NCBI GenBank assembly: GCA_036374435.1
Contig: DASUTU010000030.1
Span: forward strand, 15,539-79,538
Direction of reading: 5' to 3'
Length of the DNA: 64,000 bases
Origin: Actinomycetota bacterium
GTDB taxonomy: Bacteria > Actinomycetota > UBA4738 > HRBIN12
Shown: one piece after another, positions 1-64,000 of the stretch
Position numbering within the stretch: position 1 is the first letter of the stretch
How the letters are laid out: each line of letters begins with the position of its first letter
The notes under the pieces: generated by a model
The model's database searches: none
The model's input: only the letters and a program-made list of their open reading frames with translations
What the model was told of the DNA's origin: nothing
Position numbers and translations under genes: made by a program

Positions 1-210
1 GACCGGGCCGAGATCGACAAGTGGCTGAGCTCGATCGAGGCCGGCGTCGTCTACGTGAACCGCCGGGCCGGCGCCACCACCGGCGCGTGGCCGGGGGTCC
101 AGCCGTTCGGCGGCTGGAAGGGGTCAGGGACGTCCGGGAAGGCGGGCGGCGGTCCGTATTACGTGCAGCAGTACTTGCGCGAGCAGTCCAGGACGGTGAT
201 CGAGGAATGA
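1..210 (+). CDS. Aldehyde dehydrogenase, 3' fragment (P5C / glutamate-semialdehyde dehydrogenase type); 5' end lies outside the window
   Basis: Frame-1 translation ends ...GATTGAWPGVQPFGGWKGSGTSGKAGGGPYYVQQYLREQSRTVIEE*, the conserved ALDH C-terminal catalytic-domain region (QPFGG..SGT..KAGG). The TGA stop overlaps the next ATG (ATGA). Confidence 0.6.
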   Translation, partial: DRAEIDKWLSSIEAGVVYVNRRAGATTGAWPGVQPFGGWKGSGTSGKAGGGPYYVQQYLREQSRTVIEE

Positions 211-1505
211 CCGCGGTCGAGGCACCGGAGGACCTGGATCTCGCGAACGCGCAGGCCCCGCACCTCGTGACGGAGGTGCCGGGGCCGCGGGCGAGGGAGA
301 TCATCGAGCGCGACGCCAGAGTCACCAGCCCATCGCTGCCGCGAGCCTACGAGCTCGTTCCGCGGCGTGGCGCCGGATCGGTGGTGGAAGACGTCGACGG
401 CAACCGGTTCCTCGACGTGAACGCCGGCATCGCCGTCACCTCGACCGGCCACGCGCATCCCGAGGTGGTCGAGGCCGTTCAGCGCCAGGCCGCCGAGCTC
501 ATCCACTACTCGGCGAGCGACTTCTACCTGCCGATCTACTCCGAGGTGTGCGAGGTCCTGGACCGCATCGCGCCCATGTCCGCGCCGACGCGCTCGTTCC
601 TGACGAACTCGGGGACCGAGGCGGTGGAGGCGGCGATCAAGCTCTCGCGCTACGCGACCGGCCGGCAATACGTGATCGCGATGATCGGGTCGTTCCACGG
701 GCGCTCCTACGGGAGCGTCTCGCTCACCGCGAGCAAGGCGAAGTACCGGGCCAACTTCGGCCCGATGCTCCCGGGCATCCACCACACGCACTTCGGCGAC
801 TTCGAGCATCTCGAGAACGTGCTGTTCCGGCACCTCGTCGCGCCGCACGAGGTCGCGGCCATCGTGGTCGAGCCGATCCTGGGGGAAGGCGGCTACGTGC
901 CGCCGCCCGAGGGATGGTTCAGCTACCTGCGCGAGGTGTGCGACCGGCACGGCATCCTGCTCGTGGCCGACGAGGTGCAGAGCGGCGCTGGGCGCACCGG
1001 GAAGATGTGGGCCATCGAGCACTTCGGCGTGGAGCCCGATGTCCTGCTGAGCGGCAAAGGCATCGCCAGCGGGATGCCGCTGGGCGCGATGGTGGCGCGG
1101 GCGGACCTGATGACGTGGGAGCTCGGGGCCCACGGCTCGACCTACGGGGGGAGCCCCCCGTCCTGTGCGGCGGCGCTCGCCACGGTGGCGCTGCTCGAGG
1201 GCGGGCTGATCGACAACGCCCGCGAGACCGGCCGGGTCCTGCTCGACGGCCTCCACGACATCCAAGCGAGGCACCCGGTCGTGAAGGAGGTTCGCGGGCT
1301 CGGGATGATGATCGGCGTCGAGCTCTCGGATCACGAAACCATGGTCGCCGTGGAGCACGCCGCGTTCCGCCGGGGGTTGCTCGTGCTGGGGTGCGGCGAG
1401 AACGCGATCCGGATGTCGCCGCCGCTGGTCCTTCGGCGCGATCAGGCCCAGACCGCTCTCGAGGTCTTCGAGGAGGCCGTGGCCGAGGTGGACCGAGAGG
1501 CGTGA
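207..1505 (+). CDS. gabT: Class-III (omega) aminotransferase, 4-aminobutyrate aminotransferase (GabT) family
   Basis: ORF 21..1505 with start moved to the Met of MTAVEAPEDL (aa 63). N-terminus LVTEVPGP..VEDVDGNRFLD..GIAVTSTGHAHPEVV and PLP-fold motifs resemble actinobacterial GabT. ATGA overlap with the upstream gene. Confidence 0.8.
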   Translation: MTAVEAPEDLDLANAQAPHLVTEVPGPRAREIIERDARVTSPSLPRAYELVPRRGAGSVVEDVDGNRFLDVNAGIAVTSTGHAHPEVVEAVQRQAAELIHYSASDFYLPIYSEVCEVLDRIAPMSAPTRSFLTNSGTEAVEAAIKLSRYATGRQYVIAMIGSFHGRSYGSVSLTASKAKYRANFGPMLPGIHHTHFGDFEHLENVLFRHLVAPHEVAAIVVEPILGEGGYVPPPEGWFSYLREVCDRHGILLVADEVQSGAGRTGKMWAIEHFGVEPDVLLSGKGIASGMPLGAMVARADLMTWELGAHGSTYGGSPPSCAAALATVALLEGGLIDNARETGRVLLDGLHDIQARHPVVKEVRGLGMMIGVELSDHETMVAVEHAAFRRGLLVLGCGENAIRMSPPLVLRRDQAQTALEVFEEAVAEVDREA

Positions 1506-1521
1506 GGAGAGGGCGGCTCGG

Positions 1522-2436
1522 GTGAGCAAGCTCGCCACGATGCGGGACGCCGTCGCCGAGATCGTCCGCGACGGCGACACCGTGGCGATCGAGGGCTTCA
1601 CCCACCTGATCTGCTTCGCCGCCGGGCACGAGATCATCCGCCAGCGCAGGCGCGACCTGACGCTCGCCCGGATGACGCCCGACGTGATCTACGACCAGAT
1701 GATCGGCGCCGGCGTCGCCCGCAAGCTGGTCTTCTCCTGGCTCGGCAACCCGGGGGTGGGCTCGCTGCACGCGGTCCGCCGCCGGATCGAGCACGGGGAT
1801 CCCGCCTCGCTGGAGATCGAGGAGTATTCGCACTTCGGCATGGTGTGCCGGTACGTCGCCGGGGCCTCGAACCTCCCGTTCTTCCCCATCCGCAGCTACT
1901 TCGAGAGCGACATCCCCAGCGTGAACCCGAACATCAAGCCGATGCGTTCGCCGTACGACGACGGGACCGAGGTCTTCGTCGTGCCCCCGCTCAGGCCGGA
2001 CGTCACGATCGTGCACGCCCAGCGCGCCACCGCCGACGGCGACTCGCAGATCTGGGGACTCCTCGGGTGCCAGAAGGAGGCCGCGTTCGCCGCCGACCGG
2101 GTGATCGTGGTGTGTGAGGAGGTCGTGGAGGAGTCGGTGGTCCGGCAGGACCCCAACCGGACGGTGATCCCCGGCATCGTGGTGGACGCGGTGGTCGAGG
2201 AGCCATTCGCCTGCCACCCCAGCTACGCCCAGGGCTACTACGACCGCGACAACGTGTTCTACCGGGAGTGGGAGGGCATCTCGAAGGACCCCGAGGCCCT
2301 CGAGGCCTGGCTGAAGGAGTGGGTGTACGGGCTCGAGAGCCATGCGGAGTACACGGAGAAGATGACGGACCGGCGGGCCGAGCTCGCGCCGGGCGAGCGC
2401 CTGTCCGGCCAGGTCAACTACGGGACGTACGCATGA
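1522..2436 (+). CDS. Family-I CoA-transferase subunit A (3-oxoacid / glutaconate CoA-transferase type)
   Basis: 304 aa; MSKLATMRDAVAEIVRDGDTVAIEGF... is typical of subunit A. It pairs with a downstream B subunit. Confidence 0.8.
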   Translation: MSKLATMRDAVAEIVRDGDTVAIEGFTHLICFAAGHEIIRQRRRDLTLARMTPDVIYDQMIGAGVARKLVFSWLGNPGVGSLHAVRRRIEHGDPASLEIEEYSHFGMVCRYVAGASNLPFFPIRSYFESDIPSVNPNIKPMRSPYDDGTEVFVVPPLRPDVTIVHAQRATADGDSQIWGLLGCQKEAAFAADRVIVVCEEVVEESVVRQDPNRTVIPGIVVDAVVEEPFACHPSYAQGYYDRDNVFYREWEGISKDPEALEAWLKEWVYGLESHAEYTEKMTDRRAELAPGERLSGQVNYGTYA

Positions 2437-3212
2437 GCTCGGCGCCGACCGACGGCTACACGAAGAACGAGATGATGATCGCCGCGAGCGCGCGGACGCT
2501 GGCCGGCGAGCGCATCTGCTTCGTCGGCGTGGGGCTGCCCAACATCGTGTGCAATCTTGCGCAGCGAACTGTGGCGCCCGAGCTCCAACTCGTGTACGAG
2601 GCCGGCGTGTTCGGCGCGCGTCCGGCCCGACTGCCGCTCTCGATCGGCGACCCGACGCTCGTGTCGGGATCGACGGCCGTCACGTCGATGTTCGAGCTGT
2701 TCGCGTTCTACCTCCAGGCCGGGCTGATCGACGCCGCCTTCCTCGGCGGCGCGCAGATCGACCGGTTCGGGAACCTCAACACGACCGTCATCGGCGACTA
2801 CGCGAGCCCGAAGGTTCGGCTCCCCGGGTCGGGCGGCGCCTGCGAGATCGCCATCCACGCTCGGAAGATCCTCGTGATCATGCGTCAGGCCCCCCGGTCG
2901 TTCGTGGAGAGGCTGCACTTCCGGACCTCGCCAGGCCACTCGGGCGACCCCGAGCACGACCGCGCCCGCGGGTGGTTCGGCAGCGGGCCGACCAGCGTCG
3001 TGACCGATCTCGGGACCTACGGGTTCGACGAGGAGACGGGCGAGATGACCCTGCTGACGCTTCACCCCGGGGTCACGCTCGACCAGGTCCGCGAGAGCAT
3101 GGCGTGGGACCCGAAGGTCTCGGACGAGCTCGGCGAGACCCCCGTGCCGACCGGCGACGAGCTGCGGATCATCCGGACCGAGCTCGATCCCAAGGGAGCG
3201 CTCACCTCGTGA
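2433..3212 (+). CDS. Family-I CoA-transferase subunit B
   Basis: Start placed at MSSAPTDGYTKNEMMIAASAR (aa 56 of ORF 2268..3212). ATGA overlap with subunit A. The GVGLPNIV.. motif region is typical of B subunits. Confidence 0.8.
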   Translation: MSSAPTDGYTKNEMMIAASARTLAGERICFVGVGLPNIVCNLAQRTVAPELQLVYEAGVFGARPARLPLSIGDPTLVSGSTAVTSMFELFAFYLQAGLIDAAFLGGAQIDRFGNLNTTVIGDYASPKVRLPGSGGACEIAIHARKILVIMRQAPRSFVERLHFRTSPGHSGDPEHDRARGWFGSGPTSVVTDLGTYGFDEETGEMTLLTLHPGVTLDQVRESMAWDPKVSDELGETPVPTGDELRIIRTELDPKGALTS

Positions 3213-4528
3213 GCCACGTGTTCCACCGGGTCCTGACGCGCGACCTGCCGCGCGCCGTTCGGGCCGAAGGTGTCTGGGTCGAGGACGCCGGCGGAAAGCG
3301 GTACCTCGACGCCGCCGGCGGGGCGATCGTGGTCAACGTCGGGCACGGCGACCGCTCGCTGGTCGAGGCGATGGCCGCCCAGGCCGGCCGGGTGCCGTAC
3401 GTGCACGGAACCGCGTTCACCACCGACGCGCTCGAGGCCTACGCCGACGACGTCGCGCCGCTCCTGCCGCTGGAGGACGCCCGGATCTATCCGGTGTCCG
3501 GGGGGAGCGAGGCCGTCGAGACGGCGATCAAGCTCGCGCGCGCGTACCACCTCGCCCGCGGCCGGGAGTCGAGAACGCTCGTGATCGGCCGCCGGGCCTC
3601 CTACCACGGCAACACGCTCGGGGCGCTCGACGCCGGCGGCAAGGAGACCCTGAAGAAGCCGTACGGGCCGTGGCTGGGGCGGTTCGTCCACGTGGAGGCG
3701 GCGTACGAGTACCGCTGCCCGAACTCGAATCACCCGACGGGCTGCGGCGCCTGGCACGCGTCGCGGCTCGAGCGGGCGATCGAGGACGCGGGCCCGTCGA
3801 CGGTCGCGGCCTTCATCGCCGAGCCGGTGGGCGGCGCCACGCTCGCCGCGGCGGTTCCCACCGACGACTACTGGCCGGCGGTGACCGAGGTGTGCCGCCG
3901 CCACGGGGTCCTCGTGATCGCCGACGAGGTGATGACGGGGTTCGGCCGGACGGGACGGTGGTTCGGGCTCGACCATTGGTCGGTCCGAGCGGACGTCGTG
4001 ACGGTGGGCAAGGGCTCGACCTCCGGATACTGGCCGTTCGGGTTCGCCGCGTGTTCGAGCGAGGTGTTCGAGGCGGTTCGTGCCCGCGGGTTCGTCCACG
4101 GCTTCACGTGGTCGCACAACGGCGTGGGAGCGGCCGTCGCCCACGCCGCGCTCCGCCGCCTCCGCGACGACGGGCTGGTCGAGGCGAGCGCCCGCCAGGG
4201 CGAGCGGCTCCTGAAGGACCTCTCGGCCGCCCTGGTCGACGATCCGATCGTCGGCGACGCGCGCGGGATCGGCTCGATGATCGGGATCGAGCTCGTGGCC
4301 GACCGCTCGACCAAAGCCGCCTTCGCGCGAGCCGAGCAGGTGACCGAACGCACCCTGGCCGCCGCTCGCGAGGAGGGCCTCCTCCTGTATTCGAGCACCG
4401 GCCACGTCGACGGCACCAACGGCGACCTGGTGATGCTCGGGCCGCCGTTCGTCATCTCGGACGAGGAGTGCGACCTCGTCGTGGAGCGGACCGCTGCGGC
4501 CATCGCGCGCGTCTCGGGGGCCGGCTAG
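3209..4528 (+). CDS. Class-III aminotransferase (omega-amino acid / diamine:pyruvate-type)
   Basis: GTG start overlapping the upstream stop (GTGA). Has VNVGHGD, PVSGGSEAVETAIKLAR, EVMTGFGRTG and TVGKG (PLP lysine) motifs. Confidence 0.85.
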   Translation: MSHVFHRVLTRDLPRAVRAEGVWVEDAGGKRYLDAAGGAIVVNVGHGDRSLVEAMAAQAGRVPYVHGTAFTTDALEAYADDVAPLLPLEDARIYPVSGGSEAVETAIKLARAYHLARGRESRTLVIGRRASYHGNTLGALDAGGKETLKKPYGPWLGRFVHVEAAYEYRCPNSNHPTGCGAWHASRLERAIEDAGPSTVAAFIAEPVGGATLAAAVPTDDYWPAVTEVCRRHGVLVIADEVMTGFGRTGRWFGLDHWSVRADVVTVGKGSTSGYWPFGFAACSSEVFEAVRARGFVHGFTWSHNGVGAAVAHAALRRLRDDGLVEASARQGERLLKDLSAALVDDPIVGDARGIGSMIGIELVADRSTKAAFARAEQVTERTLAAAREEGLLLYSSTGHVDGTNGDLVMLGPPFVISDEECDLVVERTAAAIARVSGAG

Positions 4529-4530
4529 GG

Positions 4531-5679
4531 GTGGGGGGCCGGGCCGGGCTCGTGGTCAATCCCGAGGCCAAGATCTACGACCACGGTCCCGCCCACCCCC
4601 TCAGGCCCCAACGCGTCCTGTTCACGTGGGACCTGATCCGGGCGTGTGGCCTGCTCGAGCTGCCGCAGGTCCTCGAGCTCGGGGCCGAGGCCGCAGGCGA
4701 CGACCGGCTCGGCCTCGTGCACACCGAGGACTTCATCGAAGCCACCAGGCGTGCCGGGCACGGAGAAGCCGGGGAGTGGTGGCGGTACGGCTACGGCCCC
4801 GGCGACAACCCGATCTTCCCCCAGATGCACGAGGCGGGCGCGCTCGTTGCCGGCGCCACGCTCGCCGCGGCCGAGGCGGTCCACGAGGGCCGCGTGGACC
4901 ACGCGTTCAACGCCGCCGGCGGCCTGCACCACGCGATGCCGTCCCGGGCGTCGGGGTTCTGCGTGTACGACGACCCGGCCATCGCCATCGCCTGGCTGCT
5001 CGAGCGCGGCGTCCATCCGATCGCCTACGTCGACGTCGATGTGCATCACGGCGACGGCCCGCAGGCGATCTTCTACGATGATCCACGGGTGCTCACGATC
5101 TCGCTCCACGAGTCCGGCGAGTACCTGTTCCCCGGCAGCGGGTTCATCACCGAACGCGGCGACGGCCCGGGAGAAGGCACGAAGGTCAACGTCCCGTTCC
5201 ATCCCGGCACCACCGGACGGGCCTGGCTGGCCGCGTTCGAGTCGATCGTGCCCCCGTTGCTCCGGGCGTTCGGACCGCAGGTACTCGTGACCCAGCTCGG
5301 GGCGGACTCGCACGTCACCGATCCGCTGGCCCACCTGCGGCTCACGACCGATGTCTACCGGCAGGTGGCGTCGATGCTGCACGCGCTGGCCCACGAGGTG
5401 ACCGGCGGTCGGTGGATCGCCACCGGCGGCGGCGGGTACCAGTGGGCCACGGTGGTCCCGCGCGCCTGGACCCTGTCCTTCGCCGAGATGTGCGGCGCCG
5501 ACCTGCCCGACCACCTTCCCGAGGGCTGGATCGAGACGGTCGAGTTCGAGATCCGCGCCGAGGTCCCCGTGACGTTCTCGGACCCGCCGGTCGAAGGCGA
5601 CCACCTCGACGGCGAGACCGAAGCCACGATCGAGCTGGTGCGGAAGACCTGCTTCCCGTTCTTCGGGCTCGAGGCGTGA
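4531..5679 (+). CDS. Histone-deacetylase-family amidohydrolase (AcuC / acetylpolyamine amidohydrolase-like)
   Basis: Contains VDVDVHHGDG and SLHESGEYLFPGSG plus the Arg-binding-loop region of the HDAC/AcuC/Aph family. GTG at 4531 lies directly after the upstream TAG (alternative GTG at 4552). Confidence 0.75.
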   Translation: MGGRAGLVVNPEAKIYDHGPAHPLRPQRVLFTWDLIRACGLLELPQVLELGAEAAGDDRLGLVHTEDFIEATRRAGHGEAGEWWRYGYGPGDNPIFPQMHEAGALVAGATLAAAEAVHEGRVDHAFNAAGGLHHAMPSRASGFCVYDDPAIAIAWLLERGVHPIAYVDVDVHHGDGPQAIFYDDPRVLTISLHESGEYLFPGSGFITERGDGPGEGTKVNVPFHPGTTGRAWLAAFESIVPPLLRAFGPQVLVTQLGADSHVTDPLAHLRLTTDVYRQVASMLHALAHEVTGGRWIATGGGGYQWATVVPRAWTLSFAEMCGADLPDHLPEGWIETVEFEIRAEVPVTFSDPPVEGDHLDGETEATIELVRKTCFPFFGLEA

Positions 5680-7100
5680 ACCGGCGCGGGGTCAAGCTCG
5701 TCTGCACGTTGGGCCCGGCGACCGCCTCGCTCGAACGCGTCCGCGCGCTGGCCGAGGCCGGCTGCGAGGTGTTCCGGGTCAACCTGTCCCACGGCGACCG
5801 CGCCCAGTGGGACGAGCTGTTCTCCCTGGTCCGCTCCGTCTCCGAGGAGCGAGGGGACGACCTCGCCGTGTTGAGCGATCTGCCGGGGCCGAAGATCCGG
5901 CTGGGGCAGTTCGAAGCCGGAGAGGTCGAGCTCGAGGCCGGAGGCCGGTTCGAGCTCCGTCCCGACGTCGAATCGCCGGGCGACGCGACCGGGGCGGGGA
6001 CGACGTACGACGGTTTGGCCGCCGACGTCCGGCCCGGCGACCGCATCCTGCTCGCCGACGGCGCCGCCGAGCTGGTGGTGGCCTCGACGGACGGCTCGAT
6101 CGTGGTGAGCGAGGTGGTCCGGGCCGGACTGGTGCGTTCGGGCGGTGGCGTGAACGTGCCGGCCGAGCGGCTCGGGCTCCCCGCTGTCACCGAGCGCGAC
6201 CGAACGCGCCTGGCCGAGGCGCTCGGGCGCGGAGCCGACCTGGTGGCGCAGTCCTTCGTGCGGAACGCCGCCGATGTGGCCGAGCTCCGCGCGTTGATGG
6301 GGGAGCGAGCCGTGCCGATCGTCGCGAAGATCGAGACCCGACCGGCCGTGGAGGGCATCGAGGCCATCCTGCGGGAGGCGGACGCGATCATGGTGGCGAG
6401 GGGCGACCTCGGCGTCGAGCTGCCGATGGAAGAGATCCCGATCCTGCAGAAGGAGCTGTTGCAGGCGGCGCAGCGCGCATCGCGGCCGGTGATCGTCGCC
6501 ACCCAGATGCTCGAGTCGATGACGGCGGCCCCACGGCCCACCCGGGCCGAGGCCACCGATGTGGCGAACGCGGTGCTCGACGGCGCCGACGCCATCATGC
6601 TCTCGGCCGAGACCGCCATCGGCGCCTATCCGGTGGAGGCGGCGACCGCCGCCGTCCGGATCGCCGAGGTGGCCGGGGAGCGCGGCGCCGAGTTCCGCTC
6701 CCCACCCGCCTCGTGCACGCACGAAGACGAAGCCGGCGCCGTGGCGCACGCGGCCGCGAGGATCGCCGCCGCCGACCGCGACGTCGTCGCGATCACCTGC
6801 TACACGCAGACCGGCCGTACCGCGGCGCTGCTCTCGGCCGAACGCCCCTCGGTCCCGGTTTACGCGTTCGTTCCGAAGTCCGAGGTCCGCCGGGCGCTCG
6901 CATTGCGGTGGGGCGTCCATGCCCTTCGCGCGCGGATCCCAGACGACACCGACGAGATGATCGCGCTGATGGACGAGGGCCTGCGCGCCGAAGGGTTCGC
7001 CCGGGACGGCGACGCCGTCGTCATGGCCGCCTCCTCGCCCGCCGGGATCATGCGGACGAACATGCTCAAGGTGCACCACCTGGGCAGCGCGGTCCGCTGA
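5676..7100 (+). CDS. pyk: Pyruvate kinase
   Basis: VNRRGVKLVCTLGPATASLERVRALAEAGCEVFRVNLSHGD... is the canonical PK N-terminus. 474 aa; GTGA overlap with the upstream gene. Confidence 0.9.
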   Translation: MNRRGVKLVCTLGPATASLERVRALAEAGCEVFRVNLSHGDRAQWDELFSLVRSVSEERGDDLAVLSDLPGPKIRLGQFEAGEVELEAGGRFELRPDVESPGDATGAGTTYDGLAADVRPGDRILLADGAAELVVASTDGSIVVSEVVRAGLVRSGGGVNVPAERLGLPAVTERDRTRLAEALGRGADLVAQSFVRNAADVAELRALMGERAVPIVAKIETRPAVEGIEAILREADAIMVARGDLGVELPMEEIPILQKELLQAAQRASRPVIVATQMLESMTAAPRPTRAEATDVANAVLDGADAIMLSAETAIGAYPVEAATAAVRIAEVAGERGAEFRSPPASCTHEDEAGAVAHAAARIAAADRDVVAITCYTQTGRTAALLSAERPSVPVYAFVPKSEVRRALALRWGVHALRARIPDDTDEMIALMDEGLRAEGFARDGDAVVMAASSPAGIMRTNMLKVHHLGSAVR

Positions 7101-7112
7101 CGGTCGATCCGG

Positions 7113-7901
7113 TCAGGTCCTTCGCCGGGCCCGGGTGGTCACGGCGCCGAGACCCCATCGGTAGAGGGATGGCGTCAGCACTCGAAACGCCTGGAATGCG
7201 GCGAGCGTTCGAGGCACGGAGATCTCGGGCCCGCGGCCGCGGCGGACCACGTCTTCGATCGTCCTGGCGATCCGGTCGACGTCGACCAGGAGGGCGCGTG
7301 GGACGGCCACGCTCGGGAACCGTTCGGTCTTGGCGAACCCCGGGTTCACCGCCGTCACGAGTACGCCCTGCGGTTCCAGCTCGTGGAACAGCGCTTCGCT
7401 GAACGCCACCACACCGTGTTTGGTGGCCGAATACACCGCCGCGCCCGGGACGGCGTACCGGCCGGCCAGCGAGGCGACGTTCACCACGTGGCCCCGGCCG
7501 CGCTCGAGCATCTCGGGCAGGAACGCCTTGGTGACCAGCAGGACCGAGAGCAGGTTCACCCGCACCACGCGTTCGACCTCCTCGACCGAGACCGCCTCGA
7601 ACCGGCCGCCGCCGGGAATCCCCGCGTTGTTGACCAACACGTCGCAGCGGCCGAACGCCCCCAGCGTTGCCTCGACCAACGACGCGACGTCGGCGCCGTC
7701 CGTGACGTCGCATCGGACGGGCAGGGCCTCGCCGCCGCGAGTGCGGATTCGTTCCTCGAGCGACTCGAGCCGGTCGAGCCGGCGCGCCGCGAGCACCACC
7801 CGCGACCCCGCGCGGGCGAACCGCAAGGCCGTGGCCTCGCCGATCCCGGACGAGGCCCCGGTCACCACCACCACCGCGCCGCGAAGGTCCACGGGCCGCA
7901 A
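7113..7901 (-). CDS. Short-chain dehydrogenase/reductase (SDR)
   Basis: Has VVVTGASSGIG (Rossmann), NNAG, and the S...Y...K catalytic triad context (YSATK). Confidence 0.85.
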   Translation of the reverse strand: MRPVDLRGAVVVVTGASSGIGEATALRFARAGSRVVLAARRLDRLESLEERIRTRGGEALPVRCDVTDGADVASLVEATLGAFGRCDVLVNNAGIPGGGRFEAVSVEEVERVVRVNLLSVLLVTKAFLPEMLERGRGHVVNVASLAGRYAVPGAAVYSATKHGVVAFSEALFHELEPQGVLVTAVNPGFAKTERFPSVAVPRALLVDVDRIARTIEDVVRRGRGPEISVPRTLAAFQAFRVLTPSLYRWGLGAVTTRARRRT

Positions 7902-7924
7902 GCCTAGGCCACCGCTCTCGTACG

Positions 7925-8764
7925 ATGGAGGAACCGATGGACGTGGTCCGGTCTCATGCCGCCCGGCTTCCGGCGATCGACGATCGCTGGGAGCCTCGCC
8001 ACCACGACCGGGACGAGCTGATCCTGGGCCTGCTCGACGGACGGGTGGCGTTCGAGGAGGTCAGCCACCCGCTCGACAACGTCCTGCGCAACATCGGACT
8101 GCTGGTCGGTGGCGACCCCGACAAACAGTTCGGCCTGAGCGGCCTGAACGGCTTCTCGCGTCGCGAGATCCTCGAGCTGGTGGGGGCGGCGGCGGGGTTC
8201 GAGCCCGACCACTACGCCAGCACCGGGCCCGTGCCCGTGGATCCCGAGCGCGTGCTCCTGGCCTGCGAGCGGGTCGGGGACCGCATGGCCGAGGCGTGCC
8301 GCCGCGGTGAGCGGGTGATCTTCGCCACGGGCCACCCGGTCGGCCTCATCCACCTCTACACGGCGGTGGGGCGCGAGCTCCGGGCTCGCGGGGTCGAGCT
8401 GCTCACGCCGGCCGACGGCCTCACCTGGCACGACGACGAACGCGACCATCCCTGGCAGATCCGGTACCTCGAGGGGGTCGCGCTGCTCACCGACATCGCC
8501 AGCGCCCGCCACACGCACAGCCCGGACCCGATGCGACGGATGCTCGAGCTCGAGCGGCCGGACCTCGTGTTCGCCGACCACGGGTGGGCGGGAGCGGCCA
8601 TCGAGGACGGCGTCGACACCGTCTCGATCGCCGACGTGAACGACCCGGCGCTGGTCGTGGCGCAAGCCCAGGGACGGTCCGAGACCGTGATCGTCATGGA
8701 CGACAACGTCCGCCCGGAGGGTTACTGGCCCTGTTTCCAGGCGATCGTCTCCCGCCTGCCCTGA
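7925..8764 (+). CDS. Conserved hypothetical protein
   Basis: 279-aa ORF with good GC3 skew. The overlapping 588-aa antisense ORF is R/S/T/P-rich junk. No family recognised. Confidence 0.5.
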   Translation: MEEPMDVVRSHAARLPAIDDRWEPRHHDRDELILGLLDGRVAFEEVSHPLDNVLRNIGLLVGGDPDKQFGLSGLNGFSRREILELVGAAAGFEPDHYASTGPVPVDPERVLLACERVGDRMAEACRRGERVIFATGHPVGLIHLYTAVGRELRARGVELLTPADGLTWHDDERDHPWQIRYLEGVALLTDIASARHTHSPDPMRRMLELERPDLVFADHGWAGAAIEDGVDTVSIADVNDPALVVAQAQGRSETVIVMDDNVRPEGYWPCFQAIVSRLP

Positions 8765-8987
8765 GGAAGGTCCGCCGGACCCGATCCGCCCACCCCGGTA
8801 GGATGGCCCCGACGTGAACTCCACATCCGACCCCGAGGCACGGCTCGAACGCGTGAACAGGTTCAACTGGCGCGCACCCATCCACCTCGTGACCATCTCG
8901 ACGATCCCCCGGCGGAGGCATCCGGCAACCGGGTAGCCCGGCACGCGTGCGAACGGGCCTCCGAGGCCGACCAACCCGGAGGCGGAC

Positions 8988-9878
8988 GTGAACGAGTACG
9001 AAGCGCTCGTCGACCAGGCCGTGCGCACGAAGAACACCGTGATGCTCGTCGGCGGGCTCGACACCGGCAAGAGCACCCTGTCCCGGACGCTGCTCCAGGC
9101 GGCGGTGTCCGCCGGGCGCCGGGCGGCGTTCATCGACGCCGACGTCGGACAGAAGTCGGTGGGTCCGCCGGCGACGATCACGCTCAAGGCGACGGCCGCG
9201 GTGGCGGACCTTGAGCCGGAACGGTTCGCCGGCCAGGACGCGTTGGCCTTCGTCGGATCGACCTCCCCCGAGGGGCACCTCCTCCCGGTGCTCGCCGGCG
9301 TGGCCACCCTGCACCGCCGGGCGGTCGAGGAGAAGGCCGAGTTCGTCGTGGTGGACACCTCCGGCCTCGTGTCCGGCGTGCACGGGCAGATCCTCAAGTA
9401 CCACAAGGTCGAGCTTCTGCGGCCGGATCTGGTGGTCGGGCTCCAGCGGGGCGAGGAGCTCCTGCCGCTGTTGGGCGTGATCCAGCGGTTCTTCCCCACG
9501 GAGGTCGTGCCGATGGTTGTCCACCCCGGCGTCGTGCCGACCACGGTCGACCAGCGGGCCGAGAACCGGGAGATGGCGATGCGCCGGTACTTCGCCGGAG
9601 AGCTGCACCGCTTCCGGGTCAAGCCGACGGTGTTCATGCCGGCCCTGCCGCCGCTCTTCGACCTGGCCAACCTGCATCGGATCCTCGTGGGGCTCTCGGA
9701 CGGCGCCGGTGCCTACACGGGGCTTGGGTACCTCGAGCACGCTCCCGACGACGGCGTCCTGCGGCTCATCTCGCCCGTGGCAGCGGGGCCAAAGGCGCTT
9801 AGACTGGGGTCCGTCCGCCTCGAGAAGGACTTCCGCGCCAAGCGGGTCGACCTCCGGCATCTGTTCGGGTCGGAGTAA
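8988..9878 (+). CDS. Clp1/Grc3/Nol9-family P-loop NTPase (putative polynucleotide 5'-hydroxyl kinase) homologue
   Basis: Walker A VMLVGGLDTGKSTL is followed by FIDADVGQKSVGPPATI (Clp1 'clasp' DxGQ motif) and the Walker-B-like FVVVDTSGLV. This order and spacing match Clp1. Confidence 0.65.
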   Translation: MNEYEALVDQAVRTKNTVMLVGGLDTGKSTLSRTLLQAAVSAGRRAAFIDADVGQKSVGPPATITLKATAAVADLEPERFAGQDALAFVGSTSPEGHLLPVLAGVATLHRRAVEEKAEFVVVDTSGLVSGVHGQILKYHKVELLRPDLVVGLQRGEELLPLLGVIQRFFPTEVVPMVVHPGVVPTTVDQRAENREMAMRRYFAGELHRFRVKPTVFMPALPPLFDLANLHRILVGLSDGAGAYTGLGYLEHAPDDGVLRLISPVAAGPKALRLGSVRLEKDFRAKRVDLRHLFGSE

Positions 9879-9902
9879 ATCCAGACGACGGAGAGGAAAC
9901 GC

Positions 9903-10004
9903 GTGCCTTCGCTGATCAAGAAGCGCCGCAAGAAGATGCGGAAGAAGAAGCACAAGAAGCTTCTGAAGAAGACCCGCTGGCAGCGGCGCCAACAGGGCCG
10001 CTAG
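9903..10004 (+). CDS. 30S ribosomal protein bS22 (actinobacterial 33-aa basic protein)
   Basis: Not in the ORF track (too short). GTG start preceded by GGAGAGGAA. It encodes VPSLIKKRRKKMRKKKHKKLLKKTRWQRRQQGR, matching the conserved mycobacterial/streptomycete bS22 pattern (..IKKRRKRM.KKKHRKLLR.TR.QRR). Confidence 0.65.
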   Translation: MPSLIKKRRKKMRKKKHKKLLKKTRWQRRQQGR

Positions 10005-10017
10005 GCTCCGTCGCGCC

Positions 10018-10770
10018 ATGTGCGCGTCCCGCCGGCACGTGCTCCGTGAATCCCTCGCCATCCTCCTGGCCCTCTCGGTCCTGGGCGCCGCCTGTGGGGA
10101 CCAGGGGCCGTCGGTCGATCTCGCCGGCACCGAGCAGGTCATGTTCGAGGCCGACGACGGGATTCGGCTCGCCGGGCGACTGTTCGGGGACGGCGAGACG
10201 GCGGTGGTGCTGTCGCACATGCGTCCGGCAGACCAGTCGTCGTGGTTCCGGTTCGCCGATCGTCTGGCGGATGCCGGCTACCTGGTCTTGACCTACAACT
10301 TCCGCGGTTACTGCCCGGGCGGGGACGCCGGCTGTTCGGAGGGCGATCGCGACATCTCCGCCATCTGGCGCGACGTCGTGGGCGCGATCGGGTTCGTTCG
10401 CGCCCGCGGGGCCGCGTCGGTCTCGTTGGTGGGCGCGAGCATGGGCGGCACGGCCTCGCTGGTCGCGGCCGGGCGCGAAGGCGTCCGCGTCGACGCGGTC
10501 GTCACGCTCTCGGCCCCCGCGTCGATCGAGGGCCTCGTGGCCGACTCGGCTCTGCTGGTTCGGGTCGCGGCGGCGAAGTTGTTCATCGCGGGCGTGGGCG
10601 ACGCCCAGGCCGCACGAGACGCCGAGGCCATGTTCGAGCAGTCGCCCCAGCCCAAACGGGTCGAGATCCTGGGGTCCGACGATCACGGGACCGACCTGCT
10701 CACGGGTGGGCAGGGCGAGGTGGTTCGCCGCCTCATCGAGACGGTCCTGAGCCAGCAGGGCGGGCCGTAG
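10018..10770 (+). CDS. Secreted lipoprotein, alpha/beta-hydrolase fold
   Basis: Signal peptide with lipobox LGAAC, and nucleophile elbow GASMGG. Confidence 0.7.
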   Translation: MCASRRHVLRESLAILLALSVLGAACGDQGPSVDLAGTEQVMFEADDGIRLAGRLFGDGETAVVLSHMRPADQSSWFRFADRLADAGYLVLTYNFRGYCPGGDAGCSEGDRDISAIWRDVVGAIGFVRARGAASVSLVGASMGGTASLVAAGREGVRVDAVVTLSAPASIEGLVADSALLVRVAAAKLFIAGVGDAQAARDAEAMFEQSPQPKRVEILGSDDHGTDLLTGGQGEVVRRLIETVLSQQGGP

Positions 10771-10966
10771 GCCCGCGCGTTACGGGCTCCCGGTGACCGT
10801 CGGGAACGGCGTGCCTTCGGTCGGTCCGGGGAACCGATCGCCTCCGCGACCCGCCAGGACGATCTGGTAGACGGCCGCGCCGGTGAGCAAGGCGAACAGG
10901 CAGATCAGGGTGATCAGCGTCCACCTGCGCACGCCGGGAGGCTAACAGCGGGGCCGGAACGGCATC

Positions 10967-10994
10967 GGGGCGGGGTCCTCGCCGACCCCGCCCC
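10967..10994 (-). terminator. GC-rich hairpin (GGGGCGGGG-N10-CCCCGCCCC) just downstream of the S55 peptidase stop
   Basis: Perfect 9-bp inverted repeat 17 nt past the stop codon (complement 11011-11013). No U-tract, as is common in actinobacterial terminators. Confidence 0.35.
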
Positions 10995-11010
10995 AACCGT
11001 CCGTGCGCCG

Positions 11011-12753
11011 TCAAACGACCCTGATGGCGAAGCCGGCCGATCCCCTGACGATCACCTTCTGTGGCAGGACGTGCGTGCGGCCGAACGCGATCACGGTCAG
11101 GTCGTTGCCGTGGGGACCCTGGCTCAGCGCCCAGATCAGCTCGTCGAGGCTACCGGCACCGCCCCCGCGGTTCCGCCCCTTGGACCCGGACAGCCGAACG
11201 CCCTGGGTGCCCTTGGCCCGCTTCGGGACCTTGACCTTCAGGGTCGCCACGACATCGTCGCCGTCCGCCGGGTCGAACGTGACCTCGACCGTCACGATCT
11301 GGCCGGGTCTGGCTTTCACGACGCTCCGCGCCTTCAGCGAGGTCTGGACCGGGCTCGACAGACGGATACGCGAGATCCGGGACGTCAGGTCGTCATCCGT
11401 GATCTCGGCGGTCATGTCGATGCCGGTGAACTCGACGTCCTCGTACCCGTTGAACGCGAGCTCGTACAACGCGTCGCCCATCCGCCCGACGCCGGACGAG
11501 GCGGAGTACCGGTCGAACTCCATGAGCCGGTTGGAGACCGTGAACGGCGAGCCGTCTTCGCGCGTCCCCTCGATCGTCCAGGCGAACCGAAGGGTGCCCG
11601 GGCCATCGCCCTGCCGCACGTACGCCAGGTTCGACCACGCGTGGTACGTCGAGGCATCGGCGACGAACCAGTCCTCGTCCCAGGCGACCTGGGTCTCGCC
11701 GTCTCGAGACAGGCCGGTGTCGGGGCTCGACATCGAGCTCGTCACGGGAACGAGGTGCGGGAACTGCCCGAAGATCCCGGCCACGCCGGCGAAGCCGTCC
11801 CGGGTCAGCTCGCCGCGCAGCCCGCCGAGGGTCCCGATCTTCGACCCCCAGAAGGTGCCGTTGTCCACCGCGATCACGTCGACGGCGTTCATCCCGAGCG
11901 AGACCGACCCGCCGGTCAACATCGGATGGCCGAACCCGATTGCCACGTCTCCGCACACGGCCGTGGTGGTGCCGAACCCGTAGTAGGACACGTCCCCGTA
12001 CGAGAGCCCAACGCCCAGTCCGTCGCCCGGAGCGAACCGGGACGGATCGATCTCGGCCGAAGTCGGCACGCCCACCGAACCGGTTCGATACGGCAAGACC
12101 TGGACGCCCTGTCGGGAGAACGAACGCTCAACCTTGGCCAGAGGGATCCCGGTCAGGCCCGACACCCCGAGCGGAATGGGAAGTGCCTCGAGCGAGGCGG
12201 TCGGTCCGAGGTTCGAGCCGGCCTCCCGGGCGGCCCGCCGGACGTCCGCGGTGAGCGTCACCCGTTCGGGCGCACGCGTCACCTGGCCGGCCCCCGCCAA
12301 CGAGAACAGAGAGACCATGTCCTCGGCGGCGGTCATGCCGAAGATCTGGCGATCCTCCGCGATGGCCCAGGCCACGGCGCCGGCGAGCCGGTCGTTGATG
12401 TAGACGGGCGAACCGGACATGCCGGCCACCGCTCCGCCGGTGACGTTCACGAACGACGCCGGACCGGTGATCTTGGCGGCGACCACGTCGATCCCCAGGA
12501 AGATCGCGTCGGGAAGGATCCCGAGGATCTCGACGTCGAACGCGACGAGCTCGGTGCCCTGGATGACCGTGTAGCCGGTGCCGTGCATCCCGCGAGTCAT
12601 CTGGCTCGTCGGGAAGGTCTGCGGCGGGTTCGAGCACGGGACCGCGGCCGGGGCGGCTCCGGACCAGAGCCCCGTCGAGGCCAGAGCGATCGCCAGAGCC
12701 GTTGCCACGGCAAGACTGCTTCTGCGGCCGGAGCCGCGCCTGCGGATGAACAT
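11011..12753 (-). CDS. Secreted SpoIVB-type serine peptidase (S55) domain protein
   Basis: N-terminal signal peptide (start taken at MFIRRRGSGRRSSLAVATALA). AGMSGSPVYINDRLAGAVAWAI matches the SpoIVB catalytic-Ser block GMSGSPII..GAVTHV. Confidence 0.65.
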   Translation of the reverse strand: MFIRRRGSGRRSSLAVATALAIALASTGLWSGAAPAAVPCSNPPQTFPTSQMTRGMHGTGYTVIQGTELVAFDVEILGILPDAIFLGIDVVAAKITGPASFVNVTGGAVAGMSGSPVYINDRLAGAVAWAIAEDRQIFGMTAAEDMVSLFSLAGAGQVTRAPERVTLTADVRRAAREAGSNLGPTASLEALPIPLGVSGLTGIPLAKVERSFSRQGVQVLPYRTGSVGVPTSAEIDPSRFAPGDGLGVGLSYGDVSYYGFGTTTAVCGDVAIGFGHPMLTGGSVSLGMNAVDVIAVDNGTFWGSKIGTLGGLRGELTRDGFAGVAGIFGQFPHLVPVTSSMSSPDTGLSRDGETQVAWDEDWFVADASTYHAWSNLAYVRQGDGPGTLRFAWTIEGTREDGSPFTVSNRLMEFDRYSASSGVGRMGDALYELAFNGYEDVEFTGIDMTAEITDDDLTSRISRIRLSSPVQTSLKARSVVKARPGQIVTVEVTFDPADGDDVVATLKVKVPKRAKGTQGVRLSGSKGRNRGGGAGSLDELIWALSQGPHGNDLTVIAFGRTHVLPQKVIVRGSAGFAIRVV

Positions 12754-12876
12754 GATGAGCCTCCCCCTGTGGGCCGGCGCACGGATGCTAGTCCTCTGAC
12801 GCTTCGAAAAGGAGGTCCGTTCCACCCACGGTGAACGGGTATTCCCGGGCGACCGCCGCTCTGGTGTGCCGAACGC

Positions 12877-13686
12877 CTACGTCACGAGCGGGAACCGGGC
12901 GGCGCAGAACTCCCGATTCCGGGAAAGGGCCTCGCGCAGGGCTTCGACGTCACCCTGATGCCGCCGGAGATCGAGCTCCAATGAGACGGTGCCGGTGTAA
13001 CCGGCGGCCGCGAGGTTCTCCAGGAACGGCTCGAGAGGCAAGATGCCTTCGCCGAGCGGAAGATGCGAGTCCCACCCCTTGCCCGGGTTGTCCGAGAGGT
13101 GGACGTGGGCGATCCGGCCGCGGAGGGCGTCCAGCACCTCGAGCAGGTCGAGGCCCGCTACCGAGGCGTGGCTCGTGTCCAGGACCACGTGGTCGAAGCC
13201 GTCCAGGTCGGCCAGCGTGGTGACCGCGTGGAACGCCACGCGCCGCCCTCGAACGTGGACCGGGAACATGTTCTCGACCCCCACGACCACCGGGGTGGAC
13301 TCGGCGAACGCGGAGAGCTCCTCGCGCACCCACCGGCGATACCGGGACTGCCATCGGAACGGTGGGTGGACCACCACCAGGGGCGCGCCCACCTCCTCGG
13401 CCAGCTCCACCGCTCGGTGGATCTTGCCGACCGGGTCCGTGCCCCAGACGGTCCGGGTCACCAGCAGGAACGGCGCGTGGAGGGCGTCGATCCGAACGCC
13501 GTGGTCCTCGGCGAGCTCGCGAAGCCGCTGCGGATCACGGGTGTCGGGGTCCTTCGTCACCATGACCTCGACCCCGGAGAACCCCGCCCCGGCGATGAGT
13601 CCGAAGGCATCCGGCAGCGACAACGAGAACACGCTGACGGTCGAGCAAGCGAGCCGCGGTCCGCGGGTCGATGGGGGAGGCGTCAC
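12877..13686 (-). CDS. Sugar phosphate isomerase/epimerase (xylose-isomerase-like TIM barrel)
   Basis: 269 aa; VENMFP..HVHLSDN..LELD motifs are typical of the AP-endonuclease-2 / xylose-isomerase-like fold. Confidence 0.7.
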   Translation of the reverse strand: MTPPPSTRGPRLACSTVSVFSLSLPDAFGLIAGAGFSGVEVMVTKDPDTRDPQRLRELAEDHGVRIDALHAPFLLVTRTVWGTDPVGKIHRAVELAEEVGAPLVVVHPPFRWQSRYRRWVREELSAFAESTPVVVGVENMFPVHVRGRRVAFHAVTTLADLDGFDHVVLDTSHASVAGLDLLEVLDALRGRIAHVHLSDNPGKGWDSHLPLGEGILPLEPFLENLAAAGYTGTVSLELDLRRHQGDVEALREALSRNREFCAARFPLVT

Positions 13687-13748
13687 TCGGGGCGATGCTA
13701 ACAGCGCCCGCCCGCCGGCCGGCCGCTCGGCGTCGATATGCTGCCGCC

Positions 13749-14462
13749 CGCATGTGGCTGTTCCCGACGCTGGCGGCGGTGGTGGCGGCGGCGTTCGCGG
13801 CGCTCCTGGCCCGCCAGTTCGCGCAGCGGCGACGGTCCTACCAGGCGATCTGGGCCGTCGCCCTCCTGATGTACGCGGTCGCCTCGGTCTCGGTCGCGCT
13901 CGGCGCGGCCGACGGGTGGACCTCCGGCGAGTTCCGCGTGTACTGGGCCCTCGGGGCGGTGCTGAACGTGCCGTTCCTGGCGCAGGGAGAGCTCGACTTG
14001 CTGATCCGGACGCCCGCCGTCCGGTTCGCCCTGTACGTGGTCCTGGTCTTCGTGACCGCGTACACCATCGCGGTGGTTCGGACGGCTCCGGTCGACGGGG
14101 CGGCCCTGGGGCAAGACCTGCCGTCTGGCCGGGAGGTCTTCGGCGACGGCTCCTCGGCGTATCGGCTCCCCCGGATCATCTCGACGCCGGCGTACCTCGT
14201 GCTGCTGGGCGGGGCGCTCTGGTCGGCGTGGCGGATGCGAGGACGCCCGGCGCTCCGCGACCGCTTCTGGGGGACCCTCCTCATCGCGCTGGGGGCCACG
14301 GTGATCGCCGGGTTCGGTTCCGCGTTCGCCGCCCTGGGGCACCTGTTGCCGTTCTCGCTGTCGCTGCTTGCGGGGATCGCGGTGATGTTCGCCGGGTTCC
14401 TTCGGGCGTCCCGGCCGGGGAGTCGCACGCCGTCGGAGCCCGCGACCCAGGCGGCGAGTTAG
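13749..14462 (+). CDS. Integral membrane protein, function unknown
   Basis: About 6 predicted TM helices. Start taken at MWLFPTLAAV within ORF 13671..14462. Confidence 0.5.
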   Translation, partial: RMWLFPTLAAVVAAAFAALLARQFAQRRRSYQAIWAVALLMYAVASVSVALGAADGWTSGEFRVYWALGAVLNVPFLAQGELDLLIRTPAVRFALYVVLVFVTAYTIAVVRTAPVDGAALGQDLPSGREVFGDGSSAYRLPRIISTPAYLVLLGGALWSAWRMRGRPALRDRFWGTLLIALGATVIAGFGSAFAALGHLLPFSLSLLAGIAVMFAGFLRASRPGSRTPSEPATQAAS

Positions 14463-15205
14463 GCGAGCTCCGCCCTCCAGGACCGGCCCGCGGTGCTCGG
14501 GGCGGCCGGCGGCCCGCCCACGCGTTCTTCGGTGATCCAGACCTCGTCGAACCGCGACACGTCCACCGTGAGCTTGATCAACACCTTCCCACCGCTCGGG
14601 ACGAACATCTCTCCCACCGGGGTGAACGCGCCGTCGCGGCCCAGCCAGAGCTGGTACGCGTGTCCGGGGCGAGGTTCGGGACAGACCGAGGCGACCAGGT
14701 ACAGCCGGCGAACGTCCGGGGCCGCCGCGGCCACGAACCCCGAGCCGGCCGGAGCTTCCCCCTGCGGGTCCAGGGAGACCGGTTCCACGTCGGGCGAGCG
14801 CATGAGCGAGATCAGCTCCAGGGCCAGGGTGCGCTCGTCCTCGGCCTGGCTCGCCCGGTTCATCGACAGGAACGAGAGCCCACCCATCGCCACGAGGGCG
14901 ACGATCCCAGCCGCCAGGGCCACGGACGATCCCCGGCCGGCCCGTGGGCTCGGGCCGATGTCCTCCTCCAGGCGTCGCCGGATCCTGGCCCAGACCAGGT
15001 CGGGCGCGGAGACCGGCTCGGCGTCGAGGGCGAGGTCCCCGGCGACCGAACGCAGGTCGGCGAGCATCTGGCGACAGGACGGGCAGGAGGGCACGTGGTC
15101 GGCCAGGAGCCGATCGGCCTCGACGGCGTCCGCGTCCGAGAGCGACCGGAGCGTGTATCCGGCGAGCAGCTCCTCGATCCGTTCGTGCTCCTGCTCCAAG
15201 CTCAT
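14459..15205 (-). CDS. Membrane-spanning zinc-binding (ZAS, HxxxCxxC) anti-sigma factor
   Basis: N-terminal HVPSCPSCRQ motif and a single TM helix (ALAAGIVALVAMGGLSF), followed by a C-terminal extracytoplasmic domain. ATGA-coupled to the upstream ECF sigma gene. Confidence 0.7.
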   Translation of the reverse strand: MSLEQEHERIEELLAGYTLRSLSDADAVEADRLLADHVPSCPSCRQMLADLRSVAGDLALDAEPVSAPDLVWARIRRRLEEDIGPSPRAGRGSSVALAAGIVALVAMGGLSFLSMNRASQAEDERTLALELISLMRSPDVEPVSLDPQGEAPAGSGFVAAAAPDVRRLYLVASVCPEPRPGHAYQLWLGRDGAFTPVGEMFVPSGGKVLIKLTVDVSRFDEVWITEERVGGPPAAPSTAGRSWRAELA

Positions 15206-15768
15206 TCCTCCGCGGGAAGGGCGCGCCGCAGCTTGCGCATGGCGGCGAGCGTTCGCGTCTTGACCGTTCCGAGCGGGATCCCGAGGGCCTCGGCGATCCG
15301 ACTCTGTGTGTAGCCGCCGAAGTATGCCAGCTCGACCACCTGCCGCTGCTCGGCGGGGAGCGTCGTCAGGGCTTCCCGGACCTGCTTCCTGCGGATCGCG
15401 AGGTACGAACCCTCAACGACGTCGTCTGCAACATCTTCGCCACGAACGGGCTCGAGGTTCGAGGCTCGTTCCCCTCGCCGGCGCATCCGCTCCTCGCGCC
15501 GCACGGCGTCCACGGCCCGGTGGTGCACCAGCGACAGGAAGAACGATCGGAACGCCCCACGGGCCGGGTCGAACGCCTCGGGCGCCCGCCACATGGCGAG
15601 GAAGGCGTCCTGGACGACCTCCTGCGCCAGGGCCTCCTGCGCCGTGATCCGCAGCGCGAGCCCATACGCGGCGTCCCCGTATCGTCGGTAGAGCTCCTCG
15701 AACGCGTCCCGGTCGCCGGCGGACAGGCGCCGGTGCAGACCGAGGTCGTGGAGGTCGTCGTTCGACAC
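15202..15768 (-). CDS. ECF (sigma-70 family) RNA polymerase sigma factor
   Basis: Region 2 (AYGLALRITAQEALAQEVVQDAFLAMW) and region 4 (LAYFGGYTQSRIAEALGIPLGTVKTR). Confidence 0.85.
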   Translation of the reverse strand: MSNDDLHDLGLHRRLSAGDRDAFEELYRRYGDAAYGLALRITAQEALAQEVVQDAFLAMWRAPEAFDPARGAFRSFFLSLVHHRAVDAVRREERMRRRGERASNLEPVRGEDVADDVVEGSYLAIRRKQVREALTTLPAEQRQVVELAYFGGYTQSRIAEALGIPLGTVKTRTLAAMRKLRRALPAEE

Positions 15769-15818
15769 GGCGCCTTCCTACCACGACCACCTGAGGGGGC
15801 CGTTAGGATGCCCGGCCG

Positions 15819-16070
15819 ATGCCAGCCGTGCGGCGCGTGGTGATGTACTCCCGGCCGGGGTGCGGCCTGTGCGACGAGGCCCGCGAGGTCATCTTGGCCG
15901 AGCGCTCCCGGGCCCCGTTCGAGTTCGAGGAGGTCGACGTCAGCGGGGACGACCGGCTGGAGCTCGAGTACGGCATCCGGATCCCGGTCGTGCTCATCGA
16001 CGGCGAGGAGGAGTTCGAGATCCGGGTGGACCCGCGGGCGCTCTCCCAGGTCCTGGACCGTTCGAGTTGA
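15819..16070 (+). CDS. Glutaredoxin-like / NrdH-like redoxin
   Basis: 83 aa; VMYSRPGCGLCDEAREVIL (CxxC) in a thioredoxin fold. Divergent from the sigma/anti-sigma pair. Confidence 0.7.
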   Translation: MPAVRRVVMYSRPGCGLCDEAREVILAERSRAPFEFEEVDVSGDDRLELEYGIRIPVVLIDGEEEFEIRVDPRALSQVLDRSS

Positions 16071-16104
16071 GGCCGTCTCGGGCGCATCGCGCCGAGCTCG
16101 TGCA

Positions 16105-16125
16105 TTCGTGAACGCATTTCACGAA
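16105..16125. promoter_or_regulatory. Rex-like operator variant (TTCGTGAAcgcaTTTCACGAA) 14 nt upstream of rex; probable autoregulation
   Basis: Imperfect palindrome with TCGTGA / TCACGA half-sites, with one extra spacer nucleotide relative to the canonical 6-6-6 arrangement. Confidence 0.35.
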
Positions 16126-16139
16126 GGCACTATCATCCC

Positions 16140-16841
16140 GTGGTTGTGACGGATCGGCCCATCCCGGAGGCCACGGTGAGCCGTCTGCCCGTCTACCTGC
16201 GGGCCCTGCTCGAGCTTGCCGAGGCGGGGGGCTCCACGGTCTCCTCGGGGGATCTCGCCGTTGGCACCGGCGTGAACTCGGCGAAGGTCCGCAAGGACCT
16301 GTCCCACCTTGGCTCCTACGGGACGCGAGGCGTTGGGTACGACGTCGCATACCTCATCCATCAGATCCGCCGCGAGCTCGGGCTCACGCAGCACTGGCCG
16401 ATCGTGATCGCCGGGATCGGGAACCTCGGGCACGCGCTCGCCAACTACAAAGGATTCGCCGAGCGTGGGTTCCGGGCGGCGGCGCTCGTCGACAACGACC
16501 CGGCCAAGATCGGCGAGGTGGTGGGAGAGCTCCGCATCCGCCCGATCGAGCACCTCGGCGACATCGCCCGCGAGCACGACGCGCTGATCGGAGTGATCGC
16601 CACCCCGGCCTCGGCCGCCCAGCAGGTGGCCGAGGCGATGGTCGAGGCGGGGATCCACTCCATCCTCAACTTCGCCCCCGCCGCGATCGTCGTGCCCGAA
16701 AGCGTCTCGGTGCGCAAGGTCGACCTGGCGGTGGAGCTTCAGATCTTGACGTACTACGAGCAGAGGAAGGCGGCGCTGGCCGAGGTGCGTCGCGGGGGGA
16801 GCCGCGAGGGGGTGCGCCCGGTGGCTACTTCGCGATCGTGA
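16140..16841 (+). CDS. rex: Redox-sensing transcriptional repressor Rex
   Basis: RLPVYLRALLELAEAG winged helix, plus a Rossmann NADH-binding domain (IAGIGNLGHALANY). Confidence 0.9.
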   Translation: MVVTDRPIPEATVSRLPVYLRALLELAEAGGSTVSSGDLAVGTGVNSAKVRKDLSHLGSYGTRGVGYDVAYLIHQIRRELGLTQHWPIVIAGIGNLGHALANYKGFAERGFRAAALVDNDPAKIGEVVGELRIRPIEHLGDIAREHDALIGVIATPASAAQQVAEAMVEAGIHSILNFAPAAIVVPESVSVRKVDLAVELQILTYYEQRKAALAEVRRGGSREGVRPVATSRS

Positions 16842-16938
16842 ACCAGAGCGCGATGAACACCACCAGGACCATGATGCCGAACAGGATGAACTGCACCGAA
16901 CCCTGGTCGATCAGCCGCGCCGTCTCCTGAGCCAGCAT
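16825..16938 (-). CDS. Possible 37-aa hydrophobic peptide (MLAQETARLIDQGSVQFILFGIMVLVVFIALWFTIAK)
   Basis: ATG 16 nt after the stop of the 3-TM gene and preceded by AACGGAGGGGAACGA (SD). It has a single TM helix and overlaps the 3' end of rex convergently. Not in the ORF track. Confidence 0.3.
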   Translation of the reverse strand: MLAQETARLIDQGSVQFILFGIMVLVVFIALWFTIAK

Positions 16939-16954
16939 TCGTTCCCCTCCGTTC

Positions 16955-17701
16955 TCAGGCCGGTCCGTACCAGGGCGGGGCCGTCCCGCCGGTCAAGATC
17001 TCCTTGCGCCTGCGCTCGGCGCGGTCGAGCAGCGGGAGGTGGATGGCCAGCCCCACCGCGGACCCGATCAGGAACATCCACGAGTACCGGTCCACGCTTC
17101 CCGAGTCATGCCGCATGAGGAGGGTCACGCGGGGCCCTCCGCCCGTGAAGTACCCCTGCGCCGCAGCCAGCGAGACGTCCTCCGCGGTGGCGAACCGGAT
17201 CTGCTCGATCGCGAAGTCGCTCGTCTGCAGGGCACCTGGCTCGTGGACGCCCAGTCCGAGGTCCTCGTTCGCCCGCTCCGCGAGGAACCCCTGGGCGGCG
17301 GTCGTCACGCTCTGGACCGATGCGCTGTCCGCGTTGTTCGAACCGGGAGCTCGCCACTCCTGCCCGTCGGGGTAGGTGGCGTAGGCGTCGTAGACCGGCT
17401 CCGGGTCGGTGCCGACGGACTCGACCACCCACGCGGGCTCGGCGCCTCGAGGGCCGAGGTTCACGGGGGTGTCCAGGCCCTGGCTGACCCAGAACCCGGT
17501 GAGCCAGATGAACGAAATGATGAACATCCATCCGAAGAAGCCCACCGCCAGAACGAGGTACCCCATCCGCCTGCCGAAGACCGCCGAGAGCAGCAGCAGG
17601 ACGCTGCCGACGAACAGGACGAACCCGAGGACGGTGGCCAGGCCGCCCTTCAGGAGCGTCTCGCAGGGAATCTCGAACCCGACGCACGTCTGGGCGAGCA
17701 T
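16955..17701 (-). CDS. Membrane protein (3 TM) of unknown function, last large gene of the bc-complex operon
   Basis: Start moved to MLAQTCVGFEIPCETLLKGG (ATG overlaps the cytochrome c stop, TGATG). The first 123 aa of ORF 16955..18070 are low-complexity read-through. Confidence 0.55.
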   Translation of the reverse strand: MLAQTCVGFEIPCETLLKGGLATVLGFVLFVGSVLLLLSAVFGRRMGYLVLAVGFFGWMFIISFIWLTGFWVSQGLDTPVNLGPRGAEPAWVVESVGTDPEPVYDAYATYPDGQEWRAPGSNNADSASVQSVTTAAQGFLAERANEDLGLGVHEPGALQTSDFAIEQIRFATAEDVSLAAAQGYFTGGGPRVTLLMRHDSGSVDRYSWMFLIGSAVGLAIHLPLLDRAERRRKEILTGGTAPPWYGPA

Positions 17702-18438
17702 CAGACTTGCGCCTCCGGGTTGTCCGTGGCCGGCGGCTTGTCCGGGAACTCCTCGTCGGCCTGCGTCTGCGCGTCGGGGTTGGTGCACACGTTCTGCTCG
17801 GCCGGCACCTGCTCCTCGTCCTGGATGCTCACGAGGTACGCCACGATGTCGTTGATCTGCTGCTCGTTCAGGGCCCCCTCGTAGCGAACGCTCCACGACG
17901 GCATCAGGCCCCGCCCCTGCTCGATCGTCGTGTAGATGTCGGCCAGGCGGTGGATCGCCGGGTGGCCGGTGAACGGGCCCCCACACACCGTGGTGAGGTT
18001 CGGCACCTGGATCGGAGTGTTCGTCTCCGTGTTGAGGATCACGCCGCCGGTCAGGTCGTCCCCGTGACACTGGACGCAGCCCACGCCGGACTGGTTCTCC
18101 TCGGTGAACAGCTCGACGGCGTGACGTCCGCGCTCGATCGCGCTGTCGGTGACCTCTCGTTCCTGCGTGAGGTTGACGTTCGGCTCGAACAGCCAGACCA
18201 CCGGGACCCAGATCACGAAGAACACGACCATCAAGACGCCCCAGCCCTGCAGCTTCTGGAGCAGGGGGGTCTCGAGATCGGCGTCGGAGGGACCCGGACG
18301 CATCCCATGCGGGACGTCCGGCGGCGGAACGACACCCGGACGGCGGCCACGCAGGAGCAGGACGGCGCCGGCGACGGCGACGACGACGGCGCCGCCGATG
18401 GCGAGGATGACCGCCTGCGCCGGGCTGATCGCGATCAC
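17701..18438 (-). CDS. Membrane-anchored mono-heme cytochrome c
   Basis: Two N-terminal TM helices, then a single CxxCH (GCVQCHGDD). Confidence 0.8.
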   Translation of the reverse strand: MIAISPAQAVILAIGGAVVVAVAGAVLLLRGRRPGVVPPPDVPHGMRPGPSDADLETPLLQKLQGWGVLMVVFFVIWVPVVWLFEPNVNLTQEREVTDSAIERGRHAVELFTEENQSGVGCVQCHGDDLTGGVILNTETNTPIQVPNLTTVCGGPFTGHPAIHRLADIYTTIEQGRGLMPSWSVRYEGALNEQQINDIVAYLVSIQDEEQVPAEQNVCTNPDAQTQADEEFPDKPPATDNPEAQV

Positions 18439-18448
18439 CGCGTCCCCC

Positions 18449-19186
18449 TCATACGGTGGCCACGCAGAACGGCCCTGCCTGGGGGCGCTGGAGCGTGTCG
18501 GTGCCGCGCGGCGGTCCCGGGACGACCACGGAGGTGTCGACCAGCACGTCCCCGGCGTCGGTGATCTCGATCCGGAACCGGTCCAGTCCGCGAGGAGCGG
18601 GACCCAGCTTGTATTCGCCCGCGGTGTTGTACTTCGAGCCGTGACAGGGACACTCGAACCACTGCGACTGCTTGCAGAACGGGACCCGGCAGCCGAGGTG
18701 CACGCAGCGCTGGTACAGCGGCATGACCCCCTCCGCCGCCAACTGGTCGGACGCGTAGTCGATGTCGCCGGAGGGACGGCCGTCGTAGATCACGATGTAG
18801 AAGCGGCCGGTGCCCGAATACACGGGCTCCTCGGTGGAGTTGATCGCGCGGCGGATGTCGGCGAGCTTTCCGGCGTTGATCACCGAACCGAACCCGCCCC
18901 GGAGGTTCGGCCACAGGAACGCGAGGGTCGCGCCCCCGAACTGCGCCCCGAACACAAGGAGGGAAGCAACCAGCGACTTCCGGAAGAACTCGCGCCGGCT
19001 GAGGGGCTTGGGGGCCTTGGGGGCGGGCTCGCCCAGCGCCGCGGCGGTGGCGGCGGCCTCGGCGGCCCGCTGCTCGCGCCGCGCTCGGAGGAACGAGAGC
19101 CCGAAGGCGATCGCGAACAGGTCGACGATGACGATGACGACGATCGCTACCAGCGTCCCGGTCGAGATGGCCAGCACCGGCGTCAT
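18449..19186 (-). CDS. qcrA: Rieske [2Fe-2S] iron-sulfur protein of the cytochrome bc/b6c complex
   Basis: CVHLGCRVP and CPCHGSKY boxes, and the Tat-like SRREFFRKS. Start taken at MTPVLAIS (ATGA overlap with the subunit IV stop). Confidence 0.85.
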
Positions 19187-20088
19187 AACTCGAAGAACAC
19201 CCCTTGCGCCCACGGCCAGACCCAGTTGTAGCCGGTGCCGCGGAAGAAGGACCCGATGATGGTCAACGTGGCGCCGAACATCATCAGCATCGTGAACATG
19301 GTGATCGCGAGCTTGCGATCACCCGGCTTGGTGCTCGGGTTGCGGTCGACGTAGGGAACCACCGCCAGGGCGAGCAGCACCAGCGTCGGAGCGAAGAGCA
19401 CGCCGGCCACCATGGGGTGGAAGTACCGCAGCAGCTCCTGGAGGCCGAGGAAGTACCACGGGGCCTTCGACGGGTTCGGGGTCAGGTTCGGGTTGGCGAG
19501 CTCGCGCAGCGGCGCATTGACGAACGTCGAGAAGATCACCAGCCCGCCGAGCACGATCAGCATGGCCACGAACTCCTCGATCAGCAGGTGCGGCCAGACG
19601 TTGATCCGGTCCCCCTGCTCCCGCTCGACCCGCTGGATCCCCTCGGGCGGCACCAGCGCCAGCAGCCGGTGTTTCTCCTGCGCCCCCTTCTTCGGCTCCG
19701 GCACGTTCCCGGTCGGAGCCGGCGCCTGCCTGGTGGGAGCCAATGTGGTGGCACCGGCGGCGGGCGCCGAAGCGGCGGCAGCCGCCGCAGGTGCCGACGC
19801 AGCAGCAGCGGGGGCCGGAGCTGCGCTCGGAGCGGAGGTCGCCGCAGGCGCCGGCGACTCGGCCGCGCCCGAAGCCGCTCCACCATCCCCCTCCGCCGCG
19901 GCTGAGCGAGCCGGCGTGGCGGCGGCCGGAGCGGGCGCGCTGCCCTCTCCGGTCTTGGCTCTATGGGCTCGAACGGCAGCCGAGCGGGCCCGGCCTTCGG
20001 CGACCCGCCGGTCGGTGCCCTTAGCGAGCTCGTCGGCCAGGACCCGGTCGAAGGTCTCCTGGTCGAGCGGGGTGTCGTCGCGCGCCAT
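19183..20088 (-). CDS. Cytochrome b C-terminal half (b6f subunit IV-like, 3 TM) with an N-terminal extension of about 150 aa
   Basis: C-terminal [28 protein letters not shown] matches PetD/QcrB-C. The N-terminus has a conserved 28-aa motif plus an Ala/Pro-rich linker. Confidence 0.8.
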
Positions 20089-20104
20089 GTCCTTGCCTCA
20101 GCTC

Positions 20105-20875
20105 CTACAGCGGTCCCGAGATGCCACCGTCTTTGCGGATCCGCCAGAAGTGCACCGCCAGGAAGATCACCAGCACGAACGGCAGCGCGAGCACGTGCAA
20201 CACGTACCAGCGGAGCAACGTGTCCGGTCCCACCACCACGCCGCCGAGCAATAGGAAGTTCGCCTGGCTGGCGATCATGGGCGAGTACGCGGCGAGGGAC
20301 GTCCCCACCGTAACCGCCCAGATCGCGAGCTGGTCCCACGGCAGCAGGTAGCCGGTGAACGACAGCCCGAGCGTCAGGAACAGCAAGACCACGCCGACCA
20401 CCCAGTTGAACTCCCGCGGCGGCTTGTACGAGCCCGTGTAGAAGACGCGGGCCATGTGCAGCGTCACGGTGAAGACCATCAGGTGGGCGCCCCAACGGTG
20501 GATGTTGCGGACCAGGTCGCCGAAGAACACGGACGTCCGGATGTTCTGCATGTCGGTGTACGCCTGGGCCGCGCCGATCTCCGCGGCGGGCCGGTAGAAG
20601 AACATCAGGAAGATCCCGGTCACCGTGAGCAGGATGAACAGGAAGAACGAGAGGCCGCCCAGGCAGAACGTGTAGGTCAACTTCAGCCCGTGACGCTTCA
20701 TCTTGACGGGGTGGAGGTGGTACAGGACGTTGTTCATGGTCGCGAGCGCCCGGTCGCGCGACGTGTCCTTGTAGCCCTTGCGGAAGATCGATCCCGGCCG
20801 GAAGATCGACTTCCAGACCTCGGTCTCCCGAACTCGATCCAGCACCTCGCTCGGCGAGGGCGGTTTGAGCTTCAC
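20105..20875 (-). CDS. qcrB: Cytochrome b6 (N-terminal, heme-binding half of a split cytochrome b)
   Basis: GTG start ([26 protein letters not shown]) after GGAAGGAGCGGG. Heme-ligand His in RWGAHLMVF and [16 protein letters not shown]; 4 TM helices. Confidence 0.85.
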
Positions 20876-20897
20876 CCCGCTCCTTCCCCAGCTCTCG

Positions 20898-21296
20898 TTA
20901 TTCGGCCTCGGCCCGCTGTGACTCGGGCACGGCGGCCATCCGTCGCTGCCCCGAGGACGGTTCGGGCAGCCGCGCATAGTACAGCGTGTCGGTGGGGCAG
21001 CGCTCGACGCAGACCGAGCACCGAGTGCAGGCGTTGTCGTCGACCACGAAGATCGAGAAGGCCTGGCCGATCTCTGCGTCCACGGCCTCGTCGGCCGCCC
21101 CCTCCACGATGTCCGTGGACATCATGAAGATGCAGTTCCACGGGCAGACGTCCTCGCAGGCCCGGCACAAGATGCAGTTGTCCGGGTCAAGCATGAGGTG
21201 TTTGGGCGAACGAACCCCCTGGGTCAGCCACGAGGGGTCGACGCCCTCCACGACGTAGTCGGTGTGGATGTCGACTTCGGTCTTCGTGAACGGCAT
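20898..21296 (-). CDS. 2[4Fe-4S] ferredoxin
   Basis: [12 protein letters not shown] and [12 protein letters not shown]. Start at MPFTKTEV, preceded by GGAGGA. Confidence 0.8.
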
Positions 21297-21312
21297 CAGT
21301 CCTCCGAACCCG

Positions 21313-21663
21313 TCATCGATACCCTCCGGTCGGGCGATCGCCCGAGGCACCCCGGAGCTTGCGGCGCCAGTTCTGCATGATCGCGGCCGCGACCACGATC
21401 GTGACGAACGGCCCGATCGACAGGTTCACCGCGACGAAGTCGCGGGCGAGAGGCCGCCAGTCCGACGTCCCCGAAAGCCCGTCCCACCCGAGCGTCTGTT
21501 CGGCGAAGTACAGCCAGAACGACGGGATCACCGCCATCGAGACGACAGAGAAGAAGCCCAATCCCACCGCGAACACGACGGCCTTCGTCCAGGTCCATTC
21601 GAAATCCCGGACGATCGGCTCGGCCCGCTCCCGCAGCTTGACCAGCGGTTCCGGGACCTTCAT
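21313..21663 (-). CDS. Small membrane protein (2 TM), first gene of the bc-complex operon
   Basis: 116 aa; hydrophobic segments AVVFAVGLGFFSVVSMAVI and GPFVTIVVAAAIM. Confidence 0.45.
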   Translation of the reverse strand: MKVPEPLVKLRERAEPIVRDFEWTWTKAVVFAVGLGFFSVVSMAVIPSFWLYFAEQTLGWDGLSGTSDWRPLARDFVAVNLSIGPFVTIVVAAAIMQNWRRKLRGASGDRPTGGYR

Positions 21664-21774
21664 ACGACCCCCACCATCACGCGAAACGTAACTCCCAACT
21701 CGATCGCGCGTCCCGAAGGCGGATTCTACACGGGCCCCTGGTGCCTCCCGGGCGCCGAGCTCCTGCGGGACGTC

Positions 21775-21792
21775 TCGTGAAAGCCTTCACAA
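21775..21792. promoter_or_regulatory. Rex operator TCGTGAAagccTTCACAA in the divergent bc-operon / ccdA intergenic region
   Basis: Matches TTGTGAA-N4-TTCACAA at 13 of 14 half-site positions. Lies 112 nt upstream of the bc-operon start and about 78 nt upstream of the ccdA start. Confidence 0.6.
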
Positions 21793-21869
21793 GCGCACGT
21801 TCCAACTATGGCAAGGAGCCTTGGCCGCCGCAACCCACTCTCCACGGAGCCCACTCCTACACTTGGGGT

Positions 21870-22607
21870 GTGCTCGTGGACTTCGTCCAGGACGGCCTCG
21901 GGTCGTGGTGGGCGCCCGGGCTGGCGTTCGCGGCCGGGGTCGTCTCGTTCGCCTCGCCGTGCGTCTTCCCGTTAGTGCCGGGGTACCTGTCGTTCGTCGC
22001 CGGGGGCGAGGCGGCGGACGAACGCCGGTCGGCCGTCCCGATCCTCCTGTTCATCGCGGGCTTCGCGGCGGTGTTCACGGCGCTGGGCGCGTTCACGGGG
22101 GCGATCAAGAGCGTGCTGGCCTCGTCGGCGGGGATCCGCGTCTCGGGCGCGATCATCGTGGCCTTCGGCGTGCTGATGCTCCTGTACGCGCTCCGCATCG
22201 GGACGCCGTCGCTGTTCGCGGAGCGCCGCCCCCTCCTCGCCGAGGTTCGCCCGGGGCCCGTGTGGGCGTTCCCGCTCGGGGTGGCGTTCGGCGCTGGCTG
22301 GACCCCGTGCATCGGGCCGGTCCTCGCCGGCGTCCTGGCCATCGCGGCAGCCCAGGGCGGCTCGTTCCGGGGGGCCGGGCTGCTGTTCGTCTACTCGATC
22401 GGGCTGGGGTTGCCGTTCTTGCTGGTCGGCCTGGGCGTGAGGCGGTTGATGGGCGCCCTCGCGTTCGTGCGGCGGAACTATCACTGGTTCGCCGGTGTCT
22501 CCGGCGTCGTGATGATCGCGATCGGAGTGTTGGTGGCGACCAACCTGTGGACGCGGCTGCTGGGTCCGGTGCTCCGGGCCATCAACAGCTTCGAGCCGCC
22601 GATCTGA
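21870..22607 (+). CDS. ccdA: Cytochrome c-type biogenesis protein CcdA (DsbD-family thiol:disulfide transporter)
   Basis: ASPCVFPLVPGYLSF and GWTPCIGPVL conserved Cys motifs; 6 TM helices. Confidence 0.8.
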   Translation: MLVDFVQDGLGSWWAPGLAFAAGVVSFASPCVFPLVPGYLSFVAGGEAADERRSAVPILLFIAGFAAVFTALGAFTGAIKSVLASSAGIRVSGAIIVAFGVLMLLYALRIGTPSLFAERRPLLAEVRPGPVWAFPLGVAFGAGWTPCIGPVLAGVLAIAAAQGGSFRGAGLLFVYSIGLGLPFLLVGLGVRRLMGALAFVRRNYHWFAGVSGVVMIAIGVLVATNLWTRLLGPVLRAINSFEPPI

Positions 22608-22701
22608 GCTCCCGGTGTTCGACGGACGGCCGCGCCGCTAGGATCGAACCAGTGGGGGTCCTCGATCCTGCACGAGGCCGACGCCGATTCGAAGGTGTAC
22701 A

Positions 22702-23883
22702 GTGCGCCGGCATTCGGTGACCCGGCGATGCTCGGTTCGGAGGGATCCGGCGAAGGTGCGTAGGAAGACGCTGCTGGCCGTCGGCCTGGTGGCCCTGGCC
22801 GCGGTCCTCGGCGCGTGCGCCCCGAATGCCACCCAGGACTCCCTGGAGCCGGCGGGGGAGTTCGCGCGCAAGTCCCACGATCTGTTCGTGCCGGTCTTCT
22901 GGGTGGCGACCGGCATCTTCGTCGTGGTCGAGGGCGCCCTGGTCGTCTTCGCGTTCCGGTATCGCCACCGCAAGGGCCGCGAGGGGATCCCTCCGCAGGT
23001 GCACGGGAACACCCGGCTCGAGGTGGCCTGGACGATCCTTCCGGCCGTGATCCTTGCCGGCGTGGCCGTTCCCACGGTCGCGACGATCTTCGACCTGGCG
23101 CGCCAGCCCGAAGAGGGCACCATGCGGGTGGACGTCCTCGGGCACCAGTGGTGGTGGGAGTTCAACTATCTCGAGCAGGGGTTTACCACCGCGAACGAGC
23201 TCCACATCCCCACGGGCGAGCCCGTCTACCTCCGCCTGTGCGGCGTGGGGCTGGGCGGCATCCCGGACGCCAAGACGCCGGTACCGACAGAGTGCCAGCC
23301 GGGCCCACCGGACGGCCCCGCGGCGGCGGCCGTCGGCGACGCGGTGGTCCACTCGTTCTGGGTGCCGCAGCTCGCCGGGACGATCGACGTCGTGCCGGGC
23401 CAGACCAATTTCTTGTGGATCGAGGCCGACGAGCCGGGCCGATACCCGGGGCAATGCAAGGAGTTCTGCGGGCTCTCTCACGCGTACATGAAGTTCGTCG
23501 TGGTGGCGCACGACCCGGGGGACTACCAACGGTGGGTGGAGGGGCAGCAGGCCCCGGCCGCGATGCCCGAGCCGGAGACCGCGGCCGCGTCGGGCGCGCA
23601 GACGTTCGCCGCCCAGAACCGGTGCACGCGGTGCCACACCATCGACGGGCTGGAGGACCAGGACGGCCAACCCGTCGTCGGCTCGAACGGAGCCCCCGAC
23701 CTGACGCACTTCATGAGCCGCGAGTGTTTCCGCGGGTGCACGCTGCCCGTCACCGAGGAGAACCTGCGGCGATGGCTGCAGAACCCGCAGGCCGTGGAGG
23801 CCGGGTCGTGGATGGTGGTCGACCCGCCGCTGACCGAGGGCGAGATCGACGACCTCGTCGCGTTCCTGCAGACGTTGCGATGA
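22702..23883 (+). CDS. ctaC: Cytochrome c oxidase subunit II, caa3 type with a C-terminal cytochrome c domain
   Basis: CuA site H..CKEFCGLSHAYM and C-terminal NRCTRCH (CxxCH). Lipoprotein-type signal. A GTG at 22756 is an alternative start. Confidence 0.85.
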   Translation: MRRHSVTRRCSVRRDPAKVRRKTLLAVGLVALAAVLGACAPNATQDSLEPAGEFARKSHDLFVPVFWVATGIFVVVEGALVVFAFRYRHRKGREGIPPQVHGNTRLEVAWTILPAVILAGVAVPTVATIFDLARQPEEGTMRVDVLGHQWWWEFNYLEQGFTTANELHIPTGEPVYLRLCGVGLGGIPDAKTPVPTECQPGPPDGPAAAAVGDAVVHSFWVPQLAGTIDVVPGQTNFLWIEADEPGRYPGQCKEFCGLSHAYMKFVVVAHDPGDYQRWVEGQQAPAAMPEPETAAASGAQTFAAQNRCTRCHTIDGLEDQDGQPVVGSNGAPDLTHFMSRECFRGCTLPVTEENLRRWLQNPQAVEAGSWMVVDPPLTEGEIDDLVAFLQTLR

Positions 23884-23899
23884 CGGAGGGGGTGATGCG

Positions 23900-25798
23900 G
23901 TGGCGAGCGTGAGCGTTCCGGCGCGGCGTCCAGGCCTCCTCGGCCGTCCGACGTCCACCACCGGGCTGTGGTCCTGGTTCACCACCGTGGACCACAAGAA
24001 GATCGGCATCCTCTACGGGGTCACCGCGTTCGCGTTCTTCCTCGTCGGCGGCGTCGAGGCCCTCCTGATCCGGGTACAGCTGGCCAGGCCGGACCAGAAC
24101 GTCATCTCGGAGGCGGCGTTCAACGAGCTGTTCACGATGCACGGCGTGACGATGGTGTTCCTCGTCGTCATGCCGCTCTCGGCCGCCTTCTTCAACTACT
24201 TCATCCCCCTCATGATCGGGGCCCGGGACGTGGCGTTCCCGCGGCTGAACGCCTACAGCTACTGGGCGTTCCTGTTCGCGGGCATCTTCATCTATTCGAG
24301 CTGGTTCCTGGGCGGCGCGCCGAACGGCGGCTGGTTCGGCTATCCGCCGAACTCGGTCCTCGACCCCACGCGAGGGATGACGTTCTACTCGCTCGGCCTG
24401 CTGATCGCGGGGATCGCCTCGACCGTGTCCGCGGTGAACCTGGCCGTGACGGTGATCAACATGCGGGCGCCCGGCATGACGCTGTTCCGGATGCCGGTGT
24501 TCGTGTGGATGGGGCTCGTGGTCCAGCTCCTGCTGGCCTTCTCGCTTCCGATCGTCACGATCGGGCTGGTCGAGCTGTTGTTCGACCGTCGGTTCGGGAC
24601 CCACTTCTTCGACGCCGCGGCGGGGGGGAGCCCCGTCCTGTGGCAGCACCTGTTCTGGTTGTTCGCGCACCCAGAGGTCTACATCCTGGTCCTGCCCGCC
24701 ATGGGCATCGTGTCCGAGATCCTGCCGGTGTTCTCGCGCAAACCGCTGTTCGGCTACCAGTTCGTGGTCTTCAGCGGCATCGCCATCGGCTTCATCGGGT
24801 TCGGCGTGTGGGCCCACCACATGTTCGCGGTGGGCCTGGGCCCGATCGCCAACACGGCGTTCGGCATCTCGACGATGATCATCGCCGTGCCGACCGGCGT
24901 GAAGATCTTCAACTGGCTCGGCACGATGTGGCGCGGCGACATCCGCTTCACCACGCCGATGCTGTTCGCCATCGGGTTCATCGGCATGTTCGTGATCGGT
25001 GGGCTCTCGGGCGTCTCGCACGCCGTCGTGCCCGCGGACTACCAGCAGACCGACACGTACTACATCGTGGCGCACTTCCACTACGTGCTCTTCGGCGGCG
25101 CGATCTTCGGGCTCTTCGGCGGGATCTACTACTGGTGGCCGAAGGTGTTCGGCCGGATGTTGTCCGAGCGGGCCGGCAAGTGGAACTTCTGGATCATGCT
25201 CGTCGGGTTCAACATGACGTTCGGGCCGATGCACGTGCTGGGGCTCCAGGGCATGCCGCGGCGGATCCAGAGCTACCCGGAGTCGCTCGGCCTGACGTTC
25301 TGGAACACGGTGTCGACGGTGGGCGCCTTCCTGATCGCCGTGAGCGTGCTGGTGTTCCTCGTCACCGCCGTGGCGAGCTTCCGCAGGCCCAAGGAGATGG
25401 AGGCCGATCCGTGGGACGCCAGGACGCTCGAGTGGTTCACGTCCTCGCCGCCGCCGGAGCACAACTTCGACGAGATCCCCACGGTGCATTCCCTGGATGA
25501 GCTCTGGCACCGCAAGTACGCCGAGACCCACGGCGGCAGGGTGGTCCCCGTTCCGGCCGGCGGCTCGGGCCGGCCGGCGTCGGGTCACGGCCGGAGCGAA
25601 GGGGACGGCGGGCACGGGTCGGAGCACGGCGGGCACGGGATCCACCTCCCGGGGCCGTCGTATTACCCGCTGATCGCGTCGCTCGGGCTCCCCATCGTCG
25701 GGTACGGGTTGATCTTCGGGTGGTGGATGGTCGGGGTCGGCCTGCTGGTCACGCTGGCCGGCTTCTACGGCTGGATCCTGGAGCCCTCGGCGGAGTGA
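23900..25798 (+). CDS. ctaD: Cytochrome c oxidase subunit I with a C-terminal CtaF-like 2-TM extension
   Basis: WFTTVDHKKIGILY.. is canonical COX1. There is an extra His-rich linker of about 75 aa (GHGRSEGDGGHGSEHGGHG), then LPGPSYYPLIASLGLPIVGYGLIFGWW, which resembles the C-terminal helices of actinobacterial CtaF. Confidence 0.85.
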   Translation: MASVSVPARRPGLLGRPTSTTGLWSWFTTVDHKKIGILYGVTAFAFFLVGGVEALLIRVQLARPDQNVISEAAFNELFTMHGVTMVFLVVMPLSAAFFNYFIPLMIGARDVAFPRLNAYSYWAFLFAGIFIYSSWFLGGAPNGGWFGYPPNSVLDPTRGMTFYSLGLLIAGIASTVSAVNLAVTVINMRAPGMTLFRMPVFVWMGLVVQLLLAFSLPIVTIGLVELLFDRRFGTHFFDAAAGGSPVLWQHLFWLFAHPEVYILVLPAMGIVSEILPVFSRKPLFGYQFVVFSGIAIGFIGFGVWAHHMFAVGLGPIANTAFGISTMIIAVPTGVKIFNWLGTMWRGDIRFTTPMLFAIGFIGMFVIGGLSGVSHAVVPADYQQTDTYYIVAHFHYVLFGGAIFGLFGGIYYWWPKVFGRMLSERAGKWNFWIMLVGFNMTFGPMHVLGLQGMPRRIQSYPESLGLTFWNTVSTVGAFLIAVSVLVFLVTAVASFRRPKEMEADPWDARTLEWFTSSPPPEHNFDEIPTVHSLDELWHRKYAETHGGRVVPVPAGGSGRPASGHGRSEGDGGHGSEHGGHGIHLPGPSYYPLIASLGLPIVGYGLIFGWWMVGVGLLVTLAGFYGWILEPSAE

Positions 25799-25805
25799 GG
25801 ACCTG

Positions 25806-26435
25806 ATGGCCACTGTCGAACACGCGGACGAACGCCCACTCGTCGTCGAGGAGCACGCCACCAGCACGGGGTTGCCGAACACGAAGCTCGCGATGTGGCT
25901 GTTCCTGGCTTCGGACTGCCTGTTGTTCGGCGCCCTGATCTCGACGTACGTGCTCTATCGGGGCGCCAGCACCACCGGGCCGTTCCCGAACGACGTCTTC
26001 GACATCCCCTACACGTCCGTGTCGTCATTCGTGCTGCTGGCCAGCTCGCTCACGATGGTGCTCGCCCTGGCGGCGATCCAGCGCGGTGACGTGGCCCGCT
26101 CGCGCGTGTGGCTGCTGGCGACCGCGCTGCTCGGGTCGACCTTCGTCGGGGGGCAGGTCTACGAGTTCACCGCGTTCCACGACGAGGGCCTCACGCTGAG
26201 CGCCAACGTGTTCGGGTCGTCGTTCTACGTCCTGACCGGCTTCCACGGGACGCACGTCACGGTCGGCGTCCTGATGTTGCTGACGTTGGTGTTCCTCTCT
26301 CTGGCCGGGCGCCTCGGCCCCGAACGCGCGGAGACGGTCGAGATGGTCGGCCTGTATTGGCACTTCGTCGACATCGTTTGGATCGTCATCTTCACGGTCG
26401 TCTACCTGATCCCGACCGGGAACGGGAGTCCCTGA
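25806..26435 (+). CDS. ctaE: Cytochrome c oxidase subunit III
   Basis: Typical COX3 helices (WLFLASDCLLFGALI, FYVLTGFHGTHV). Confidence 0.9.
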   Translation: MATVEHADERPLVVEEHATSTGLPNTKLAMWLFLASDCLLFGALISTYVLYRGASTTGPFPNDVFDIPYTSVSSFVLLASSLTMVLALAAIQRGDVARSRVWLLATALLGSTFVGGQVYEFTAFHDEGLTLSANVFGSSFYVLTGFHGTHVTVGVLMLLTLVFLSLAGRLGPERAETVEMVGLYWHFVDIVWIVIFTVVYLIPTGNGSP

Positions 26436-26776
26436 TGGCCACCGAGCCCGTCGAACGCTCCGAGCGGATCGCGGCCAGACAACGCACTCACGCGCGCCAC
26501 CCGAGCACGAGGGAATACGTGCGGATCGCGATCGTCCTGGCCGTGGTCACGGCGGCCGAGGTGGCCATCTACTACATCGACTGGATCCACGAGAACGGAC
26601 TCCTGATCCCCCTGCTGTTCCTGTTCTCGTTGATCAAGTTCTCGCTCGTCGTGATGTGGTTCATGCACCTGAAGTTCGACAGCCGGACGTACTCGCGCTT
26701 CTTCCTCATGGGCCTGGCGGGCGCGATCACCCTGTACCTCATCGTGTTGTTGCTGTTTCGGACGTTTGCGAACTGA
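26435..26776 (+). CDS. ctaF: Cytochrome c oxidase subunit IV (prokaryotic COX4 / Bacillus CtaF type)
   Basis: 113 aa, 3 TM. TGATG overlap with ctaE. Confidence 0.7.
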   Translation: MATEPVERSERIAARQRTHARHPSTREYVRIAIVLAVVTAAEVAIYYIDWIHENGLLIPLLFLFSLIKFSLVVMWFMHLKFDSRTYSRFFLMGLAGAITLYLIVLLLFRTFAN

Positions 26777-26778
26777 CC

Positions 26779-27606
26779 ATGCCCGGCTGGCATCCCCACG
26801 CCGACGTCTGGCTCCTCCTCGGAGGCCTCTGGGTGGGGTATCTGGTCGCCTGGCGGCGACGCGCGGCCGACGTCCCTCCCGCCCGAGAGCAACGGCGCCG
26901 CCGCACCGCGCTGTTCACCGTCGGGATGGCGCTCCTGCTGTTGGCGTCCGACTGGCCGGTGCACGACCTGGCCGAGGAGCGCCTGTATTCGGCGCACATG
27001 GTTCAGCACCTCGTCTACACGCTCGTGGCGGCGCCGTTGCTTCTCGCGGGGGTGCCCGCGTGGATGTGGCGAGCGCTGCTGCGCCCGTCGCCCGTGTGGG
27101 CGGTGTTCGGGTTCCTGACGCGCCCGATCGTCGCGCTCGCCGTGTTCAACGGGCTGCTCCTGCTCACGCACTGGCCGGAGGTCGTGAACGCCTCCGTGAG
27201 GTCGGAGTGGACCCACTTCGGCCTGCACGTCCTGATCGTCGGATCGGCCGTGGTGATGTGGTGGCCCGTGCTCTCCCCGCTGCCCGAACGCCCGCCATTG
27301 TCCCCCCCGCTCCAGATGGTCTACCTGTTCCTGCAGTCGCTGGCGCCGACCATCCCCGCGTCGTTCCTCACCTTCGGGACCTCGCCGCTCTACGCGGCCT
27401 ACGAGTCCTTCCCCAGGACGTGGGGGCTCAGCGCGCTGGACGACCAGCTCATCGCCGGCCTGGTGATGAAGATCGCCGGCGGGCTGATCCTGTGGGCGTT
27501 CATCGCGGTGATCTTCTTCAACTGGCACGCCCGGGAGCGAACGGGGTGGGACGCCCTGGGTCTGCGGCAGGTGGAGCGCGACGTCCGGGCGAGGATGGCC
27601 CGGTGA
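26779..27606 (+). CDS. ctaG: Cytochrome c oxidase assembly factor CtaG (caa3 type)
   Basis: SAHMVQHLVYTLVAAPLLLAGVP motif; multi-TM. Confidence 0.7.
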   Translation: MPGWHPHADVWLLLGGLWVGYLVAWRRRAADVPPAREQRRRRTALFTVGMALLLLASDWPVHDLAEERLYSAHMVQHLVYTLVAAPLLLAGVPAWMWRALLRPSPVWAVFGFLTRPIVALAVFNGLLLLTHWPEVVNASVRSEWTHFGLHVLIVGSAVVMWWPVLSPLPERPPLSPPLQMVYLFLQSLAPTIPASFLTFGTSPLYAAYESFPRTWGLSALDDQLIAGLVMKIAGGLILWAFIAVIFFNWHARERTGWDALGLRQVERDVRARMAR

Positions 27607-28547
27607 AACCGACGACCCGGGACCGGCTCGTGCTCCCGATCCTGCTGCCGGTCGGGATCCTCGTGGCCCTGGCGGCGGCGTTGTGGGGGTTCTCGCGCAT
27701 CCTCCTCGGCATCCACGGGTCGCCGGCCACCGCCGTGGCGCTCGTCGTGGCCGCGGCGATCCTCGTGGTCTCGGCTCTTGCCGCCTCACGGCCCCAGGTG
27801 CGGGGGTCGACGATCGGCGCGGTGATCGGGGGGACCGCGGGGATCGCCATGCTTGCCGGCGGTATCGCGCTCGCGGTCGTGGCTGCCGACGAAGGCGAGC
27901 ACCCGCCCGGACCGCAGGAGCCGGGGGGAGCGGTGCCGCTCGTAGCTCAGGACATCGCGTTCGACCCCACGATGCTGACGGTCCCCGCGGGGCAGCCGTT
28001 CACCATCGCCTTCGACAACCGGGACGCCGGCATCCAGCACAACATGGTGATCTTCGACAACCCGGACTTCTCGGGCCCGCCGCTGTTCGACGGGGAGATC
28101 GTGACCGGGCCGATCCAGGTCGACTACGACGTCGACCCGCTCGAAGCGGGCACCTACTACTTCTACTGCGTGGTGCACCCGAACATGACCGGCCAGATCG
28201 AGGCGGTCGAGGAGCCGGGCGGCGGCGAGGGCCCCGAACCCGGAGGGCCTGGAGCGGGCGAAGGGCCGGTCGTGGCCGCCATGAACCTGGCGTTCGACAC
28301 CGACACGATCGAGCTTCCCGCGGACGCCCCGACCATGATCACGTTCGACAACCAGGAGGCGGTCCCGCACAACATCGCGATCTATTCCGACGACAGCCTC
28401 CGGGAGCTGCTGTTCCAGGGCGACATCGTCACCGGCCCCACGACGATCGAATACGAGATCCCGCCGCTGCCGGCCGGCGAGTACTACTTTCAATGCGACG
28501 TGCACCCGAACATGAACGGCCGGGTGGTCGTCGGGGGTGGTGGCTGA
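27603..28547 (+). CDS. Membrane-anchored tandem (two-domain) cupredoxin / blue copper protein
   Basis: N-terminal TM helix, then two plastocyanin-like ligand sets: H..YYFYCVVHPNM and H..YYFQCDVHPNM. GTGA-coupled to ctaG. Confidence 0.75.
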   Translation: MKPTTRDRLVLPILLPVGILVALAAALWGFSRILLGIHGSPATAVALVVAAAILVVSALAASRPQVRGSTIGAVIGGTAGIAMLAGGIALAVVAADEGEHPPGPQEPGGAVPLVAQDIAFDPTMLTVPAGQPFTIAFDNRDAGIQHNMVIFDNPDFSGPPLFDGEIVTGPIQVDYDVDPLEAGTYYFYCVVHPNMTGQIEAVEEPGGGEGPEPGGPGAGEGPVVAAMNLAFDTDTIELPADAPTMITFDNQEAVPHNIAIYSDDSLRELLFQGDIVTGPTTIEYEIPPLPAGEYYFQCDVHPNMNGRVVVGGGG

Positions 28548-28558
28548 CGGCTCGGTCG

Positions 28559-30388
28559 CTAGGCGAGCCCGCCCGTCGGCACGATCGCGTCGACGGCCAC
28601 CGAGGCGAACAGCAGCCCGAGATAGGCGATCGAGAACCGGAACAGGTGGACCGGCTCGGCCGGGGACGCCTCGCGCCACAGCCGGAGGGCGCGCCACACG
28701 AACCAGCCCCCCAGGACGAGCGCCGTGGCCGCGTAGACCGGGCCCATGTGCCCGACCGGGATCAAGACCAGCGAGGCCGCGAACAGGACCAGCGAGTAGA
28801 GCAGGATTTGGCGGCGGGTCTCCTCGGGGCCGCGGACCACCGGGAGCATCGGGACCCCCGCGGCCGCGTAGTCGCCCTGGTAGCGCATGGCCAGCGCCCA
28901 GAAATGCGGCGGGGTCCACACGAACACGATCGCGAACAGCACCCAAGCCGGCGGCCCCACGGTGCCGGTGACGGCGGCCCACCCGACCAGTGCGGGGACC
29001 GCCCCAGCCGCGCCGCCGATGACGATGTTCTGCACGCTGGTTCGCTTCAGCCACAAGGTGTACACGAAGACGTAGAAGGCGATCGCGGACAGCGCCAGCG
29101 AGGCCGCCAGCATGTTCACGGCGATCGCGAGGAAGAAGAACGAGACCGCGCCGAGCATGTACCCGAAGGCGAGAGCGCGTTCGGGCGCGATGCGGTGCGC
29201 CGGCAGGGGGCGCCGCCTCGTCCGGCGCATCACCTCGTCGATGTCCCGGTCGAGGTAGCAGTTGATGGCGTTCGCGGAGCCGGCAGCCATGGCCCCGCCG
29301 AGCAGCGTCGCGCCCACCAGCCACAGGGAGGGCATCCGACGCTCGGCCAGGACCATCGCCGGGACCGTCGTGATCAGCAGCAGCTCGATGATGCGCGGCT
29401 TGGTGAGCTGGACGTAGGCGGCGGTGGTCTCGCGGAGCGATCCGCGTCTGCCGTTCCCGCCGACGCCGGCGCGATCCGCCCGCATTCGGCCTCGGGCGAG
29501 GGCCCGGCCGAGCGTGGCCACCACCATCAGGACCGCCCAGATCGCGCCGGAGAACGCCACGTGCGCCGTGACGGCGGCCGCGCTCAGCTCGGACCAGACG
29601 TTGGCCGCCCCGACGAGGATCTGCCCCGCGAACAGGACGAGCGCAATCGTCGTCAGGACCACCAGAGCGGGCGAGCGCACCGGAGACGTGCGTGCCCGGA
29701 TCGCGAGCCAGAGCACCAGCACGAGCGCGAGCGCCGCCAACACCCGGTGGACGAACATCAGCGTTGCCGCGCCTCCGAGGGTGGGCACCAGCCGACCGTC
29801 CATCAGCGGCCAGTCCCGAAACGCCAGTCCCGCCCCCTCGGCCCGGACGTACGCCCCCACCACGAGGAGCGCCCCCACCGCGGCGGCGGTCCCCAGGGCG
29901 AGGCGAGCGAGGGCCGGATCCGCTCCTGCCGGCGGCTCGTCGCCACCTCGGTGCGGCTCGAACCGGAAGGTGTTCGCGGCGACCACGGTCACCACGGCGA
30001 CCAGGGCCATGGCGGTCGCGAAGTGCAGCGCCACCACGGTGGCCTCCAGGCCGCCCTCGACGACCACGCCGCCCAGCCCGGCCTGGACGAGGACGACGCC
30101 CACGGCGGCGACGGCCGGGCCGACGATTGCGGGCTGGTGTCGCAGCCGGCGCCAGGCCATCACGGCCTGCAACGCCACGAGCACCACCACGATGCTGGCG
30201 AGCAGGCGGTGCGCGTATTCGATGACCGCGTGGTACTCGAGCGGCGGGATCCATCGCCCGTAGCAGGTGGGCCAGCCCGGGCACCCCAGCCCCGACGCGG
30301 TCGCCCGGACGAGGCCCCCTACCGCCACCAGCAGCAACGTCGAAGCCGTCGTGGTGATCGCGAGCTTCTGGAAGCGGGTCATCGGCAT
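28559..30388 (-). CDS. ctaA-ctaB: Fused heme A synthase (CtaA, N-terminal) and heme O synthase / protoheme IX farnesyltransferase (CtaB, C-terminal)
   Basis: A single uninterrupted ORF. The N-terminal half has GCPGWPTCYG and His pairs (CtaA). The C-terminal half has YVQLTKPRIIELLLITT..DRDIDEVMRRTRRRPLP (UbiA-type CtaB). Start taken at MPMTRFQKL; the listed M is 19 codons upstream. Confidence 0.8.
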   Translation of the reverse strand: MPMTRFQKLAITTTASTLLLVAVGGLVRATASGLGCPGWPTCYGRWIPPLEYHAVIEYAHRLLASIVVVLVALQAVMAWRRLRHQPAIVGPAVAAVGVVLVQAGLGGVVVEGGLEATVVALHFATAMALVAVVTVVAANTFRFEPHRGGDEPPAGADPALARLALGTAAAVGALLVVGAYVRAEGAGLAFRDWPLMDGRLVPTLGGAATLMFVHRVLAALALVLVLWLAIRARTSPVRSPALVVLTTIALVLFAGQILVGAANVWSELSAAAVTAHVAFSGAIWAVLMVVATLGRALARGRMRADRAGVGGNGRRGSLRETTAAYVQLTKPRIIELLLITTVPAMVLAERRMPSLWLVGATLLGGAMAAGSANAINCYLDRDIDEVMRRTRRRPLPAHRIAPERALAFGYMLGAVSFFFLAIAVNMLAASLALSAIAFYVFVYTLWLKRTSVQNIVIGGAAGAVPALVGWAAVTGTVGPPAWVLFAIVFVWTPPHFWALAMRYQGDYAAAGVPMLPVVRGPEETRRQILLYSLVLFAASLVLIPVGHMGPVYAATALVLGGWFVWRALRLWREASPAEPVHLFRFSIAYLGLLFASVAVDAIVPTGGLA

Positions 30389-30405
30389 CGGAGGTCGGCG
30401 CCCGT

Positions 30406-30423
30406 GAACGATAGCAGTCGTTC
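30406..30423. promoter_or_regulatory. Perfect palindrome GAACGA-tagcag-TCGTTC in the ctaAB / polyprenyl-synthase divergent region
   Basis: 18-bp inverted repeat 18 nt upstream of the proposed ctaA-ctaB start and 55 nt upstream of the divergent gene. Confidence 0.35.
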
Positions 30424-30477
30424 CCCCGCGGGCCGATCCCCACACCGGCCGGCGACCCGTCTTGCGATACTCCTCCG

Positions 30478-31371
30478 GTGAGCCGCGACGCGACGCCGAA
30501 CGCCGCCCGACCGCCGGCGGACGCCCGTGACCGACTGGACGCCGAGCTGGAGCGTTTCCTGGGCGAGCGCCGGGCGGAGCTCGCGGCGCTCGATCCCGCG
30601 GCGGTCGCCCTCGTCGACGAGCTTCTGCGGCTGCTGGCGGCGGGCGGCAAACGGCTTCGACCGGCGTTGTGCCTGTGGGCCCATCGTGCGGCCGGTGGGG
30701 CGGAGGGCGGCGGTGCGGTTCGGGCGGCGGCGGCCCTCGAGCTCCTTCACACGTTCGCGCTGATCCACGACGACGTCATGGATGCGTCGAGGACACGCCG
30801 CGGTGTGGCCTCCTCGTGGGCGTGGTTCGCGCAGTCCGCGCCTCCCGGGACGGATGCCGACACCTACGGGAGGTCGGTGGCGATCTTGGTGGGCGACCTC
30901 GCCGCGGTGCTCGCCGAGCAGATGCTCCGCACGTGCGGGGCGTCCCCGGTGGCGCTCGGGCTCGCCATGGACCGGTTCGACCGGATGCGGACGGAGATGG
31001 CGGCGGGCCAGCTCCTCGACGTCCGCGGCGCCGGCGCGGATCGCGTACGCGTGGCGGCCCTGAAGACGAGCTCCTACACGGCAGAAGGCCCGGTGTTGAT
31101 CGCCACGGCCTTGGCCGGGGCCGGCCCGGCGGTGGAGGGTCCGCTCCGCGTCTACGCCGGGCTGGTGGGAGAGGCCTTTCAGCTCCGGGACGACGTCCTG
31201 GACGGCGACGCGGAGCCGGGCGCCGCCGGCCGGGTGAACGAGCTCGTCGATCGCGCCGTGGGCACGTTGTCGGGCGCGCCGCTGGATCCGCATGGGGTCG
31301 CCGGGCTGACCGGGCTCGCCATGTTGCTGCGCCTCGAGCCGCCGGTCGTGCCCGCGGCGGCGGAGGCCTGA
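30478..31371 (+). CDS. Polyprenyl (farnesyl/geranylgeranyl) diphosphate synthase
   Basis: LIHDDVMD (first DDxxD) and QLRDDVLD (second Asp-rich motif). Confidence 0.75.
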   Translation: MSRDATPNAARPPADARDRLDAELERFLGERRAELAALDPAAVALVDELLRLLAAGGKRLRPALCLWAHRAAGGAEGGGAVRAAAALELLHTFALIHDDVMDASRTRRGVASSWAWFAQSAPPGTDADTYGRSVAILVGDLAAVLAEQMLRTCGASPVALGLAMDRFDRMRTEMAAGQLLDVRGAGADRVRVAALKTSSYTAEGPVLIATALAGAGPAVEGPLRVYAGLVGEAFQLRDDVLDGDAEPGAAGRVNELVDRAVGTLSGAPLDPHGVAGLTGLAMLLRLEPPVVPAAAEA

Positions 31372-31811
31372 TGCAGCTCCGGCGGGCCGACGTGGTGGCC
31401 GCCCGCCGGCTGTTCGGCGGGTTGCCGGTGGCGAGCGTCGCCACGATCGGCCAGGACGGGTTCCCCCACGTCGTGCCGCTGTGGTTCGTCTGGCCCGACG
31501 ACGCGATCTACGTCTCGACCAGGCTGGAGAGCCGGACGTGGGGCAACGTCCGGGTGGATCCCCGGGTCGCGCTCACCGTCGACGTCGGCCGGGCCTGGGT
31601 CGAGATCGCCGGGATCGAGGTGCGAGGCCACGCCGAGCCCCTGCCGGCCGAACGCCCCGAGATGCGAGGCGCCATCTCCGCGTGGCACGAGAAGTACCGG
31701 TCGTTGTTGTCGGGGAACGGGTTCCCCCGGTTCGCCGAGGAGGTCCGAGGCCTGGGGTTCCTTCGCGTCGTCCCGGAGCGGATCGCCGCTTGGGACCACG
31801 CCCGGCACTGA
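31371..31811 (+). CDS. Pyridoxamine 5'-phosphate oxidase-family (FMN/F420-binding split-barrel) protein
   Basis: 146 aa; VATIGQDGFPHVVPLWFVW motif. TGATG overlap with the upstream gene. Confidence 0.65.
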   Translation: MQLRRADVVAARRLFGGLPVASVATIGQDGFPHVVPLWFVWPDDAIYVSTRLESRTWGNVRVDPRVALTVDVGRAWVEIAGIEVRGHAEPLPAERPEMRGAISAWHEKYRSLLSGNGFPRFAEEVRGLGFLRVVPERIAAWDHARH

Positions 31812-31855
31812 CCGTCTCGAGGCTTGGGACCACGCCCGGCACTGACCGGCTCGAG
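31788..31855. repeat. 34-bp perfect tandem direct repeat x2 (GCTTGGGACCACGCCCGGCACTGACCG[T/G]CTCGAG)
   Basis: Copy 1 is at 31788-31821 and contains the stop codon of the PPOX-family gene. Copy 2 is at 31822-31855. There is one mismatch. Confidence 0.9.
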
Positions 31856-31885
31856 GCGGCGAGCCGCCGCCCACCCCCCCGGCGG

Positions 31886-31915
31886 TTGAACCTCTCGAGC
31901 GGGGCGGCATAGGGT
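31886..31915 (+). promoter_or_regulatory. Candidate sigma-A promoter (TTGAAC-N18-TAGGGT) for the ggr-nuoA-N operon
   Basis: -35 TTGAAC and -10 TAGGGT; the first Rex operator overlaps the predicted +1. Confidence 0.35.
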
Positions 31916-31933
31916 TTGTGAGGAACTTCACAA
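31916..31933. promoter_or_regulatory. Rex operator 1 upstream of ggr-nuoA-N: TTGTGAGgaacTTCACAA
   Basis: 13 of 14 half-site positions match TTGTGAA-N4-TTCACAA. Confidence 0.65.
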
Positions 31934-31948
31934 GTCGTTTAGCATTGC

Positions 31949-31966
31949 TTGTGAAGGAATTCACAA
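31949..31966. promoter_or_regulatory. Rex operator 2 upstream of ggr-nuoA-N: TTGTGAAggaaTTCACAA (perfect consensus)
   Basis: All 14 half-site positions match. Centre-to-centre spacing to operator 1 is 33 bp. Confidence 0.7.
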
Positions 31967-31968
31967 GC

Positions 31969-33237
31969 GTGGGGGACAAGCCGTTGCCAGGTGGTTCGAA
32001 CACGCACGTCGAAACCGACGTCTTGATCGTCGGGGCGGGGCCCGGCGGCTCGACGGCCGCGTACCACCTGGCGCGCCACGGCGTGGACGTCACCGTCGTC
32101 GAGAAGTCCAGCTTCCCCCGCGAGAAGGTCTGCGGAGACGGGCTCACGCCGCGGGCGATCGTCCAGCTCCGCAAGATGGGGATCGATACCGACGATCCCC
32201 GGTTCGAGCGTCACGAGGGCCTTCGCATCTACTCGCGCAGGACCAGGCTCGAGTTGCCGTGGCCCGCGCTCGAGTCGTTCCCGGGGTTCGGCCTGACCAT
32301 GACCCGGTCGAGCTTCGACGAGCTCCTGGCGCGGAGGGCCGAAAAGGCCGGGGCCGCGCTGCGCGAGCGCGTGGAGGCCCTGGCGCCGATCCGCGACGAC
32401 GGCTGGGTCACGGGGGCGCGGGTCCGGGACCTCGAGCGGGACGTGGAGCTCGACGTTCGAGCGCGATTCGTCATCGCCGCCGACGGGGCGGCCTCGCGGT
32501 TCGCCGGTGCCGTCGGCGTCCGCCGTGATCCGTCCAAGCCGCTCGGCATCGCCGCGCGCCGGTACTACCGGATCGATCGCCATCCCGGTCCGTGGCTCGA
32601 GGTGTGGATGGACCTGTGGGACGGCGAATCGCTCATGCCGGGCTACGGGTGGTTCTTCGCGTTGTCCGACGGCTCCGTCAACCTCGGCGCGGGGCTGCTG
32701 AACACCTTCCGCAACTTCCGCGACGTGTCGGCGCAACAAGTGTTCGATGCGTTCGCCCGGATGCTCCCGCCGGGGTGGGGGGTGGACGAATCGACCGCCG
32801 AGGGTCGGACGCTCTCGGGTCCGCTGCCGATGGGGATGAACCGAGATCGTGTGACCGTGCCGGGGATGTTGCTCGTCGGCGACGCCGCGGGGATGGTCAA
32901 CCCGTTCAACGGTGAGGGCATCGCGTACGCCATGGAGTCCGGCGAGCTCGCCGCCGAGCTGGTCCACGACGCGCTCGTGCTCGACCGTCCGGGGCTCGCC
33001 CACGTGTATCCGACCATCCTGCGCGAGCGGTATGGGCGGTACTTCCGGATCGGGACGAACTTCGTCCGCGCGATCGGCAACCCGACTGTGATGCGGACCC
33101 TCACCGATTACGGCCTGCCACGCGCGTGGCTGATGCGGTTCGCCCTTCGGGTGATGGGCAACCTCACGGACGGATCGGAAGGGGACCTGCAGGACAAGAT
33201 GATGTACGGGCTCGAGCGCCTGGCCCGAGCGCCGTAG
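31969..33237 (+). CDS. FAD-dependent geranylgeranyl reductase family protein (MenJ-like menaquinone/prenyl reductase)
   Basis: DVLIVGAGPGGSTAAYHLA (FAD dinucleotide-binding), CGDGLTPR and GDAAGMVNPFNGEGI. Start placed at the GTG just after the Rex operators. Confidence 0.8.
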   Translation: MGDKPLPGGSNTHVETDVLIVGAGPGGSTAAYHLARHGVDVTVVEKSSFPREKVCGDGLTPRAIVQLRKMGIDTDDPRFERHEGLRIYSRRTRLELPWPALESFPGFGLTMTRSSFDELLARRAEKAGAALRERVEALAPIRDDGWVTGARVRDLERDVELDVRARFVIAADGAASRFAGAVGVRRDPSKPLGIAARRYYRIDRHPGPWLEVWMDLWDGESLMPGYGWFFALSDGSVNLGAGLLNTFRNFRDVSAQQVFDAFARMLPPGWGVDESTAEGRTLSGPLPMGMNRDRVTVPGMLLVGDAAGMVNPFNGEGIAYAMESGELAAELVHDALVLDRPGLAHVYPTILRERYGRYFRIGTNFVRAIGNPTVMRTLTDYGLPRAWLMRFALRVMGNLTDGSEGDLQDKMMYGLERLARAP

Positions 33238-33263
33238 TCCAGGGGGAGAGGAGGACACAGGGC

Positions 33264-33695
33264 GTGGAGCTTTCCGAGTACCTGCCGGTCGTGGTGCTGG
33301 CGGTGCTCTCGCTGGGGTTCGCGGTGCTCTCGTTGGCCGCGTCTTCCCTCCTGCGGCCGCGCCGTCCCACGCCGGCCAAGCTCGCGCCCTACGAGTGCGG
33401 GATCGAGCCGGAGCGGCTGCCCCGGGGCGAACGCTTCAGCGTGAAGTTCTACGTGGTCGCGATGTTGTTCATCATCTTCGACGTCGAGACCATCTTCCTG
33501 TTCGCGTGGGCCATATCGGCCCGGGCCCTCGGCGTCTTCGGTTTGGTCGTGGTCGGAATCTTCATCGTGCTGCTCTTCGTGGTCGAGGGCTACGCCTGGC
33601 TGACGGGCGGCTTGGACTGGGGTGGGCGGGAGCGTCCGGCTCCGCCGGCCGCGCTCGAGCGGGACGAGGACCGGGAGCTCGTCGGTGCCGGTTGA
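33264..33695 (+). CDS. nuoA: NADH-quinone oxidoreductase subunit A
   Basis: [21 protein letters not shown]. Strong SD GGGGGAGAGGAGGA. Confidence 0.85.
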
Positions 33696-34206
33696 GCGGA
33701 TCGAGGGCTTCCAGGCCGGACGCGGACGCGGCGCGTCCGAGGAGGAAGAGCTCAAGCGCGGCATCCTGCTGACGACGCTCGATCGGGCCGTGGGATGGGC
33801 GCGGAAGCAGTCGATGTGGCCGGTCACCTTCGGGTTGGCCTGCTGCGCCATCGAGATGATGGCAACGGGCGCGGGAACGTACGACCTCTCTCGGTGGGGG
33901 ATGGAGCTGTTCCGCGCCTCTCCCCGGCAGTCCGACCTGATGATCGTGGCCGGGCGCGTCAGTCAGAAGATGGGGCCGGTTCTTCGCACCGTCTACGACC
34001 AGATGCCCGAGCCCAAGTGGGTCATCTCGATGGGCGTGTGCGCTTCTGCCGGCGGGATGTTCACCAACTACGCCGTGATCCAGGGTGTCGACACGGTGGT
34101 TCCGGTGGACATCTACGTGCCGGGATGCCCGCCGAAGCCGGAGATGTTGATGTACGGGATCCTCCGGCTGCACGAGAAGGTTCGGACGGAGGGCACCTTC
34201 AAGTGA
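33685..34206 (+). CDS. nuoB: NADH-quinone oxidoreductase subunit B
   Basis: [21 protein letters not shown] (N2 cluster cysteines). Confidence 0.85.
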
Positions 34207-34700
34207 GGCCCGGCGAGCTGGCCGAGCGGATGCGGGCCCACACGCCCGACGTGGTAGTGGCGCGGGACGAGGTGACCGCGATCCTCGACCGGAGCGAGCT
34301 CGTCGGGACGCTGTCGGCCCTCCGGGCGGATCCCGAGCTGGCGTTCGATTTCCTGGCGAGCGTGACGGCCGCCGACTGGCCCGGACGCCGGCCGCGGTTC
34401 TGGATTGCGTACGACCTCGCCTCGATCGAGCACCGTCACCGGGTTCGAGTGAAGGTGGGCGTGGAGGGCGAGGACGCGCGCGTTCCGTCCGTCGTCTCGT
34501 TGTTCCCCACCGCGGACTGGCACGAACGCGAGACCTACGACTTCTACGGCATCGAGTTCGAGGGGCACCCCGACCTGCGCCGGATCCTGATGCCGGAGGA
34601 CTGGGAGGGCTGGCCTCTCCGCAAGGACGAGGAGCTCGGCGGCGTCGACACGCGCTACAAGGGCGCCTTCATCCCGCCCGTCGACCGGAGGGTCACGTGA
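34203..34700 (+). CDS. nuoC: NADH-quinone oxidoreductase subunit C
   Basis: [29 protein letters not shown] overlap with nuoB. Confidence 0.85.
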
Positions 34701-35998
34701 GCTCGTCGGGGCCCGCGTTCGATCCCGACCTTCGGGAGGTGGAGGCCTTCACCGAGGACGCCGGGTCCGTCGGCGAGCTCCGGCAGGAGACCATGGTGAT
34801 CAACATGGGGCCCCAGCACCCGGGAACCCATGGCGTCCTCCGGCTGCTCCTGGAGCTCGACGGCGAGACCGTCGTGTCCTGCCGTCCCATCATCGGATAC
34901 CTGCACACGGGGATCGAGAAGAACACGGAATACCGCACGTGGCAGCAGGGAGTCACGTTCGTCACTCGCGCCGACTACCTCTCCCCGTTCTTCAACGAGA
35001 CCGCGTATTGCCTGGCCGCCGAACGCCTCCTTGGCATCGAGGCGCCCCCGCGCGCCCAGGTGCTCCGGGTCCTGTTCATGGAGATGAACCGGATCGCCTC
35101 GCACCTCGTGTGGCTGGCCACCACCGGGCTGGAGCTCGGCGCCGTGAGCGTCATGCTGTACGGGTTCCGCGAGCGCGAGATGGTGCTCGACCTCTTCGAG
35201 GCCGCCACCGGTCTGCGCATGAACCACGCGTACGTGCGGATCGGCGGCGTCGTGATGGACCTCCCCGCCGACGGCCCGGAGCGCATCCTGGACTGGCTCG
35301 AGGTGATGCCCAGTCGCATCGACGACTACGTGACGCTCCTGTCCGCGAACCCGATCTGGATCGAACGAAACGTCGACGTCGGTCTCCTCTCCGCCCAGGA
35401 CGCGCTCGCGTTCGGCGTGACGGGTCCGTCACTGCGGGCGGCGGGGACCGCGAGGGACCTCCGCCGTGACGAGCCCTACTGCGGCTACGAGACCTACGAG
35501 TTCGACGTCCCCGTGCTCGACGGAGGCGATTGTTACGCGCGCTACGCCGTCCGAATCCAGGAGATGCGCGAGTCTCTGCGGATCGTTCGGCAATGCCTGG
35601 AGCGGCTCGAGGAGCCGGGGCCGGTCATGGTCGAGGACCCCAAGGTGCGCTGGCCCTCGAAGCTCGAGGTCGGGCCGGACGGGATCGGAAACTCCACCGC
35701 GTACGTCCGCCACATCATGGAGGAGTCGATGGAGGCCCTGATCCATCACTTCAAGATGGTGACCGAAGGCATCTCCGTCCCCGCCGGCGAGGTCTACGTC
35801 GCGGTCGAGTCCCCGCGGGGCGAGCTCGGCTACTACGTCGTGTCCGATGGTGGTCACCGTCCCTACCGGGTGAAGATCCGCGACCCGTCGTTCGTCAACC
35901 TCCAGGCGCTCCCGCACATGGTCGAGGACGGGCTGGTGGCCGACGTGATCGCGGCGATCGCGAGCCTGGATCCCGTCATGGGTGGGGCAGACCGCTGA
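34697..35998 (+). CDS. nuoD: NADH-quinone oxidoreductase subunit D (49 kDa)
   Basis: [18 protein letters not shown]..; 433 aa. Confidence 0.9.
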
Positions 35999-36650
35999 TG
36001 CGGGTGCTCTCGGACGATCTCCGCTCTCGGGCGGAGGGCATCGTCGAGCGCTACCCCAAGGGGCGGGAACGATCCGCGCTGATGCCGCTGCTGTACCTCG
36101 TGCAGTCCGTGGAGGGACGGGTGACGCGGGAGGGGATGCGCGAGGTGGCCGATCTCCTCGGCCTGACCATGGCGGAGGTCGAGTCGGTGGCGACCTTCTA
36201 CACGATGCTCCGGCTCCGGCCCACCGGCCGGCACCTCATCAGCGTGTGCACGAACCTGTCGTGCGCCCTTCGCGGCGCGAACGGAGTGTACGAGGCGGCC
36301 CACCGGGAGACCGGCATCCCCCACGGCGGCGAGTTGTCCGAGGACGGGTTGTTCTCGGTGCACGAGGAGGAATGTCTCGGTGCGTGCGAGGGGGCGCCGG
36401 TGGTCCAGGTGGACTTCGCCAGCCACCACCGCGTGACCCCCGAACGGATGCGCGAGCTCGTGGAGCGGCTCCGGGCGGGCGAGGTCCCCACCCCGGATCT
36501 CGGCGACGCGCCGGCGGACTTCCGCCACGCCTCGCGCATCCTCGCCGGGATCGACGGCGCCGCCAGGCCGGGCGCCGACGGGCCGGGCGCCGACGACCGG
36601 GGGGACGGGGGGGCCGACGAGCGAGGCCACGAGCGAACGGCGGCCGGGTC

Positions 36651-36654
<4 letters not shown>
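35998..36654 (+). CDS. nuoE: NADH-quinone oxidoreductase subunit E
   Basis: CTNLSCALRGANGV..CLGACEGAP [2Fe-2S] motif. Confidence 0.85.
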
Positions 36655-37999
<1,345 letters not shown>

Positions 38000-38003
<4 letters not shown>

Positions 38004-40420
38004 CTCCCCAGGGCACGGTCACGCTCACGATCGACGGCAAAGAGGTCGCGGTCCCCGGAGGGACCCTGATCATCCGGGCCGCCGAGCGGCTGGGGATCGA
38101 GATCCCGCGCTTCTGCGATCATCCGTTCCTCGAGCCGGTCGGGGCGTGCCGGCAGTGTTACGTGGAGGTCGAGGGCCAACGCAAGCTCTTCACCTCGTGC
38201 ACGACGGCCGTCGCGCCCGACATGGTTGTGCGGACCCAATACACGTCGGACGTGGTCCGGGACGCTCAGGAGGCCAACCTCGAGTTCCTCCTGCTCAACC
38301 ACCCGCTCGACTGTCCCGTCTGCGACCGCGGCGGCGAGTGCCCTCTCCAGGACCAGGCGCTGGCATTCGGGCCCGGCGAGAGCCGGTACACGGAGCCCAA
38401 ACGGGTCTACGCGAAGCCCATCCCGCTCTCTCCGCTGGTCAAGCTGGACCGGGAACGGTGCGTGCTCTGCGCCCGCTGCACCCGGTTCTGTGACGAGATC
38501 AGCGGCGACCGGTTCATCGAGCTGTTCGCCCGCGGAGCCGGCGAGCGCGTGTCGATCTCGGGCGGCGAGGATTTCCGGTCGCCGTTCAGCGGCAACACGG
38601 TGCAGATCTGTCCGGTGGGAGCGCTCACGTCTTCGACGTACCGCTTCGTTGCCCGGCCGTTCGACCTGTCCAGCGCCGACTCCGTGTGCGGTCACTGCAG
38701 CGCTGGCTGCAACGTCAAGGTGGACGTCCGCGGCGGCGAGATCGTGCGGGTGCTGGCCCGCGACAACCTCGAGGTGAACGACGCCTGGCTGTGCGACAAG
38801 GGACGGTACGCGTTCCGCCACCCGGACCTGCCCTCGCGCGTCACGACGCCGCTGATCCGCGATCGCGGCCTCGAGCCGGCCTCGTTCGGTGAGGTGCTCG
38901 GGACGATCGCCACGTGGTGCCGCGACGCGCGGGTGGCGTTCCTCGCGGGCGGCCGGCTGGCCGACGAGGACGCGTACGCGTTGTCCAAGCTCGCCCGGAC
39001 CGTCGTGGGGACCAACGACCTCGACCACCGACGAGCCTTCCTGGGTGGCAAGGCCGAGGAGCTCGCGGCCGCGGCCCCGCTGGCGACGACCTATCGCGAC
39101 GTCGAGCGGGCGAAGGTGATCCTGGTGGCCGGGCTCGACGCCGAGCAGGAGGTGCCGATCCTGCACCTGCGGATCCGCAAGGCGGCGCGCCGCGGGGCAC
39201 GGGTCTTCGTCATCCACCCCCGGACCACCCGCCTGCACGACGTCGCGGAGCACGCGCTCTGCCGGCCCGAACATCAAACGTACGTGCTCGAGCAGATCCA
39301 CGACGCGGACGGCGACGGCGACGGCTTCGTGGACCGCGTGGCCGCGGCCCTGCGGGGGGCCGGGGAGGACGGCGTCGTGTTGGCCGGCGAACGCCTTGCC
39401 GAACACCCGCTGGCTGCGGACGTCGCCCTCTCGGTGGCGCAGCGATACGGGGCACGGTTCGGCTACGTGACGCGGCGGGCGAACGACCGCGGGGCGCTGC
39501 GGGCCGGCGTCCATCCCGCCCTGCTCCCCGGGGGCCGCCGGGTGGATGACGCGGACCGGCGGGCCGAGGTCGAGTCGGTCTGGGGTTCCCTCACCGCGGC
39601 CGAGCGGGGGCGCTCGGGCCGGGAGATCCTCGAGGCCTGCGCCGCCGGCGAGATCGACCTCCTGTTCCTGGCCGGCGTCGACCCCCTTCGGGACCTGCCC
39701 GACGCCGGGCTGGTCCGCCGGGCCCTCGGCAACGTCCGGTTCAAGGTCGTCCAGGGATTGGAGCTCGGTGGCCTCGAGCCGTACGCGGACGCGTTCCTCC
39801 CGGCGGCGGCCTGGGCCGAACGGGAGGGGACGGTCACGGATTGGGAGGGTCGCCCGCAGGAGATCCGTCCGGTCCGGTCGGCGGCCGGGGTGTCCCGGCC
39901 GGACTGGGAGATCTTCGCCGTCCTCGCCGCGGCCATGGGAGGCGACCTCGGATTCGAAACGATCGAGGAGCTTCGCGCGGAGGCCGGCCGCCTGCTCGAG
40001 CCGCGGCACGCGTCGGTCCGGACCGACGCGTGGACCGGGACCGGCCGGCCGCAGCTCCTGGGGGACCTGACGTTGTTCACCTATCCGCTGCTCGTGGACG
40101 AAGGCCGCCTCTCCGACGGCGCCGACGATCTCAAGGCGGCGCTCGCCGAGGAGCCGTTCGTCGAGGTGCACCCGGAGGACGCCGAGAAGCGGGGCGTCCT
40201 GGACGGCGGCAGGGTACGGGTCCGGACGGACCTCGGACAGGCCGAGGTGCCGGTCCGGGTGACGCCGGACGTGGCGCCCGGGTCCGTGTTCGTGCCGTTC
40301 AACCAGCGGGACCTGGCCGCGAACACCCTGCTGGCGCGAGGGTTCGTGGAGCCGGCGACGATCGAACCCGTCCCGGAGCCGGCCGAGGCCGGCGCCGCCG
40401 CATCGGAGGGAGCCGCCTAG
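38000..40420 (+). CDS. nuoG: NADH-quinone oxidoreductase subunit G
   Basis: N-terminal 2Fe-2S and 4Fe-4S Cys motifs ([32 protein letters not shown]), then a molybdopterin-like domain; 806 aa. Confidence 0.9.
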
Positions 40421-41547
40421 TGGACTGGCTCGACTGGGTGCTGCTCGTGGTCCGGGTCGTCGTCGTGTTCTTCGCGCTCCTGCTCTCGGTCCTGCTCCTG
40501 ATCTGGATGGAGCGCAAGGTCATCGCCGACATGCAGACGCGGGTCGGCCCGATGCGCGCGGGGCCCCGTGGGCTGCTGATCACGCTCGCCGACGGCATCA
40601 AGCTCTTCTTCAAGGAGGGCATCACGCCCACCCTGGTCGATCGCCCCGTCTACCTGGTTGCGCCCGTGATCGCGATGTTGCCCGCGTTCCTCGCCTTCGC
40701 CGTGATCCCGTTCGGGACGAGCGTGACGGTGTTCGGCCGCGAGATCCCGTTCCAGATCGCCGACCTGAACATCGGCGTCTTGTGGGTCCTGGCCATGGGG
40801 TCGCTGATGGTCTACTCGATCGTGCTGGCGGGATGGTCGAGCGGGTCGAACTACCCGTTGCTCGGCGGGATCCGCTCCTCGGCACAGATGATCAGCTACG
40901 AGATCGGCATGGGCCTCGCGCTCGTCGCCGTGTTGTTGTACTCGGACTCGCTTCGGATGTCGGAGATCGTGGCGAACCAGGACTCGGTGTGGAACGTGAT
41001 CCCGCAGTTCCCCGCGTTCGTGATCTATCTCGTGGCCGGGCTGGCCGAGACGAACCGCCCGCCGTTCGACCTGCCGGAGGCCGAGTCGGAGCTGGTCGCC
41101 GGCTACCACACCGAATACAGCGGCATCAAGTTCGCGATGTTCTTCCTCGGCGAATACCTCAACGCCGTGACGGTGGCGGCCGTGGCGACCACCCTGTGGC
41201 TGGGCGGATGGCGCGGCCCGGCTCCGGACTTCCTGCCGTGGCTGTGGCCGGTCCTGTGGTTCCTGGTCAAGGTGCTGGCCGTCCTCTACGCCTACATCTG
41301 GATCCGCGCCACGTTGCCTCGGTTCCGCTACGACCGGCTGATGGCGTTCGGGTGGAAGTTCCTGATCCCGTTCGGCCTGCTGTGGGTCCTGGCCACCGGG
41401 GCCGTGGTCGTGCTCCCGGAGGCTTACGGCCGGCAGGCCGTCGTCACGGGGGCGGCGATCGTGGTCGGTCTCGTCCTGGCGCTCTCGCTGATCTGGCCGC
41501 TGTTCTCGCGGCCGGCGGATCGGACGCGGGAGGTGACGCCGTCGTGA
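40420..41547 (+). CDS. nuoH: NADH-quinone oxidoreductase subunit H
   Basis: [41 protein letters not shown]. Confidence 0.9.
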
Positions 41548-42044
41548 GCGAGCGGGGCCGTCCACCGCGCCCGGACTTCGGCTCGGCGATCGCCGCCGTG
41601 AGCAAGGGGCTGGCGACGGTCTTCAAACAGATCTTCCGGCGCGACGTCACCGAGCAGTACCCCAAGGAGATCGTGCCGCCGCCGCCCCGCAGCCACATCG
41701 GCCGGCACCTGCTGAACCGTCACGAGAACGGGCTCGAGAAGTGTATCGGCTGCGAGCTGTGCGCGTACGCGTGTCCGGCCGACGCGATCTGGGTCGAGGG
41801 AGCCGACAACGACCCGGAGAACCCGACGAGCCCGGGCGAGCGGTACGCGAAGGACTACCAGATCAACTACCTGCGCTGCATCATGTGCGGTCTGTGCGTC
41901 GAGGCGTGCCCGACCCGGGCCCTCACGCTCACGAGCGCGTTCGAGATGAGCTACACGTCCCGGGAGGACGCGATCCTGACCAAGCAGGAGCTCCTGGAGC
42001 CGCCCTTGCCGCTCGGGACGGCGCCGGGGACGAGGGAGGGGTAG
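41544..42044 (+). CDS. nuoI: NADH-quinone oxidoreductase subunit I
   Basis: [12 protein letters not shown] and [12 protein letters not shown]; 166 aa. Confidence 0.9.
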
Positions 42045-42047
42045 CCG

Positions 42048-42644
42048 GTGCCGCTCGACAACCTCGTCTTCTGGGTGTTCGCGCCGATCTGTGTCGGAAG
42101 CGCCCTGGCGATGATCCTGCAGCGCAACGCGGTGCACGCCGCGCTCCTCCTCGTCGTCAACTTCTTCACGATCTCGGTCTTCTACCTGGTCCTCGGCGCC
42201 TCGTTCCTGTTCGCGGTGCAGATCATCGTGTACGCGGGCGCCATCATGGTGCTGTTCCTCTTCGTGATCATGCTCCTGGGCGTGGATCGAGACGAACCGC
42301 TGGTCGAGCGGATCCGGGGACAACGCGCCCTCGGCGTGACGCTCGGGGTCGGGATCTTCCTGGAGCTGTTCTTCGCCGTCCGAGCCGGCATCGGGTTCGC
42401 CACGCGGGCGCCGGCGTCCTTCGACCGGGTCGCCAACGAGGGCGGCAACCCGGTCGCGTTGTCGCGCGTGTTGTTCCGGGATTACTTCTTCCCCTTCGAG
42501 GTCACCTCGGTGCTGCTGATCGTCGCCGCCGTGGCGGTCATGGTGCTGGCGTCCCGGCAGCGCCGGGCGATCACGCGGGCCGAGGTCGAGCGCGCCGCGG
42601 CTCAGAGCCCGGCTCGAGAGACGGCTCCGGATCCGGCGCCGTGA
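42048..42644 (+). CDS. nuoJ: NADH-quinone oxidoreductase subunit J
   Basis: 5 TM helices in typical operon position. Confidence 0.85.
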
Positions 42645-42946
42645 GGACGCCCATCTCCTACTTCCTGATCGTGTCCGGGATGCTCTTCGCCATCGGCACC
42701 GTGGGCGTGTTGGTTCGCAAGAACGCGCTCGTGATCTTCATGGCGGTCGAGCTCCAGCTGAACGCGGTGAACCTGTCGCTGGTCGCGTTCAGCCGTATGC
42801 ACAACAACCTGAACGGGCAGGTCATGGCGTTCTTCTCCATGGTCGTGGCCGCCGCCGAGGTCGTGGTCGGCCTGGCGATCATCGTGACCATCTACCGCCG
42901 TCGCCAGAGCGCCAGCGTGGACGACGCGAACGTGTTGCGAGGGTGA
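42641..42946 (+). CDS. nuoK: NADH-quinone oxidoreductase subunit K
   Basis: 101 aa; [17 protein letters not shown]. Confidence 0.85.
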
Positions 42947-42950
42947 GCGG

Positions 42951-44825
42951 ATGTTCGACCTGGCCTGGCTGATCCCCGCGCTCCCGCTCGCCGGGGCGGT
43001 CCTGAACCTGTTCGCCGGACGCCGCCTGGGGAGCCGGGCCGGCTGGGTGGCCTCCGCGCTCGTCGCGGCCTCGTTCGCCGTGGCCGTCGCCGTCCTGATC
43101 GATCTCGTGGCGCTGCCGGGCGAGGAGCGTCGTCACGCGGTTCGGCTGTTCGAGTGGATCGCGGCCGGAGCGTTCCGGGTCGAGGCGACCATCCTGCTCG
43201 ACCCGCTGTCGATGACGATGACGCTCGTCGTCACCGGCGTGGGGGCGCTGATCCACGTCTACGCGGTCGGCTACCTGGAGAACGACCCGCGCGTGGGCCT
43301 GTTCTTCTCGTACTTCAACCTGTTCGTGTTCTTCATGTTGATGCTCGTCTTGGCGGACAACTACCTCGTGCTCTACCTGGGGTGGGAGGGCGTCGGCCTC
43401 TGTTCGTACCTCCTGATCGGCTTCTGGCACGACCGTCCCGTCGCGGCGAGCGCCGCCAAGAAGGCGTTCGTCACCACCAGGATCGGCGACGCCGCGATGA
43501 TGTTGGGGCTCGTCTTGATCTTCGTGCACCTGGGGACGCTCGACTTCGAGACCGTTCTGGGGCCGGAGGCCGGGGCGCTCTCGAACGGCGCGGCGACGGC
43601 GATCGCCCTCCTGCTGCTGGCCGGCGCCGTCGGCAAGTCCGCGCAGCTCCCGCTCCACGTCTGGTTGCCCGACGCCATGGAGGGCCCCACGCCGGTCTCG
43701 GCCCTGATCCACGCGGCGACGATGGTGACGGCGGGCGTGTACCTCATCGTCCGGTCGCACCCGCTCTTCGAGGCCTCCGACATCGCGCTCACGGTGGTCC
43801 TGGTGGTCGGACTCCTGTCGGCGATCTACGCCGCGCTCGCCTCGATCGGCCAGTTCGACGTCAAGCGCGCCCTGGCCTATTCAACGATGAGCCAGATCGG
43901 CTTCATGTTCTTCGCCGCCGGCATGGGTTTCTACGCCGGGGCGATGCTCCTGCTGGTCGCGCACGCCTTCTACAAGGCCCTGTTGTTCCTGACGAGCGGC
44001 AACGTGATGCACGGCCTGCACGACGAGACCGACCTTCGGGCCATGGGAGGCCTCCGGTCGGAGATGCCCGTCTCGACCGCGTGGTTCGGCATCGGGGCGC
44101 TGGCGCTGGCCGGGGTGCCGCCGCTGGCCGGCTTCTTCGCCAAGGACCACATCGTGAACTTCGCCTCACAGTCGGGGCGGGCGACGGCATGGGTCCTGGC
44201 CTCGATCGCCGCGTTCATCTCGGCGGTGTACATCTCGCGGCCGCTCTTCCTGGTGTTCTTCGGACGCCGGCGGACGGAGGCCCGGGCGCACGAAGCGCCG
44301 TGGCGCATGCACGCACCGCTGGCGGTCCTGGCCGCCGGCGCCGTGACGAGCGGCCTGGTTCTCGGGCTCCAGGCCGAGGGCGGCCTGCTCGAACGGTTCC
44401 TGGAGCCGGTGACGGGCGCGGCCCACGGCACCGGGACCGGTCCCTCCGAGGCCGTGTTGATCGCCGTCTCGATCGTGATCGCCGTGGCGGGGGTGGCCGT
44501 CGCCTGGTGGATCTGGGGATCCGAGCGCGTCGACTGGCAGTCGTTCCCCGAGCGTCAGCCCGAGCTCGCGGGGTGGCTCTCGAACGCCTTCTACCTGAAC
44601 GCGCTGTATTCGTGGCTGGTCCGGGCTCCGGGGCTGGGGTTCGGCCGGGGCCTCCGAGTCGTGGACGACCGCGTCGTGGACGGGGCGGCCAACGAGCTCG
44701 GCGTCGCGGTCACGCGCTCGTCCCGCCTCGCCCCCATCCTGCAGTCCGGGTTGGTCCGCTCGTACGCGCTCGCGTTCCTGCTCGGTGCGGTCGTGCTCCT
44801 GCTCTTCATGGGGTTGCGGTTCTGA
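42951..44825 (+). CDS. nuoL: NADH-quinone oxidoreductase subunit L
   Basis: 624 aa antiporter-like subunit; LPDAMEGPTPVSALIHAATMV. Confidence 0.9.
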   Translation: MFDLAWLIPALPLAGAVLNLFAGRRLGSRAGWVASALVAASFAVAVAVLIDLVALPGEERRHAVRLFEWIAAGAFRVEATILLDPLSMTMTLVVTGVGALIHVYAVGYLENDPRVGLFFSYFNLFVFFMLMLVLADNYLVLYLGWEGVGLCSYLLIGFWHDRPVAASAAKKAFVTTRIGDAAMMLGLVLIFVHLGTLDFETVLGPEAGALSNGAATAIALLLLAGAVGKSAQLPLHVWLPDAMEGPTPVSALIHAATMVTAGVYLIVRSHPLFEASDIALTVVLVVGLLSAIYAALASIGQFDVKRALAYSTMSQIGFMFFAAGMGFYAGAMLLLVAHAFYKALLFLTSGNVMHGLHDETDLRAMGGLRSEMPVSTAWFGIGALALAGVPPLAGFFAKDHIVNFASQSGRATAWVLASIAAFISAVYISRPLFLVFFGRRRTEARAHEAPWRMHAPLAVLAAGAVTSGLVLGLQAEGGLLERFLEPVTGAAHGTGTGPSEAVLIAVSIVIAVAGVAVAWWIWGSERVDWQSFPERQPELAGWLSNAFYLNALYSWLVRAPGLGFGRGLRVVDDRVVDGAANELGVAVTRSSRLAPILQSGLVRSYALAFLLGAVVLLLFMGLRF

Positions 44826-46456
44826 TGCCCTGGCTCACGGTGCTCATCTTCCTGCCGCTGCTCGGGGTCCCGGTGCTCGCGTTGTGGCCGCGGATGTCGG
44901 ACGCCGTCGCCCGGTGGGTGACGCTCGTGGTGATGGTGGCCACGTTCATCGTGGCCCTCGGCGCCCTCGGCGCCTTCGACCCGCAGGTCGCCGGGTATCA
45001 GCTGGTCGAGCGGGTCGAGTGGGTGTCGTCGGCGGGCCTGGCGTACCTGGTGGGCGTCGACGGGTTCAGCATCTGGCTGGTCGTCTTGACCGCGTTCCTG
45101 TTCCCGGTGGGGCTGCTGGCCGCGTGGACCACGACCCATCGCGTCCGGCTGTTCATGGCGCTGTCGCTGCTGCTCGAGACCGTGGTGCTGGGGTCGTTCT
45201 GCGCGCTCGACCTGTTGTTGTTCTTCGTGTTCTTCGAGGCGCTGCTGGTCCCCATGTTCCTGATCATCGGGGTCTGGGGATCGGGCCGGCGTGTGTACGC
45301 GAGCGTCAAGTTCTTCCTCTACACGATGTTCGGCTCCGCGTTCATCCTCGCCGCCACCGTCTACCTCTGGTTCCAGACATCGGCGCAGTTCGGACAGGGG
45401 AGCTTCGACCTTCGCCAGATGGAGCAGCTCTCCTTGGGCGTGACGGCGCAGCGATGGCTGTTCGTCGCGTTCTTCGTCGGGTTCGCGGTGAAGGTGCCGA
45501 TCTTTCCTCTGCACACGTGGCTCCCCGACGCCCACACGGAGGCTCCCACGCACGGATCGATCGTCTTGGCCGCGCTCCTGCTGAAGGCCGGTCCGTACGG
45601 GATCCTCCGGTTCAATCTCGACCTGTTCCCCGAGGCCAGCCGGTATTTCGCGGACGCCATCGCGGTGCTGGCCGTGATCGGCATCGTCTACGGCGCCATC
45701 GTGGCCATGATGCAGACCGACGTGAAACGCCTGGTGGCGTATTCGTCCGTGAGCCACATGGGGTTCGTGATCCTGGGGATCTTCACGTTCACCACCGAGG
45801 GGATGAGCGGCGCGGCGATCCAGATGGTGAACCACGGGTTGGCCACCGGGCTGCTGTTCTTCGCCATCGGGATGTTGTACGAGCGCACGCACACCCGAGA
45901 GATGGACGAGATGAGCGGCCTGGGGCAGGTGACGCCGTGGATCGCGGGGACGTTCCTGGTGGCGAGCCTGTCCTCGATCGGCCTGCCCGGACTGAACAAC
46001 TTCGTCGGCGAGTTCCTGGTGATCCTGGGGGCGTTCGGGGCGGACCGATGGTTCGGCGCCTTCGCCGTCAGTGGGGTGGTGCTCGCCGCGATCTACCTGC
46101 TGTGGGCGTACCAGCGCACGTTCCACGGGCCGGCCCGCGAGGGGCAACGCGGCCTGGCGGACATGGTGCCCCGCGAGTTCGCGGCCGTGGTGCCGGTCGT
46201 CGCCGCGATGATCTTCATCGGCGTGTACCCCAAGGTCGTGCTCGACCGGATCAACCCGACCAGCGACGGCGTCGTCCGGTGGGTCGAGACGGTGGAGGTC
46301 GATCAGCCCGACCTGCCCGGCGGGCTTCGGGCCGACGTCCAACCCGACTACGCGCCGCCGGAGGGCGTCATCGCGGCGGAGCGGGCGGGGGTTCGGGGGG
46401 CTCAAGGAGCGAGCGCGAATGCGCGAGCGTTCGCCCCCCGAGGGGAAGGCCCGTGA
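44825..46456 (+). CDS. nuoM: NADH-quinone oxidoreductase subunit M
   Basis: 543 aa; WLPDAHTEAPTHGSIVLAALLLK. Confidence 0.9.
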   Translation: MPWLTVLIFLPLLGVPVLALWPRMSDAVARWVTLVVMVATFIVALGALGAFDPQVAGYQLVERVEWVSSAGLAYLVGVDGFSIWLVVLTAFLFPVGLLAAWTTTHRVRLFMALSLLLETVVLGSFCALDLLLFFVFFEALLVPMFLIIGVWGSGRRVYASVKFFLYTMFGSAFILAATVYLWFQTSAQFGQGSFDLRQMEQLSLGVTAQRWLFVAFFVGFAVKVPIFPLHTWLPDAHTEAPTHGSIVLAALLLKAGPYGILRFNLDLFPEASRYFADAIAVLAVIGIVYGAIVAMMQTDVKRLVAYSSVSHMGFVILGIFTFTTEGMSGAAIQMVNHGLATGLLFFAIGMLYERTHTREMDEMSGLGQVTPWIAGTFLVASLSSIGLPGLNNFVGEFLVILGAFGADRWFGAFAVSGVVLAAIYLLWAYQRTFHGPAREGQRGLADMVPREFAAVVPVVAAMIFIGVYPKVVLDRINPTSDGVVRWVETVEVDQPDLPGGLRADVQPDYAPPEGVIAAERAGVRGAQGASANARAFAPRGEGP

Positions 46457-47901
46457 TCGGCACCCCCGCCATCGACCTGGGACCCGTCGTCCCCGAGCTC
46501 ATTCTGGTGGGGACGGCCATCCTGGTCTTGCTGGGCGCCGCGCTGGCGCGGCGGGTCGAGCCGCTCGGCTGGTTGTTCGTCTCGCTGGCCGGGGTGGGCG
46601 GCGCCGCGGCGGCCGCGGTGGCGCTCTGGGACCGCGAGGGGGACCTGACGGTCCTGGGCGGAACGGTCGCCGCCGACCGGTTCGGGGTTGCGGTTCGATT
46701 GATCCTGCTGGCCATCGCGGCGATCGGCCTCGTCCTCGGCCACCACTACTTCGAACGTTCGGGCGAGGGCCGGCCGGAGTTCTACCCGCTCGTGCTGTTC
46801 GCGACCTCTGGCATGACGCTCATCGCCGTCGCCACCGACCTGATCCTGGTGTTCCTGGCGCTCGAGGTACTGTCGCTGTCGCTGTACGTGTTGACCGGCC
46901 TCGGATCGCGGCTGGGCTCGATCGAGGGCGCGATGAAGTACTTCTTGCTCGGCGCGTTCTCCTCGGCCTTCTTCCTGTTCGGCGTCGCGATGGCCTACGG
47001 CGCGACGGGATCCACGGGCTTCGCCGACGTGGCGTCCTCGCTGGCGGGCCGGACCGACGGGCTGGCGCTGGCCCTGACCGGGCTGGGGCTGCTCGCCGTG
47101 GGGTTCGCCTTCAAGGTCTCCGCCGTCCCCTTCCACATGTGGACGCCGGACGTGTACCAGGGGGCCCCCACGGCGGTGACGGCGTTCATGTCGGCCGCCA
47201 CGAAGGTGGCCGGGTTCGCGGCGTTGATGCGTCTGTTCAACATCGCGCTCCAGCCACTCGCCTGGGACTGGCGGCCGATCGTGTGGGCCCTGGCGGCCGT
47301 TTCGGTCGTGGCGGGCAGCGTGTTGGCCATTGCCCAGCGCGACGTCAAGCGCCTGCTCGCGTATTCGAGCATCGCCCACGCCGGGTTCGTGCTCACGGGC
47401 TTGACCGCGGCCGGCGAACCCGGCATCAGCGCGGGCCTGTATTACCTGCTCGCGTACTCGCTGACCATTCTCGGGGCGTTCGGCGTGGTCATGCTGGTGT
47501 CCTCGCGGGGCGACCGGCGCACCGAGCTGGAGGCCTACCGAGGCCTGGGCATGCACAGCCCGGTGCTGGCCGGCCTCCTGGCCGTCTTCCTCCTGTCGCT
47601 CACGGGGATCCCGCCGACGGCCGGGTTCGTGGCGAAGGTCGCGGTGTTCAGCGCCGCGATGGAGGCCGGAGGGTGGCCGCTCGTGTTGATCGGCGTCGTC
47701 GCGAGCGTGGTCGCCGCCTATTTCTACCTGCGGGTCATCGTGTTGATGTTCATGCACGAGCCGGAGGGCGAACCCGAGACCGACCGAGGCTGGGTGCCGA
47801 GGTTCGTCGTGGGGCTGCCGGCGGCCCTCGTGCTGATCCTGGGCGTGTTCCCGGGGCTCGTGGTCGGCTTCCTGGAGACCGCGGCGGTGTTGCGCTGGTG
47901 A
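46453..47901 (+). CDS. nuoN: NADH-quinone oxidoreductase subunit N
   Basis: 482 aa; MWTPDVYQGAPTAVTAFM. Confidence 0.9.
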   Translation: MIGTPAIDLGPVVPELILVGTAILVLLGAALARRVEPLGWLFVSLAGVGGAAAAAVALWDREGDLTVLGGTVAADRFGVAVRLILLAIAAIGLVLGHHYFERSGEGRPEFYPLVLFATSGMTLIAVATDLILVFLALEVLSLSLYVLTGLGSRLGSIEGAMKYFLLGAFSSAFFLFGVAMAYGATGSTGFADVASSLAGRTDGLALALTGLGLLAVGFAFKVSAVPFHMWTPDVYQGAPTAVTAFMSAATKVAGFAALMRLFNIALQPLAWDWRPIVWALAAVSVVAGSVLAIAQRDVKRLLAYSSIAHAGFVLTGLTAAGEPGISAGLYYLLAYSLTILGAFGVVMLVSSRGDRRTELEAYRGLGMHSPVLAGLLAVFLLSLTGIPPTAGFVAKVAVFSAAMEAGGWPLVLIGVVASVVAAYFYLRVIVLMFMHEPEGEPETDRGWVPRFVVGLPAALVLILGVFPGLVVGFLETAAVLRW

Positions 47902-47935
47902 CGCCGACGCGCGTCCTCAGGGTAGGGTCGGGGTC

Positions 47936-48958
47936 GTGAGCCGGCGCGTCATCCCAGGCCTCGAAGCGCCCGACCCGGGGCTCGAGCGCGACATCCGGGC
48001 CCGCCTGGACCAGGTCGAGGAGGCTCTGGAGAAGGCCGTGCGGGCGGACTCGAACCTGCTCGGCGAGACCGCCCAGTACCTGCTCTCCGCGGGCGGGAAG
48101 CGGTTCCGCCCGATCCTCACGTTGTTGTCGGGGTACTTCGGCGACCCGGCCGATCCGCGGTTGATCCCCGGGTCGGTCGCCATCGAGCTCGTGCATCAGG
48201 CCACCCTGTACCACGACGACGTGATCGACGAGGCCGACGCGCGGCACGGCGTCCCCGCCGCCAACGTCCGGTGGAGCAACACCGTCGCCATCCTGACGGG
48301 GGACTACCTGTTCGCGAAGGCGTCGGAGATCTCGACCGACCTCGGGACCGACATCTGCGCCCTGCTGGCTCGGACCATCGCCGTCCTGTGCGACGGGCAG
48401 ATCCGGGAGGTGGAGGCCGCCGGCCGCGTCGAGCAGACGGTGGACGCCTACATGGAGATCATCCGCCGCAAGACCGGGGCGCTGATCGCGACGTCGTGCC
48501 GGCTCGGCGGGATGCTCTCGGACGCCCCCGCGGAGTCCGTCGACGTGCTGGAGCAGTTCGGCGAGGCGCTGGGGCTCGCCTTCCAGCTCTCCGACGACAT
48601 CATGGACTTCACCTCTACCAAGCAGGAGCTGCAGAAGCAGCCCGGTCAGGACCTCAAGGAAGGCGTGTACACGTTCCCGGTGCTGCACGCCCTCGTCGAC
48701 GGCGAACGCGCCGAGGAGCTGGGGGCGATCCTTCGATCGGGACCGCCGGAGGGGCCCGAGCTGGAGCGGGCGCTGGCCATCATCCACTCGTCCGAGAGCC
48801 TGTCGGTGGCGCGAGCCGCCGTGGTCGCGGAGGTCGACCTGGCCCACGGCCTCGCGTCCCGACTGCCGGTTGGCCCCGCCCGAGCGGCGTTGGAGCAGCT
48901 CGCGGAGTTCCTCGCTACGCGGTGCGGCGCCAGGCAGGGGGGTGCGGCGGACTCATGA
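47936..48958 (+). CDS. Long-chain (hepta/octaprenyl-type) polyprenyl diphosphate synthase, probably for the menaquinone side chain
   Basis: LYHDDVIDEAD and QLSDDIMD; 340 aa. Confidence 0.8.
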   Translation: MSRRVIPGLEAPDPGLERDIRARLDQVEEALEKAVRADSNLLGETAQYLLSAGGKRFRPILTLLSGYFGDPADPRLIPGSVAIELVHQATLYHDDVIDEADARHGVPAANVRWSNTVAILTGDYLFAKASEISTDLGTDICALLARTIAVLCDGQIREVEAAGRVEQTVDAYMEIIRRKTGALIATSCRLGGMLSDAPAESVDVLEQFGEALGLAFQLSDDIMDFTSTKQELQKQPGQDLKEGVYTFPVLHALVDGERAEELGAILRSGPPEGPELERALAIIHSSESLSVARAAVVAEVDLAHGLASRLPVGPARAALEQLAEFLATRCGARQGGAADS

Positions 48959-49012
48959 AGCGATCCGCACGGCGCGGCAGTCCCCCGGGAGGGAGGGCTG
49001 AGCAGGTGATGT

Positions 49013-49021
49013 TGCTAGAAT
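49013..49021 (+). promoter_or_regulatory. Extended -10 element TGcTAGAAT of a candidate nuo2 promoter
   Basis: A TGn-TAnnnT hexamer 9 nt upstream of the Rex operator. Confidence 0.3.
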
Positions 49022-49030
49022 CCGCGCTGC

Positions 49031-49048
49031 TCGCGAAAACCTTCACAA
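49031..49048. promoter_or_regulatory. Rex operator upstream of nuoA2: TCGCGAAaaccTTCACAA
   Basis: 12 of 14 half-site positions match; it ends 16 nt before the nuoA2 GTG. Confidence 0.55.
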
Positions 49049-49064
49049 GCGTGGAAAGTCGCCG

Positions 49065-49430
49065 GTGAGCACCTATTACGAGTCCTACGGAGTCGTTCTC
49101 GCGGTCCTGGTCGTCGGTGGTGGTTTGGTCGCGGTCGCCTTCGGAGCCGCACGACTGATCGCGCCCAGGCGCCCCCTGCCGGAGAAGCTGCTGACCTACG
49201 AATGCGGGATCGACCCGGTGGGGCAGGGGTGGTCCCAGAGCCAGGTGCGCTACTACATCTACGGGTTCCTGTTCGTGATCTTCGACATCGAGGCCGTCTT
49301 CCTGTTCCCCTGGGCCAGGATCTTCGAGGACCTCGGCTACCAGGCCGTGGCCGAGATGGCCATCTTCATCGGCATCCTGGGGGCGGGCCTGCTCTACGCC
49401 TGGCGGAAGGGGGTCCTGCGATGGGCCTGA
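49065..49430 (+). CDS. nuoA: NADH-quinone oxidoreductase subunit A, second copy
   Basis: [23 protein letters not shown]; 121 aa. Confidence 0.85.
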
Positions 49431-49933
49431 TCACCGAACGCACCGGGCTCGCGCAGATCCAGCCCATCAAGTTCATCCTCAACTGGGGACGCAAGTATTC
49501 GCTGTGGGTGTTCAACTTCGGGCTGGCCTGCTGCTCGATCGAGTTCATCGCCGCCTCGACCTCCAAACACGACTTCATCCGGTTCGGCGTGATTCCGTTC
49601 GCGCACGGCCCGCGCCAGGCCGACCTCCTCGTGATCGCCGGGACGCCGACCGACAAGATGGCCCCGGTCATCAAGCGGCTCTACGACCAGATGGCGGACC
49701 CCAAGTACGTCATCTCGATGGGGTCGTGCGCCAACTGCGGGGGTCCGTACTGGGACTCGTATTCGGTGTTGAAGGGGATCGACCAGGTCCTGCCGGTGGA
49801 CGTCTACGTGCCCGGGTGCCCGCCGAGGCCCGAGGCGCTCCTGGAGGGCATCGTCCGGCTCCAGCAGAAGATCGAGAAGGAAGACATCAGGGAGAAGTGG
49901 AGTGGCAGGCTCACGGCCGCTACCCCCTCCTGA
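49421..49933 (+). CDS. nuoB: NADH-quinone oxidoreductase subunit B, second copy
   Basis: [29 protein letters not shown]. Confidence 0.85.
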
Positions 49934-50423
49934 GGTCGAGACGCGCGTCCGCGCGCAGTTCGGGGACGACGTCCTTGCGGTCGAGGACCAGGTCGGACAC
50001 GCCGTCGTGACCGTCTCCCTGGCGCGGTACCACGAGCTGGTGCAGTTCCTCCGTGACGAGCCGGACTTCGCCTGCGACTACTGCGACTTCACCTCCGGCG
50101 TCGATCGCGGCGACGAGGGCATCGAGATCGTCACGCACGTCTTCTCCACCACGCTTCACCACAACGTCCGGGTTAAGGTCCGGCTGCCCGCGGACGACCC
50201 GGTCTGCCCCACGATCTCGGACCTGTATCCGACCGCGGACTGGCACGAGCGGGAGACGATGGAGATGTTCGGGGTCACGTTCGAGGGCCACCCCACCCCC
50301 GTTCGGCTGCTCCTGCCCGAGCCGTTCGAGGGCCACCCGCTCCGCAAGGACTTCGAGCTGATGTCGCGGGTCGTCAAACCCTGGCCGGGGGCCGCCGAGG
50401 GCGAAGAGGAGGAGGAAGAGTGA
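49902..50423 (+). CDS. nuoC: NADH-quinone oxidoreductase subunit C, second copy (30-kDa domain only, no NuoD fusion)
   Basis: [25 protein letters not shown]; 173 aa with a C-terminal EGEEEEEE tail. GTG start. Confidence 0.8.
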
Positions 50424-51427
50424 TCGCCCAGTCCGGGGTGAGCTTCGTCGACCAATGGTTCGACGTCTACTGGCTCGTTCTGGTGGTGAAGGCCGCCATC
50501 GTCCTCGGCTTCTTCCTCGTGGCCCCGCTCGGCATCGGATACATGGAGCACAAGGTCCTCGCCCACATGCAGGGGCGTCTCGGCCCGATGTACGCGGGAC
50601 GATTCCACGGGTGGGCCCAGCTCGTGGCCGACGGGATCAAGTTCGTCCAGAAAGAGGACGTGATCCCCGCCGCGGCCGATCGCTGGGCGTACTCGCTGGC
50701 TCCGGCGGTGGCGCTCGTGCCGTACCTCGCGGTGTTCGTGGTGATCCCGTTCTCCGCCGAGATCTACATCCTCGATCTCGACGTGGGGATCTTCTTCGTC
50801 CTGGCCATCTCGTCCGTCGGGGTGATCGGGACGCTGATGGCGGGGTGGGCCTCGGCGAACAAGTTCTCGTTGATCGGAGCCTTGCGGGGCGCCGCTCAGC
50901 TGATCGCCTATGAGCTCCCGTTGGTGCTGGCCGCCGCCTCGGTCGTCATGCAGGCCGGCACGTTGTCGATGATCGGCATCGTCGAGGCCCAGGCCCGGTA
51001 CTGGTTCGTGCTGACGCAGCCCATCGGTTTCTTCATCTTCATGGTGGCCGCGCTGGCCGAGCTGACGAGGCCGCCGTTCGACATGCCGGTCGCGGACTCG
51101 GAGATCATCTTCGGCCACATGACCGAATACACCGGGTTGAAGTTCGCGTTCTTCCTGCTGGCCGAGTACGGGGGCATCGTGGCGCTCTCGGCGGTGGCGT
51201 CCGTGTTGTATCTCGGCGGGTACCAGGCGCCGCCGTTCCTCGGGGCCATCCCGGCACCGCTGTGGATGGCGGCGAAGATCGGCGCGTTGTCGTTCGTGAT
51301 CATCTGGCTGCGGGCCACCTATCCGCGGCTTCGCGAGGACCAGCTCCAGCGCGGGTCGTGGCTGGCGCTGATCCCGCTGGGCCTGCTCCAGGTGCTCGTC
51401 GTCGGCGCGGTCAAGGTGGCGGTCTAG
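50420..51427 (+). CDS. nuoH: NADH-quinone oxidoreductase subunit H, second copy
   Basis: MEHKVLAHMQGRLGP..ELTRPPFDMPVADSEIIFGHMTEYTG. Confidence 0.85.
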   Translation: MIAQSGVSFVDQWFDVYWLVLVVKAAIVLGFFLVAPLGIGYMEHKVLAHMQGRLGPMYAGRFHGWAQLVADGIKFVQKEDVIPAAADRWAYSLAPAVALVPYLAVFVVIPFSAEIYILDLDVGIFFVLAISSVGVIGTLMAGWASANKFSLIGALRGAAQLIAYELPLVLAAASVVMQAGTLSMIGIVEAQARYWFVLTQPIGFFIFMVAALAELTRPPFDMPVADSEIIFGHMTEYTGLKFAFFLLAEYGGIVALSAVASVLYLGGYQAPPFLGAIPAPLWMAAKIGALSFVIIWLRATYPRLREDQLQRGSWLALIPLGLLQVLVVGAVKVAV

Positions 51428-52300
51428 ATGGCGATCGAGGAGCGCGAGACGCTGGTCTCCCCGGACGTGGAGGGGATGGGCCTCGGCCTGATCAAGGGGC
51501 TCGGGGTCACGCTGAAACACGCCCTTCGGCGCTCGGTCACCCAGCAGTATCCCGAGGTCAAGCCGGACCTCCCCGCGCGCACCCGAGGCGTCATCGCGCT
51601 CAAGGAGGCGAACTGCACCGTCTGTTACAAGTGCGCGCGCGAATGCCCCGACTGGTGCATCTACATCGACGCGCACAAGGAGACGCACGACCCGGCTTCC
51701 GGTGGCAAGGCGCGGTCGGTGAAGGTGCTGGATCGGTTCGCCATCGACTACGCGCTCTGCATGTACTGCGGGATCTGCGTCGAGGTGTGCCCTTTCGACG
51801 CCTTGTTCTGGAGCCCGGAGTTCGAGTACTCGGAGTACGAGATCGACCTGCTCACGCACGAGAAGGAGAAGCTCGAGGAGTGGACCTACACGGTCCTGCC
51901 CCCGCCCGAGCTCGAGGTCGGCGCCGAGCCGTCGATTGAGGACAAGGGGGGTGGCGCTGGGGCAGGGGCTCCGGGCTCCGGTTCGGCGGCTGGATCGCCG
52001 CCTCCGGTCGCTCCGGCGCCCGTAGCCGCCTCACAGTCGCCCTCCGTCCCCACCCCAACGCCTGCCGAGGCCGCCCCCGCCGCTGCGACCGCGCCCGCCG
52101 CCGAAGCCGCCCCCCAGACCGCGGAGGTCACTCCCTCGCCAACGGAAGCCGGGGAGCGGGTCGAGGTGGAGCCGGATCCGGAGACGTTCGAGCGCGTCCT
52201 GGCGGAACAGCTGGCGCAGGGGAAGGATCGGCGCGTCGCCGAAGGACAAGCGCGCCGGGCGGCGATGCTCGAGGCCCGACGCAGGGCGGGCGGCGGATGA
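51428..52300 (+). CDS. nuoI: NADH-quinone oxidoreductase subunit I, second copy, with a C-terminal Ala/Pro-rich extension of about 120 aa carrying a conserved motif
   Basis: [12 protein letters not shown] and [12 protein letters not shown], then a [34 protein letters not shown] linker and the terminal [31 protein letters not shown]. Confidence 0.85.
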
Positions 52301-52797
52301 CGGGTCAGGAGTACGCGTTCCTCGTGTTGTCCGTCGTTGGCGTCGGCGCGGCCATTCGCGTCGTGACGGCGCGAAACGTCGTGCACGCCGCGCTGTACCT
52401 GGTCGTCACGCTCTCGATGGTGGCGGGCGCGTACCTGATCCTCTCGGCCGAGTTCGTGGCGTGGGTGCAGGTCCTCATCTACGTCGGGGCCGTGGTGATC
52501 CTGTTCCTGTTCGGCCTCATGTTGACGAAGGCGCCGATCGGGCGCGAGGCCCTCGACAACCAGCGGCGGGGTGTGGCCTTCCTCGTTGGGCTGGCCATCC
52601 TGGCCGGGCTGGTCTTCCTGATCCAGGACGCGTTCGGGTGGGACGAGTCGCGGATCGACCCCTCCGGAGGAGGCGCCGCCGAGGTCGGGTCGGCGATCTT
52701 CTCTCGGTTCGTCCTTCCGTTCGAGGTCGTGTCCTTCCTGCTGCTGGCGGCGCTGATCGGGGCCATCGTGCTCTCCCGGAGGGACGACTCGACGTGA
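52297..52797 (+). CDS. nuoJ: NADH-quinone oxidoreductase subunit J, second copy
   Basis: 166 aa, 5 TM. ATGA overlap with the upstream gene. Confidence 0.8.
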
Positions 52798-53096
52798 TCC
52801 GCCTGGCGCTCCCCCTGCTGTTCTCGGCCGCGCTGTTCGCCACCGGGGTGTACGGCGTCCTGGCCCGGCGCAACGGGGTCCTGGTGCTGATGTCGATCGA
52901 GCTGATGCTCAACGCCGTGAACGTGAACCTGATCGCGTTCGGCCAGTGGCTTGGCGACCTGACGGGGCAGGTCTTCGGGCTGTTCGTGATCGCGGTTGCC
53001 GCCGCCGAGGTGGGCATCGGCCTCGCCATCGTGATCCTCATCTACCGCAACCGGGAGACGATCAACGTGGACGAGGTGAACCTCCTCAAGTGGTAG
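52794..53096 (+). CDS. nuoK: NADH-quinone oxidoreductase subunit K, second copy
   Basis: 100 aa; [17 protein letters not shown]. Confidence 0.85.
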
Positions 53097-53101
53097 CCGC
53101 C

Positions 53102-55075
<1,974 letters not shown>

Positions 55076-55149
55076 GAGGGGGTGCGGGGACTGACGGAGC
55101 GAGCCCGTGAGCGAGCGGTCGTCCCCCACGCGGAAGGGTGGGAGAGCAG

Positions 55150-56685
55150 ATGACCTGGGAGAACTCGGCGATCACGATCGCCACGTTCCTGCCGCTGGTG
55201 GGGGCGCTGGTGATCGCGCTCGTGCCTCGCGAGAGCGACCGGGCGGTTCGAGCCCTGGGGATCGTCGTCACCGGAGCGGCGCTGGTGGTCGCGTTGGCGC
55301 TGGCCGTCTCGTTCGACTACGGAGCGGCCGGGCTCCAGTTCGAGCTCGACACACGATGGATCCCCGCGATCGACGCCCGGTACCACGTCGGGATCGACGG
55401 GATCTCGCTGCCGCTGTACCTGCTCACGTTCGCCCTGTCGTTCCTGTGCGCCGTCTACTCGTGGCGAGTCGTCCCGAGCCCCGGCAAGACCAAGGGGTTC
55501 ATCGCGCTGATGCTGCTCCTGGAAACCGGCATGGCCGGAACGTTCATCGCGTTCGATCTGATCCTGTTCTTCATCTTCTGGGAGCTGGTGCTGGTCCCGA
55601 TGTACTTCCTCATCGGCATCTGGGGCAGCGCGAATCGCGAATACGCCGCGATCAAGTTCTTCCTCTACACCTTGTTCGGTTCGATCTTCATGCTGCTGGG
55701 GTTCCTGGCGATGTATTTCCGGTCCGACCTCGGCGGCGGCCAGCACACGTTCGACATCCTCGCCCTCCAGGAGTTCGCGGCCGGCGGGGGGTTTCCACAG
55801 GGGTTCCAGCTCGTCGCGTTCGCCGCCGTGGGACTCGGGTTCGCCGTGAAGGTGCCGATGTGGCCGTTCCACACGTGGCTGCCCGACGCCCATACCGAGG
55901 CGCCCACGATCGGCTCGGTCCTGCTGGCCGGGGTCATGCTGAAGATGGGCACCTACGGGTTCGTTCGGATCGCGCTCCCCGTCCTGCCGTACGGGGCCGA
56001 GAAATACGCCCCCTGGATCGGAGCGCTCGCCGCGATCGCCATCGTCTATGCGGCGCTGGCCTGCCTGGCGCAGAAGGACCTGAAACGGCTGATCGCCTTC
56101 AGCTCGGTGGGGCACATGGGGTTCGTCATGCTCGGCATCGCCACGCTCACGCCTATCGGGATCAACGCGGCGATCTTCGGGATGGTGGCTCACGGGATCA
56201 TCACCGGCATGTTGTTCTTCTGCGTGGGATCGCTCTACGACCGATACCACACGCGGGAGATCGCCGAGATCGGCGGCGGGGTCATGCAGAAGCTGCCGTA
56301 CCTGGGGGGCGTGTTCGCGTTCGTCTCGATCGCCTCGCTGGGGCTCCCCGGCCTGGCCGGCTTCTGGGGCGAGGTCATGGCCCTCCTCTCGGCCTACAAC
56401 CCCGTCGCCGGCCTCAACGCGGGCCTGTTCCGGGTGTTCATGGTGGCCGGCGGGATCGGCACGATCCTGACCGCCGGCTACTTCCTGTGGATGCTCCAGC
56501 GCGTGAACATGGGCGCGTTGCCGGAGAAGTGGCGGGCGTCCCCGTTCCCGGACATCGTGGCCGTCGAGTGGGTGTCGTGGGCGCCGCTGCTCGCGGCCAC
56601 GGTCGCCCTCGGCGTGTTCCCCCGGCTCGTCTTCGGCGTGACCGAGGAGCCGGTCGAGGCCATCCTGCGCCTGTTCGGCGGCTGA
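55150..56685 (+). CDS. nuoM: NADH-quinone oxidoreductase subunit M, second copy
   Basis: WLPDAHTEAPTIGSVLLAGVMLK. Start at MTWENSAIT after GGGTGGGAGAGCAG. Confidence 0.85.
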   Translation: MTWENSAITIATFLPLVGALVIALVPRESDRAVRALGIVVTGAALVVALALAVSFDYGAAGLQFELDTRWIPAIDARYHVGIDGISLPLYLLTFALSFLCAVYSWRVVPSPGKTKGFIALMLLLETGMAGTFIAFDLILFFIFWELVLVPMYFLIGIWGSANREYAAIKFFLYTLFGSIFMLLGFLAMYFRSDLGGGQHTFDILALQEFAAGGGFPQGFQLVAFAAVGLGFAVKVPMWPFHTWLPDAHTEAPTIGSVLLAGVMLKMGTYGFVRIALPVLPYGAEKYAPWIGALAAIAIVYAALACLAQKDLKRLIAFSSVGHMGFVMLGIATLTPIGINAAIFGMVAHGIITGMLFFCVGSLYDRYHTREIAEIGGGVMQKLPYLGGVFAFVSIASLGLPGLAGFWGEVMALLSAYNPVAGLNAGLFRVFMVAGGIGTILTAGYFLWMLQRVNMGALPEKWRASPFPDIVAVEWVSWAPLLAATVALGVFPRLVFGVTEEPVEAILRLFGG

Positions 56686-56710
56686 TCGAGGTGCGGGAGG
56701 CGACCCGGCG

Positions 56711-58177
56711 ATGAACCCGGCGATCGACTACCACGCGATCCTGCCCGAGATGATCCTGGCCGGCACGATCCTGCTCGTCTTGGTGGTCGACGCCTTCCTG
56801 TCGCAGCGGCGCAAGTGGTTCACGATGCCGCTGGGGTTCGCCGGCGTGGCGGCGGCCCTGGTGGCCGTGTTGACGCTCATCGGCCAGGAGCGGACGACCT
56901 TCGACGGCATGTTCGTGGTCGACGACTTCGCCGTGTTGTTCAAGACGTTCTTCCTGTCGGTCGCGCTCGTCGTGCTGATGCTCTCCCTGCGGTACTTCCG
57001 TGACGGCAGCTTCTACCAAGGGGAGTACTACTTCCTGCTGCTGACCTCGTTCCTGGGCACCCTCCTGATGCCGAGCTCGCGGGACCTGCTGATGTTGTTC
57101 ATCGCGCTCGAGCTCGTGAGCGCTCCCGGCTTCCTCATGGCGGCGTTCCGGAAGACCGACCCGAGGTCCAACGAGGCCGGGATGAAGTTCTTCCTGATCG
57201 GGGTGCTCTCGGCCGCGGTCATGCTCTACGGGATGAGCCTGGTCTACGGCGTGACCGGGACGCTCAACCTGAGCGAGATCGGGCAGGCCCTGTCGGGCGC
57301 GCTGGCCCAGGGACAGGAGGCGCTCGTCCTGGCGGCGATCCTGTTCATCGTGGCGGGATTCGCTTTCAAGGTGAGCGCGGTGCCGTTCCAGTTCTGGGCT
57401 CCGGACACGTACGAGGGGGCCCCGGTCCCGGTGGCGGCGTTCCTGGCCACGGCGTCGAAGGCGGCGGGCTTCGCCGGCCTGCTCCAGCTCATGTTCGTTG
57501 CCTTCCCCCACCAGCACGAGTTCTGGGCGCCCATCTTCGCCGCCCTGTCGATCGCCACGATGTCGATCGGCAACCTGGTCGCCCTCCAGCAGCGCCAGGT
57601 GGTGCGGCTGCTGGCGTACTCGAGCATCGCCCAGGCCGGCTACATGTTGCTGCCGTTCGCGCTGGTGTCGGCGGACCAGGCGGTGAACCAGGACGCCTTC
57701 GCCGCCTCGGTCACCTACATCTTGATCTACGCCATCATGACGCTCGGCGCCTTCGCCGTCGTGATCGCGCTGTCGCGGGAGTCGCGGGGGCTCCTGATCT
57801 CCGACTTCGCCGGGCTGAGTCGCCGGGCGCCGGTGCTGGCCGTGGCCATGACGGTGTTCATGGTCTCGTTGGCGGGCGTCCCGCCCACGGGCGGGTTCTG
57901 GGCCAAGTTCCTCGTGTTCAAGGCGGCGATCGAGGCCGGGGGCATCGGGACGGTTCTGGCCGTCGTGATGCTCGTGAACTCGGTGATCAGCCTCGTGTAC
58001 TACCTGGCGGTGCCGCGGCAGATGTTGTTCGAGGAGCCCGAGCTGGACCGGCGGCTGGTCTCGCCGTCGTTGGTCACGGCGGTCACCGTCGTGGCCATGG
58101 TGGCCATCGCCGCCGTGGGGGTCTGGCCGGAGCTCCTCGCCCACTTCCCGCCGCTGTCCACCCTGGCCGGTCCGTAG
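56711..58177 (+). CDS. nuoN: NADH-quinone oxidoreductase subunit N, second copy
   Basis: FWAPDTYEGAPVPVAAFL; 488 aa. Confidence 0.85.
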   Translation: MNPAIDYHAILPEMILAGTILLVLVVDAFLSQRRKWFTMPLGFAGVAAALVAVLTLIGQERTTFDGMFVVDDFAVLFKTFFLSVALVVLMLSLRYFRDGSFYQGEYYFLLLTSFLGTLLMPSSRDLLMLFIALELVSAPGFLMAAFRKTDPRSNEAGMKFFLIGVLSAAVMLYGMSLVYGVTGTLNLSEIGQALSGALAQGQEALVLAAILFIVAGFAFKVSAVPFQFWAPDTYEGAPVPVAAFLATASKAAGFAGLLQLMFVAFPHQHEFWAPIFAALSIATMSIGNLVALQQRQVVRLLAYSSIAQAGYMLLPFALVSADQAVNQDAFAASVTYILIYAIMTLGAFAVVIALSRESRGLLISDFAGLSRRAPVLAVAMTVFMVSLAGVPPTGGFWAKFLVFKAAIEAGGIGTVLAVVMLVNSVISLVYYLAVPRQMLFEEPELDRRLVSPSLVTAVTVVAMVAIAAVGVWPELLAHFPPLSTLAGP

Positions 58178-58229
58178 AACCTCCCTTATCCGGACGGCGA
58201 ACTATCCTGAGGTAGGAGGAACGGACACG

Positions 58230-59096
58230 ATGATCGGTCTCAACCGCGTCAAGACCTGGATCCTGATCGCCGCCCTGGGCGGCCTGTTCGTGCTGATCGG
58301 CGGCGCCATCGGCGGGCAGAACGGCATGGTGATCGCCCTCGGGATCGCCCTGGTCTTCAACTTCTCGATGTACTGGTTCAGCGACAAGATCGCCATCGCC
58401 ACCACCCGCTCGAAACCGGTGACGGAGCAGGAGGCGCCCGACCTGTACCGGATCGTTCGGGAGCTGGCGACCACCAATCAGATGCCGATGCCCCGCATCT
58501 ACGTCTCGGACATGCAGCAGCCCAACGCGTTCGCCACGGGACGCAACCCGAACCATGCGGCGGTTTCGGTGACGCGGGGGATCCTGCAGGTCCTCGACGA
58601 GCGGGAGCTGCGGGGCGTGCTCGCCCACGAGCTGTCCCACGTGGCGAACCGCGACATCCTCGTCAGCTCGATCGCCGCGGCGATCGGCATGAGCATCACG
58701 TTCCTGGCCCGGTTCGCCCTGTGGTTCGGCGGGGGCGACAACCGCAACAACCCGCTGGGGGCCTTCGGCCTGATCTTCGCCTGGATCCTCGCCCCGCTCG
58801 CGGCGGCGGTGATCCAGATGGCCGTGAGCCGCTCACGCGAATACCAGGCGGACGAGTCGGGCGCCCTCCTGTCGCGCGACCCGGACGCGCTGGCCAGTGC
58901 GCTGCGGAAGCTGGAGGCCACGGCCAAACAGGTGCCGGTGCCCGCCAATATCAGCCCGGCGGAGGCCCACCTGTTCATCGTGAACCCGCTTCGCGGACGG
59001 CAGGCCGCGATGAACCTGGCGAACCTGTTCTCGACGCACCCGCCGACCGAGGCCCGGGTGGCCCGACTGGCCGAGATCAAGAAGCAGATCGGCTGA
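58230..59096 (+). CDS. htpX: Zinc metalloprotease HtpX (M48)
   Basis: HELSHV zinc motif and EYQADE; 4 TM helices. Confidence 0.9.
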   Translation: MIGLNRVKTWILIAALGGLFVLIGGAIGGQNGMVIALGIALVFNFSMYWFSDKIAIATTRSKPVTEQEAPDLYRIVRELATTNQMPMPRIYVSDMQQPNAFATGRNPNHAAVSVTRGILQVLDERELRGVLAHELSHVANRDILVSSIAAAIGMSITFLARFALWFGGGDNRNNPLGAFGLIFAWILAPLAAAVIQMAVSRSREYQADESGALLSRDPDALASALRKLEATAKQVPVPANISPAEAHLFIVNPLRGRQAAMNLANLFSTHPPTEARVARLAEIKKQIG

Positions 59097-59099
59097 GCG

Positions 59100-60450
59100 C
59101 GGGTATGTCAAGCCATCAAGCGGCCAGACGGGTCGCCCCCTCGTGGCGCGCGGGGTCGTAGGGCACCCCGTCGGTCCAACACCTCCAGATCACCCGGACC
59201 CAGGCCCGCGCGAGGATCCTGACGGCGTGAGGATGTCGACAGCCCCTGGATCGGGCGCGGTCGTAGATGTCGCGCGCCCACGGGCTCGCCTGCACGCTGT
59301 CCTGAGCGAAGTCGATGAGCGCCGCCCGCAGCTGTTTGTCGCAACCTCGACGGAAGCTCACCGCTCTACGCTTGCCCGAGGCCCGCGTCGACGGCGCTAC
59401 CCCGGCCGCGGCCGCGAGCGAGGACTCGTCCGGGTACCTGCCTCGGCAGTCTCCGATCTCGGCCAGCAGCAGCGCCGCCCGGTTCACGCCCGCACGCGGC
59501 AATGACCGGAAGATCTCACCGTCCGGGTGGAGTCCAAGCGCCTCGGCGATCCGGCGGTCGAGCGCTTCGATCCGATCGCGGATCTGTCCGGCCAGGCCGA
59601 CGAGCTCGGTCGTGACGACCCCGAAGGCCTCCCCCGCCTCACCCAGGAGGCCCTCGGCTGCCGCGTCCAGGTGCGCCATCAGCTCGGCGGAGGTCCTGCG
59701 GCCGGCGTAGCCGACCGAGCGCAGCCAGGACGCCAGCCGACGCTCCGACAGCCACCGGGCCCGTTCGGCGGTCGGGAATCGGCGAAGGAACGTGAGCGAG
59801 ATCGGACTGTCGAGCTGTGCGAACAGACCGATCGCCCCCGGGAAGGCCTGCTGCAGGTTCGCCAGCAGCTGGTTGTGCACGGCGATCCGGTGTCCCACCA
59901 GGTCCTTGCGCGCCCGCACCAGAGCCCGGAGCGCCCGCGTCGCCGCCGTGTCTGGATCAAGCGATGCCATCCGATGTCCGTCGGTCCGAAGGGCATCCGC
60001 CAACACCAGCGCGTCGAAGCGGTCGTCCTTGTTGCCGGCGGTCCCGTGACGCAGGCGGTAGGCCCGCACCTGGCGGGGGGAGATCACCACGACCTGCAGG
60101 CCGGCGGCGAGCAGCGCGTCGACCACGGGTCCGTCTGGCCGTTCGATCGCCACCCGCTCGACGCCGTGGCTCCGAAACCTCGAACTCAGCTGCTCGAGCC
60201 CGCGGCGGCCGTGCTGGACGTCGAACCGGTCCACGACCTCACCGACGTCGTCCAGGACGCAGACCGCGTGCCGTTCCCAGGACCAGTCCACGCCACCGTG
60301 ACGTGGACCACCAGATGCCCTAGCGTCCATCCCGCTCCTCCCGTCACCTCGGGGGAAGCGCCCGGTCCGGTTCGGGGTCTGCTCGCCGGTCGCTCACTGA
60401 TCGGCGCTCGAGGCGCATAGCCCTATGGCCAGTCGGCGGACCCCGGGCCG
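59100..60450 (-). mobile_element. IS110-family insertion sequence (approximate extent; ends not defined)
   Basis: A single transposase ORF without obvious terminal inverted repeats, as is usual for IS110. It is flanked by htpX and an unrelated cluster. Confidence 0.5.
59116..60330 (-). CDS. IS110-family (DEDD) transposase
   Basis: N-terminal WSWERHAVCVLDD..V (DEDD_Tnp_IS110) and C-terminal transposase_20 region (ALLLAEIGD..FRS..LAAAAGVAPSTRASGK). Confidence 0.85.
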   Translation of the reverse strand: MDARASGGPRHGGVDWSWERHAVCVLDDVGEVVDRFDVQHGRRGLEQLSSRFRSHGVERVAIERPDGPVVDALLAAGLQVVVISPRQVRAYRLRHGTAGNKDDRFDALVLADALRTDGHRMASLDPDTAATRALRALVRARKDLVGHRIAVHNQLLANLQQAFPGAIGLFAQLDSPISLTFLRRFPTAERARWLSERRLASWLRSVGYAGRRTSAELMAHLDAAAEGLLGEAGEAFGVVTTELVGLAGQIRDRIEALDRRIAEALGLHPDGEIFRSLPRAGVNRAALLLAEIGDCRGRYPDESSLAAAAGVAPSTRASGKRRAVSFRRGCDKQLRAALIDFAQDSVQASPWARDIYDRARSRGCRHPHAVRILARAWVRVIWRCWTDGVPYDPARHEGATRLAA

Positions 60451-60572
60451 CCGGGCCTGCGCTTCTCAGCCTGGCCCTCGAGGAGCTCGGTCAGCCTGGC
60501 AGTGCACCGGCGACCCCGGGCGATGCCGCAGGCTCTCACCTGCAAGGTGAAGGGTGAAGCAGTGAGCGCGGG

Positions 60573-61238
60573 TCAGACCAGCTCGAGCACCGTCCGGAGG
60601 TCCCGGATCACCCGGTGGCCTCCGGGCGCGTTCACTCCCTCGCCGGGCTGCGCGCCCTCTCGCAGGAGCAGCAACGTGCGGATCCCGGTCGCGGCGGCGC
60701 CGTCGCAATACGCCGCCTGGTCGTCCACGAACACGGCCCGCTCGGGCTCGGCTCCGAGCCGCTCCAGCGCCGCCCGGTAGATGCCGGGATCCGGCTTGGC
60801 CGAGCCGGCCTCGTAGGACAGGACCACCGCATCGGCCTCCTCGTGCAGGCCGAGCCGCTCCACCACCGGCCCCGTCAGGTGGTCGCAGTTGCTGACCACC
60901 GCCGTCGCGACGCCGCGGCTGCGGAGCTCGCGCAGCACCGGCAGCGAGTCCTCGTGCAGGGTGACCCCGGTCTTCAGGAACCGCTCGATCCGCGCCCTGA
61001 GATCGCGCACCCGGTGCCCGTCCGGGGAGACGCCGGCGGCCTCGATCACCGCGGCCACGTCGCCCTCGGCGCTCCCGAACGTCCCCACGCTTCGCGCCTC
61101 GCGCGTGATGGTGTAGGCGCGGAGTAGGTCGTCGGTCGAGACCTCGAGCTCGGCCTCCAGGTGGCCGCGCAACGCCGGCCAGTCGCTCCACACGAGCGTG
61201 TCGTACAGATCGAGGAGCACGGCGCGGATCGAGCTCAC
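60573..61238 (-). CDS. HAD-superfamily hydrolase
   Basis: N-terminal VLLDLYDTL (motif I), VVSN (motif II), K..DDQ region. GTG start overlapping the upstream stop. Confidence 0.7.
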   Translation of the reverse strand: MSSIRAVLLDLYDTLVWSDWPALRGHLEAELEVSTDDLLRAYTITREARSVGTFGSAEGDVAAVIEAAGVSPDGHRVRDLRARIERFLKTGVTLHEDSLPVLRELRSRGVATAVVSNCDHLTGPVVERLGLHEEADAVVLSYEAGSAKPDPGIYRAALERLGAEPERAVFVDDQAAYCDGAAATGIRTLLLLREGAQPGEGVNAPGGHRVIRDLRTVLELV

Positions 61239-62602
61239 GTCGTCGTGTCGAGGATGGCGCGAACGTGCTCGATCGTCGTTCGCGGGTTGACGAAACACAA
61301 CCGGGCGACCTTCTCGCCCTCCCACAGCGTGGGCTGCACGAACGCCACGTGGTCGCGCAGGATCCGTCGCCACCACGCCTCGTAGTCCTCGGCGTCCCAG
61401 CCCAGCCGGCGGAACACCACCACCGACAGCTCCGGCTCGACGACGAGCTCGAGCTCGCGGCGGCCGCGGATCTCCTCGGCGGTCGCGCGAGTGACGGCCA
61501 GGACCTGCTCCACCGCCGCTCGGTGCGCGTCGGTACCGTGGACGGCCAGGGAGAACCACAGGGGGAGCCCTCGCGCCCGGCGGGAAAGATGGGGAGCGAA
61601 ATCGCTCGGGTTCCACTCGGCCGACGCGTTGAGCGTCTCGAGGTACGCCGCGTCCTGGCGGTGGGCCGCCCGGGCGGCCTCCGGATCCCGATACACGAGG
61701 GCGCAGGCGTCGTAGGGCGCGAACAGCCACTTGTGCGGGTCCACGATGAACGAGTCGGCCCGCTCGAGCCCGCGGAAGCGCTCGCGGACGGTCGGCGCGA
61801 GCAGCGCCGCACCCCCGTAGGCGCCGTCCACGTGCAGCCAGATCCCGTGTTGGGAGCAGGCCGCGGCCACCCCGGCGAGGTCGTCGACCAGGCCCGCGTT
61901 CGTCGAGCCGGCGCTCGCGGCCACGGCGACCACCTCCGCCGGGTCGTGGCCCTCGAGCCAGGCCCGGAGGCCGGCGCCGGTGAGGCGTCCGCCGACGTCG
62001 GGGACCCGGTCGAGCTCCACGTCCATGATCCGCGCCGCGGCGGCGACGGAGGAGTGCGCGGACTCGGCGCACACGATGCGCCGGCGCTCTCGCTTGCCGC
62101 CGCGGGCGACGAACGCATGACGAGCGGTGATCAGCGCCGCGAGGTTCCCCGCGGTCCCGCCCGAGACGAAACACCCACCGGCCCCGGGGGGCAGGCCGGC
62201 CAGGTCGGCCAGCCAGCGAAGGACCTGGTTCTCGGCCCAGACCGCCCCGGCCCCCTCGATCCAGGTGCCGCCGTAGGAGCAGGCGGCGCTGACGGCGAGG
62301 TCGAACAGGACGCTCGCCGGGGTGGGCGCTCCGGGGACGAACGCGAGAAACCCGGGATGGTCGGTGGACATGATCGTGGGGGCGAGTTCGTCGCCCCAGA
62401 TCCGCAGGGCCTCCTGCCCGCCCAGGCCGCCGGGCGTGATCGTGGCTCCGACCCGCCGGGTCAGCACCTCTGGCGAGGGCGGCCGGTCGAGCGGCCGGGG
62501 GTTCGCGATGCGGCCCCTGGCGTAGTCGACGATGGCTCGCGCCAGCCCCTCGGTTGCATCCGTGTACTCGTGCATCGGCGACATGGCGAAAACTTCCCCC
62601 AC
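61235..62602 (-). CDS. Group-II pyridoxal-phosphate-dependent decarboxylase
   Basis: SFIVDPHKWLFAPYD (PLP-lysine motif of the group II decarboxylase fold); 455 aa. Confidence 0.8.
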   Translation of the reverse strand: MGEVFAMSPMHEYTDATEGLARAIVDYARGRIANPRPLDRPPSPEVLTRRVGATITPGGLGGQEALRIWGDELAPTIMSTDHPGFLAFVPGAPTPASVLFDLAVSAACSYGGTWIEGAGAVWAENQVLRWLADLAGLPPGAGGCFVSGGTAGNLAALITARHAFVARGGKRERRRIVCAESAHSSVAAAARIMDVELDRVPDVGGRLTGAGLRAWLEGHDPAEVVAVAASAGSTNAGLVDDLAGVAAACSQHGIWLHVDGAYGGAALLAPTVRERFRGLERADSFIVDPHKWLFAPYDACALVYRDPEAARAAHRQDAAYLETLNASAEWNPSDFAPHLSRRARGLPLWFSLAVHGTDAHRAAVEQVLAVTRATAEEIRGRRELELVVEPELSVVVFRRLGWDAEDYEAWWRRILRDHVAFVQPTLWEGEKVARLCFVNPRTTIEHVRAILDTTT

Positions 62603-62625
62603 CGGACGGTCGACGAGGCCTCAGG

Positions 62626-64000
62626 CTACGCGACGAGCGCCGAGCAGAACTCGTCGAACGCCTCGAGGTAGCGCTCGACGTCCTCCTCCGAGTGCTGCAC
62701 CGAGATCGTCCACTGCTCTTCGTCGCCGGGCGTCATGAAGATGCCGCGGTTGATCATCCAGGAGAAGGAGGCGTAGAAGAGCTCGGGGATGGTCTCGAGG
62801 AAGTCGCGGTAGCTGGTGAGCGGCTCCTTGCGGTACGAGACGCATCCCTTGGCGCCCAGGTCCACGGCGTGCGCCGGGATCCCGGTCTCGACGATGGCCC
62901 GCTCGCACCCCTCGGCCAGCATGGTGCCGAGCTTGCCGAGGTGGTCGTAGGCGTCTTTCGTCAGGACCTCGGTCAGCGCGGCCAGCCCGGCCGCGACCGA
63001 GAGCGGATTCCCGTTGAACGTCCCCTGCTGGGCCGCGCCCTTGGTGACCAGGTCCATGAACCGCGCCTCGCCGCCGAAGGCACCGATGGTGGCTCCGCCG
63101 CCCAGAGCCTTGGCGAACGCCGCCAGGTGGGGCTTCACGCCGTAGCGCTCGGCGGTCCCGCCGTACGCGATCGTGCCCCCGCACTTGACCTCGTCGTAGA
63201 TCAGGACCGCGCCGCCTGCTTCGCACGCGTCGCGCAGCGCCTGGAGGTACCCGGGTTTGGGCGGAACGAGCCCGATGTTCATCATCACCGGCTCGAGGAT
63301 CACCGCCGCGATCTGGTCTGGGTTGTCCGCGAAGGCCTGAGTGACGGCTTCGGCATCGTTGAACGGCACCACGATGACCGTGTCCCACAGCGCCTCCGGG
63401 ATGCCCTTGGAGGTGGGCCGCGTCGTGTACCAGCTCTGGCCCTCGGCGCCGGTCTCGTACCGCATCTCGAGCACGTCGGCCTCGGGCACCACCGAGAACA
63501 GGAGCGAGTCGTGGTGGCCGTGGTACGAACCCTCCATCTTCACGACCCTGTCCCGGCCGGTGGCCGCCCGGGCCACCCGGAGGGCGTCCATGGTCGCCTC
63601 GGTCCCGGAGTTCACGAACCGCATCTGCTCGAGCTGGAACCGTTCGCAGATGGCCTCGGCCAGGGCCACCGTGCTCTCGGTGGTCACCGCGAAGTGGATG
63701 CCCTGGTCGGCGACGTTTCGGATGGCCTCGACGATCTTCGGGTGGGCGTGGCCCACGACGTTGACGCCGAACCCGCCGTGGAAGTCCACGTACTCCGTCC
63801 CGTCCACGTCCCAGACTCGCGACCCCCGGCCGCGCTGGAGATAGACGGGGTAGGGGTGGCCGGCTTGGAAGTTCGACGCGACTCCGTTCGGCATGCTTCG
63901 AACCGCTCGCTCGAACAGCGCCTTGGACGCGGGCGTCCGCTCCAGCAGACGCGCCGTCTCCCGATCCGCGATCTCGTTCGCCCTGGCCTTCAGCCGCTCA
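62626..64000 (-). CDS. Class-III aminotransferase (glutamate-1-semialdehyde aminomutase-like family); 5' end uncertain
   Basis: The listed ORF 62626..63894 begins MPNGVASNFQAG. The frame stays open upstream to the window edge (..ERTPASKALFERAVRSMPNGV), so the true start may lie beyond 64000 or at a non-ATG codon. PLP motifs VILEPV, DEVKCGG and FAKALGGG are present. Confidence 0.75.
   Translation of the reverse strand, partial: ERLKARANEIADRETARLLERTPASKALFERAVRSMPNGVASNFQAGHPYPVYLQRGRGSRVWDVDGTEYVDFHGGFGVNVVGHAHPKIVEAIRNVADQGIHFAVTTESTVALAEAICERFQLEQMRFVNSGTEATMDALRVARAATGRDRVVKMEGSYHGHHDSLLFSVVPEADVLEMRYETGAEGQSWYTTRPTSKGIPEALWDTVIVVPFNDAEAVTQAFADNPDQIAAVILEPVMMNIGLVPPKPGYLQALRDACEAGGAVLIYDEVKCGGTIAYGGTAERYGVKPHLAAFAKALGGGATIGAFGGEARFMDLVTKGAAQQGTFNGNPLSVAAGLAALTEVLTKDAYDHLGKLGTMLAEGCERAIVETGIPAHAVDLGAKGCVSYRKEPLTSYRDFLETIPELFYASFSWMINRGIFMTPGDEEQWTISVQHSEEDVERYLEAFDEFCSALVA

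Follow-up and report, generated by a model that had tools for sequence, protein, structure and literature searches.

Introduction

In gabDT of E. coli and davDT of Pseudomonas, the gene for a semialdehyde dehydrogenase is followed by that for an omega-amino-acid aminotransferase. Further points of comparison for the locus described here are the glutaconate CoA-transferase GctAB of Acidaminococcus fermentans, the deacetylases AcuC of Bacillus subtilis and HDLP of Aquifex, and routes that combine an acetylpolyamine amidohydrolase (APAH) with a SpuC-type polyamine:pyruvate transaminase. The ornithine omega-aminotransferases PH1423 of Pyrococcus horikoshii, an ornithine/lysine delta-aminotransferase, and TK2101 of Thermococcus use L- and D-ornithine and lysine with 2-oxoglutarate and are weak on 5-aminovalerate and GABA (PMC9986279).

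Here we analyze positions 1-7100 of a 64,000-nucleotide stretch of DNA (the window) from an uncultured soil Actinomycetota bacterium of ~70% GC, which hold the 3' part of an operon, 6.1 of its seven genes. The genes, all on the plus strand, encode the C-terminus of an aldehyde dehydrogenase (ALDH), an aminotransferase (AT1), CoA-transferase subunits A and B (GctA, GctB), a second aminotransferase (AT2), an HDAC-family deacetylase (HDAC) and a pyruvate kinase (PK). A first-pass annotation had placed all seven in a single acetyl-polyamine pathway, in which HDAC deacetylates N-acetyl-cadaverine or -putrescine, AT2 and ALDH generate an omega-amino acid, AT1 and ALDH generate a dicarboxylate, GctAB activates the latter and PK supplies the pyruvate for AT2. 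The chemistry is coherent and every gene is used. Our own best reading, to which as a whole we assign a probability of about 0.5, is that the operon was pieced together in evolution from three blocks, each with tight coupling between its genes: ALDH-AT1, GctA-GctB and AT2-HDAC-PK.

Results

Organization of the Operon

Each segment of the region has one plus-strand reading frame, as judged by third-position GC (0.92-0.97, with GC1 > GC2), and domains were assigned in all seven genes by Pfam search (Table 1). The start sites agree with independent gene calls in relatives, which yield identical lengths (432, 304, 259, 439, 382, and 474 aa), and at the 5' end of the operon the ALDH gene is truncated by the window start. 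The first-pass annotation is correct in all seven domain assignments and in the operon structure, and the junctions it listed match our direct reading exactly. Chance is clearly no explanation for the gene set and gene order, which dozens of species share.

Strict stoichiometric co-expression had also been deduced from the overlaps. However, 4-nt overlaps are a genome-wide habit, occurring at 14 of the 46 other same-strand junctions of the window (operon excluded), with 1-nt overlaps at 5 of the 46, counts that are perhaps slightly inflated as start-codon picking leaned to high third-position GC. In a stretch of complex-I-type genes, 13 consecutive junctions are all ≤4 nt. The packing of the operon is not unusual in the window, and because such overlaps are common in this genome they do not imply special stoichiometric coupling; moreover, relatives show loose spacing and inserted genes at AT1/GctA and GctB/AT2. 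Elsewhere in the window, near the operon, are genes for complex I, a bc1 complex and a caa3 oxidase, as in an aerobe-type actinobacterium.

Table 1. Features of the operon region in window coordinates; junctions and spacer were read from the sequence.
Feature	Position	Strand	Details
ALDH, 3' end	1..210	+	69 codons and TGA stop; first operon gene, start upstream of window; Aldedh 1e-07
ALDH/AT1 junction	207-210	+	ATGA, 4-nt overlap
AT1, class-III aminotransferase	207..1505	+	432 aa; Aminotran_3 1.6e-114; ATG overlaps ALDH stop
AT1/GctA spacer	1506-1521	+	16-nt gap with Shine-Dalgarno-like GGAGAGGG
GctA, CoA-transferase subunit A (family I)	1522..2436	+	304 aa; GTG start; CoA_trans 1.4e-21
GctA/GctB junction	2433-2436	+	ATGA
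GctB, CoA-transferase subunit B	2433..3212	+	259 aa; ATGA overlap; CoA_trans 3.1e-37
Putative catalytic Glu56 of GctB	2598-2600	+	VYEAG, aligned with IVESG of Acidaminococcus GctB
GctB/AT2 junction	3209-3212	+	GTGA
AT2, class-III omega-transaminase, amine:pyruvate type	3209..4528	+	439 aa; Aminotran_3 2.9e-84; GTGA overlap
AT2/HDAC junction	4526-4533	+	TAG-GG-GTG, 2-nt gap
HDAC, AcuC-like zinc deacetylase (HDAC family)	4531..5679	+	382 aa; Hist_deacetyl 2.4e-83; GTG start 2 nt past AT2 stop
HDAC/PK junction	5676-5679	+	GTGA
PK, pyruvate kinase	5676..7100	+	474 aa; last operon gene; PK 3.3e-99, PK_C 1.5e-25; GTGA overlap with HDAC stop
SDR gene	7113-7901	-	Convergent; bounds operon 3' end, 12 nt past PK

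Enzyme Assignments

The 69 ALDH residues in the window, which have the C-termini of PutA and P5C dehydrogenase (P5CDH) as best NCBIfam matches, match residues 453-521 of an ALDH (521 aa) from a related locus (L001) at 100% identity. The best PDB matches of this full-length protein are P5C dehydrogenases (3qan, 1.8e-98), and in NCBIfam it scores highest with P5CDH (431 bits, short of the 648 cut-off). Judged by these relatives, the operon ALDH is most like a P5C dehydrogenase, which speaks against the acetyl-polyamine scheme. In related genomes it lies beside proline dehydrogenase and ProC genes, with TetR and a divergent FAH-family gene also upstream. AT1 had been called GabT-like, a label that fits neither its score with the GabT model TIGR00700 (339 bits, cut-off 507) nor its best PDB match, PH1423 (7vno, 1.5e-104). 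With 536 bits to NF004426, just below the cut-off of 552, AT1 is closest to the archaeal-type ornithine/lysine omega-aminotransferase group, which also counts against the acetyl-polyamine scheme. Both ALDH and AT1 fall under the NCBIfam equivalog cut-offs for all named functions, and the activity of AT1 is uncertain because PLP racemases belong to the same family.

The CoA-transferase is, as had been proposed and as the acetyl-polyamine scheme would have it, of the glutaconate type. Among solved structures, both subunits match Acidaminococcus GctA/GctB best (1poi_A, 1.7e-46, vs 3.8e-15 for IpdA and 1.8e-12 for AibA; 1poi_B, 2.8e-39), and the putative catalytic Glu is retained, aligned with the CoA-accepting residue of GctB. 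GctA is 73-91% identical across 80 species. One Chloroflexota locus (L071) has GctAB without either aminotransferase, adjoining genes for a crotonase, a Liv-type ABC importer, a thiolase and a mutase, and this acyl-CoA context suggests that the transferase may serve general short-chain acyl-CoA metabolism. It also counts against our own reading that no glutaryl-CoA dehydrogenase was seen among the genes annotated, which covered the first 30 kb plus a sample of those further on, or in such flanks of relatives as were sampled. At the position of the AT1/GctA spacer, as aligned with L003 and L001, 45 of 67 relatives carry a Glyoxalase_6/VOC gene (e.g., L001 and L002).

The claim that the second aminotransferase uses pyruvate is supported in that AT2, at 427 bits to NF005685 (cut-off 485), falls among pyruvate-type omega-transaminases, its best PDB matches being 6io1 and 3i4j, followed by the putrescine/polyamine:pyruvate transaminases 6gwi, 9j4z, and 6hx9. 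The latter are in favor of the acetyl-polyamine scheme, as is a locus without HDAC (L016) in which a different amidohydrolase, of the Amidohydro_3 family, follows AT2 at the HDAC position. At another such locus (L078) AT2 is followed by a molybdenum hydroxylase, and both genes fit an amide to amine to aldehyde to acid logic around AT2.

That HDAC is an acetyl-polyamine deacetylase finds no support in its nearest solved relatives, which are HDAC6 (1.4e-59), HDLP (1.7e-53) and then class I HDACs, with no acetylpolyamine amidohydrolase among its best 60 PDB matches. By similarity the enzyme is AcuC/class-I-like rather than APAH-like, and it is named AcuC on this basis by JGI and NCBI, its homologues likewise having 382 aa. 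The motifs that contain the catalytic residues of HDACs are intact: GGLHH (133-134), DVDVHHGDG (168-176), GADSH (257-261), and GGGGY (299-303). HDAC might free an N-acetylated amine for use by AT2, or its targets might be proteins.

PK passes the housekeeping equivalog model TIGR01064 (446 bits, cut-off 306), a further point against a dedicated role in the acetyl-polyamine scheme, and a 100% identical protein carries the NCBI name pyruvate kinase; these matches show it to have the sequence of a canonical glycolytic enzyme. Within ±10 kb no trace of PK was found in 11 related loci of the crown clade that retain AT2 and/or HDAC, and the HDAC and SDR genes lie directly side by side in L041 and L035. 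PK may regenerate pyruvate for AT2, as had been suggested, and AT2-HDAC-PK is tightly coupled where all are present, but its repeated absence makes PK unnecessary for the module. We infer that PK is a co-transcribed passenger with no pathway step; against this, its 4-nt overlap with HDAC, kept in 34 of the 41 species having both, argues that its expression really is tied to the block.

Conservation Among Relatives

At 80 species-level loci anchored on GctA, gene presence was counted per locus (denominators vary). GctB is present in 68/69, AT1 in 58/59, ALDH in 53/55, and AT2 in 60/66, while HDAC is found in 48/58 and PK in 32/50, the latter being about as conserved as the unrelated convergent SDR neighbor (37/49). 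The core ALDH-AT1-GctA-GctB-AT2 is thus conserved in 91-99% of loci and occurs in Chloroflexota as well. In the GctA+GctB tree this core stands without HDAC, PK or SDR in a basal group of nine loci, three from Chloroflexota and six others, and PK is absent at about six distinct points of the crown clade. The full seven-gene set is conserved in many uncultured soil Actinomycetota. The distribution shows an older catabolic core of five genes, ALDH-AT1, GctAB and AT2, which HDAC and PK joined only in one Actinomycetota clade; the view of the seven genes as one conserved unit has to be abandoned.

The joints between genes mark out the three blocks. Four-nucleotide overlaps are found at ALDH/AT1 in 54/61 species, at GctA/GctB in 64/77, and at AT2/HDAC in 30/51, and the acetyl-polyamine scheme can count this last joint and HDAC/PK as the most tightly coupled. 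At GctB/AT2 such an overlap occurs in only 10/62, and the median gap at this joint is ~165 nt. In the window and in its nearest sibling (L003) the blocks are fully fused, a compact layout that would have arisen by loss of the VOC gene and spacer still present in relatives.

Discussion

We consider the chances about even that the operon encodes a catabolic module for a basic amino acid or omega-amine, the substrate being assigned from relatives. AT2, with pyruvate as acceptor, and AT1, with 2-oxoglutarate, would strip a basic amino acid, diamine or omega-amino acid of its terminal amino groups, the P5CDH-like ALDH would oxidize the resulting (semi)aldehydes, and the glutaconate-type transferase would shift CoA from acetyl-CoA to the (di)carboxylate formed. 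The most coherent single route would possibly run from lysine or cadaverine via 5-aminovalerate and glutarate to glutaryl-CoA. ALDH-AT1 might also, or instead, convert ornithine via glutamate semialdehyde to glutamate alongside the neighboring proline dehydrogenase; the P5CDH-like ALDH and the proline genes argue for such an ornithine/proline role, in which the CoA-transferase is not needed. All of these specificities are extrapolated from relatives estimated as distantly related.

It is unlikely, in our view, that there is no single pathway and that the locus is a super-operon of separate functions held together by descent. ALDH-AT1 would then be an ornithine/proline to glutamate arm with the upstream proline dehydrogenase and ProC, AT2 a general omega-transaminase, GctAB, alone or together with the VOC protein, a part of short-chain acyl-CoA metabolism, and acuC-pyk a housekeeping or regulatory pair. 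The assignments of ALDH and AT1, their proline-gene neighbors and the L071 locus all agree with this, as does the separate coupling within each of the three blocks, the joints between them being loose and prone to insertions; moreover, downstream genes of clearly unrelated function (SDR, phosphatase, CLP1_P) are equally syntenic, and the rest of the region is housekeeping, with respiratory-chain genes. However, same-strand, closely spaced ALDH-AT1-GctAB-AT2 in two phyla would be unusual for unrelated functions, and the complete fusion of the blocks here and in the nearest sibling, L003, also argues against separate functions.

A regulatory role of HDAC, as a true AcuC-type protein lysine deacetylase that reactivates acetyl-CoA synthetase (recycling acetate from GctAB), PK or the aminotransferases themselves, seems improbable. 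Its name, its protein-deacetylase relatives, its intact motifs and the frequent overlap with PK would fit, but the name reflects similarity alone, neither acuA nor acuB was seen as a partner in the sampled flanks, an AMP-forming synthetase was seen there in one Chloroflexota locus only, and a literature search found no link between AcuC and pyruvate kinase. The acetyl-polyamine pathway is equally doubtful, since the basal loci keep the core without HDAC and PK, eleven crown-clade loci dispense with PK, and the seven genes, which look like a five-gene module for breakdown of amino compounds joined in an ordinary way to a deacetylase and a standard PK, lend no support to the seven proposed steps.

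The proposed catabolic module has features in common with several known systems. It shares with APAH and SpuC-type routes an HDAC-fold hydrolase beside an omega-transaminase with SpuC-like relatives, although HDAC groups apart from APAH among solved structures and the pairing is confined to one clade. HDAC resembles AcuC and HDLP in length, motifs and, for HDLP, as second-best solved match, but unlike B. subtilis AcuC its gene has no acuA/acuB neighbors in the flanks sampled and belongs to a fused block with aminotransferase and pyruvate kinase genes. GctAB has adjacent subunit genes of ~300 and ~260 aa, as in A. fermentans, whose enzyme outscores every other solved structure by a wide margin with either subunit, and the Glu of the beta-subunit active-site motif is aligned; the match is moderate by E-value, 2-hydroxyglutaryl-CoA dehydratase and glutaconyl-CoA decarboxylase genes were not seen with the operon GctAB, and the host is of the aerobe type. 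As in gabDT and davDT, an ALDH and a class-III aminotransferase are translationally coupled and follow an amine to aldehyde to acid logic; in contrast to these, a CoA-transferase and a second aminotransferase are encoded downstream of the pair, the ALDH is nearest P5C dehydrogenase rather than succinate or glutarate semialdehyde dehydrogenase, and AT1 lies below the GabT cut-off. AT1 differs from PH1423 and TK2101 in being bacterial and in falling short of the NF004426 cut-off, but PH1423 is its best solved relative, and its P5CDH-like and proline-gene neighbors fit such a role.

Organization of the operon

The window is about 70% GC, which is why long spurious open reading frames occur in all six frames, and across positions 1-7100 one plus-strand frame per segment is picked out by a third-position GC content of 0.92-0.97 with GC1 > GC2. 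The seven genes read in this way encode an aldehyde dehydrogenase (ALDH), a first class-III aminotransferase (AT1), the two subunits of a CoA-transferase (GctA and GctB, together GctAB), a second class-III aminotransferase (AT2), an HDAC-family deacetylase (HDAC) and a pyruvate kinase (PK), and a convergent SDR gene closes the unit 12 nt past the PK stop codon. Their order, domains and arrangement as an operon, as described in the first-pass annotation, are confirmed by Pfam, by third-position GC and by independent gene calls in relatives, which give matching protein lengths. The junction types that it listed are likewise borne out by the sequence, with ATGA overlaps at ALDH/AT1 and GctA/GctB, GTGA overlaps at GctB/AT2 and HDAC/PK, a 2-nt gap at AT2/HDAC (TAG GG GTG) and a 16-nt spacer at AT1/GctA (1506-1521) containing GGAGAGGG.

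The 69 residues of ALDH match the C-terminus of the 521-aa ALDH of a related locus, L001, with 100% identity, and the upstream context of the operon was taken from this and two further relatives, L002 and L003. ALDH is the first gene in relatives, with a divergent FAH-family gene upstream. Rfam found no regulatory RNA in the window, L001 or L003, a tRNA scan of the window gave none, and scans of 1-8200 for sigma-70 promoters and intrinsic terminators, which say little for an actinobacterium of 70% GC, also returned none.

Features of the window and occurrence of the genes in related loci (counts are limited to those of the 80 loci with enough flanking DNA)
Feature	Positions	Strand	Pfam support	Loci with the gene
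ALDH, C-terminal 69 residues only	1-210	+	Pfam	53/55
AT1, class-III aminotransferase	207-1505	+	Pfam	58/59
Glyoxalase_6/VOC gene between AT1 and GctA, missing in the window				45/67
GctA, CoA_trans, 304 aa	1522-2436	+	Pfam 1.4e-21	
GctB, CoA_trans, 259 aa	2433-3212	+	Pfam 3.1e-37	68/69
AT2, class-III aminotransferase	3209-4528	+	Pfam	60/66
HDAC, Hist_deacetyl	4531-5679	+	Pfam 2.4e-83	48/58
PK, PK and PK_C domains	5676-7100	+	Pfam 3.3e-99 and 1.5e-25	32/50
SDR gene, convergent, unrelated function	7113-7901	-		37/49
PF15698 "Phosphatase" gene and CLP1_P P-loop kinase gene	8045-9878			
Respiratory-chain genes	16955-30388 and 33622-59096			
CtaA-CtaB fusion protein, 609 aa	28562-30388			
IS110-family transposase (DEDD_Tnp_IS110 and Transposase_20)	59119-60291	-		
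HAD hydrolase, PLP decarboxylase and HemL-like class-III aminotransferase	60576-63999	-		

The phosphatase and CLP1_P genes downstream of the operon, which are kept in nearly all relatives of the crown clade described below, may be an RNA/polynucleotide kinase-phosphatase pair. The respiratory regions include genes for a bc1-type Rieske protein, cytochrome b and cytochrome c, caa3 oxidase subunits, CtaG, two polyprenyl synthases and two runs of complex-I-type genes, and the transposase lies just past the complex-I-type run. At the end of the window, the PLP decarboxylase weakly resembles L-2,4-diaminobutyrate decarboxylase (165 bits vs a cut-off of 900) and the HemL-like aminotransferase scores 402 bits against a subfamily cut-off of 398; these genes may form a small module for diamines or unusual amino compounds.

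Conservation across relatives

Related loci were anchored on GctA and collected as one genome per species, and the best 80 of the more than 541 found were used, onto which the window proteins and the upstream proteins of L001 were mapped. In these 80 GctA is 73-91% identical to that of the window. They are nearly all metagenome-assembled genomes of uncultured soil Actinomycetota, with a few Chloroflexota such as Limnocylindrales and CSP1-4 and with no cultured representative of the lineage among them. Close homologues of every protein searched numbered in the thousands, and the lineage carrying the operon is abundant in soil metagenomes.

The same-strand gene array is conserved, and a neighbor-joining tree of GctA plus GctB splits the loci in two. 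A basal group of three Chloroflexota loci and six others has ALDH-AT1-GctAB(-AT2) and lacks HDAC, PK and SDR, whereas in the crown clade of Actinomycetota HDAC is found together with the SDR-phosphatase-CLP1_P neighborhood and, as a rule, with PK. The core common to two phyla comprises five genes, ALDH-AT1-GctA-GctB-AT2, to which a single clade added HDAC and PK; the view of all seven genes as one pathway unit is not supported. PK is missing from about six separate parts of the crown clade (L041, L005, the L007/L009/L010/L011 group, L040, L038 and L058), with no PK remnant within 10 kb on either side; the HDAC and SDR genes are directly adjacent in L041 and L035, and a sulfatase gene sits at the PK position in L040 (14233-15816). 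The locus can do without PK.

A gene that resembles the alpha subunit of lysine 5,6-aminomutase (Lys-AminoMut_A-like, TIM barrel only) and is convergent on GctAB is present in three Chloroflexota loci (L059, 13901-15463; L071, 12250-13830; L082, 12931-14268). The copies are 45-46% identical to one another, and each precedes a gene whose product is probably a membrane protein, to judge by hydrophobicity and by weak LiaF-TM Pfam matches in the L071 copy. We made no use of a lysine aminomutase link, as the gene adjoins GctAB only in these three loci and never in Actinomycetota.

Gene packing

Tight packing is not peculiar to the operon. Elsewhere in the window about 14 of 46 same-strand junctions are 4-nt overlaps and about 5 of 46 are 1-nt overlaps, counts that are approximate because the start picker is crude, and in one stretch of complex-I-type genes 13 successive junctions measure at most 4 nt. 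Four-nucleotide overlaps are thus commonplace in this genome and are by themselves no sign of the "strict stoichiometric co-expression" that had been read into them. Across species they are found at ALDH/AT1 in 54/61 loci, GctA/GctB in 64/77, AT2/HDAC in 30/51 and HDAC/PK in 34/41, and this shows three tightly coupled blocks, ALDH-AT1, GctA-GctB and AT2-HDAC-PK, with loose joints between them. The GctB/AT2 joint, a clean GTGA overlap in the window, overlaps in only 10/62 loci (median gap ~165 nt) and in relatives is a favored site of insertion, as in L035, where a Peptidase_S51 and DUF1003 pair is inserted (6850-8111); the AT1/GctA joint is usually occupied by a VOC gene. Both insertions are lost in the window and in its nearest sibling, L003, which is why the window copy looks "fully coupled".

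An ORF remnant at the GctB/AT2 joint of three loci (L001, 8420-8569; L043, 19397-19798; L057, 1710-1847) is PIN-like by sequence and not confirmed by Pfam. The Glyoxalase_6/VOC gene (6297-6689 in L001, 6388-6768 in L002), whose place corresponds to the 16-nt spacer of the window, is duplicated in L027, L028, L033, L051, L052 and L084 and in one gene call is joined to GctA as a single protein (P0138, 401 aa); its product could be an acyl-CoA epimerase or isomerase partner of the transferase.

The deacetylase and pyruvate kinase

The catalytic residues of HDAC are intact (HH dyad, D-x-H and D zinc ligands, GGGGY tyrosine), and its best 60 matches in the PDB, all with E <= 2e-38, comprise HDAC6, HDLP, HDAC1/2/3/8, Rpd3/Clr6 and HDAH, the nearest being HDAC6 CD2, Aquifex HDLP (1c3r, 1.7e-53) and class I HDACs. 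Its assignment as an acetylpolyamine amidohydrolase agrees with the fold and catalytic residues, but no chain of that name is among these 60 matches, and the assignment is not supported. The similarity is of the AcuC/HDLP type, and close homologues are named AcuC by JGI and NCBI, although no NCBIfam model matches, and the window and the Pfam-annotated flanks of L001, L002 and L083 showed no acuA (GNAT), acuB or acetyl-CoA synthetase partner. An Amidohydro_3 gene follows AT2 at the HDAC position in L016 (5961-7574), and a 2Fe-2S and molybdenum hydroxylase pair follows AT2 in L078 (12732-14639), both loci being without HDAC. These weakly support an amide to amine to aldehyde to acid theme around AT2, and HDAC could therefore deacetylate small molecules even though its sequence is AcuC-like.

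PK exceeds the cut-off of the equivalog model TIGR01064 (446 vs 306 bits) and has both the barrel and the C-terminal domain, as expected of a canonical pyruvate kinase. A homologue search recovered close relatives only, and P0342, the one traced to its locus, is part of the same kind of operon. We interpret PK as a housekeeping gene that came to be transcribed with the operon, the setting of the operon being a housekeeping one since the rest of the window encodes the bc1 complex, caa3 oxidase and complex I. That it supplies pyruvate to AT2 is possible and is unnecessary for the module. Literature searches linking AcuC with pyruvate kinase gave nothing relevant.

Proposed function of the five-gene core

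We propose that the core degrades a compound bearing terminal amino groups, which would be deaminated by AT2 with pyruvate and by AT1 with 2-oxoglutarate as acceptors; ALDH would then oxidize the resulting aldehydes and GctAB would activate the acid so formed with CoA. Every core gene would be used by just one route, which runs from lysine or cadaverine via 5-aminovalerate and glutarate to glutaryl-CoA.

The top PDB matches of AT2 (6io1, 3i4j, 6gwi, 9j4z and 6hx9) are amine:pyruvate omega-transaminases, putrescine and polyamine:pyruvate enzymes among them, and its best NCBIfam model is NF005685 (427 bits, under the cut-off of 485). AT2 therefore groups with the pyruvate-dependent omega-transaminases, and pyruvate is its predicted acceptor. 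A reading of AT2 as a Kat-like acyl-CoA transaminase was set aside, as Kat is HemL-like and of a different subfamily, and it is kept only for the improbable route considered below. For AT1 the proposed identity as GabT is not sustained, since it scores 339 bits against the 506.65 cut-off of TIGR00700. Its best NCBIfam model is NF004426 (536 vs a cut-off of 552), its family also holds PLP racemases, and among solved structures it comes closest to Pyrococcus PH1423 (1.5e-104), an ornithine/lysine omega-aminotransferase that is weakly active on 5-aminovalerate and GABA (PMC9986279).

ALDH and AT1 would fit a role in converting ornithine or proline to glutamate equally well. P5C dehydrogenases are the top PDB and NCBIfam matches of ALDH, even though the full-length orthologue in L001 misses their cut-offs (431 vs 648 for NF002852, 421 vs 660 for TIGR01237), and just upstream in relatives lie genes for TetR, a Thermus-type proline dehydrogenase and ProC, the last bona fide (276 bits vs a cut-off of 197). 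Such a role leaves GctAB unexplained. We consider it improbable that beta- or omega-amino acids enter a CoA-dependent route in which GctAB forms the thioester before transamination by AT2, the AcuC-like enzyme feeds the route as a small-molecule N-deacetylase and PK is retained for the pyruvate acceptor; Kat, which acts on 3-aminobutyryl-CoA, is an analogue for that sequence of steps, and if true the route would be a dedicated link of a central glycolytic enzyme to amine catabolism in a widespread uncultured soil lineage.

In the lysine/cadaverine route to glutaryl-CoA the last step would fall to GctAB, and the subunits are encoded by two adjacent separate genes, the layout of the GctAB subfamily. 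GctA matches 1poi_A, the glutaconate CoA-transferase of Acidaminococcus, at 1.7e-46 vs 3.8e-15 for 6co6_A and 1.8e-12 for 5mzw_A, and GctB matches 1poi_B at 2.8e-39 vs 1.9e-16 for 6con_B and 1.5e-09 for 3rrl_B, so that the pair is closer to 1poi than to IpdAB (hydrolase), AibAB (decarboxylase) or the short ScoAB/AtoDA type. In the alignment with 1poi_B, Glu56 of GctB (VYEAG) pairs with the IVESG glutamate, which we take to be the catalytic residue that forms the enzyme-CoA thioester. These comparisons uphold the earlier prediction of a glutaconate-type CoA-transferase, and a ring-cleaving hydrolase or decarboxylase like IpdAB or AibAB is rejected because both subunits match Acidaminococcus GctAB much more strongly than any other solved protein and the beta subunit retains its Glu.

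GctA is more conserved than any of its neighbors, at 73-91% across Actinomycetota and Chloroflexota compared with values down to ~60% for ALDH, AT1 and AT2, which points to exceptionally strong constraint or to lateral transfer.

Relation to known systems

We found no described function for the five-gene core in the literature searched, and nothing relevant on the gene combination or on gctAB with lysine degradation. To annotate the locus as an acetyl-polyamine pathway of seven steps with its own PK would be misleading, because the deacetylase and kinase are clade-specific additions to the core. The substrate of a CoA-transferase so unusually conserved across two phyla would help to explain how these soil bacteria use nitrogen-rich compounds. 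Every enzyme of the operon is from a familiar family, and the whole is an amino-compound catabolic operon with an appended central-metabolism gene. The closest known systems tested here are Acidaminococcus GctAB, the archaeal Orn/Lys omega-aminotransferases and AcuC/HDLP, to which pairs of the gabDT/davDT type and the polyamine routes that combine acetylpolyamine amidohydrolase with SpuC can be added.

Follow-up and report, generated by a model that had tools for sequence, protein, structure and literature searches.

Clp1-type kinases are central to the splicing of tRNA and to forming the 3' ends of mRNA in eukaryotes and the related Grc3/Nol9 enzymes to pre-rRNA processing, and this type of RNA 5'-kinase is otherwise typical of archaea and eukaryotes. 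In Bacteria they are uncommon, as the sequence-only reading of this locus had held and as is borne out by a survey in which 14 of 1543 bacterial species, and none of 244 Actinobacteria, had a Clp1 (Saito 2019, PMC6777427). The short Clp1 of Thermus scotoductus (Ts-Clp1) phosphorylates 5'-OH RNA in vitro, and for no other bacterial member has RNA 5'-OH kinase activity been demonstrated; the same study describes bacterial Clp1 proteins as being without the archaeal C-domain and reports no gene context for Ts-Clp1 (Saito 2019, PMC6777427). Bacterial Clp1 gains two concrete contexts here, RNA-end healing (RtcA) and ribosome-linked expression (bS22), and a whole clade of uncultured Actinomycetota is now found to carry such a kinase.

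Actinomycetes have a bS22 locus in which HDAC, PF15698, HTH_17 and bS22 genes are followed by an epimerase or alpha/beta-hydrolase gene, and which we take to be of the M. tuberculosis Rv0500A-Rv0500B-Rv0501 type (HTH_17, bS22, epimerase). The locus studied here has the same order, whereas its clade has a Clp1 kinase between HTH_17 and bS22 and in the window (the whole 64-kb stretch of DNA analysed) decay has left only a 40-aa remnant of the HTH gene (Table 1). It also shares with T4 Pnkp and Pnkp/Hen1 the end-healing module syntax of a 5'-kinase gene beside a 'phosphatase' gene but differs from them in that the kinase is of Clp1 type, a P-loop family other than that of T4 Pnk, the phosphatase is not of the HAD or calcineurin type and the genes are separate with a putative promoter between them. 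With these differences and with no Hen1 or ligase among the scanned ORFs of the window the locus does not classify as a Pnkp-type module.

Table 1 Features of the kinase-bS22 locus, in positions of the window
Feature	Position	Strand	Remarks
PF15698 'Phosphatase' family gene	7937..8764	+	275 aa; alternative start 7925 gives 279 aa
Candidate -10-like hexamer TAGGAT	8799..8804	+	in the PF15698-kinase spacer, 9 nt 5' of GTG 8814
40-aa ORF, HTH_17 (excisionase-type) remnant	8814..8936	+	core GAGGCACGGCTCGAACGCGTGAAC at ~8836-8858
Hairpin over the kinase Shine-Dalgarno	8957..8983	+	GCCUCCG (8957-8963) pairs with CGGAGGC (8977-8983)
Kinase Shine-Dalgarno GGAGG	8978-8982	+	in the second arm of the hairpin, 5 nt before GTG 8988
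Clp1/Grc3-family polynucleotide 5'-hydroxyl kinase, short bacterial form	8988..9878	+	296 aa
bS22 Shine-Dalgarno GGAGAGGA	9890..9897	+	6 nt before the GTG start; read from the sequence
Ribosomal protein bS22 gene	9903..10004	+	33 aa, GTG start, peptide MPSLIKKRRKKMRKKKHKKLLKKTRWQRRQQGR

The three ORFs on which the sequence-only reading was built were all found where it had placed them, and because locus ORFs have a GC3 of 0.91-0.93 and differ from relatives at more synonymous than non-synonymous sites we regard them as real genes, with the kinase shown by these sequence comparisons to be under purifying selection. For the PF15698 gene the ATG at 7937 is the likelier start, being preceded at 5 nt by a GGAGG and also chosen by NCBI. 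It is divergent from an SDR gene (7113-7901, minus strand) and the surroundings of the locus are respiratory and housekeeping genes. Two long antisense ORFs (7904-9670 and 8694-10220) were rejected as high-GC artefacts, the former being favoured by GC3 gene calling and overruled by homology and by the GC3 of the sense ORFs (0.92-0.93).

The kinase matches the entire Pfam CLP1_P model (PF16575) with residues 22-204 aligned to model positions 1-188 of 188 (E 4.4e-36, 124.9 bits, cut-off 26.6), and its best sequence matches in the PDB are human and C. elegans Clp1 followed by NOL9 and GRC3. The fold of the kinase domain is also nearer to Clp1/Grc3 than to other P-loop families. The Clp1 assignment of the sequence-only reading, which had named another P-loop family as the alternative, thus holds by sequence and by fold; as a recognition it is not new, since the identical sequence already bears the name polynucleotide 5'-hydroxyl-kinase at NCBI. 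Searches with PADLOC defence models gave the kinase nothing beyond P-loop-level matches (E 0.002-0.008) and the PF15698 protein none, so that the locus corresponds to no defence system modelled there.

In order to assess the catalytic motifs we aligned the kinase with 33 bacterial relatives, down to 28% identity. The Walker A motif GxxxxGK[T/S] is present as G22-LDTG-K28-S29 within GGLDTGKST (residues 21-29), with G22, G27 and K28 invariant. Two labels of the sequence-only reading were interchanged: by the definitions of Pillon 2018 (PMC5900568), Walker B [D/E]hhQ and clasp [T/S/L]xGW, the DADVGQ of FIDADVGQ (48-55), which had been called the clasp, is the Walker B motif (D52-V-G-Q55, aligned with LDVGQ of human Clp1) and the DTSGL of VVVDTSGLV (120-128), which had been called Walker B, is the clasp. 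D52 is invariant and Q55 at least 90% conserved, and R190 and R194 of the lid motif RxxxR are invariant. The clasp T124-S-G126-L127 aligns with human NTCGW with T and G conserved and Leu in place of Trp, a position where almost every bacterial relative has L, F, M or Y and none has Trp; in Grc3 the W364A substitution abolished kinase activity in vitro with growth only moderately affected (Pillon 2018, PMC5900568).

The kinase therefore resembles eukaryotic Clp1 (PDB 8hmy, 4ohv) and Grc3/Nol9 (8puw, 7y17, 9dun) in its P-loop, Walker B D..Q, RxxxR and the order of its motifs, and is unlike them in its clasp Leu, in an identity of ~21% or less over the aligned domain, in having no Las1, Pcf11 or TSEN partners and in the N- and C-terminal Clp1 domains of eukaryotic or archaeal type, of which the Pfam scan of the kinase found none. 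The kinase domain comprises residues 1-204, and the ~90 aa after it make up a C-terminal domain that is modelled with low confidence (pLDDT below 55) and matches no known domain. Likened by description, the protein agrees with Ts-Clp1 (Saito 2019, PMC6777427) in being a short form of the same Pfam family that is essentially a Clp1 kinase domain without the eukaryotic and archaeal terminal domains, and differs in phylum, in length (296 aa as against ~240) and in the additional C-terminal domain.

Our favoured reading, to which we give a probability of about 60%, is that the protein is an active RNA 5'-OH kinase of the Clp1/Grc3/Nol9 type which is co-transcribed with bS22, has its translation throttled by a hairpin and serves in the conversion of RNA 5' ends. 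If Clp1 and Grc3 are taken as guides, the P-loop G22-S29 would hold ATP or another NTP, D52 would act as the catalytic base, Q55 would touch the first phosphodiester, the TSGL clasp would pack on the terminal nucleotides and R190 and R194 of the lid would stabilise the transition state, so that with Mg2+ a phosphate would be transferred onto RNA 5'-OH, and onto DNA less well. The kinase would thereby act on the 5'-OH RNA ends that metal-independent endoribonucleases, toxins and ribozymes produce, and would give them the 5'-monophosphate on which ligases or the 5'-P-dependent RNase J and RNase E rely; activity and cellular substrates alike are here predicted from conserved residues and family. 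A very improbable alternative is that the protein is no polynucleotide kinase but a Clp1-fold P-loop NTPase that has lost kinase activity and works as a GTPase/ATPase switch. S. cerevisiae Clp1 has lost kinase activity and kept the fold, but there these motifs were not kept, and the conservation across the bacterial group of the Walker B Gln and lid Arg, which are for RNA phosphorylation and not simple hydrolysis, likewise speaks against a switch. The missing clasp Trp, a C-terminal domain unlike that of eukaryotic Clp1 and the original annotation of bacterial members as GTPases would suit it, but RNA kinase activity is established for Ts-Clp1, which is likewise a short bacterial form (Saito 2019, PMC6777427).

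The locus was compared with its relatives in at least 80 species-level genomes, drawn from 348 that were matched by pattern and for a minority of which the taxonomy was seen. In related species the kinase has bS22 directly 3' of it at 75 of 75 loci, with a median gap of 19 nt and with bS22 copies 79-97% identical, and is again downstream in five metagenome loci where the kinase is only 43-48% identical. A Shine-Dalgarno-like purine run is present in the kinase-bS22 spacers of 77 loci and the window itself has a 24-nt spacer (9879-9902) carrying such a site, a Shine-Dalgarno before this tiny gene having been pointed out by the sequence-only reading. The gene product matches the NCBIfam model ribo_bS22 (NF047430; E 1.8e-13, 50.4 bits, cut-off 34) and Pfam COX24_C (E 1.1e-8) and is highly basic, ~19 of its 33 aa being K or R. 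Since the pairing is conserved, the spacing tight and a Shine-Dalgarno present, the locus fits the co-transcription that the sequence-only reading had suggested; those three features stand as observations and the single transcript is what we infer from them. In more distant loci bS22 has an apparent -10 of its own (TAGACT or TAAACT) which shares bases with the stop codon of the kinase, so that kinase and bS22 need not always share an mRNA.

The kinase lies within a block of HDAC, PF15698, HTH_17, bS22 and epimerase genes, and at 66 of 67 loci it is preceded by a PF15698 gene that points the same way, as it also is in the 44%-identical lineage L088. The same block without a kinase at the locus is found in three Streptosporangiales genomes, Nonomuraea (where the bS22 copy is 76% identical), Planobispora and Thermoactinospora, and the whole 11.85-Mb Nonomuraea record contained no Clp1 homologue. 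This adjacency of PF15698 and bS22 without the kinase implies that the kinase-bS22 linkage is in part inherited synteny, and the gene order could be largely so; a ribosome-associated or repair role of the kinase, raised by the sequence-only reading, is a possible one. Elsewhere in Bacteria short Clp1 genes stand directly before RtcA (RNA 3'-phosphate cyclase) in 5 loci, which ties the Clp1 family to RNA-end chemistry. Among the neighbours of distant Clp1 genes the Pfam families RsgA GTPase and RrnaAD were matched in 2 and 3 ORFs respectively; the one RrnaAD match that was looked at singly proved secondary, on a PCMT methyltransferase. A tblastn search of the kinase against a phage-free 'plasmids' set gave no match. 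While the enzyme family and the gene annotation are known, the fixed neighbourhood appears to be new, with earlier mention of Clp1-RtcA or Clp1-PF15698 pairs being possible.

The protein encoded upstream, which the sequence-only reading had left as uncharacterised, has a family: it matches Pfam PF15698 'Phosphatase' (E 1.1e-59, 202.1 bits, cut-off 28.4), a widespread actinobacterial family, and is named 'phosphatase' by NCBI. The literature on PF15698, SCO2771 and Rv0499 yielded no experiment behind this name. Across 18 sequences (37-100% identity) the His/Asp motifs TGHP, HTH, DHG, DxNDP and DD are invariant, and in a confident AF2 model (pLDDT 94.2) these clusters lie at the C-terminal ends of beta strands as in metal-dependent phosphoesterases. 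The modelled fold is unlike HAD or calcineurin-type phosphatases; among solved folds ribosomal protein uS2 is the nearest, and SIS and DHH domains are also similar. No match in the PDB was obtained by single-sequence or HMMER profile search (E <= 10), Ribosomal_S2 was not matched in the Pfam scan and rpsB was in no locus retrieved for comparison. An hhalign comparison with E. coli uS2 was not significant (probability 0.5%, E 0.11) and gave no support to homology by sequence, and the likeness of the model is accordingly one of fold, homology being unproven. Because its nearest fold is uS2 and it is always near bS22 we regard PF15698 as a candidate for a ribosome-related function, which if it holds would connect a ribosomal protein that is universal with an enzyme fold that is old.

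The position of PF15698 raises the question as to whether it and the kinase form a split end-healing pair comparable to the halves of T4 Pnkp, in which the kinase would add the 5'-phosphate, PF15698 would remove a 2',3'-cyclic or 3'-phosphate and a ligase encoded elsewhere would reseal tRNA or rRNA cut by ribotoxins. The near-constant placement of PF15698 5' of the kinase, extending to L088, its phosphoesterase-like His/Asp clusters, its name in Pfam and NCBI and the pairing of other bacterial Clp1 genes with an RNA 3'-end enzyme in RtcA are all in keeping with such a pair. We nevertheless consider it unlikely, as PF15698 is kept beside HTH_17 and bS22 in the three Streptosporangiales loci without a kinase and so does not depend on one, as the two genes are kept apart by a conserved box resembling a promoter and, in 15 loci, by an entire HTH gene, as its fold is not that of known Pnkp enzymes and its name has no traceable experiment, and as the called ORFs scanned across the window include no ligase.

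A role of the kinase in ribosome maturation is possible in general terms, and in its more specific form the kinase would act on the 5'-OH of pre-rRNA, as Grc3/Nol9 do after Las1 cleavage, and so license 5'-3' trimming by RNase J during 30S assembly with bS22 and perhaps the uS2-fold PF15698. Such a factor would account for the invariable linkage of the kinase to a ribosomal protein gene at kinase identities from 43% to 90%, and for the small-subunit maturation families RsgA and RrnaAD near distant Clp1 genes. We think it distinctly unlikely, however, given that most Actinomycetota make bS22 ribosomes without the kinase (none of 244 in Saito 2019, and the Streptosporangiales loci), that no Las1-like nuclease was seen, that the uS2 likeness of PF15698 is at the level of fold, with nothing from HMMER and the hhalign probability given above, and that the block gene order is old and may be functionally meaningless. 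More doubtful again is a version for deep-branching Actinomycetota in which a bacterial Grc3/Nol9 counterpart and PF15698, as a uS2-derived metal-binding enzyme or a uS2 mimic, belong with HTH and bS22 to a block for small-subunit maturation or quality control; there the kinase, sharing its mRNA with bS22, would phosphorylate the 5'-OH of 16S/23S precursors or of damaged rRNA and RNase J would trim.

For the favoured kinase reading kinase and bS22 would be on one transcript, from a promoter in the 223-nt spacer 3' of the PF15698 gene. Within 68 aligned spacers the T, A, A and T columns of the TAGGAT box are conserved at 0.7-0.9, and TAGGAT would act as promoter of a unit of HTH remnant, kinase and bS22. 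A generic sigma-70 promoter scan of 7000-11000 gave no match and the assignment as a -10 box thus draws solely on conservation. The whole window, scanned at Rfam gathering level, contained no RNA family and the two terminator-like matches, on the minus strand inside bS22, are within chance expectation.

The HTH remnant occupies a position at which 15 of 80 loci have an intact HTH_17 gene, and its PEARLERV, which reads PEARFERV in the majority of related loci, corresponds to (T/R)EARF(L/V)TV at the N-terminus of the HTH. The 40-aa ORF was rejected as a conserved small protein as its frame relative to the kinase varies and it is truncated in loci L024 and L029. Its core is conserved even at wobble positions and survives frame-shifting indels in loci L028 and L033, which points to a remnant of the HTH gene under constraint at the nucleotide level.

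The folding energy of the hairpin over the kinase Shine-Dalgarno did not differ significantly from that of shuffled GC-rich sequence (z = -0.54) and what backs the hairpin is therefore only its conservation and covariation. The minimum free energy fold pairs the Shine-Dalgarno region of the kinase in 74 of 74 distinct loci, the longest stem containing it averages 7.3 as against 4.9 in shuffles, and in distant loci the arms covary (CCUCUC/GAGAGG, CCCCUC/GAGGGG and CUCCCCC/GGGGGCG). With its ribosome binding site inside this hairpin the kinase would be translated sparingly from an mRNA on which bS22 has to be produced in quantity.

The three ORFs of the locus were found at exactly the positions given by the sequence-only reading, all in the same orientation, with a GC3 of 0.91-0.93 each in a window of 70% GC and with mostly synonymous differences from their relatives. 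The spacer between kinase and bS22 genes is 24 nt long and contains GGAGAGGA. The 33-aa protein is bS22 (NCBIfam equivalog 50.4 bits, cut-off 34), and the 296-aa protein belongs to the Clp1 family as proposed. Its Pfam CLP1_P match spans the entire model at E 4.4e-36 (124.9 bits, cut-off 26.6), and among proteins of solved structure its sequence is closest to human Clp1 (7e-14) and then C. elegans Clp1 (9e-10), with NOL9 and GRC3 next. All other P-loop families in the Pfam scan gave E values of at least 1e-4, and a placement in MobB, ArgK or similar therefore fails. Long antisense ORFs over the locus were rejected as base-composition artefacts.

Features of the locus and of the comparison loci (window positions unless a fetched locus is named)
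Feature	Locus	Position	Strand	Remark
PF15698 ORF	window	7925-8764	+	279 aa from first start
TAGGAT box	window	8799-8804		strongly conserved; 9 nt before GTG/TTG of the 40-aa ORF
HTH_17 remnant ORF (excisionase-type)	window	8814-8936	+	40 aa; keeps only N-terminal PEARLERV
Nucleotide core GAGGCACGG(C/T)TCGAACGCGTGAAC = GAGGCACGGCTCGAACGCGTGAAC	window	8836-8858		imperfect palindrome
Hairpin	window	8957-8983		GCCUCCG (8957-8963) pairs with CGGAGGC (8977-8983), which contains the kinase Shine-Dalgarno
Kinase ORF	window	8988-9878	+	296 aa
bS22 ORF	window	9903-10004	+	33 aa
Kinase-bearing block	L088			PF15698, M29-like gene, HTH_17, kinase, bS22, SAM hydroxide adenosyltransferase, epimerase
Block, Nonomuraea gerenzanensis	L083	6782-10581		HDAC, PF15698, HTH_17, 32-aa bS22, NAD-epimerase; no Clp1 gene
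Block, Planobispora rosea	L144	2841-6724		same order; no Clp1 gene at locus
Block, Thermoactinospora rubra	L145	2775-6592		same order; no Clp1 gene at locus
Clp1-RtcA	L089	6785-7825
Clp1-RtcA	L090	4854-5921
Clp1-RtcA	L091	999-2081
Clp1-RtcA	L095	6860-7888
Clp1-RtcA	L100	2517-3584

The motifs were assigned as defined by Pillon et al. 2018 (PMC5900568), on an alignment of 33 homologues reaching down to 28% identity. The peptides GGLDTGKST, FIDADVGQ and VVVDTSGLV are all present in the kinase, with two of the earlier labels reversed under these definitions, as DADVGQ had been called the clasp and DTSGLV Walker B. The P-loop (G22...G27-K28-S29) and both lid arginines (R190...R194) are invariant, as is D52 of the Walker B motif D52-V-G-Q55, in which Q55 is at least 90% conserved. 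The clasp reads T124-S-G126-L127 and the eukaryotic clasp Trp never occurs in this bacterial group, the position being nearly always L, F, M or Y; judged from the alignment, this Trp appears to be the sole family feature not fully present in the kinase. In Grc3, the eukaryotic pre-rRNA kinase, a W-to-A change in the clasp abolishes kinase activity in vitro and is moderately tolerated in vivo (PMC5900568). No Clp1 N- or C-terminal domain was detected in the kinase, and the bacterial Clp1 proteins of Saito et al. likewise lack them (PMC6777427). An AlphaFold model places the kinase domain at pLDDT 80-95, with residues 205-296 poor.

The survey of Saito et al. 2019 recorded the Clp1 family in 14 of 1543 bacterial species and in none of 244 Actinobacteria (PMC6777427), and we found 2158 metagenome clusters (50% identity) matching the family at E <= 1e-3. 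The exact window protein is already named 'polynucleotide 5'-hydroxyl-kinase' in NCBI, with close relatives entered as 'Clp1/GlmU family protein' or, at JGI, 'GRC3/NOL9'; the kinase itself has been recognised by automatic annotation. As far as we searched, no paper mentions both bS22 and polynucleotide kinase or describes a Clp1-RtcA operon. Within the same limits, no earlier report was found of the fixed kinase-bS22 operon, its position inside an old actinobacterial block, the pairing of Clp1 with RtcA or the uS2-like fold of PF15698.

A scan taking one genome per species found relatives in 348 genomes, the best 80 of which (59-90% identity, almost all labelled uncultured Actinomycetota or Actinomycetes MAGs) were analysed. 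bS22 lies 3' of the kinase on the same strand in 75 of the 75 loci with enough downstream sequence (median spacer 19 nt, <= 30 nt in 59), and PF15698 lies 5' of it in 66 of the 67 with enough upstream sequence. The trio is kept in more distant loci, where the downstream alpha/beta-hydrolase and S55 peptidase genes are lost, and in five metagenome loci with a kinase only 43-48% identical bS22 is still directly downstream, three of them carrying HTH_17 directly 5' of the kinase. This conservation gives good support, short of proof, to the suggested co-transcription with bS22. Several distant loci have a -10-like TAGACT/TAAACT box overlapping or following the kinase stop codon, and bS22 may thus also have its own promoter there. 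Spacers of 40-104 nt were seen in the more distant loci (L066, L070, L072-L075, L077, L080, L081), and L074 carries a 590-nt insert with an ORF between the two genes. One 2.2-kb contig with a 79% identical, actinobacterial kinase-bS22 pair (L007, JBHGAT010000373.1) belongs to a MAG that carries the label 'Candidatus Velamenicoccus archaeovorus', probably through a binning error.

The gene block is also found in three Streptosporangiales genomes, which keep its order without the kinase. The window locus, which has an HDAC gene at 4570-5679 on its upstream side and an alpha/beta-hydrolase gene downstream, is a variant of it in which the kinase sits between the positions of HTH_17 and bS22. In the Planobispora and Thermoactinospora blocks an acyltransferase comes next, and Planobispora has an alpha/beta-hydrolase as well; no Clp1 homologue was found in the genome of N. 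gerenzanensis (NZ_LT559118.1, 11.85 Mb). The kinase was either inserted here in uncultured lineages or lost by the cultured ones. Two PLSDB 'plasmids', NZ_LT559118.1 and NZ_CP108785.1 (Embleya sp., 5.73 Mb), are chromosomes or replicons of chromosome size; they are almost unannotated and served as reference genomes for actinomycetes.

In the spacer upstream of the kinase (8765-8987) an intact HTH_17 gene is present in 15 of 80 loci and is decayed in the subclade of the window, where the remnant's PEARLERV (PEARFERV in most related loci) is the counterpart of (T/R)EARF(L/V)TV in intact HTH_17. The core within it is nearly invariant, wobble positions included, and is retained across frame-shifting indels, so that a conserved peptide was rejected in favour of a DNA or RNA signal, which suggests an operator or RNA element. 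The TAGGAT box points to a promoter whose transcripts would be leaderless or nearly so. A fold pairing with the Shine-Dalgarno was found in 74 of 74 distinct loci, its arms co-varying in distant ones (CCUCUC/GAGAGG, CCCCUC/GAGGGG, CUCCCCC/GGGGGCG), and the longest stem with it averages 7.3 bp vs 4.9 in shuffles; by folding energy the region does not stand out at this GC content (z = -0.54). We infer that the hairpin throttles translation of the kinase, whose mRNA must also provide bS22.

In the preferred account, which we hold at a probability of about 0.6, the protein would be a kinase of RNA 5'-OH ends, expressed together with bS22 and sparingly translated, and the 5'-phosphate ends it makes would feed RNA decay, trimming or ligation. 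The short Clp1 of Thermus scotoductus phosphorylates 5'-OH RNA (Saito et al. 2019, PMC6777427). Among 44 metagenome loci with more distant homologues, five from other bacteria encode a short Clp1, 28-33% identical, and have RtcA, the RNA 3'-phosphate cyclase, as the very next gene, an adjacency that independently ties short bacterial Clp1 to RNA-end chemistry; these look like a recurrent two-gene unit, and in two of them (L095, L100) a nitroreductase gene lies upstream. That the protein is an NTPase other than a kinase, a reading on which the substituted clasp bears, is very improbable beside the conserved Walker B glutamine and lid arginines.

The neighbouring genes offer two further readings. 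Kinase and PF15698 might form an end-healing pair, in keeping with their near-constant adjacency; this is unlikely, as the PF15698 block occurs without the kinase, which weakens the argument that the two need each other; what stays specific and conserved is the pairing of kinase and bS22. A role in ribosome maturation analogous to that of Grc3 could be read from the same pairing and is more doubtful still.

The protein upstream of the kinase had been described as uncharacterised; it does have a family-level identity, as Pfam PF15698 'Phosphatase' (E 1.1e-59; 'phosphatase' in NCBI). Its likelier start is ATG 7937, which has GGAGG ahead and is the start used in NCBI. The model (pLDDT 94.2) has a helical N-terminal part and an alpha/beta domain, with invariant residues at strand ends (T131-G-H-P, H192-T-H194, D214-H-G, D233-x-N-D-P, D255-D256), a His/Asp pattern typical of metal-dependent phosphoesterases. 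With this model as Foldseek query, uS2 chains take up nearly all of the first 48 ranks (best E 1.2e-4, with a TM of only 0.3-0.5). HMMER against the PDB gave no hit, and hhalign against E. coli uS2 (a sequence 100% identical to PDB chains) returned a probability of 0.5%, its only aligned stretch being PDLVFADHG..AGAAIE.GV.TVSIADVND, on the PF15698 side, against a segment of uS2. The modelled similarity is a fold resemblance, with no homology claimed. An SDR gene (7113-7901, -) diverges from PF15698 with start codons only ~23-35 nt apart, implying a very compact shared control region or leaderless transcripts, and TACGAT (7921-7926) lies just ahead of the PF15698 start.

The locus is chromosomal housekeeping DNA. 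No defence-system model matched at the locus and no ligase, toxin or mobile element was present among the scanned window ORFs, which include an aminotransferase, CoA-transferase, HDAC, pyruvate kinase, SDR, ECF sigma/anti-sigma pair, Rex, cytochrome bc1, cytochrome c oxidase, haem A/O synthases, complex I and polyprenyl synthases. One 628-aa ORF (28559-30445, -) carries both COX15/CtaA (haem A synthase) and UbiA/CtaB (haem O synthase) domains, apparently fused.

What the first reader, a model, noticed from the sequence alone, without database searches (positions are those of the whole stretch)
16825..21663. Non-actinobacterial-style Rieske/cytochrome b operon: split b6 plus subunit IV, mono-heme cytochrome c, a dedicated 2[4Fe-4S] ferredoxin and three extra membrane proteins
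The gene order on the minus strand is: 116-aa membrane protein, 2[4Fe-4S] ferredoxin, cytochrome b6, subunit IV, Rieske, mono-heme membrane cytochrome c, 3-TM protein, and a possible 37-aa peptide. All are closely spaced or overlapping.
Typical Actinobacteria have qcrC (di-heme) - qcrA - qcrB with an unsplit cytochrome b. Here the complex is b6f/Bacillus-like. It also carries a soluble-type ferredoxin gene between the first membrane protein and b6, which is not a known bc or b6f component.
The ferredoxin could be an extra subunit, or it could indicate electron input or output other than quinol to cytochrome c.
Basis: partly seen in the sequence, partly recalled or inferred. Interest (0 to 1): 0.7.

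Follow-up and report, generated by a model that had tools for sequence, protein, structure and literature searches.

The report
Ferredoxin-linked Rieske/cytochrome b6 respiratory operon
This is a real eight-gene operon for a b6f-like quinol-oxidising respiratory complex that always travels with its own small iron-sulfur (ferredoxin) protein, an undescribed feature conserved across uncultured and non-model Actinomycetota that may connect the membrane quinone pool to low-potential electron carriers inside the cell.

Summary
On the minus strand, 21663-16825, eight tightly packed genes encode a 2-TM protein, a 2[4Fe-4S] ferredoxin, cytochrome b6 (heme-cN cysteine present), subunit IV (Qo motif APWY), a Rieske protein, a mono-heme cytochrome c, a 3-TM protein and a 37-aa TM peptide. 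A conserved Rex box lies upstream.

The split-b architecture is already known in deep-branching Actinobacteria as the 'APWY clade' or subfamily G. That part is therefore not new.

The ferredoxin is the interesting part. In 76 of 76 testable related loci it sits directly upstream of b6. These loci include MAGs labelled Nitriliruptorales, Euzebyaceae and Egibacteraceae; a further Acidimicrobiia-type ferredoxin subgroup has the same gene order. It is better conserved than the Rieske protein.

Among its closest relatives outside the family is the C-terminal 2[4Fe-4S] domain of about 600-aa NAD(P) oxidoreductases. Those proteins are encoded next to APWY-type Rieske/cyt b genes, and in one locus occupy the same gene slot. 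This is the architecture described for the cytoplasmic-side module of the anammox (Kuenenia) complexes.

Best reading: the ferredoxin is a cytoplasmic-side iron-sulfur port of the complex, without the flavin/NAD(P) part. Physical association and direction of electron flow are inferred, not shown. I rate it a new variant of a known kind.

The parts
21775..21792 (.). Rex operator-like palindrome (TCGTGAAAGCCTTCACAA). It lies 112 nt upstream of the orfA ATG, in the divergent region shared with ccdA.
   Evidence: 1 mismatch to TTGTGAANNNNTTCACAA. The window holds 5 sites against 0.18 expected. A site at the same position, and the only one in each locus, is found in 39 of 49 close relatives.
21313..21663 (-). 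orfA: 116-aa protein with 2 TM segments. Both termini are predicted cytoplasmic, and the C-terminal tail ends in ...RPTGGYR.
   Evidence: ORF, RBS-like stretch and GC3 of 0.88. No Pfam or NCBIfam hit. A TM ORF ending in GGY(R/K), or VKGY..GK in the most distant loci, directly precedes the ferredoxin gene in nearly all 82 loci.
20898..21296 (-). 2[4Fe-4S] ferredoxin-like protein of 132 aa. It has no signal peptide or TM segment. It carries an N-terminal lead-in, an insert of about 36 aa between the two cluster motifs, a ninth cysteine (CPWNC) and a C-terminal tail.
   Evidence: Pfam Fer4/Fer4_7. Motifs located. Eight Cys, P52 and W53 are invariant across the family. 84 of 85 orthologues keep both motifs and CPxxC. 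AF2 model pLDDT 71. Best PDB matches are the FwdF polyferredoxin and NuoI/HycF/NdhI-type subunits.
20105..20875 (-). Cytochrome b6 of 256 aa. It has four heme-ligand histidines, the heme-cN cysteine (FCLGG) and a long conserved cytoplasmic N-terminal segment (W.S.FRPGS..FRKGY...HLHP).
   Evidence: Pfam Cytochrome_B 1e-42. NCBIfam ExtP 289 bits against a cut-off of 290. Residue-by-residue alignment to chloroplast b6 1q90_B, including Cys35 and the C-terminal GISGPL. HLHP and xCLGG are present in 77 of 77 orthologues. N-terminal conservation shown.
19183..20088 (-). Subunit IV of 301 aa. It has a long Ala/Pro-rich N-terminal extension, Qo motif APWY and a WPHLLIEEF motif with a conserved Glu.
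   Evidence: Pfam Cytochrom_B_C. Matches PDB subunit IV and the C-terminal part of cyt b. APWY is present in all 56 loci that reach this gene.
18449..19186 (-). Rieske iron-sulfur protein of 245 aa. It has an extra N-terminal TM segment, a Tat-like RREF motif and the S-Y 'high-potential' signature (CPCHGSKY). Its start overlaps the subunit IV stop (ATGA).
   Evidence: Pfam Rieske. Motifs. Best PDB hits are 9rk4 and 9rk3, the Kuenenia Kuste4569 and Kustd1480 proteins. All 57 orthologues have CPCHGS[KR]Y. The signature rule comes from PMC4122944.
17701..18438 (-). Membrane-anchored mono-heme class I cytochrome c of 245 aa, with one CVQCH motif.
   Evidence: Pfam Cytochrome_CBB3 and Cytochrom_C. 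Motif and TM segments. The protein is mono-heme in 33 orthologues and di-heme in 21; the Acidimicrobiia-type L083 cytochrome c is also di-heme.
16955..17701 (-). orfG: 248-aa protein with 3 TM segments and an extracytoplasmic loop of about 140 aa. Its start overlaps the cytochrome c stop by 1 nt.
   Evidence: No family hit. Conserved at this position in related loci: median 52% identity in close loci and 27% in distant ones.
16825..16938 (-). pep37: a 37-aa single-TM peptide, probably a small subunit comparable in size and topology to the small single-TM subunits of b6f complexes.
   Evidence: GGAGGGGA RBS and GC3 of 0.95. Conserved ...LLDQGSVQFIL.GVM.....LWITIAK-stop in 25 loci, with codon position 2 the most constrained. 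Called as a 38-aa gene in L001 and L002.
16140..16841 (+). Rex redox-sensing repressor gene. It is convergent with the operon and overlaps the pep37 stop by 17 bp.
   Evidence: NCBIfam Rex 331 bits against a cut-off of 226. Rex is found at the same position in close relatives and in the Acidimicrobiia-type loci L083 and L084.
21741..22607 (+). ccdA (DsbD_TM family, cytochrome c biogenesis), divergent from the operon. The true start is probably near 21870.
   Evidence: Pfam DsbD_TM. Conserved as the divergent neighbour in close loci.
22702..27606 (+). Genes for the likely electron acceptor of the complex, a caa3-type oxidase. They are COX2 with a fused cytochrome c domain (22702-23883), COX1 (23900-25798), COX3 (25806-26435) and CtaG (26656-27606).
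   Evidence: ORFs and the CTRCH motif in COX2. Pfam COX3 and Caa3_CtaG. COX genes are annotated in L001 and L002.

Best explanation
The operon encodes the organism's menaquinol:cytochrome c oxidoreductase. It is a heme-cN-type Rieske/b6/subunit IV complex of the APWY clade that feeds the neighbouring caa3 oxidase.

The ferredoxin is a dedicated cytoplasmic-side (n-side) 2[4Fe-4S] component of that complex. It is probably held in place by the 2-TM protein orfA and by the conserved cytoplasmic N-terminal segment of b6. It would act as a two-cluster wire between the n-side hemes (bN/cN, possibly also an inter-monomer heme at the conserved HLHP motif) and a soluble cytoplasmic redox partner. In effect it is the cyt b-proximal FeS domain of the anammox-type n-side NAD(P) oxidoreductase, present as a separate protein without the FAD/NAD(P) part.

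The direction of electron flow is not determined. I lean (about 55:45) towards outward flow. In that reading, part of the low-potential electron released by menaquinol oxidation at Qo is handed to a ferredoxin-type acceptor, while the other electron goes via Rieske and cytochrome c to the oxidase.

Shown here: gene content, cofactor motifs, strict synteny, conservation, the Rex box, and similarity to the NAD(P)-oxidoreductase C-terminal domain.

Inferred: physical association, electron transfer, direction and partner.
For: 1. Linkage. The ferredoxin gene is followed directly by b6 in 76 of 76 loci with enough downstream DNA, in ferredoxins down to 40% identity. The same order occurs in the Acidimicrobiia-type loci L083 and L084.
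2. Co-expression design. Gaps to orfA and b6 are 16 and 22 nt. There is no internal promoter-like site, and terminator-like hairpins are at chance level. The Rex box lies upstream of orfA, so it also covers the ferredoxin, and it is conserved in 39 of 49 close loci.
3. Constraint. Median identity in close relatives is 90% for b6 and 77% for the ferredoxin. That is higher than Rieske (62%), subunit IV (55%) and cytochrome c (54%).
4. Subunit-like anatomy. It has N- and C-terminal extensions, a long inter-motif insert and a ninth Cys, all conserved. The fold matches NuoI/HycF/NdhI-type subunits and FwdF.
5. Known counterpart. In a search of 1.84 billion representatives, proteins of about 600 aa with Fer4_20, Pyr_redox_2 and a C-terminal 2[4Fe-4S] domain are among the nearest non-family hits. 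They share CPxxCI and the long insert. blastp against the L086 domain gives 34% identity over 115 aa, E 1e-17.
6. Shared genomic position. Four of five such genes examined lie beside APWY-type Rieske/cyt b or subunit IV genes. In L089 the order is oxidoreductase-b6-suIV-Rieske-cyt c, so the oxidoreductase occupies the ferredoxin slot.
7. Match to the anammox literature. This is the architecture described for Kuenenia Kuste4570 and Kustd1483, modelled on the n-side of the cyt b dimer. Their FeS clusters were placed using the same Fwd structure (5t5i) that tops my searches (PMC12954380).
8. b6 N-terminus. The segment W.S.FR...HLHP is conserved in all 77 orthologues and is also present in L083, L086 and L089. 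The ExtP model for Geobacter, whose cluster has no such module, aligns only from residue 47 of the 256-aa protein.
9. Lean towards outward flow. All 57 Rieske orthologues carry the S-Y 'high-potential' signature. The phylum uses menaquinone only (established knowledge). This is the same pairing as in Kuenenia, where Rieske potentials of +303 and +335 mV were measured and outward flow was proposed.
Against: - Nothing here shows physical association. I could not model the complex, and the AF2 model of the ferredoxin alone has only moderate confidence (pLDDT 71).
- The protein has no TM segment and could be a soluble carrier.
- Its similarity to the oxidoreductase C-terminal domain is of the same order as its similarity to polyferredoxin domains (FwdF, 71 bits). 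Specific homology therefore rests partly on synteny and a few shared features.
- The Qi-site features are all conserved: the heme-cN Cys, and the conserved Glu and His in WPHLLxxEF of subunit IV. This argues that an ordinary Q cycle still runs, so any side port could be minor.
- No partner enzyme is encoded nearby.
- The anammox mechanism used as the analogy is itself untested.
- One ferredoxin homologue (L085) is followed by a 511-aa protein with no Pfam hit rather than by b6.
- Reverse co-occurrence was not tested, i.e. whether every b6 of this type in Actinomycetota has the ferredoxin.
Confidence: 0.58

Rival explanations
1. Same n-side FeS subunit, but electrons flow inward. Reduced cytoplasmic ferredoxin, for example from 2-oxoacid:ferredoxin oxidoreductases, would deliver electrons through the two clusters to hemes cN/bN and reduce menaquinone at Qi. 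The complex would then also be a ferredoxin:menaquinone oxidoreductase. This is the activity long hypothesised for b6f in cyclic electron flow.
For: All the evidence for subunit status applies equally. The reaction is strongly exergonic and needs no special tuning. The Qi site looks intact, with the heme-cN Cys in 77 of 77 b6 orthologues and a conserved Glu in subunit IV. The idea that heme cN can take electrons from ferredoxin-type carriers is established as a hypothesis for b6f (PMC5600118). The operon is under Rex, like other NADH-responsive respiratory genes in the window.
Against: It does not explain the universal S-Y 'high-potential' Rieske signature in a menaquinone-only phylum. The authors of the anammox study considered the inward route energetically wasteful. 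No ferredoxin-producing enzyme is linked to the operon in any lineage examined.
Confidence: 0.25
2. The ferredoxin is not a subunit. It is a soluble protein that is merely co-transcribed. It could be an electron donor or chaperone for maturation of the complex (heme-cN attachment, Rieske cluster insertion), or a general ferredoxin whose expression is usefully tied to respiration.
For: It has no TM segment or signal peptide. It is annotated generically everywhere. The operon neighbours cytochrome c biogenesis genes (ccdA, and resB/resC in relatives). Heme-cN maturation factors in non-photosynthetic bacteria are, to my knowledge, unknown.
Against: Assembly factors are rarely the second most conserved protein of an operon (77% against 62% for Rieske). 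Its relatives are built into a subunit type that, in the anammox complexes, co-purifies in complexome data as summarised in PMC5600118 and is modelled on the cyt b dimer. Its partner orfA, with an invariant C-terminal GGY(R/K), is equally linked. The conserved b6 N-terminal extension looks like a docking surface.
Confidence: 0.15
3. The ferredoxin is bound to the complex but acts as a structural, sensory or regulatory FeS module. It would report oxygen, NO or redox state and gate activity or supercomplex formation, rather than carrying electrons through.
For: [4Fe-4S] clusters are common oxygen and redox sensors (established knowledge). The operon is part of a redox-sensing (Rex) regulon. A ninth conserved cysteine (CPxxC) lies next to cluster 1.
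Against: Two complete low-potential-type cluster motifs arranged as a wire are typical of relays. The homologous domain in the about-600-aa proteins connects to a FAD/NAD(P) site, which implies through-transfer.
Confidence: 0.07
4. The gene is a displaced complex I subunit (NuoI) or another ordinary housekeeping ferredoxin (FdxA) that lies next to the operon by chance.
For: Public annotations call relatives 'NADH-quinone oxidoreductase subunit I'. The best NCBIfam hits are NuoI models. The fold is NuoI-like.
Against: NuoI models score about 40 bits against cut-offs of 113-260, and FdxA models about 31 bits against 65-135. The window has its own nuo clusters, including a NuoI-like gene at 51428-52300. 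Adjacency to b6 in 76 of 76 loci excludes chance.
Confidence: 0.01

Closest known systems
Anammox (Kuenenia stuttgartiensis) Rieske/cytochrome b complexes Kuste4569-4574 and Kustd1480-1485, with a cytoplasmic-side NAD(P) oxidoreductase subunit (Dibrova subfamily G; PMC12954380, PMC5600118)
   Same: - Both have a b6-like four-helix cytochrome b plus subunit IV.
- The window Rieske domain's best PDB matches are these two Rieske proteins (9rk4, 9rk3), and both sides carry high-potential-type signatures.
- Both have a chain of [4Fe-4S] clusters on the n-side. The window ferredoxin resembles the C-terminal 2[4Fe-4S] domain of proteins with this architecture (34% identity, E 1e-17, shared CPxxCI and long insert).
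- In metagenomic relatives that oxidoreductase occupies the same gene slot as the ferredoxin (L089).
   Different: - Here the n-side module is a stand-alone 132-aa protein with only two clusters. It has no Fer4_20 domain, FAD or NAD(P) site.
- It comes with a dedicated 2-TM partner, orfA.
- The p-side partner is a simple mono-heme cytochrome c beside a caa3 oxidase, not a multiheme or HAO-type protein.
- The hosts are aerobic-type Actinomycetota, not anammox Planctomycetes.
- I did not have the Kuenenia sequences themselves, only proteins of the same architecture.
Cyanobacterial/chloroplast cytochrome b6f
   Same: - Both have split b6 and subunit IV and four His ligands.
- The heme-cN cysteine aligns with Cys35, and the C-terminus is an identical GISGPL.
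- Both have small single-TM subunits; pep37 is analogous in size and topology.
- A proposed but unproven electron link between heme cN and ferredoxin exists for b6f.
   Different: - The Qo motif is APWY, not PEWY.
- There is no cytochrome f and no PetG, PetL, PetM or PetN homologues.
- The quinone is menaquinone.
- The cytoplasmic N-terminus of b6 is 36 residues longer and carries HLHP.
- A ferredoxin is encoded in the operon, which b6f lacks.
Geobacter extHIJKLMNOPQS / 'bc complex' cluster (ExtP cytochrome b, ExtQ, Rieske GSU2933)
   Same: The b6 scores 289 bits on the ExtP equivalog model (cut-off 290), and subunit IV hits ExtQ. Both belong to the APWY clade.
   Different: The Geobacter cluster pairs the Rieske/b core with four multiheme cytochromes c and has no ferredoxin or n-side module. 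The ExtP model lacks the first 46 residues of the window b6. The ExtQ score of 55 bits is far below its cut-off of 150.
Firmicutes menaquinol:cytochrome c reductase QcrABC (b6c complex)
   Same: Both are Gram-positive, use menaquinol, have split b6 and subunit IV with a heme-cN cysteine, and feed a caa3-type oxidase.
   Different: They belong to different clades (subfamilies B and C; Qo motif PDWY or PEWY; low-potential Rieske signature). In Firmicutes subunit IV is fused to cytochrome c. No ferredoxin is described there.
Canonical actinobacterial cytochrome bcc (QcrCAB)
   Same: Same phylum, and the same presumed role of menaquinol oxidation feeding an aa3-type oxidase.
   Different: QcrB is unsplit at about 540 aa, QcrC is di-heme, and the Qo motif is PDWY. 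All three NCBIfam bcc models are far below cut-off here.
2[4Fe-4S] relay subunits of membrane complexes (NuoI/NdhI/HycF) and the Fwd polyferredoxin FwdF
   Same: These are the best structural and sequence matches in the PDB. They share the two-cluster wire with extensions that dock onto partner subunits.
   Different: The window protein fails every NuoI family cut-off. TM-scores are only about 0.42. It is linked to cytochrome b6, not to complex I or hydrogenase modules.

Membership tests
Rieske/cytochrome b complex, b6f-type (heme-cN-containing) | Four-helix cytochrome b with two His pairs ligating hemes bP and bN | tested here: met
   All four His align with H86, H100, H187 and H202 of chloroplast b6. 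Pfam Cytochrome_B 1e-42.
Rieske/cytochrome b complex, b6f-type (heme-cN-containing) | CxGG motif with the cysteine that binds heme cN | tested here: met
   FCLGG aligns with Cys35 of b6. xCLGG is present in 77 of 77 orthologues. Actual heme attachment was not testable.
Rieske/cytochrome b complex, b6f-type (heme-cN-containing) | Separate three-helix subunit IV carrying the Qo motif | tested here: met
   Pfam Cytochrom_B_C, three TM segments, and an xPWY motif in the form APWY.
Rieske/cytochrome b complex, b6f-type (heme-cN-containing) | Membrane-anchored Rieske protein with CxHxGC and CxCH boxes | tested here: met
   CVHLGC and CPCHGSKY. Matches PDB Rieske proteins.
Rieske/cytochrome b complex, b6f-type (heme-cN-containing) | Quinol:cytochrome c (or plastocyanin) oxidoreductase activity with a Q cycle | not testable with these tools
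   Inferred only, from the cofactor motifs and the adjacent caa3 oxidase genes.
APWY clade (Kao & Hunte 2014) / subfamily G (Dibrova 2013, 2017) | Qo motif APWY, with split cyt b usually carrying CxGG | tested here: met
   APWY in the window and in 56 of 56 loci that reach subunit IV. Clade definition. No phylogenetic tree was built.
APWY clade (Kao & Hunte 2014) / subfamily G (Dibrova 2013, 2017) | Associated Rieske protein with a Mid+ to high-potential signature (S-F or S-Y) | tested here: met
   CPCHGS[KR]Y gives the S-Y signature in 57 of 57 orthologues. Rule. The potential itself was not measured.
Geobacter ExtP/ExtQ (NCBIfam equivalogs NF040969 and NF040970) | Score at or above the curated equivalog cut-off | tested here: not met
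   ExtP 289.0 bits against 290, just under. ExtQ 54.7 bits against 150. The operon also lacks the multiheme cytochromes of the ext cluster.
Actinobacterial cytochrome bcc (QcrCAB) | Unsplit QcrB, di-heme QcrC and QcrA passing the NCBIfam bcc models | tested here: not met
   113.7 against 500, 18.9 against 200 and 30.9 against 275 bits. The cytochrome b is split and the cytochrome c is mono-heme.
Anammox-type Rieske/cyt b complex with n-side NAD(P) oxidoreductase | Subunit with Fer4_20, a FAD/NAD(P)-binding Pyr_redox_2 domain and a C-terminal 2[4Fe-4S] domain, encoded with the Rieske/b genes | tested here: not met
   Only the 2[4Fe-4S] part is present. No Pyr_redox or Fer4_20 gene lies in the operon. 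The ferredoxin does resemble that C-terminal domain.
Anammox-type Rieske/cyt b complex with n-side NAD(P) oxidoreductase | FeS chain physically docked on the n-side of the cyt b dimer | not testable with these tools
   A complex model or structure is needed. Only single-chain prediction was available.
NuoI (complex I subunit I) / housekeeping FdxA | Score at or above the NCBIfam cut-offs | tested here: not met
   NuoI models score 26-40 bits against 113-260. FdxA models score 30-32 bits against 65-135.
Rex regulon member | Rex operator (TTGTGAA-N4-TTCACAA) in the promoter region, with a Rex gene in the genome | tested here: met
   Site at 21775-21792 with 1 mismatch, and window-wide enrichment of 5 against 0.18 expected. 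Positional conservation in 39 of 49 close loci. Rex gene scores 331 bits. Binding and regulation were not testable.

The most novel reading that the evidence does not exclude
The main complex III of a large part of the Actinomycetota may be a ferredoxin-coupled Rieske/b6 complex. This would cover the Acidimicrobiia-type loci, the MAGs labelled Nitriliruptorales, Euzebyaceae and Egibacteraceae, and the soil lineage of this window.

In this reading the low-potential branch of menaquinol oxidation (bP to bN/cN) exchanges electrons with a bound 2[4Fe-4S] protein. The enzyme would then use quinol-based electron bifurcation, driven by O2 reduction through caa3, to make reduced ferredoxin in an aerobe. 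Running the other way, it would inject ferredoxin electrons at heme cN.

That would be a minimal, natural and possibly culturable version of two debated mechanisms. One is anammox-style NAD(P)H generation by Rieske/b complexes. The other is the ferredoxin-to-heme-cN route of cyclic electron flow in b6f. A further speculative extension is that the reduced ferredoxin is re-oxidised by the second nuo-like cluster in the window, which lacks NuoB/D/E/F/G.
Probability: 0.25. Interest if true: 0.85.

Novelty: new variant of a known kind. Interest (0 to 1): 0.63.

Why it matters
Rieske/cytochrome b complexes are textbook enzymes with a fixed catalytic core. Extra cytoplasmic-side redox modules have so far been discussed almost only for anammox bacteria, and there only from genomics, complexome data and AlphaFold models.

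This operon suggests that a stripped-down version of that module is the rule in several Actinomycetota lineages that are well represented in public metagenomes. The module consists of a two-cluster ferredoxin plus a small membrane partner. It sits next to an ordinary caa3 oxidase and under Rex control.

If the ferredoxin is bound and redox-connected, three things follow:
- Complex III in these bacteria has a third electron port, which changes how their respiratory energetics and ferredoxin economy should be modelled.
- It offers a simple system to test whether heme cN can exchange electrons with an FeS protein, an open question for b6f and cyclic electron flow.
- It offers a way to test whether quinol-based bifurcation can drive low-potential reductions.

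It would also correct thousands of database entries that currently read 'NuoI', 'PreA subunit' or '4Fe-4S binding protein'.

Tried and rejected
- **NuoI or FdxA identity:** rejected on NCBIfam cut-offs and synteny.
- **A ferredoxin in the Geobacter ExtP-type cluster:** this would have explained the near-cut-off ExtP hit. Rejected, because that cluster has only c-type cytochromes, Rieske and cyt b.
- **Solved structure of such a complex:** none found. PDB sequence searches with the ferredoxin and b6 return only generic FeS subunits and canonical b6f, bc1 and bcc complexes.
- **Literature:** None of the returned titles or abstracts concerns a stand-alone ferredoxin in a Rieske/b operon, and the papers I opened do not describe one; most returned papers were not opened. 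Supplements of the two key phylogenomic papers are not held. Dibrova 2013 and ten Brink 2013 could not be read, so an earlier mention in a figure cannot be excluded.
- **Naming a cultured carrier:** the third homologue search returned no species names. The AFDB50 fold library was unavailable. Only MAG labels such as 'Euzebya sp.' and 'Egicoccus sp.' are available.
- **Complex modelling:** not attempted. The structure tool handles one chain and returns no contacts.
- **Internal promoters or terminators:** none above chance. The scan covers only sigma-70-type consensus and is weak for a genome with 70% GC.
- **RNA elements:** no Rfam family or tRNA in the window.
- **Automatic subunit IV orthologue extraction:** failed because of the low-complexity N-terminus. 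It was replaced by a direct motif scan.
- **Exact taxon of the window:** not resolved. Relatives are labelled only 'Actinomycetota' or 'Actinomycetes bacterium'.

Full report
**1. What is in the sequence**

The window has about 70% GC. On the minus strand between 21663 and 16825 there are eight consecutive ORFs. All have GC3 of 0.87-0.95, and all but the ATGA-overlapped Rieske gene have a purine-rich GGAGG-like stretch upstream.

| Gene | Coordinates | Size | Features |
|---|---|---|---|
| orfA | 21663-21313 | 116 aa | 2 TM |
| ferredoxin | 21296-20898 | 132 aa | two complete CxxCxxCxxxCP motifs |
| cytochrome b6 | 20875-20105 | 256 aa | heme-cN cysteine |
| subunit IV | 20088-19183 | 301 aa | Qo motif APWY |
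| Rieske | 19186-18449 | 245 aa | CVHLGC...CPCHGSKY |
| cytochrome c | 18438-17701 | 245 aa | one CVQCH |
| orfG | 17701-16955 | 248 aa | 3 TM |
| pep37 | 16938-16825 | 37 aa | 1 TM |

- Intergenic distances are 16, 22, 16, -4, 10, -1 and 16 nt.
- Pfam and NCBIfam confirm the ferredoxin, b6, subunit IV, Rieske and cytochrome c assignments. They find nothing for orfA, orfG and pep37.
- There is no promoter-like site inside the operon, and terminator-like hairpins are at chance level.
- pep37 is a genuine gene. It is conserved with the same stop position in 25 relatives, and its codon position 2 is the most constrained.

**2. Surroundings**

- Divergent from orfA lies ccdA.
- Next comes a caa3-type oxidase set: COX2 with a fused cytochrome c domain, COX1, COX3 and CtaG. 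After it come a CtaA-CtaB fusion, polyprenyl synthases and two sets of complex I genes.
- Convergent with the 3' end is a Rex gene (331 bits) followed by a glutaredoxin-like gene.
- A Rex operator-like palindrome with one mismatch sits at 21775-21792, 112 nt upstream of orfA. The window holds five such sites against 0.18 expected. The others lie at 31916 and 31949 (upstream of an FAD-binding protein gene that precedes nuoB), at 49031 (upstream of the nuoA gene at 49065) and at 42154.
- In 39 of 49 close relatives a Rex box occupies the same position and is the only one in the locus.

The whole region is a respiratory island. The operon, ferredoxin included, very probably belongs to the Rex regulon. 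No canonical qcrCAB is present in the window.

**3. What kind of Rieske/b complex**

- The b6 aligns residue by residue with chloroplast b6. The alignment includes the four heme-ligand histidines, Cys35 (heme cN) and the C-terminal GISGPL.
- Its best curated family is the Geobacter ExtP model, at 289 bits against a cut-off of 290. The actinobacterial QcrB, QcrA and QcrC models fail by wide margins.
- Subunit IV carries APWY instead of PEWY or PDWY.
- Kao & Hunte (2014) defined an 'APWY clade'. It contains delta-Proteobacteria, Chloroflexi, Nitrospirales, Planctomycetes, two deep Firmicutes and some deep-branching Actinobacteria. Among Actinobacteria they found split cyt b only in Rubrobacteridae strains and Ilumatobacter. 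None of the clade had been characterised.
- Dibrova et al. (2017) call the corresponding group subfamily G. They note that its short cyt b genes co-occur with large FeS/NAD(P) oxidoreductases.
- The window Rieske domain is most similar, among all PDB chains, to 9rk4 and 9rk3. These are the Kuenenia Kuste4569 and Kustd1480 Rieske proteins.

The 'b6f/Bacillus-like, non-actinobacterial' label should therefore be replaced by 'APWY clade / subfamily G, native to non-model Actinomycetota'.

**4. The ferredoxin is a fixed part of the module**

- A homologue search found more than 1000 proteins, the listed ones 77-92% identical. The few that carry a source name are from Actinomycetota MAGs.
- A search of 1.84 billion cluster representatives revealed a second subgroup at about 40% identity. 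It turned out to be from Acidimicrobiia.
- A scan of one genome per GTDB species found at least 579 places encoding a relative. The best 80 are labelled Actinomycetota, apart from two unclassified 'uncultured bacterium' records and one 2-kb contig labelled as an archaeon. The more distant ones are labelled Nitriliruptorales, Euzebyaceae, Egibacteraceae and Egicoccus.
- In every one of 76 loci with enough downstream DNA, the ferredoxin gene is followed directly by b6. Where the contig continues, subunit IV, Rieske, cytochrome c and, in most loci, an orfG-like gene follow.
- The Acidimicrobiia-type loci L083 and L084 have the same order, with Rex and the glutaredoxin-like gene again at the 3' end.
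- A TM protein gene precedes the ferredoxin in nearly all loci. Its product ends in an invariant GGY(R/K), or VKGY..GK in the most distant loci.
- Median identities to the window in the close group are: b6 90, ferredoxin 77, Rieske 62, subunit IV 55, cytochrome c 54, orfG 52 and orfA 51.
- Eight cluster cysteines, P52 and W53 are invariant, and a ninth cysteine (CPxxC) is nearly so.

**5. A known counterpart**

- Outside the family itself, the nearest representatives include at least nine proteins of about 600 aa. They are built of Fer4_20, a Pyr_redox_2 FAD/NAD(P) domain and a C-terminal 2[4Fe-4S] domain. The ferredoxin aligns to that last domain.
- The alignment shows the same lead-in, the same long inter-motif insert, CPxxCI and D(D/E)xxC(T/I)RC.
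- blastp against one such domain (L086) gives 34% identity over 115 residues, E 1e-17.
- I looked up five of these genes. Four lie directly beside APWY-type Rieske, cytochrome b or subunit IV genes (L086, L088, L089, L090).
- In L089 the order is oxidoreductase-b6-suIV-Rieske-di-heme cytochrome c. The oxidoreductase occupies exactly the slot of the window's ferredoxin, and its b6 is 58% identical to the window's, with HLHP and CLGG.
- One of the nine representatives (P0234, whose genomic context I did not examine) is from a Limnocylindrales (Chloroflexota) MAG.
- This architecture is the one described for Kuenenia Kuste4570 and Kustd1483. AlphaFold3 models place these on the n-side of the cyt b dimer, with four FeS clusters leading to FAD. 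They also predict an extra heme b ligated by a histidine from the N-terminal part of each cyt b. The FeS clusters were positioned using the Fwd polyferredoxin structure 5t5i (PMC12954380).
- The same entry tops my sequence and fold searches with the window ferredoxin.
- The cytoplasmic N-terminal segment of b6 (W.S.FR...HLHP) is at least 95% conserved in 77 orthologues. It is also present in L083, L086 and L089. The ExtP model for Geobacter, whose cluster has no such module, starts only at residue 47.

**6. Mechanism**

Shown:
- The complex has all sequence features for a heme-cN-type Q-cycle enzyme.
- It has an obligatorily linked, highly constrained, cytoplasmic two-cluster protein.
- That protein is related to the cyt b-proximal FeS domain of the n-side oxidoreductase type.

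Inferred:
- The ferredoxin binds on the n-side. It would be helped by orfA's cytoplasmic tail and by the N-termini of b6 and subunit IV.
- It would relay electrons between hemes bN/cN and a soluble partner. Because it has no flavin site, the distal cluster must meet a diffusible protein.

Direction:
- All 57 Rieske orthologues carry the S-Y signature, which predicts a potential above about +260 mV.
- Actinomycetota use only menaquinone, at about -75 mV (established knowledge).
- In Kuenenia the same combination, with measured potentials of +303 and +335 mV, was argued to push heme bP low enough to reduce NAD(P)+.
- By analogy I lean slightly towards an outward, bifurcation-driven reduction of a ferredoxin-type acceptor.
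- An intact-looking Qi site makes inward ferredoxin:menaquinone reduction, or a reversible port, nearly as plausible.
- A merely co-transcribed soluble or maturation ferredoxin remains possible (about 0.15). A sensory role is less likely.

**7. Novelty and limits**

The components and the idea of n-side modules on subfamily G complexes are known. I could not find a description of this version:
- a stand-alone ferredoxin with a small membrane partner;
- conserved across Acidimicrobiia-type loci, Nitriliruptorales/Euzebyaceae/Egibacteraceae-labelled MAGs and the window's soil lineage;
- embedded in an aerobic caa3/Rex context.

Seven full-text searches found nothing. Two subscription papers and the supplements of the key phylogenomic studies could not be read.

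Main limits:
- There is no evidence of physical association.
- No complex model was built.
- The reverse co-occurrence test was not done.
- One homologue (L085) has a different neighbour.
- No cultured carrier could be named.

I rate it a new variant of a known kind, of above-average interest. It would make two long-debated electron routes at heme cN experimentally approachable.

Noticed in passing
window 31916-31933, 31949-31966 and 49031-49048: There are further Rex-box matches with 1, 0 and 2 mismatches. Two are in tandem just upstream of, or overlapping, the start of an FAD-binding (geranylgeranyl-reductase-like) gene that precedes nuoB/D/G. One is 17 nt upstream of a nuoA gene (49065). 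The Rex regulon here seems to cover complex III and both complex I gene sets.
   Followed up: partly
window 33622-47936 and 49065-58177: There are two complex I gene sets. The first has nuoB, nuoD, nuoG, nuoJ, nuoL and nuoM homologues. The second has homologues of nuoA, C, H, a 290-aa NuoI-like 2[4Fe-4S] protein, J, L, M and N, but I found no B, D, E, F or G homologue between them. It could be a partial duplicate or an unusual NDH-like complex with a different electron-input module.
   Followed up: partly
window 21313-21400 (orfA C-terminus); loci L001-L082: The small TM protein upstream of the ferredoxin ends in a strictly conserved ...GGYR or ...GGYK at the very C-terminus (VKGY..GK in the most distant loci), although the rest of the protein diverges to 22-33% identity. 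Ferredoxins of the second subgroup, the one the Acidimicrobiia-type loci belong to, instead end in ...GY.YG.R(F). This looks like a docking motif.
   Followed up: partly
window 19660-20088 (subunit IV N-terminus): Subunit IV carries a cytoplasmic N-terminal extension of about 150 aa, with a stretch of about 90 aa rich in Ala and Pro. The extension is variable between lineages, but a short RLLA.V motif before the first TM segment is shared with L083, L086 and L089.
   Followed up: partly
window 16825-16841: The stop-proximal ends of pep37 (minus strand) and rex (plus strand) overlap by 17 bp. The two convergent transcription units therefore have no room for separate terminators.
   Followed up: no
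window 17701-18438; L051-L084: The cytochrome c subunit is mono-heme in 33 orthologues, the window's among them, and di-heme in 21. In the Acidimicrobiia-type locus L083 it is a 499-aa di-heme protein. The p-side partner is much more variable than the n-side ferredoxin.
   Followed up: partly
window 28559-30445 (minus strand): A single 628-aa ORF combines COX15/CtaA (heme A synthase) and UbiA/CtaB (heme O synthase) domains. This is a fused heme A biosynthesis enzyme next to the oxidase genes.
   Followed up: no
L085 672-2784: One ferredoxin homologue (P0163, 137 aa, with a CGAGYGC insertion in motif 1) is followed by a 511-aa protein with no Pfam hit rather than by b6. It is the only exception to the ferredoxin-b6 linkage that I saw.
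   Followed up: partly
L086 2-2444: The NAD(P) oxidoreductase gene next to Rieske/cyt b in L086 is preceded by the 3' end of a second, very similar oxidoreductase gene, apparently a tandem duplicate. The cyt b there is a fused b6-suIV protein with WGLGG in place of the heme-cN cysteine.
   Followed up: no
window 15819-16070; L001, L002, L083, L084: A glutaredoxin-like DUF836 gene sits next to rex in the window, in close relatives and in the Acidimicrobiia-type loci. The rex/glutaredoxin-like pair is an old neighbour of this operon.
   Followed up: no
L045 (CAYFXO010000169.1): A 2-kb contig carrying orfA, the ferredoxin and b6 at 69-84% identity is filed under a 'Methanomassiliicoccales archaeon' MAG. 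Similarly, one ferredoxin hit of the Acidimicrobiia type is labelled Gemmatimonadales (P0351) and one of the Nitriliruptorales type is labelled Acidobacteria (P0554). These are probably binning errors rather than transfers.
   Followed up: no
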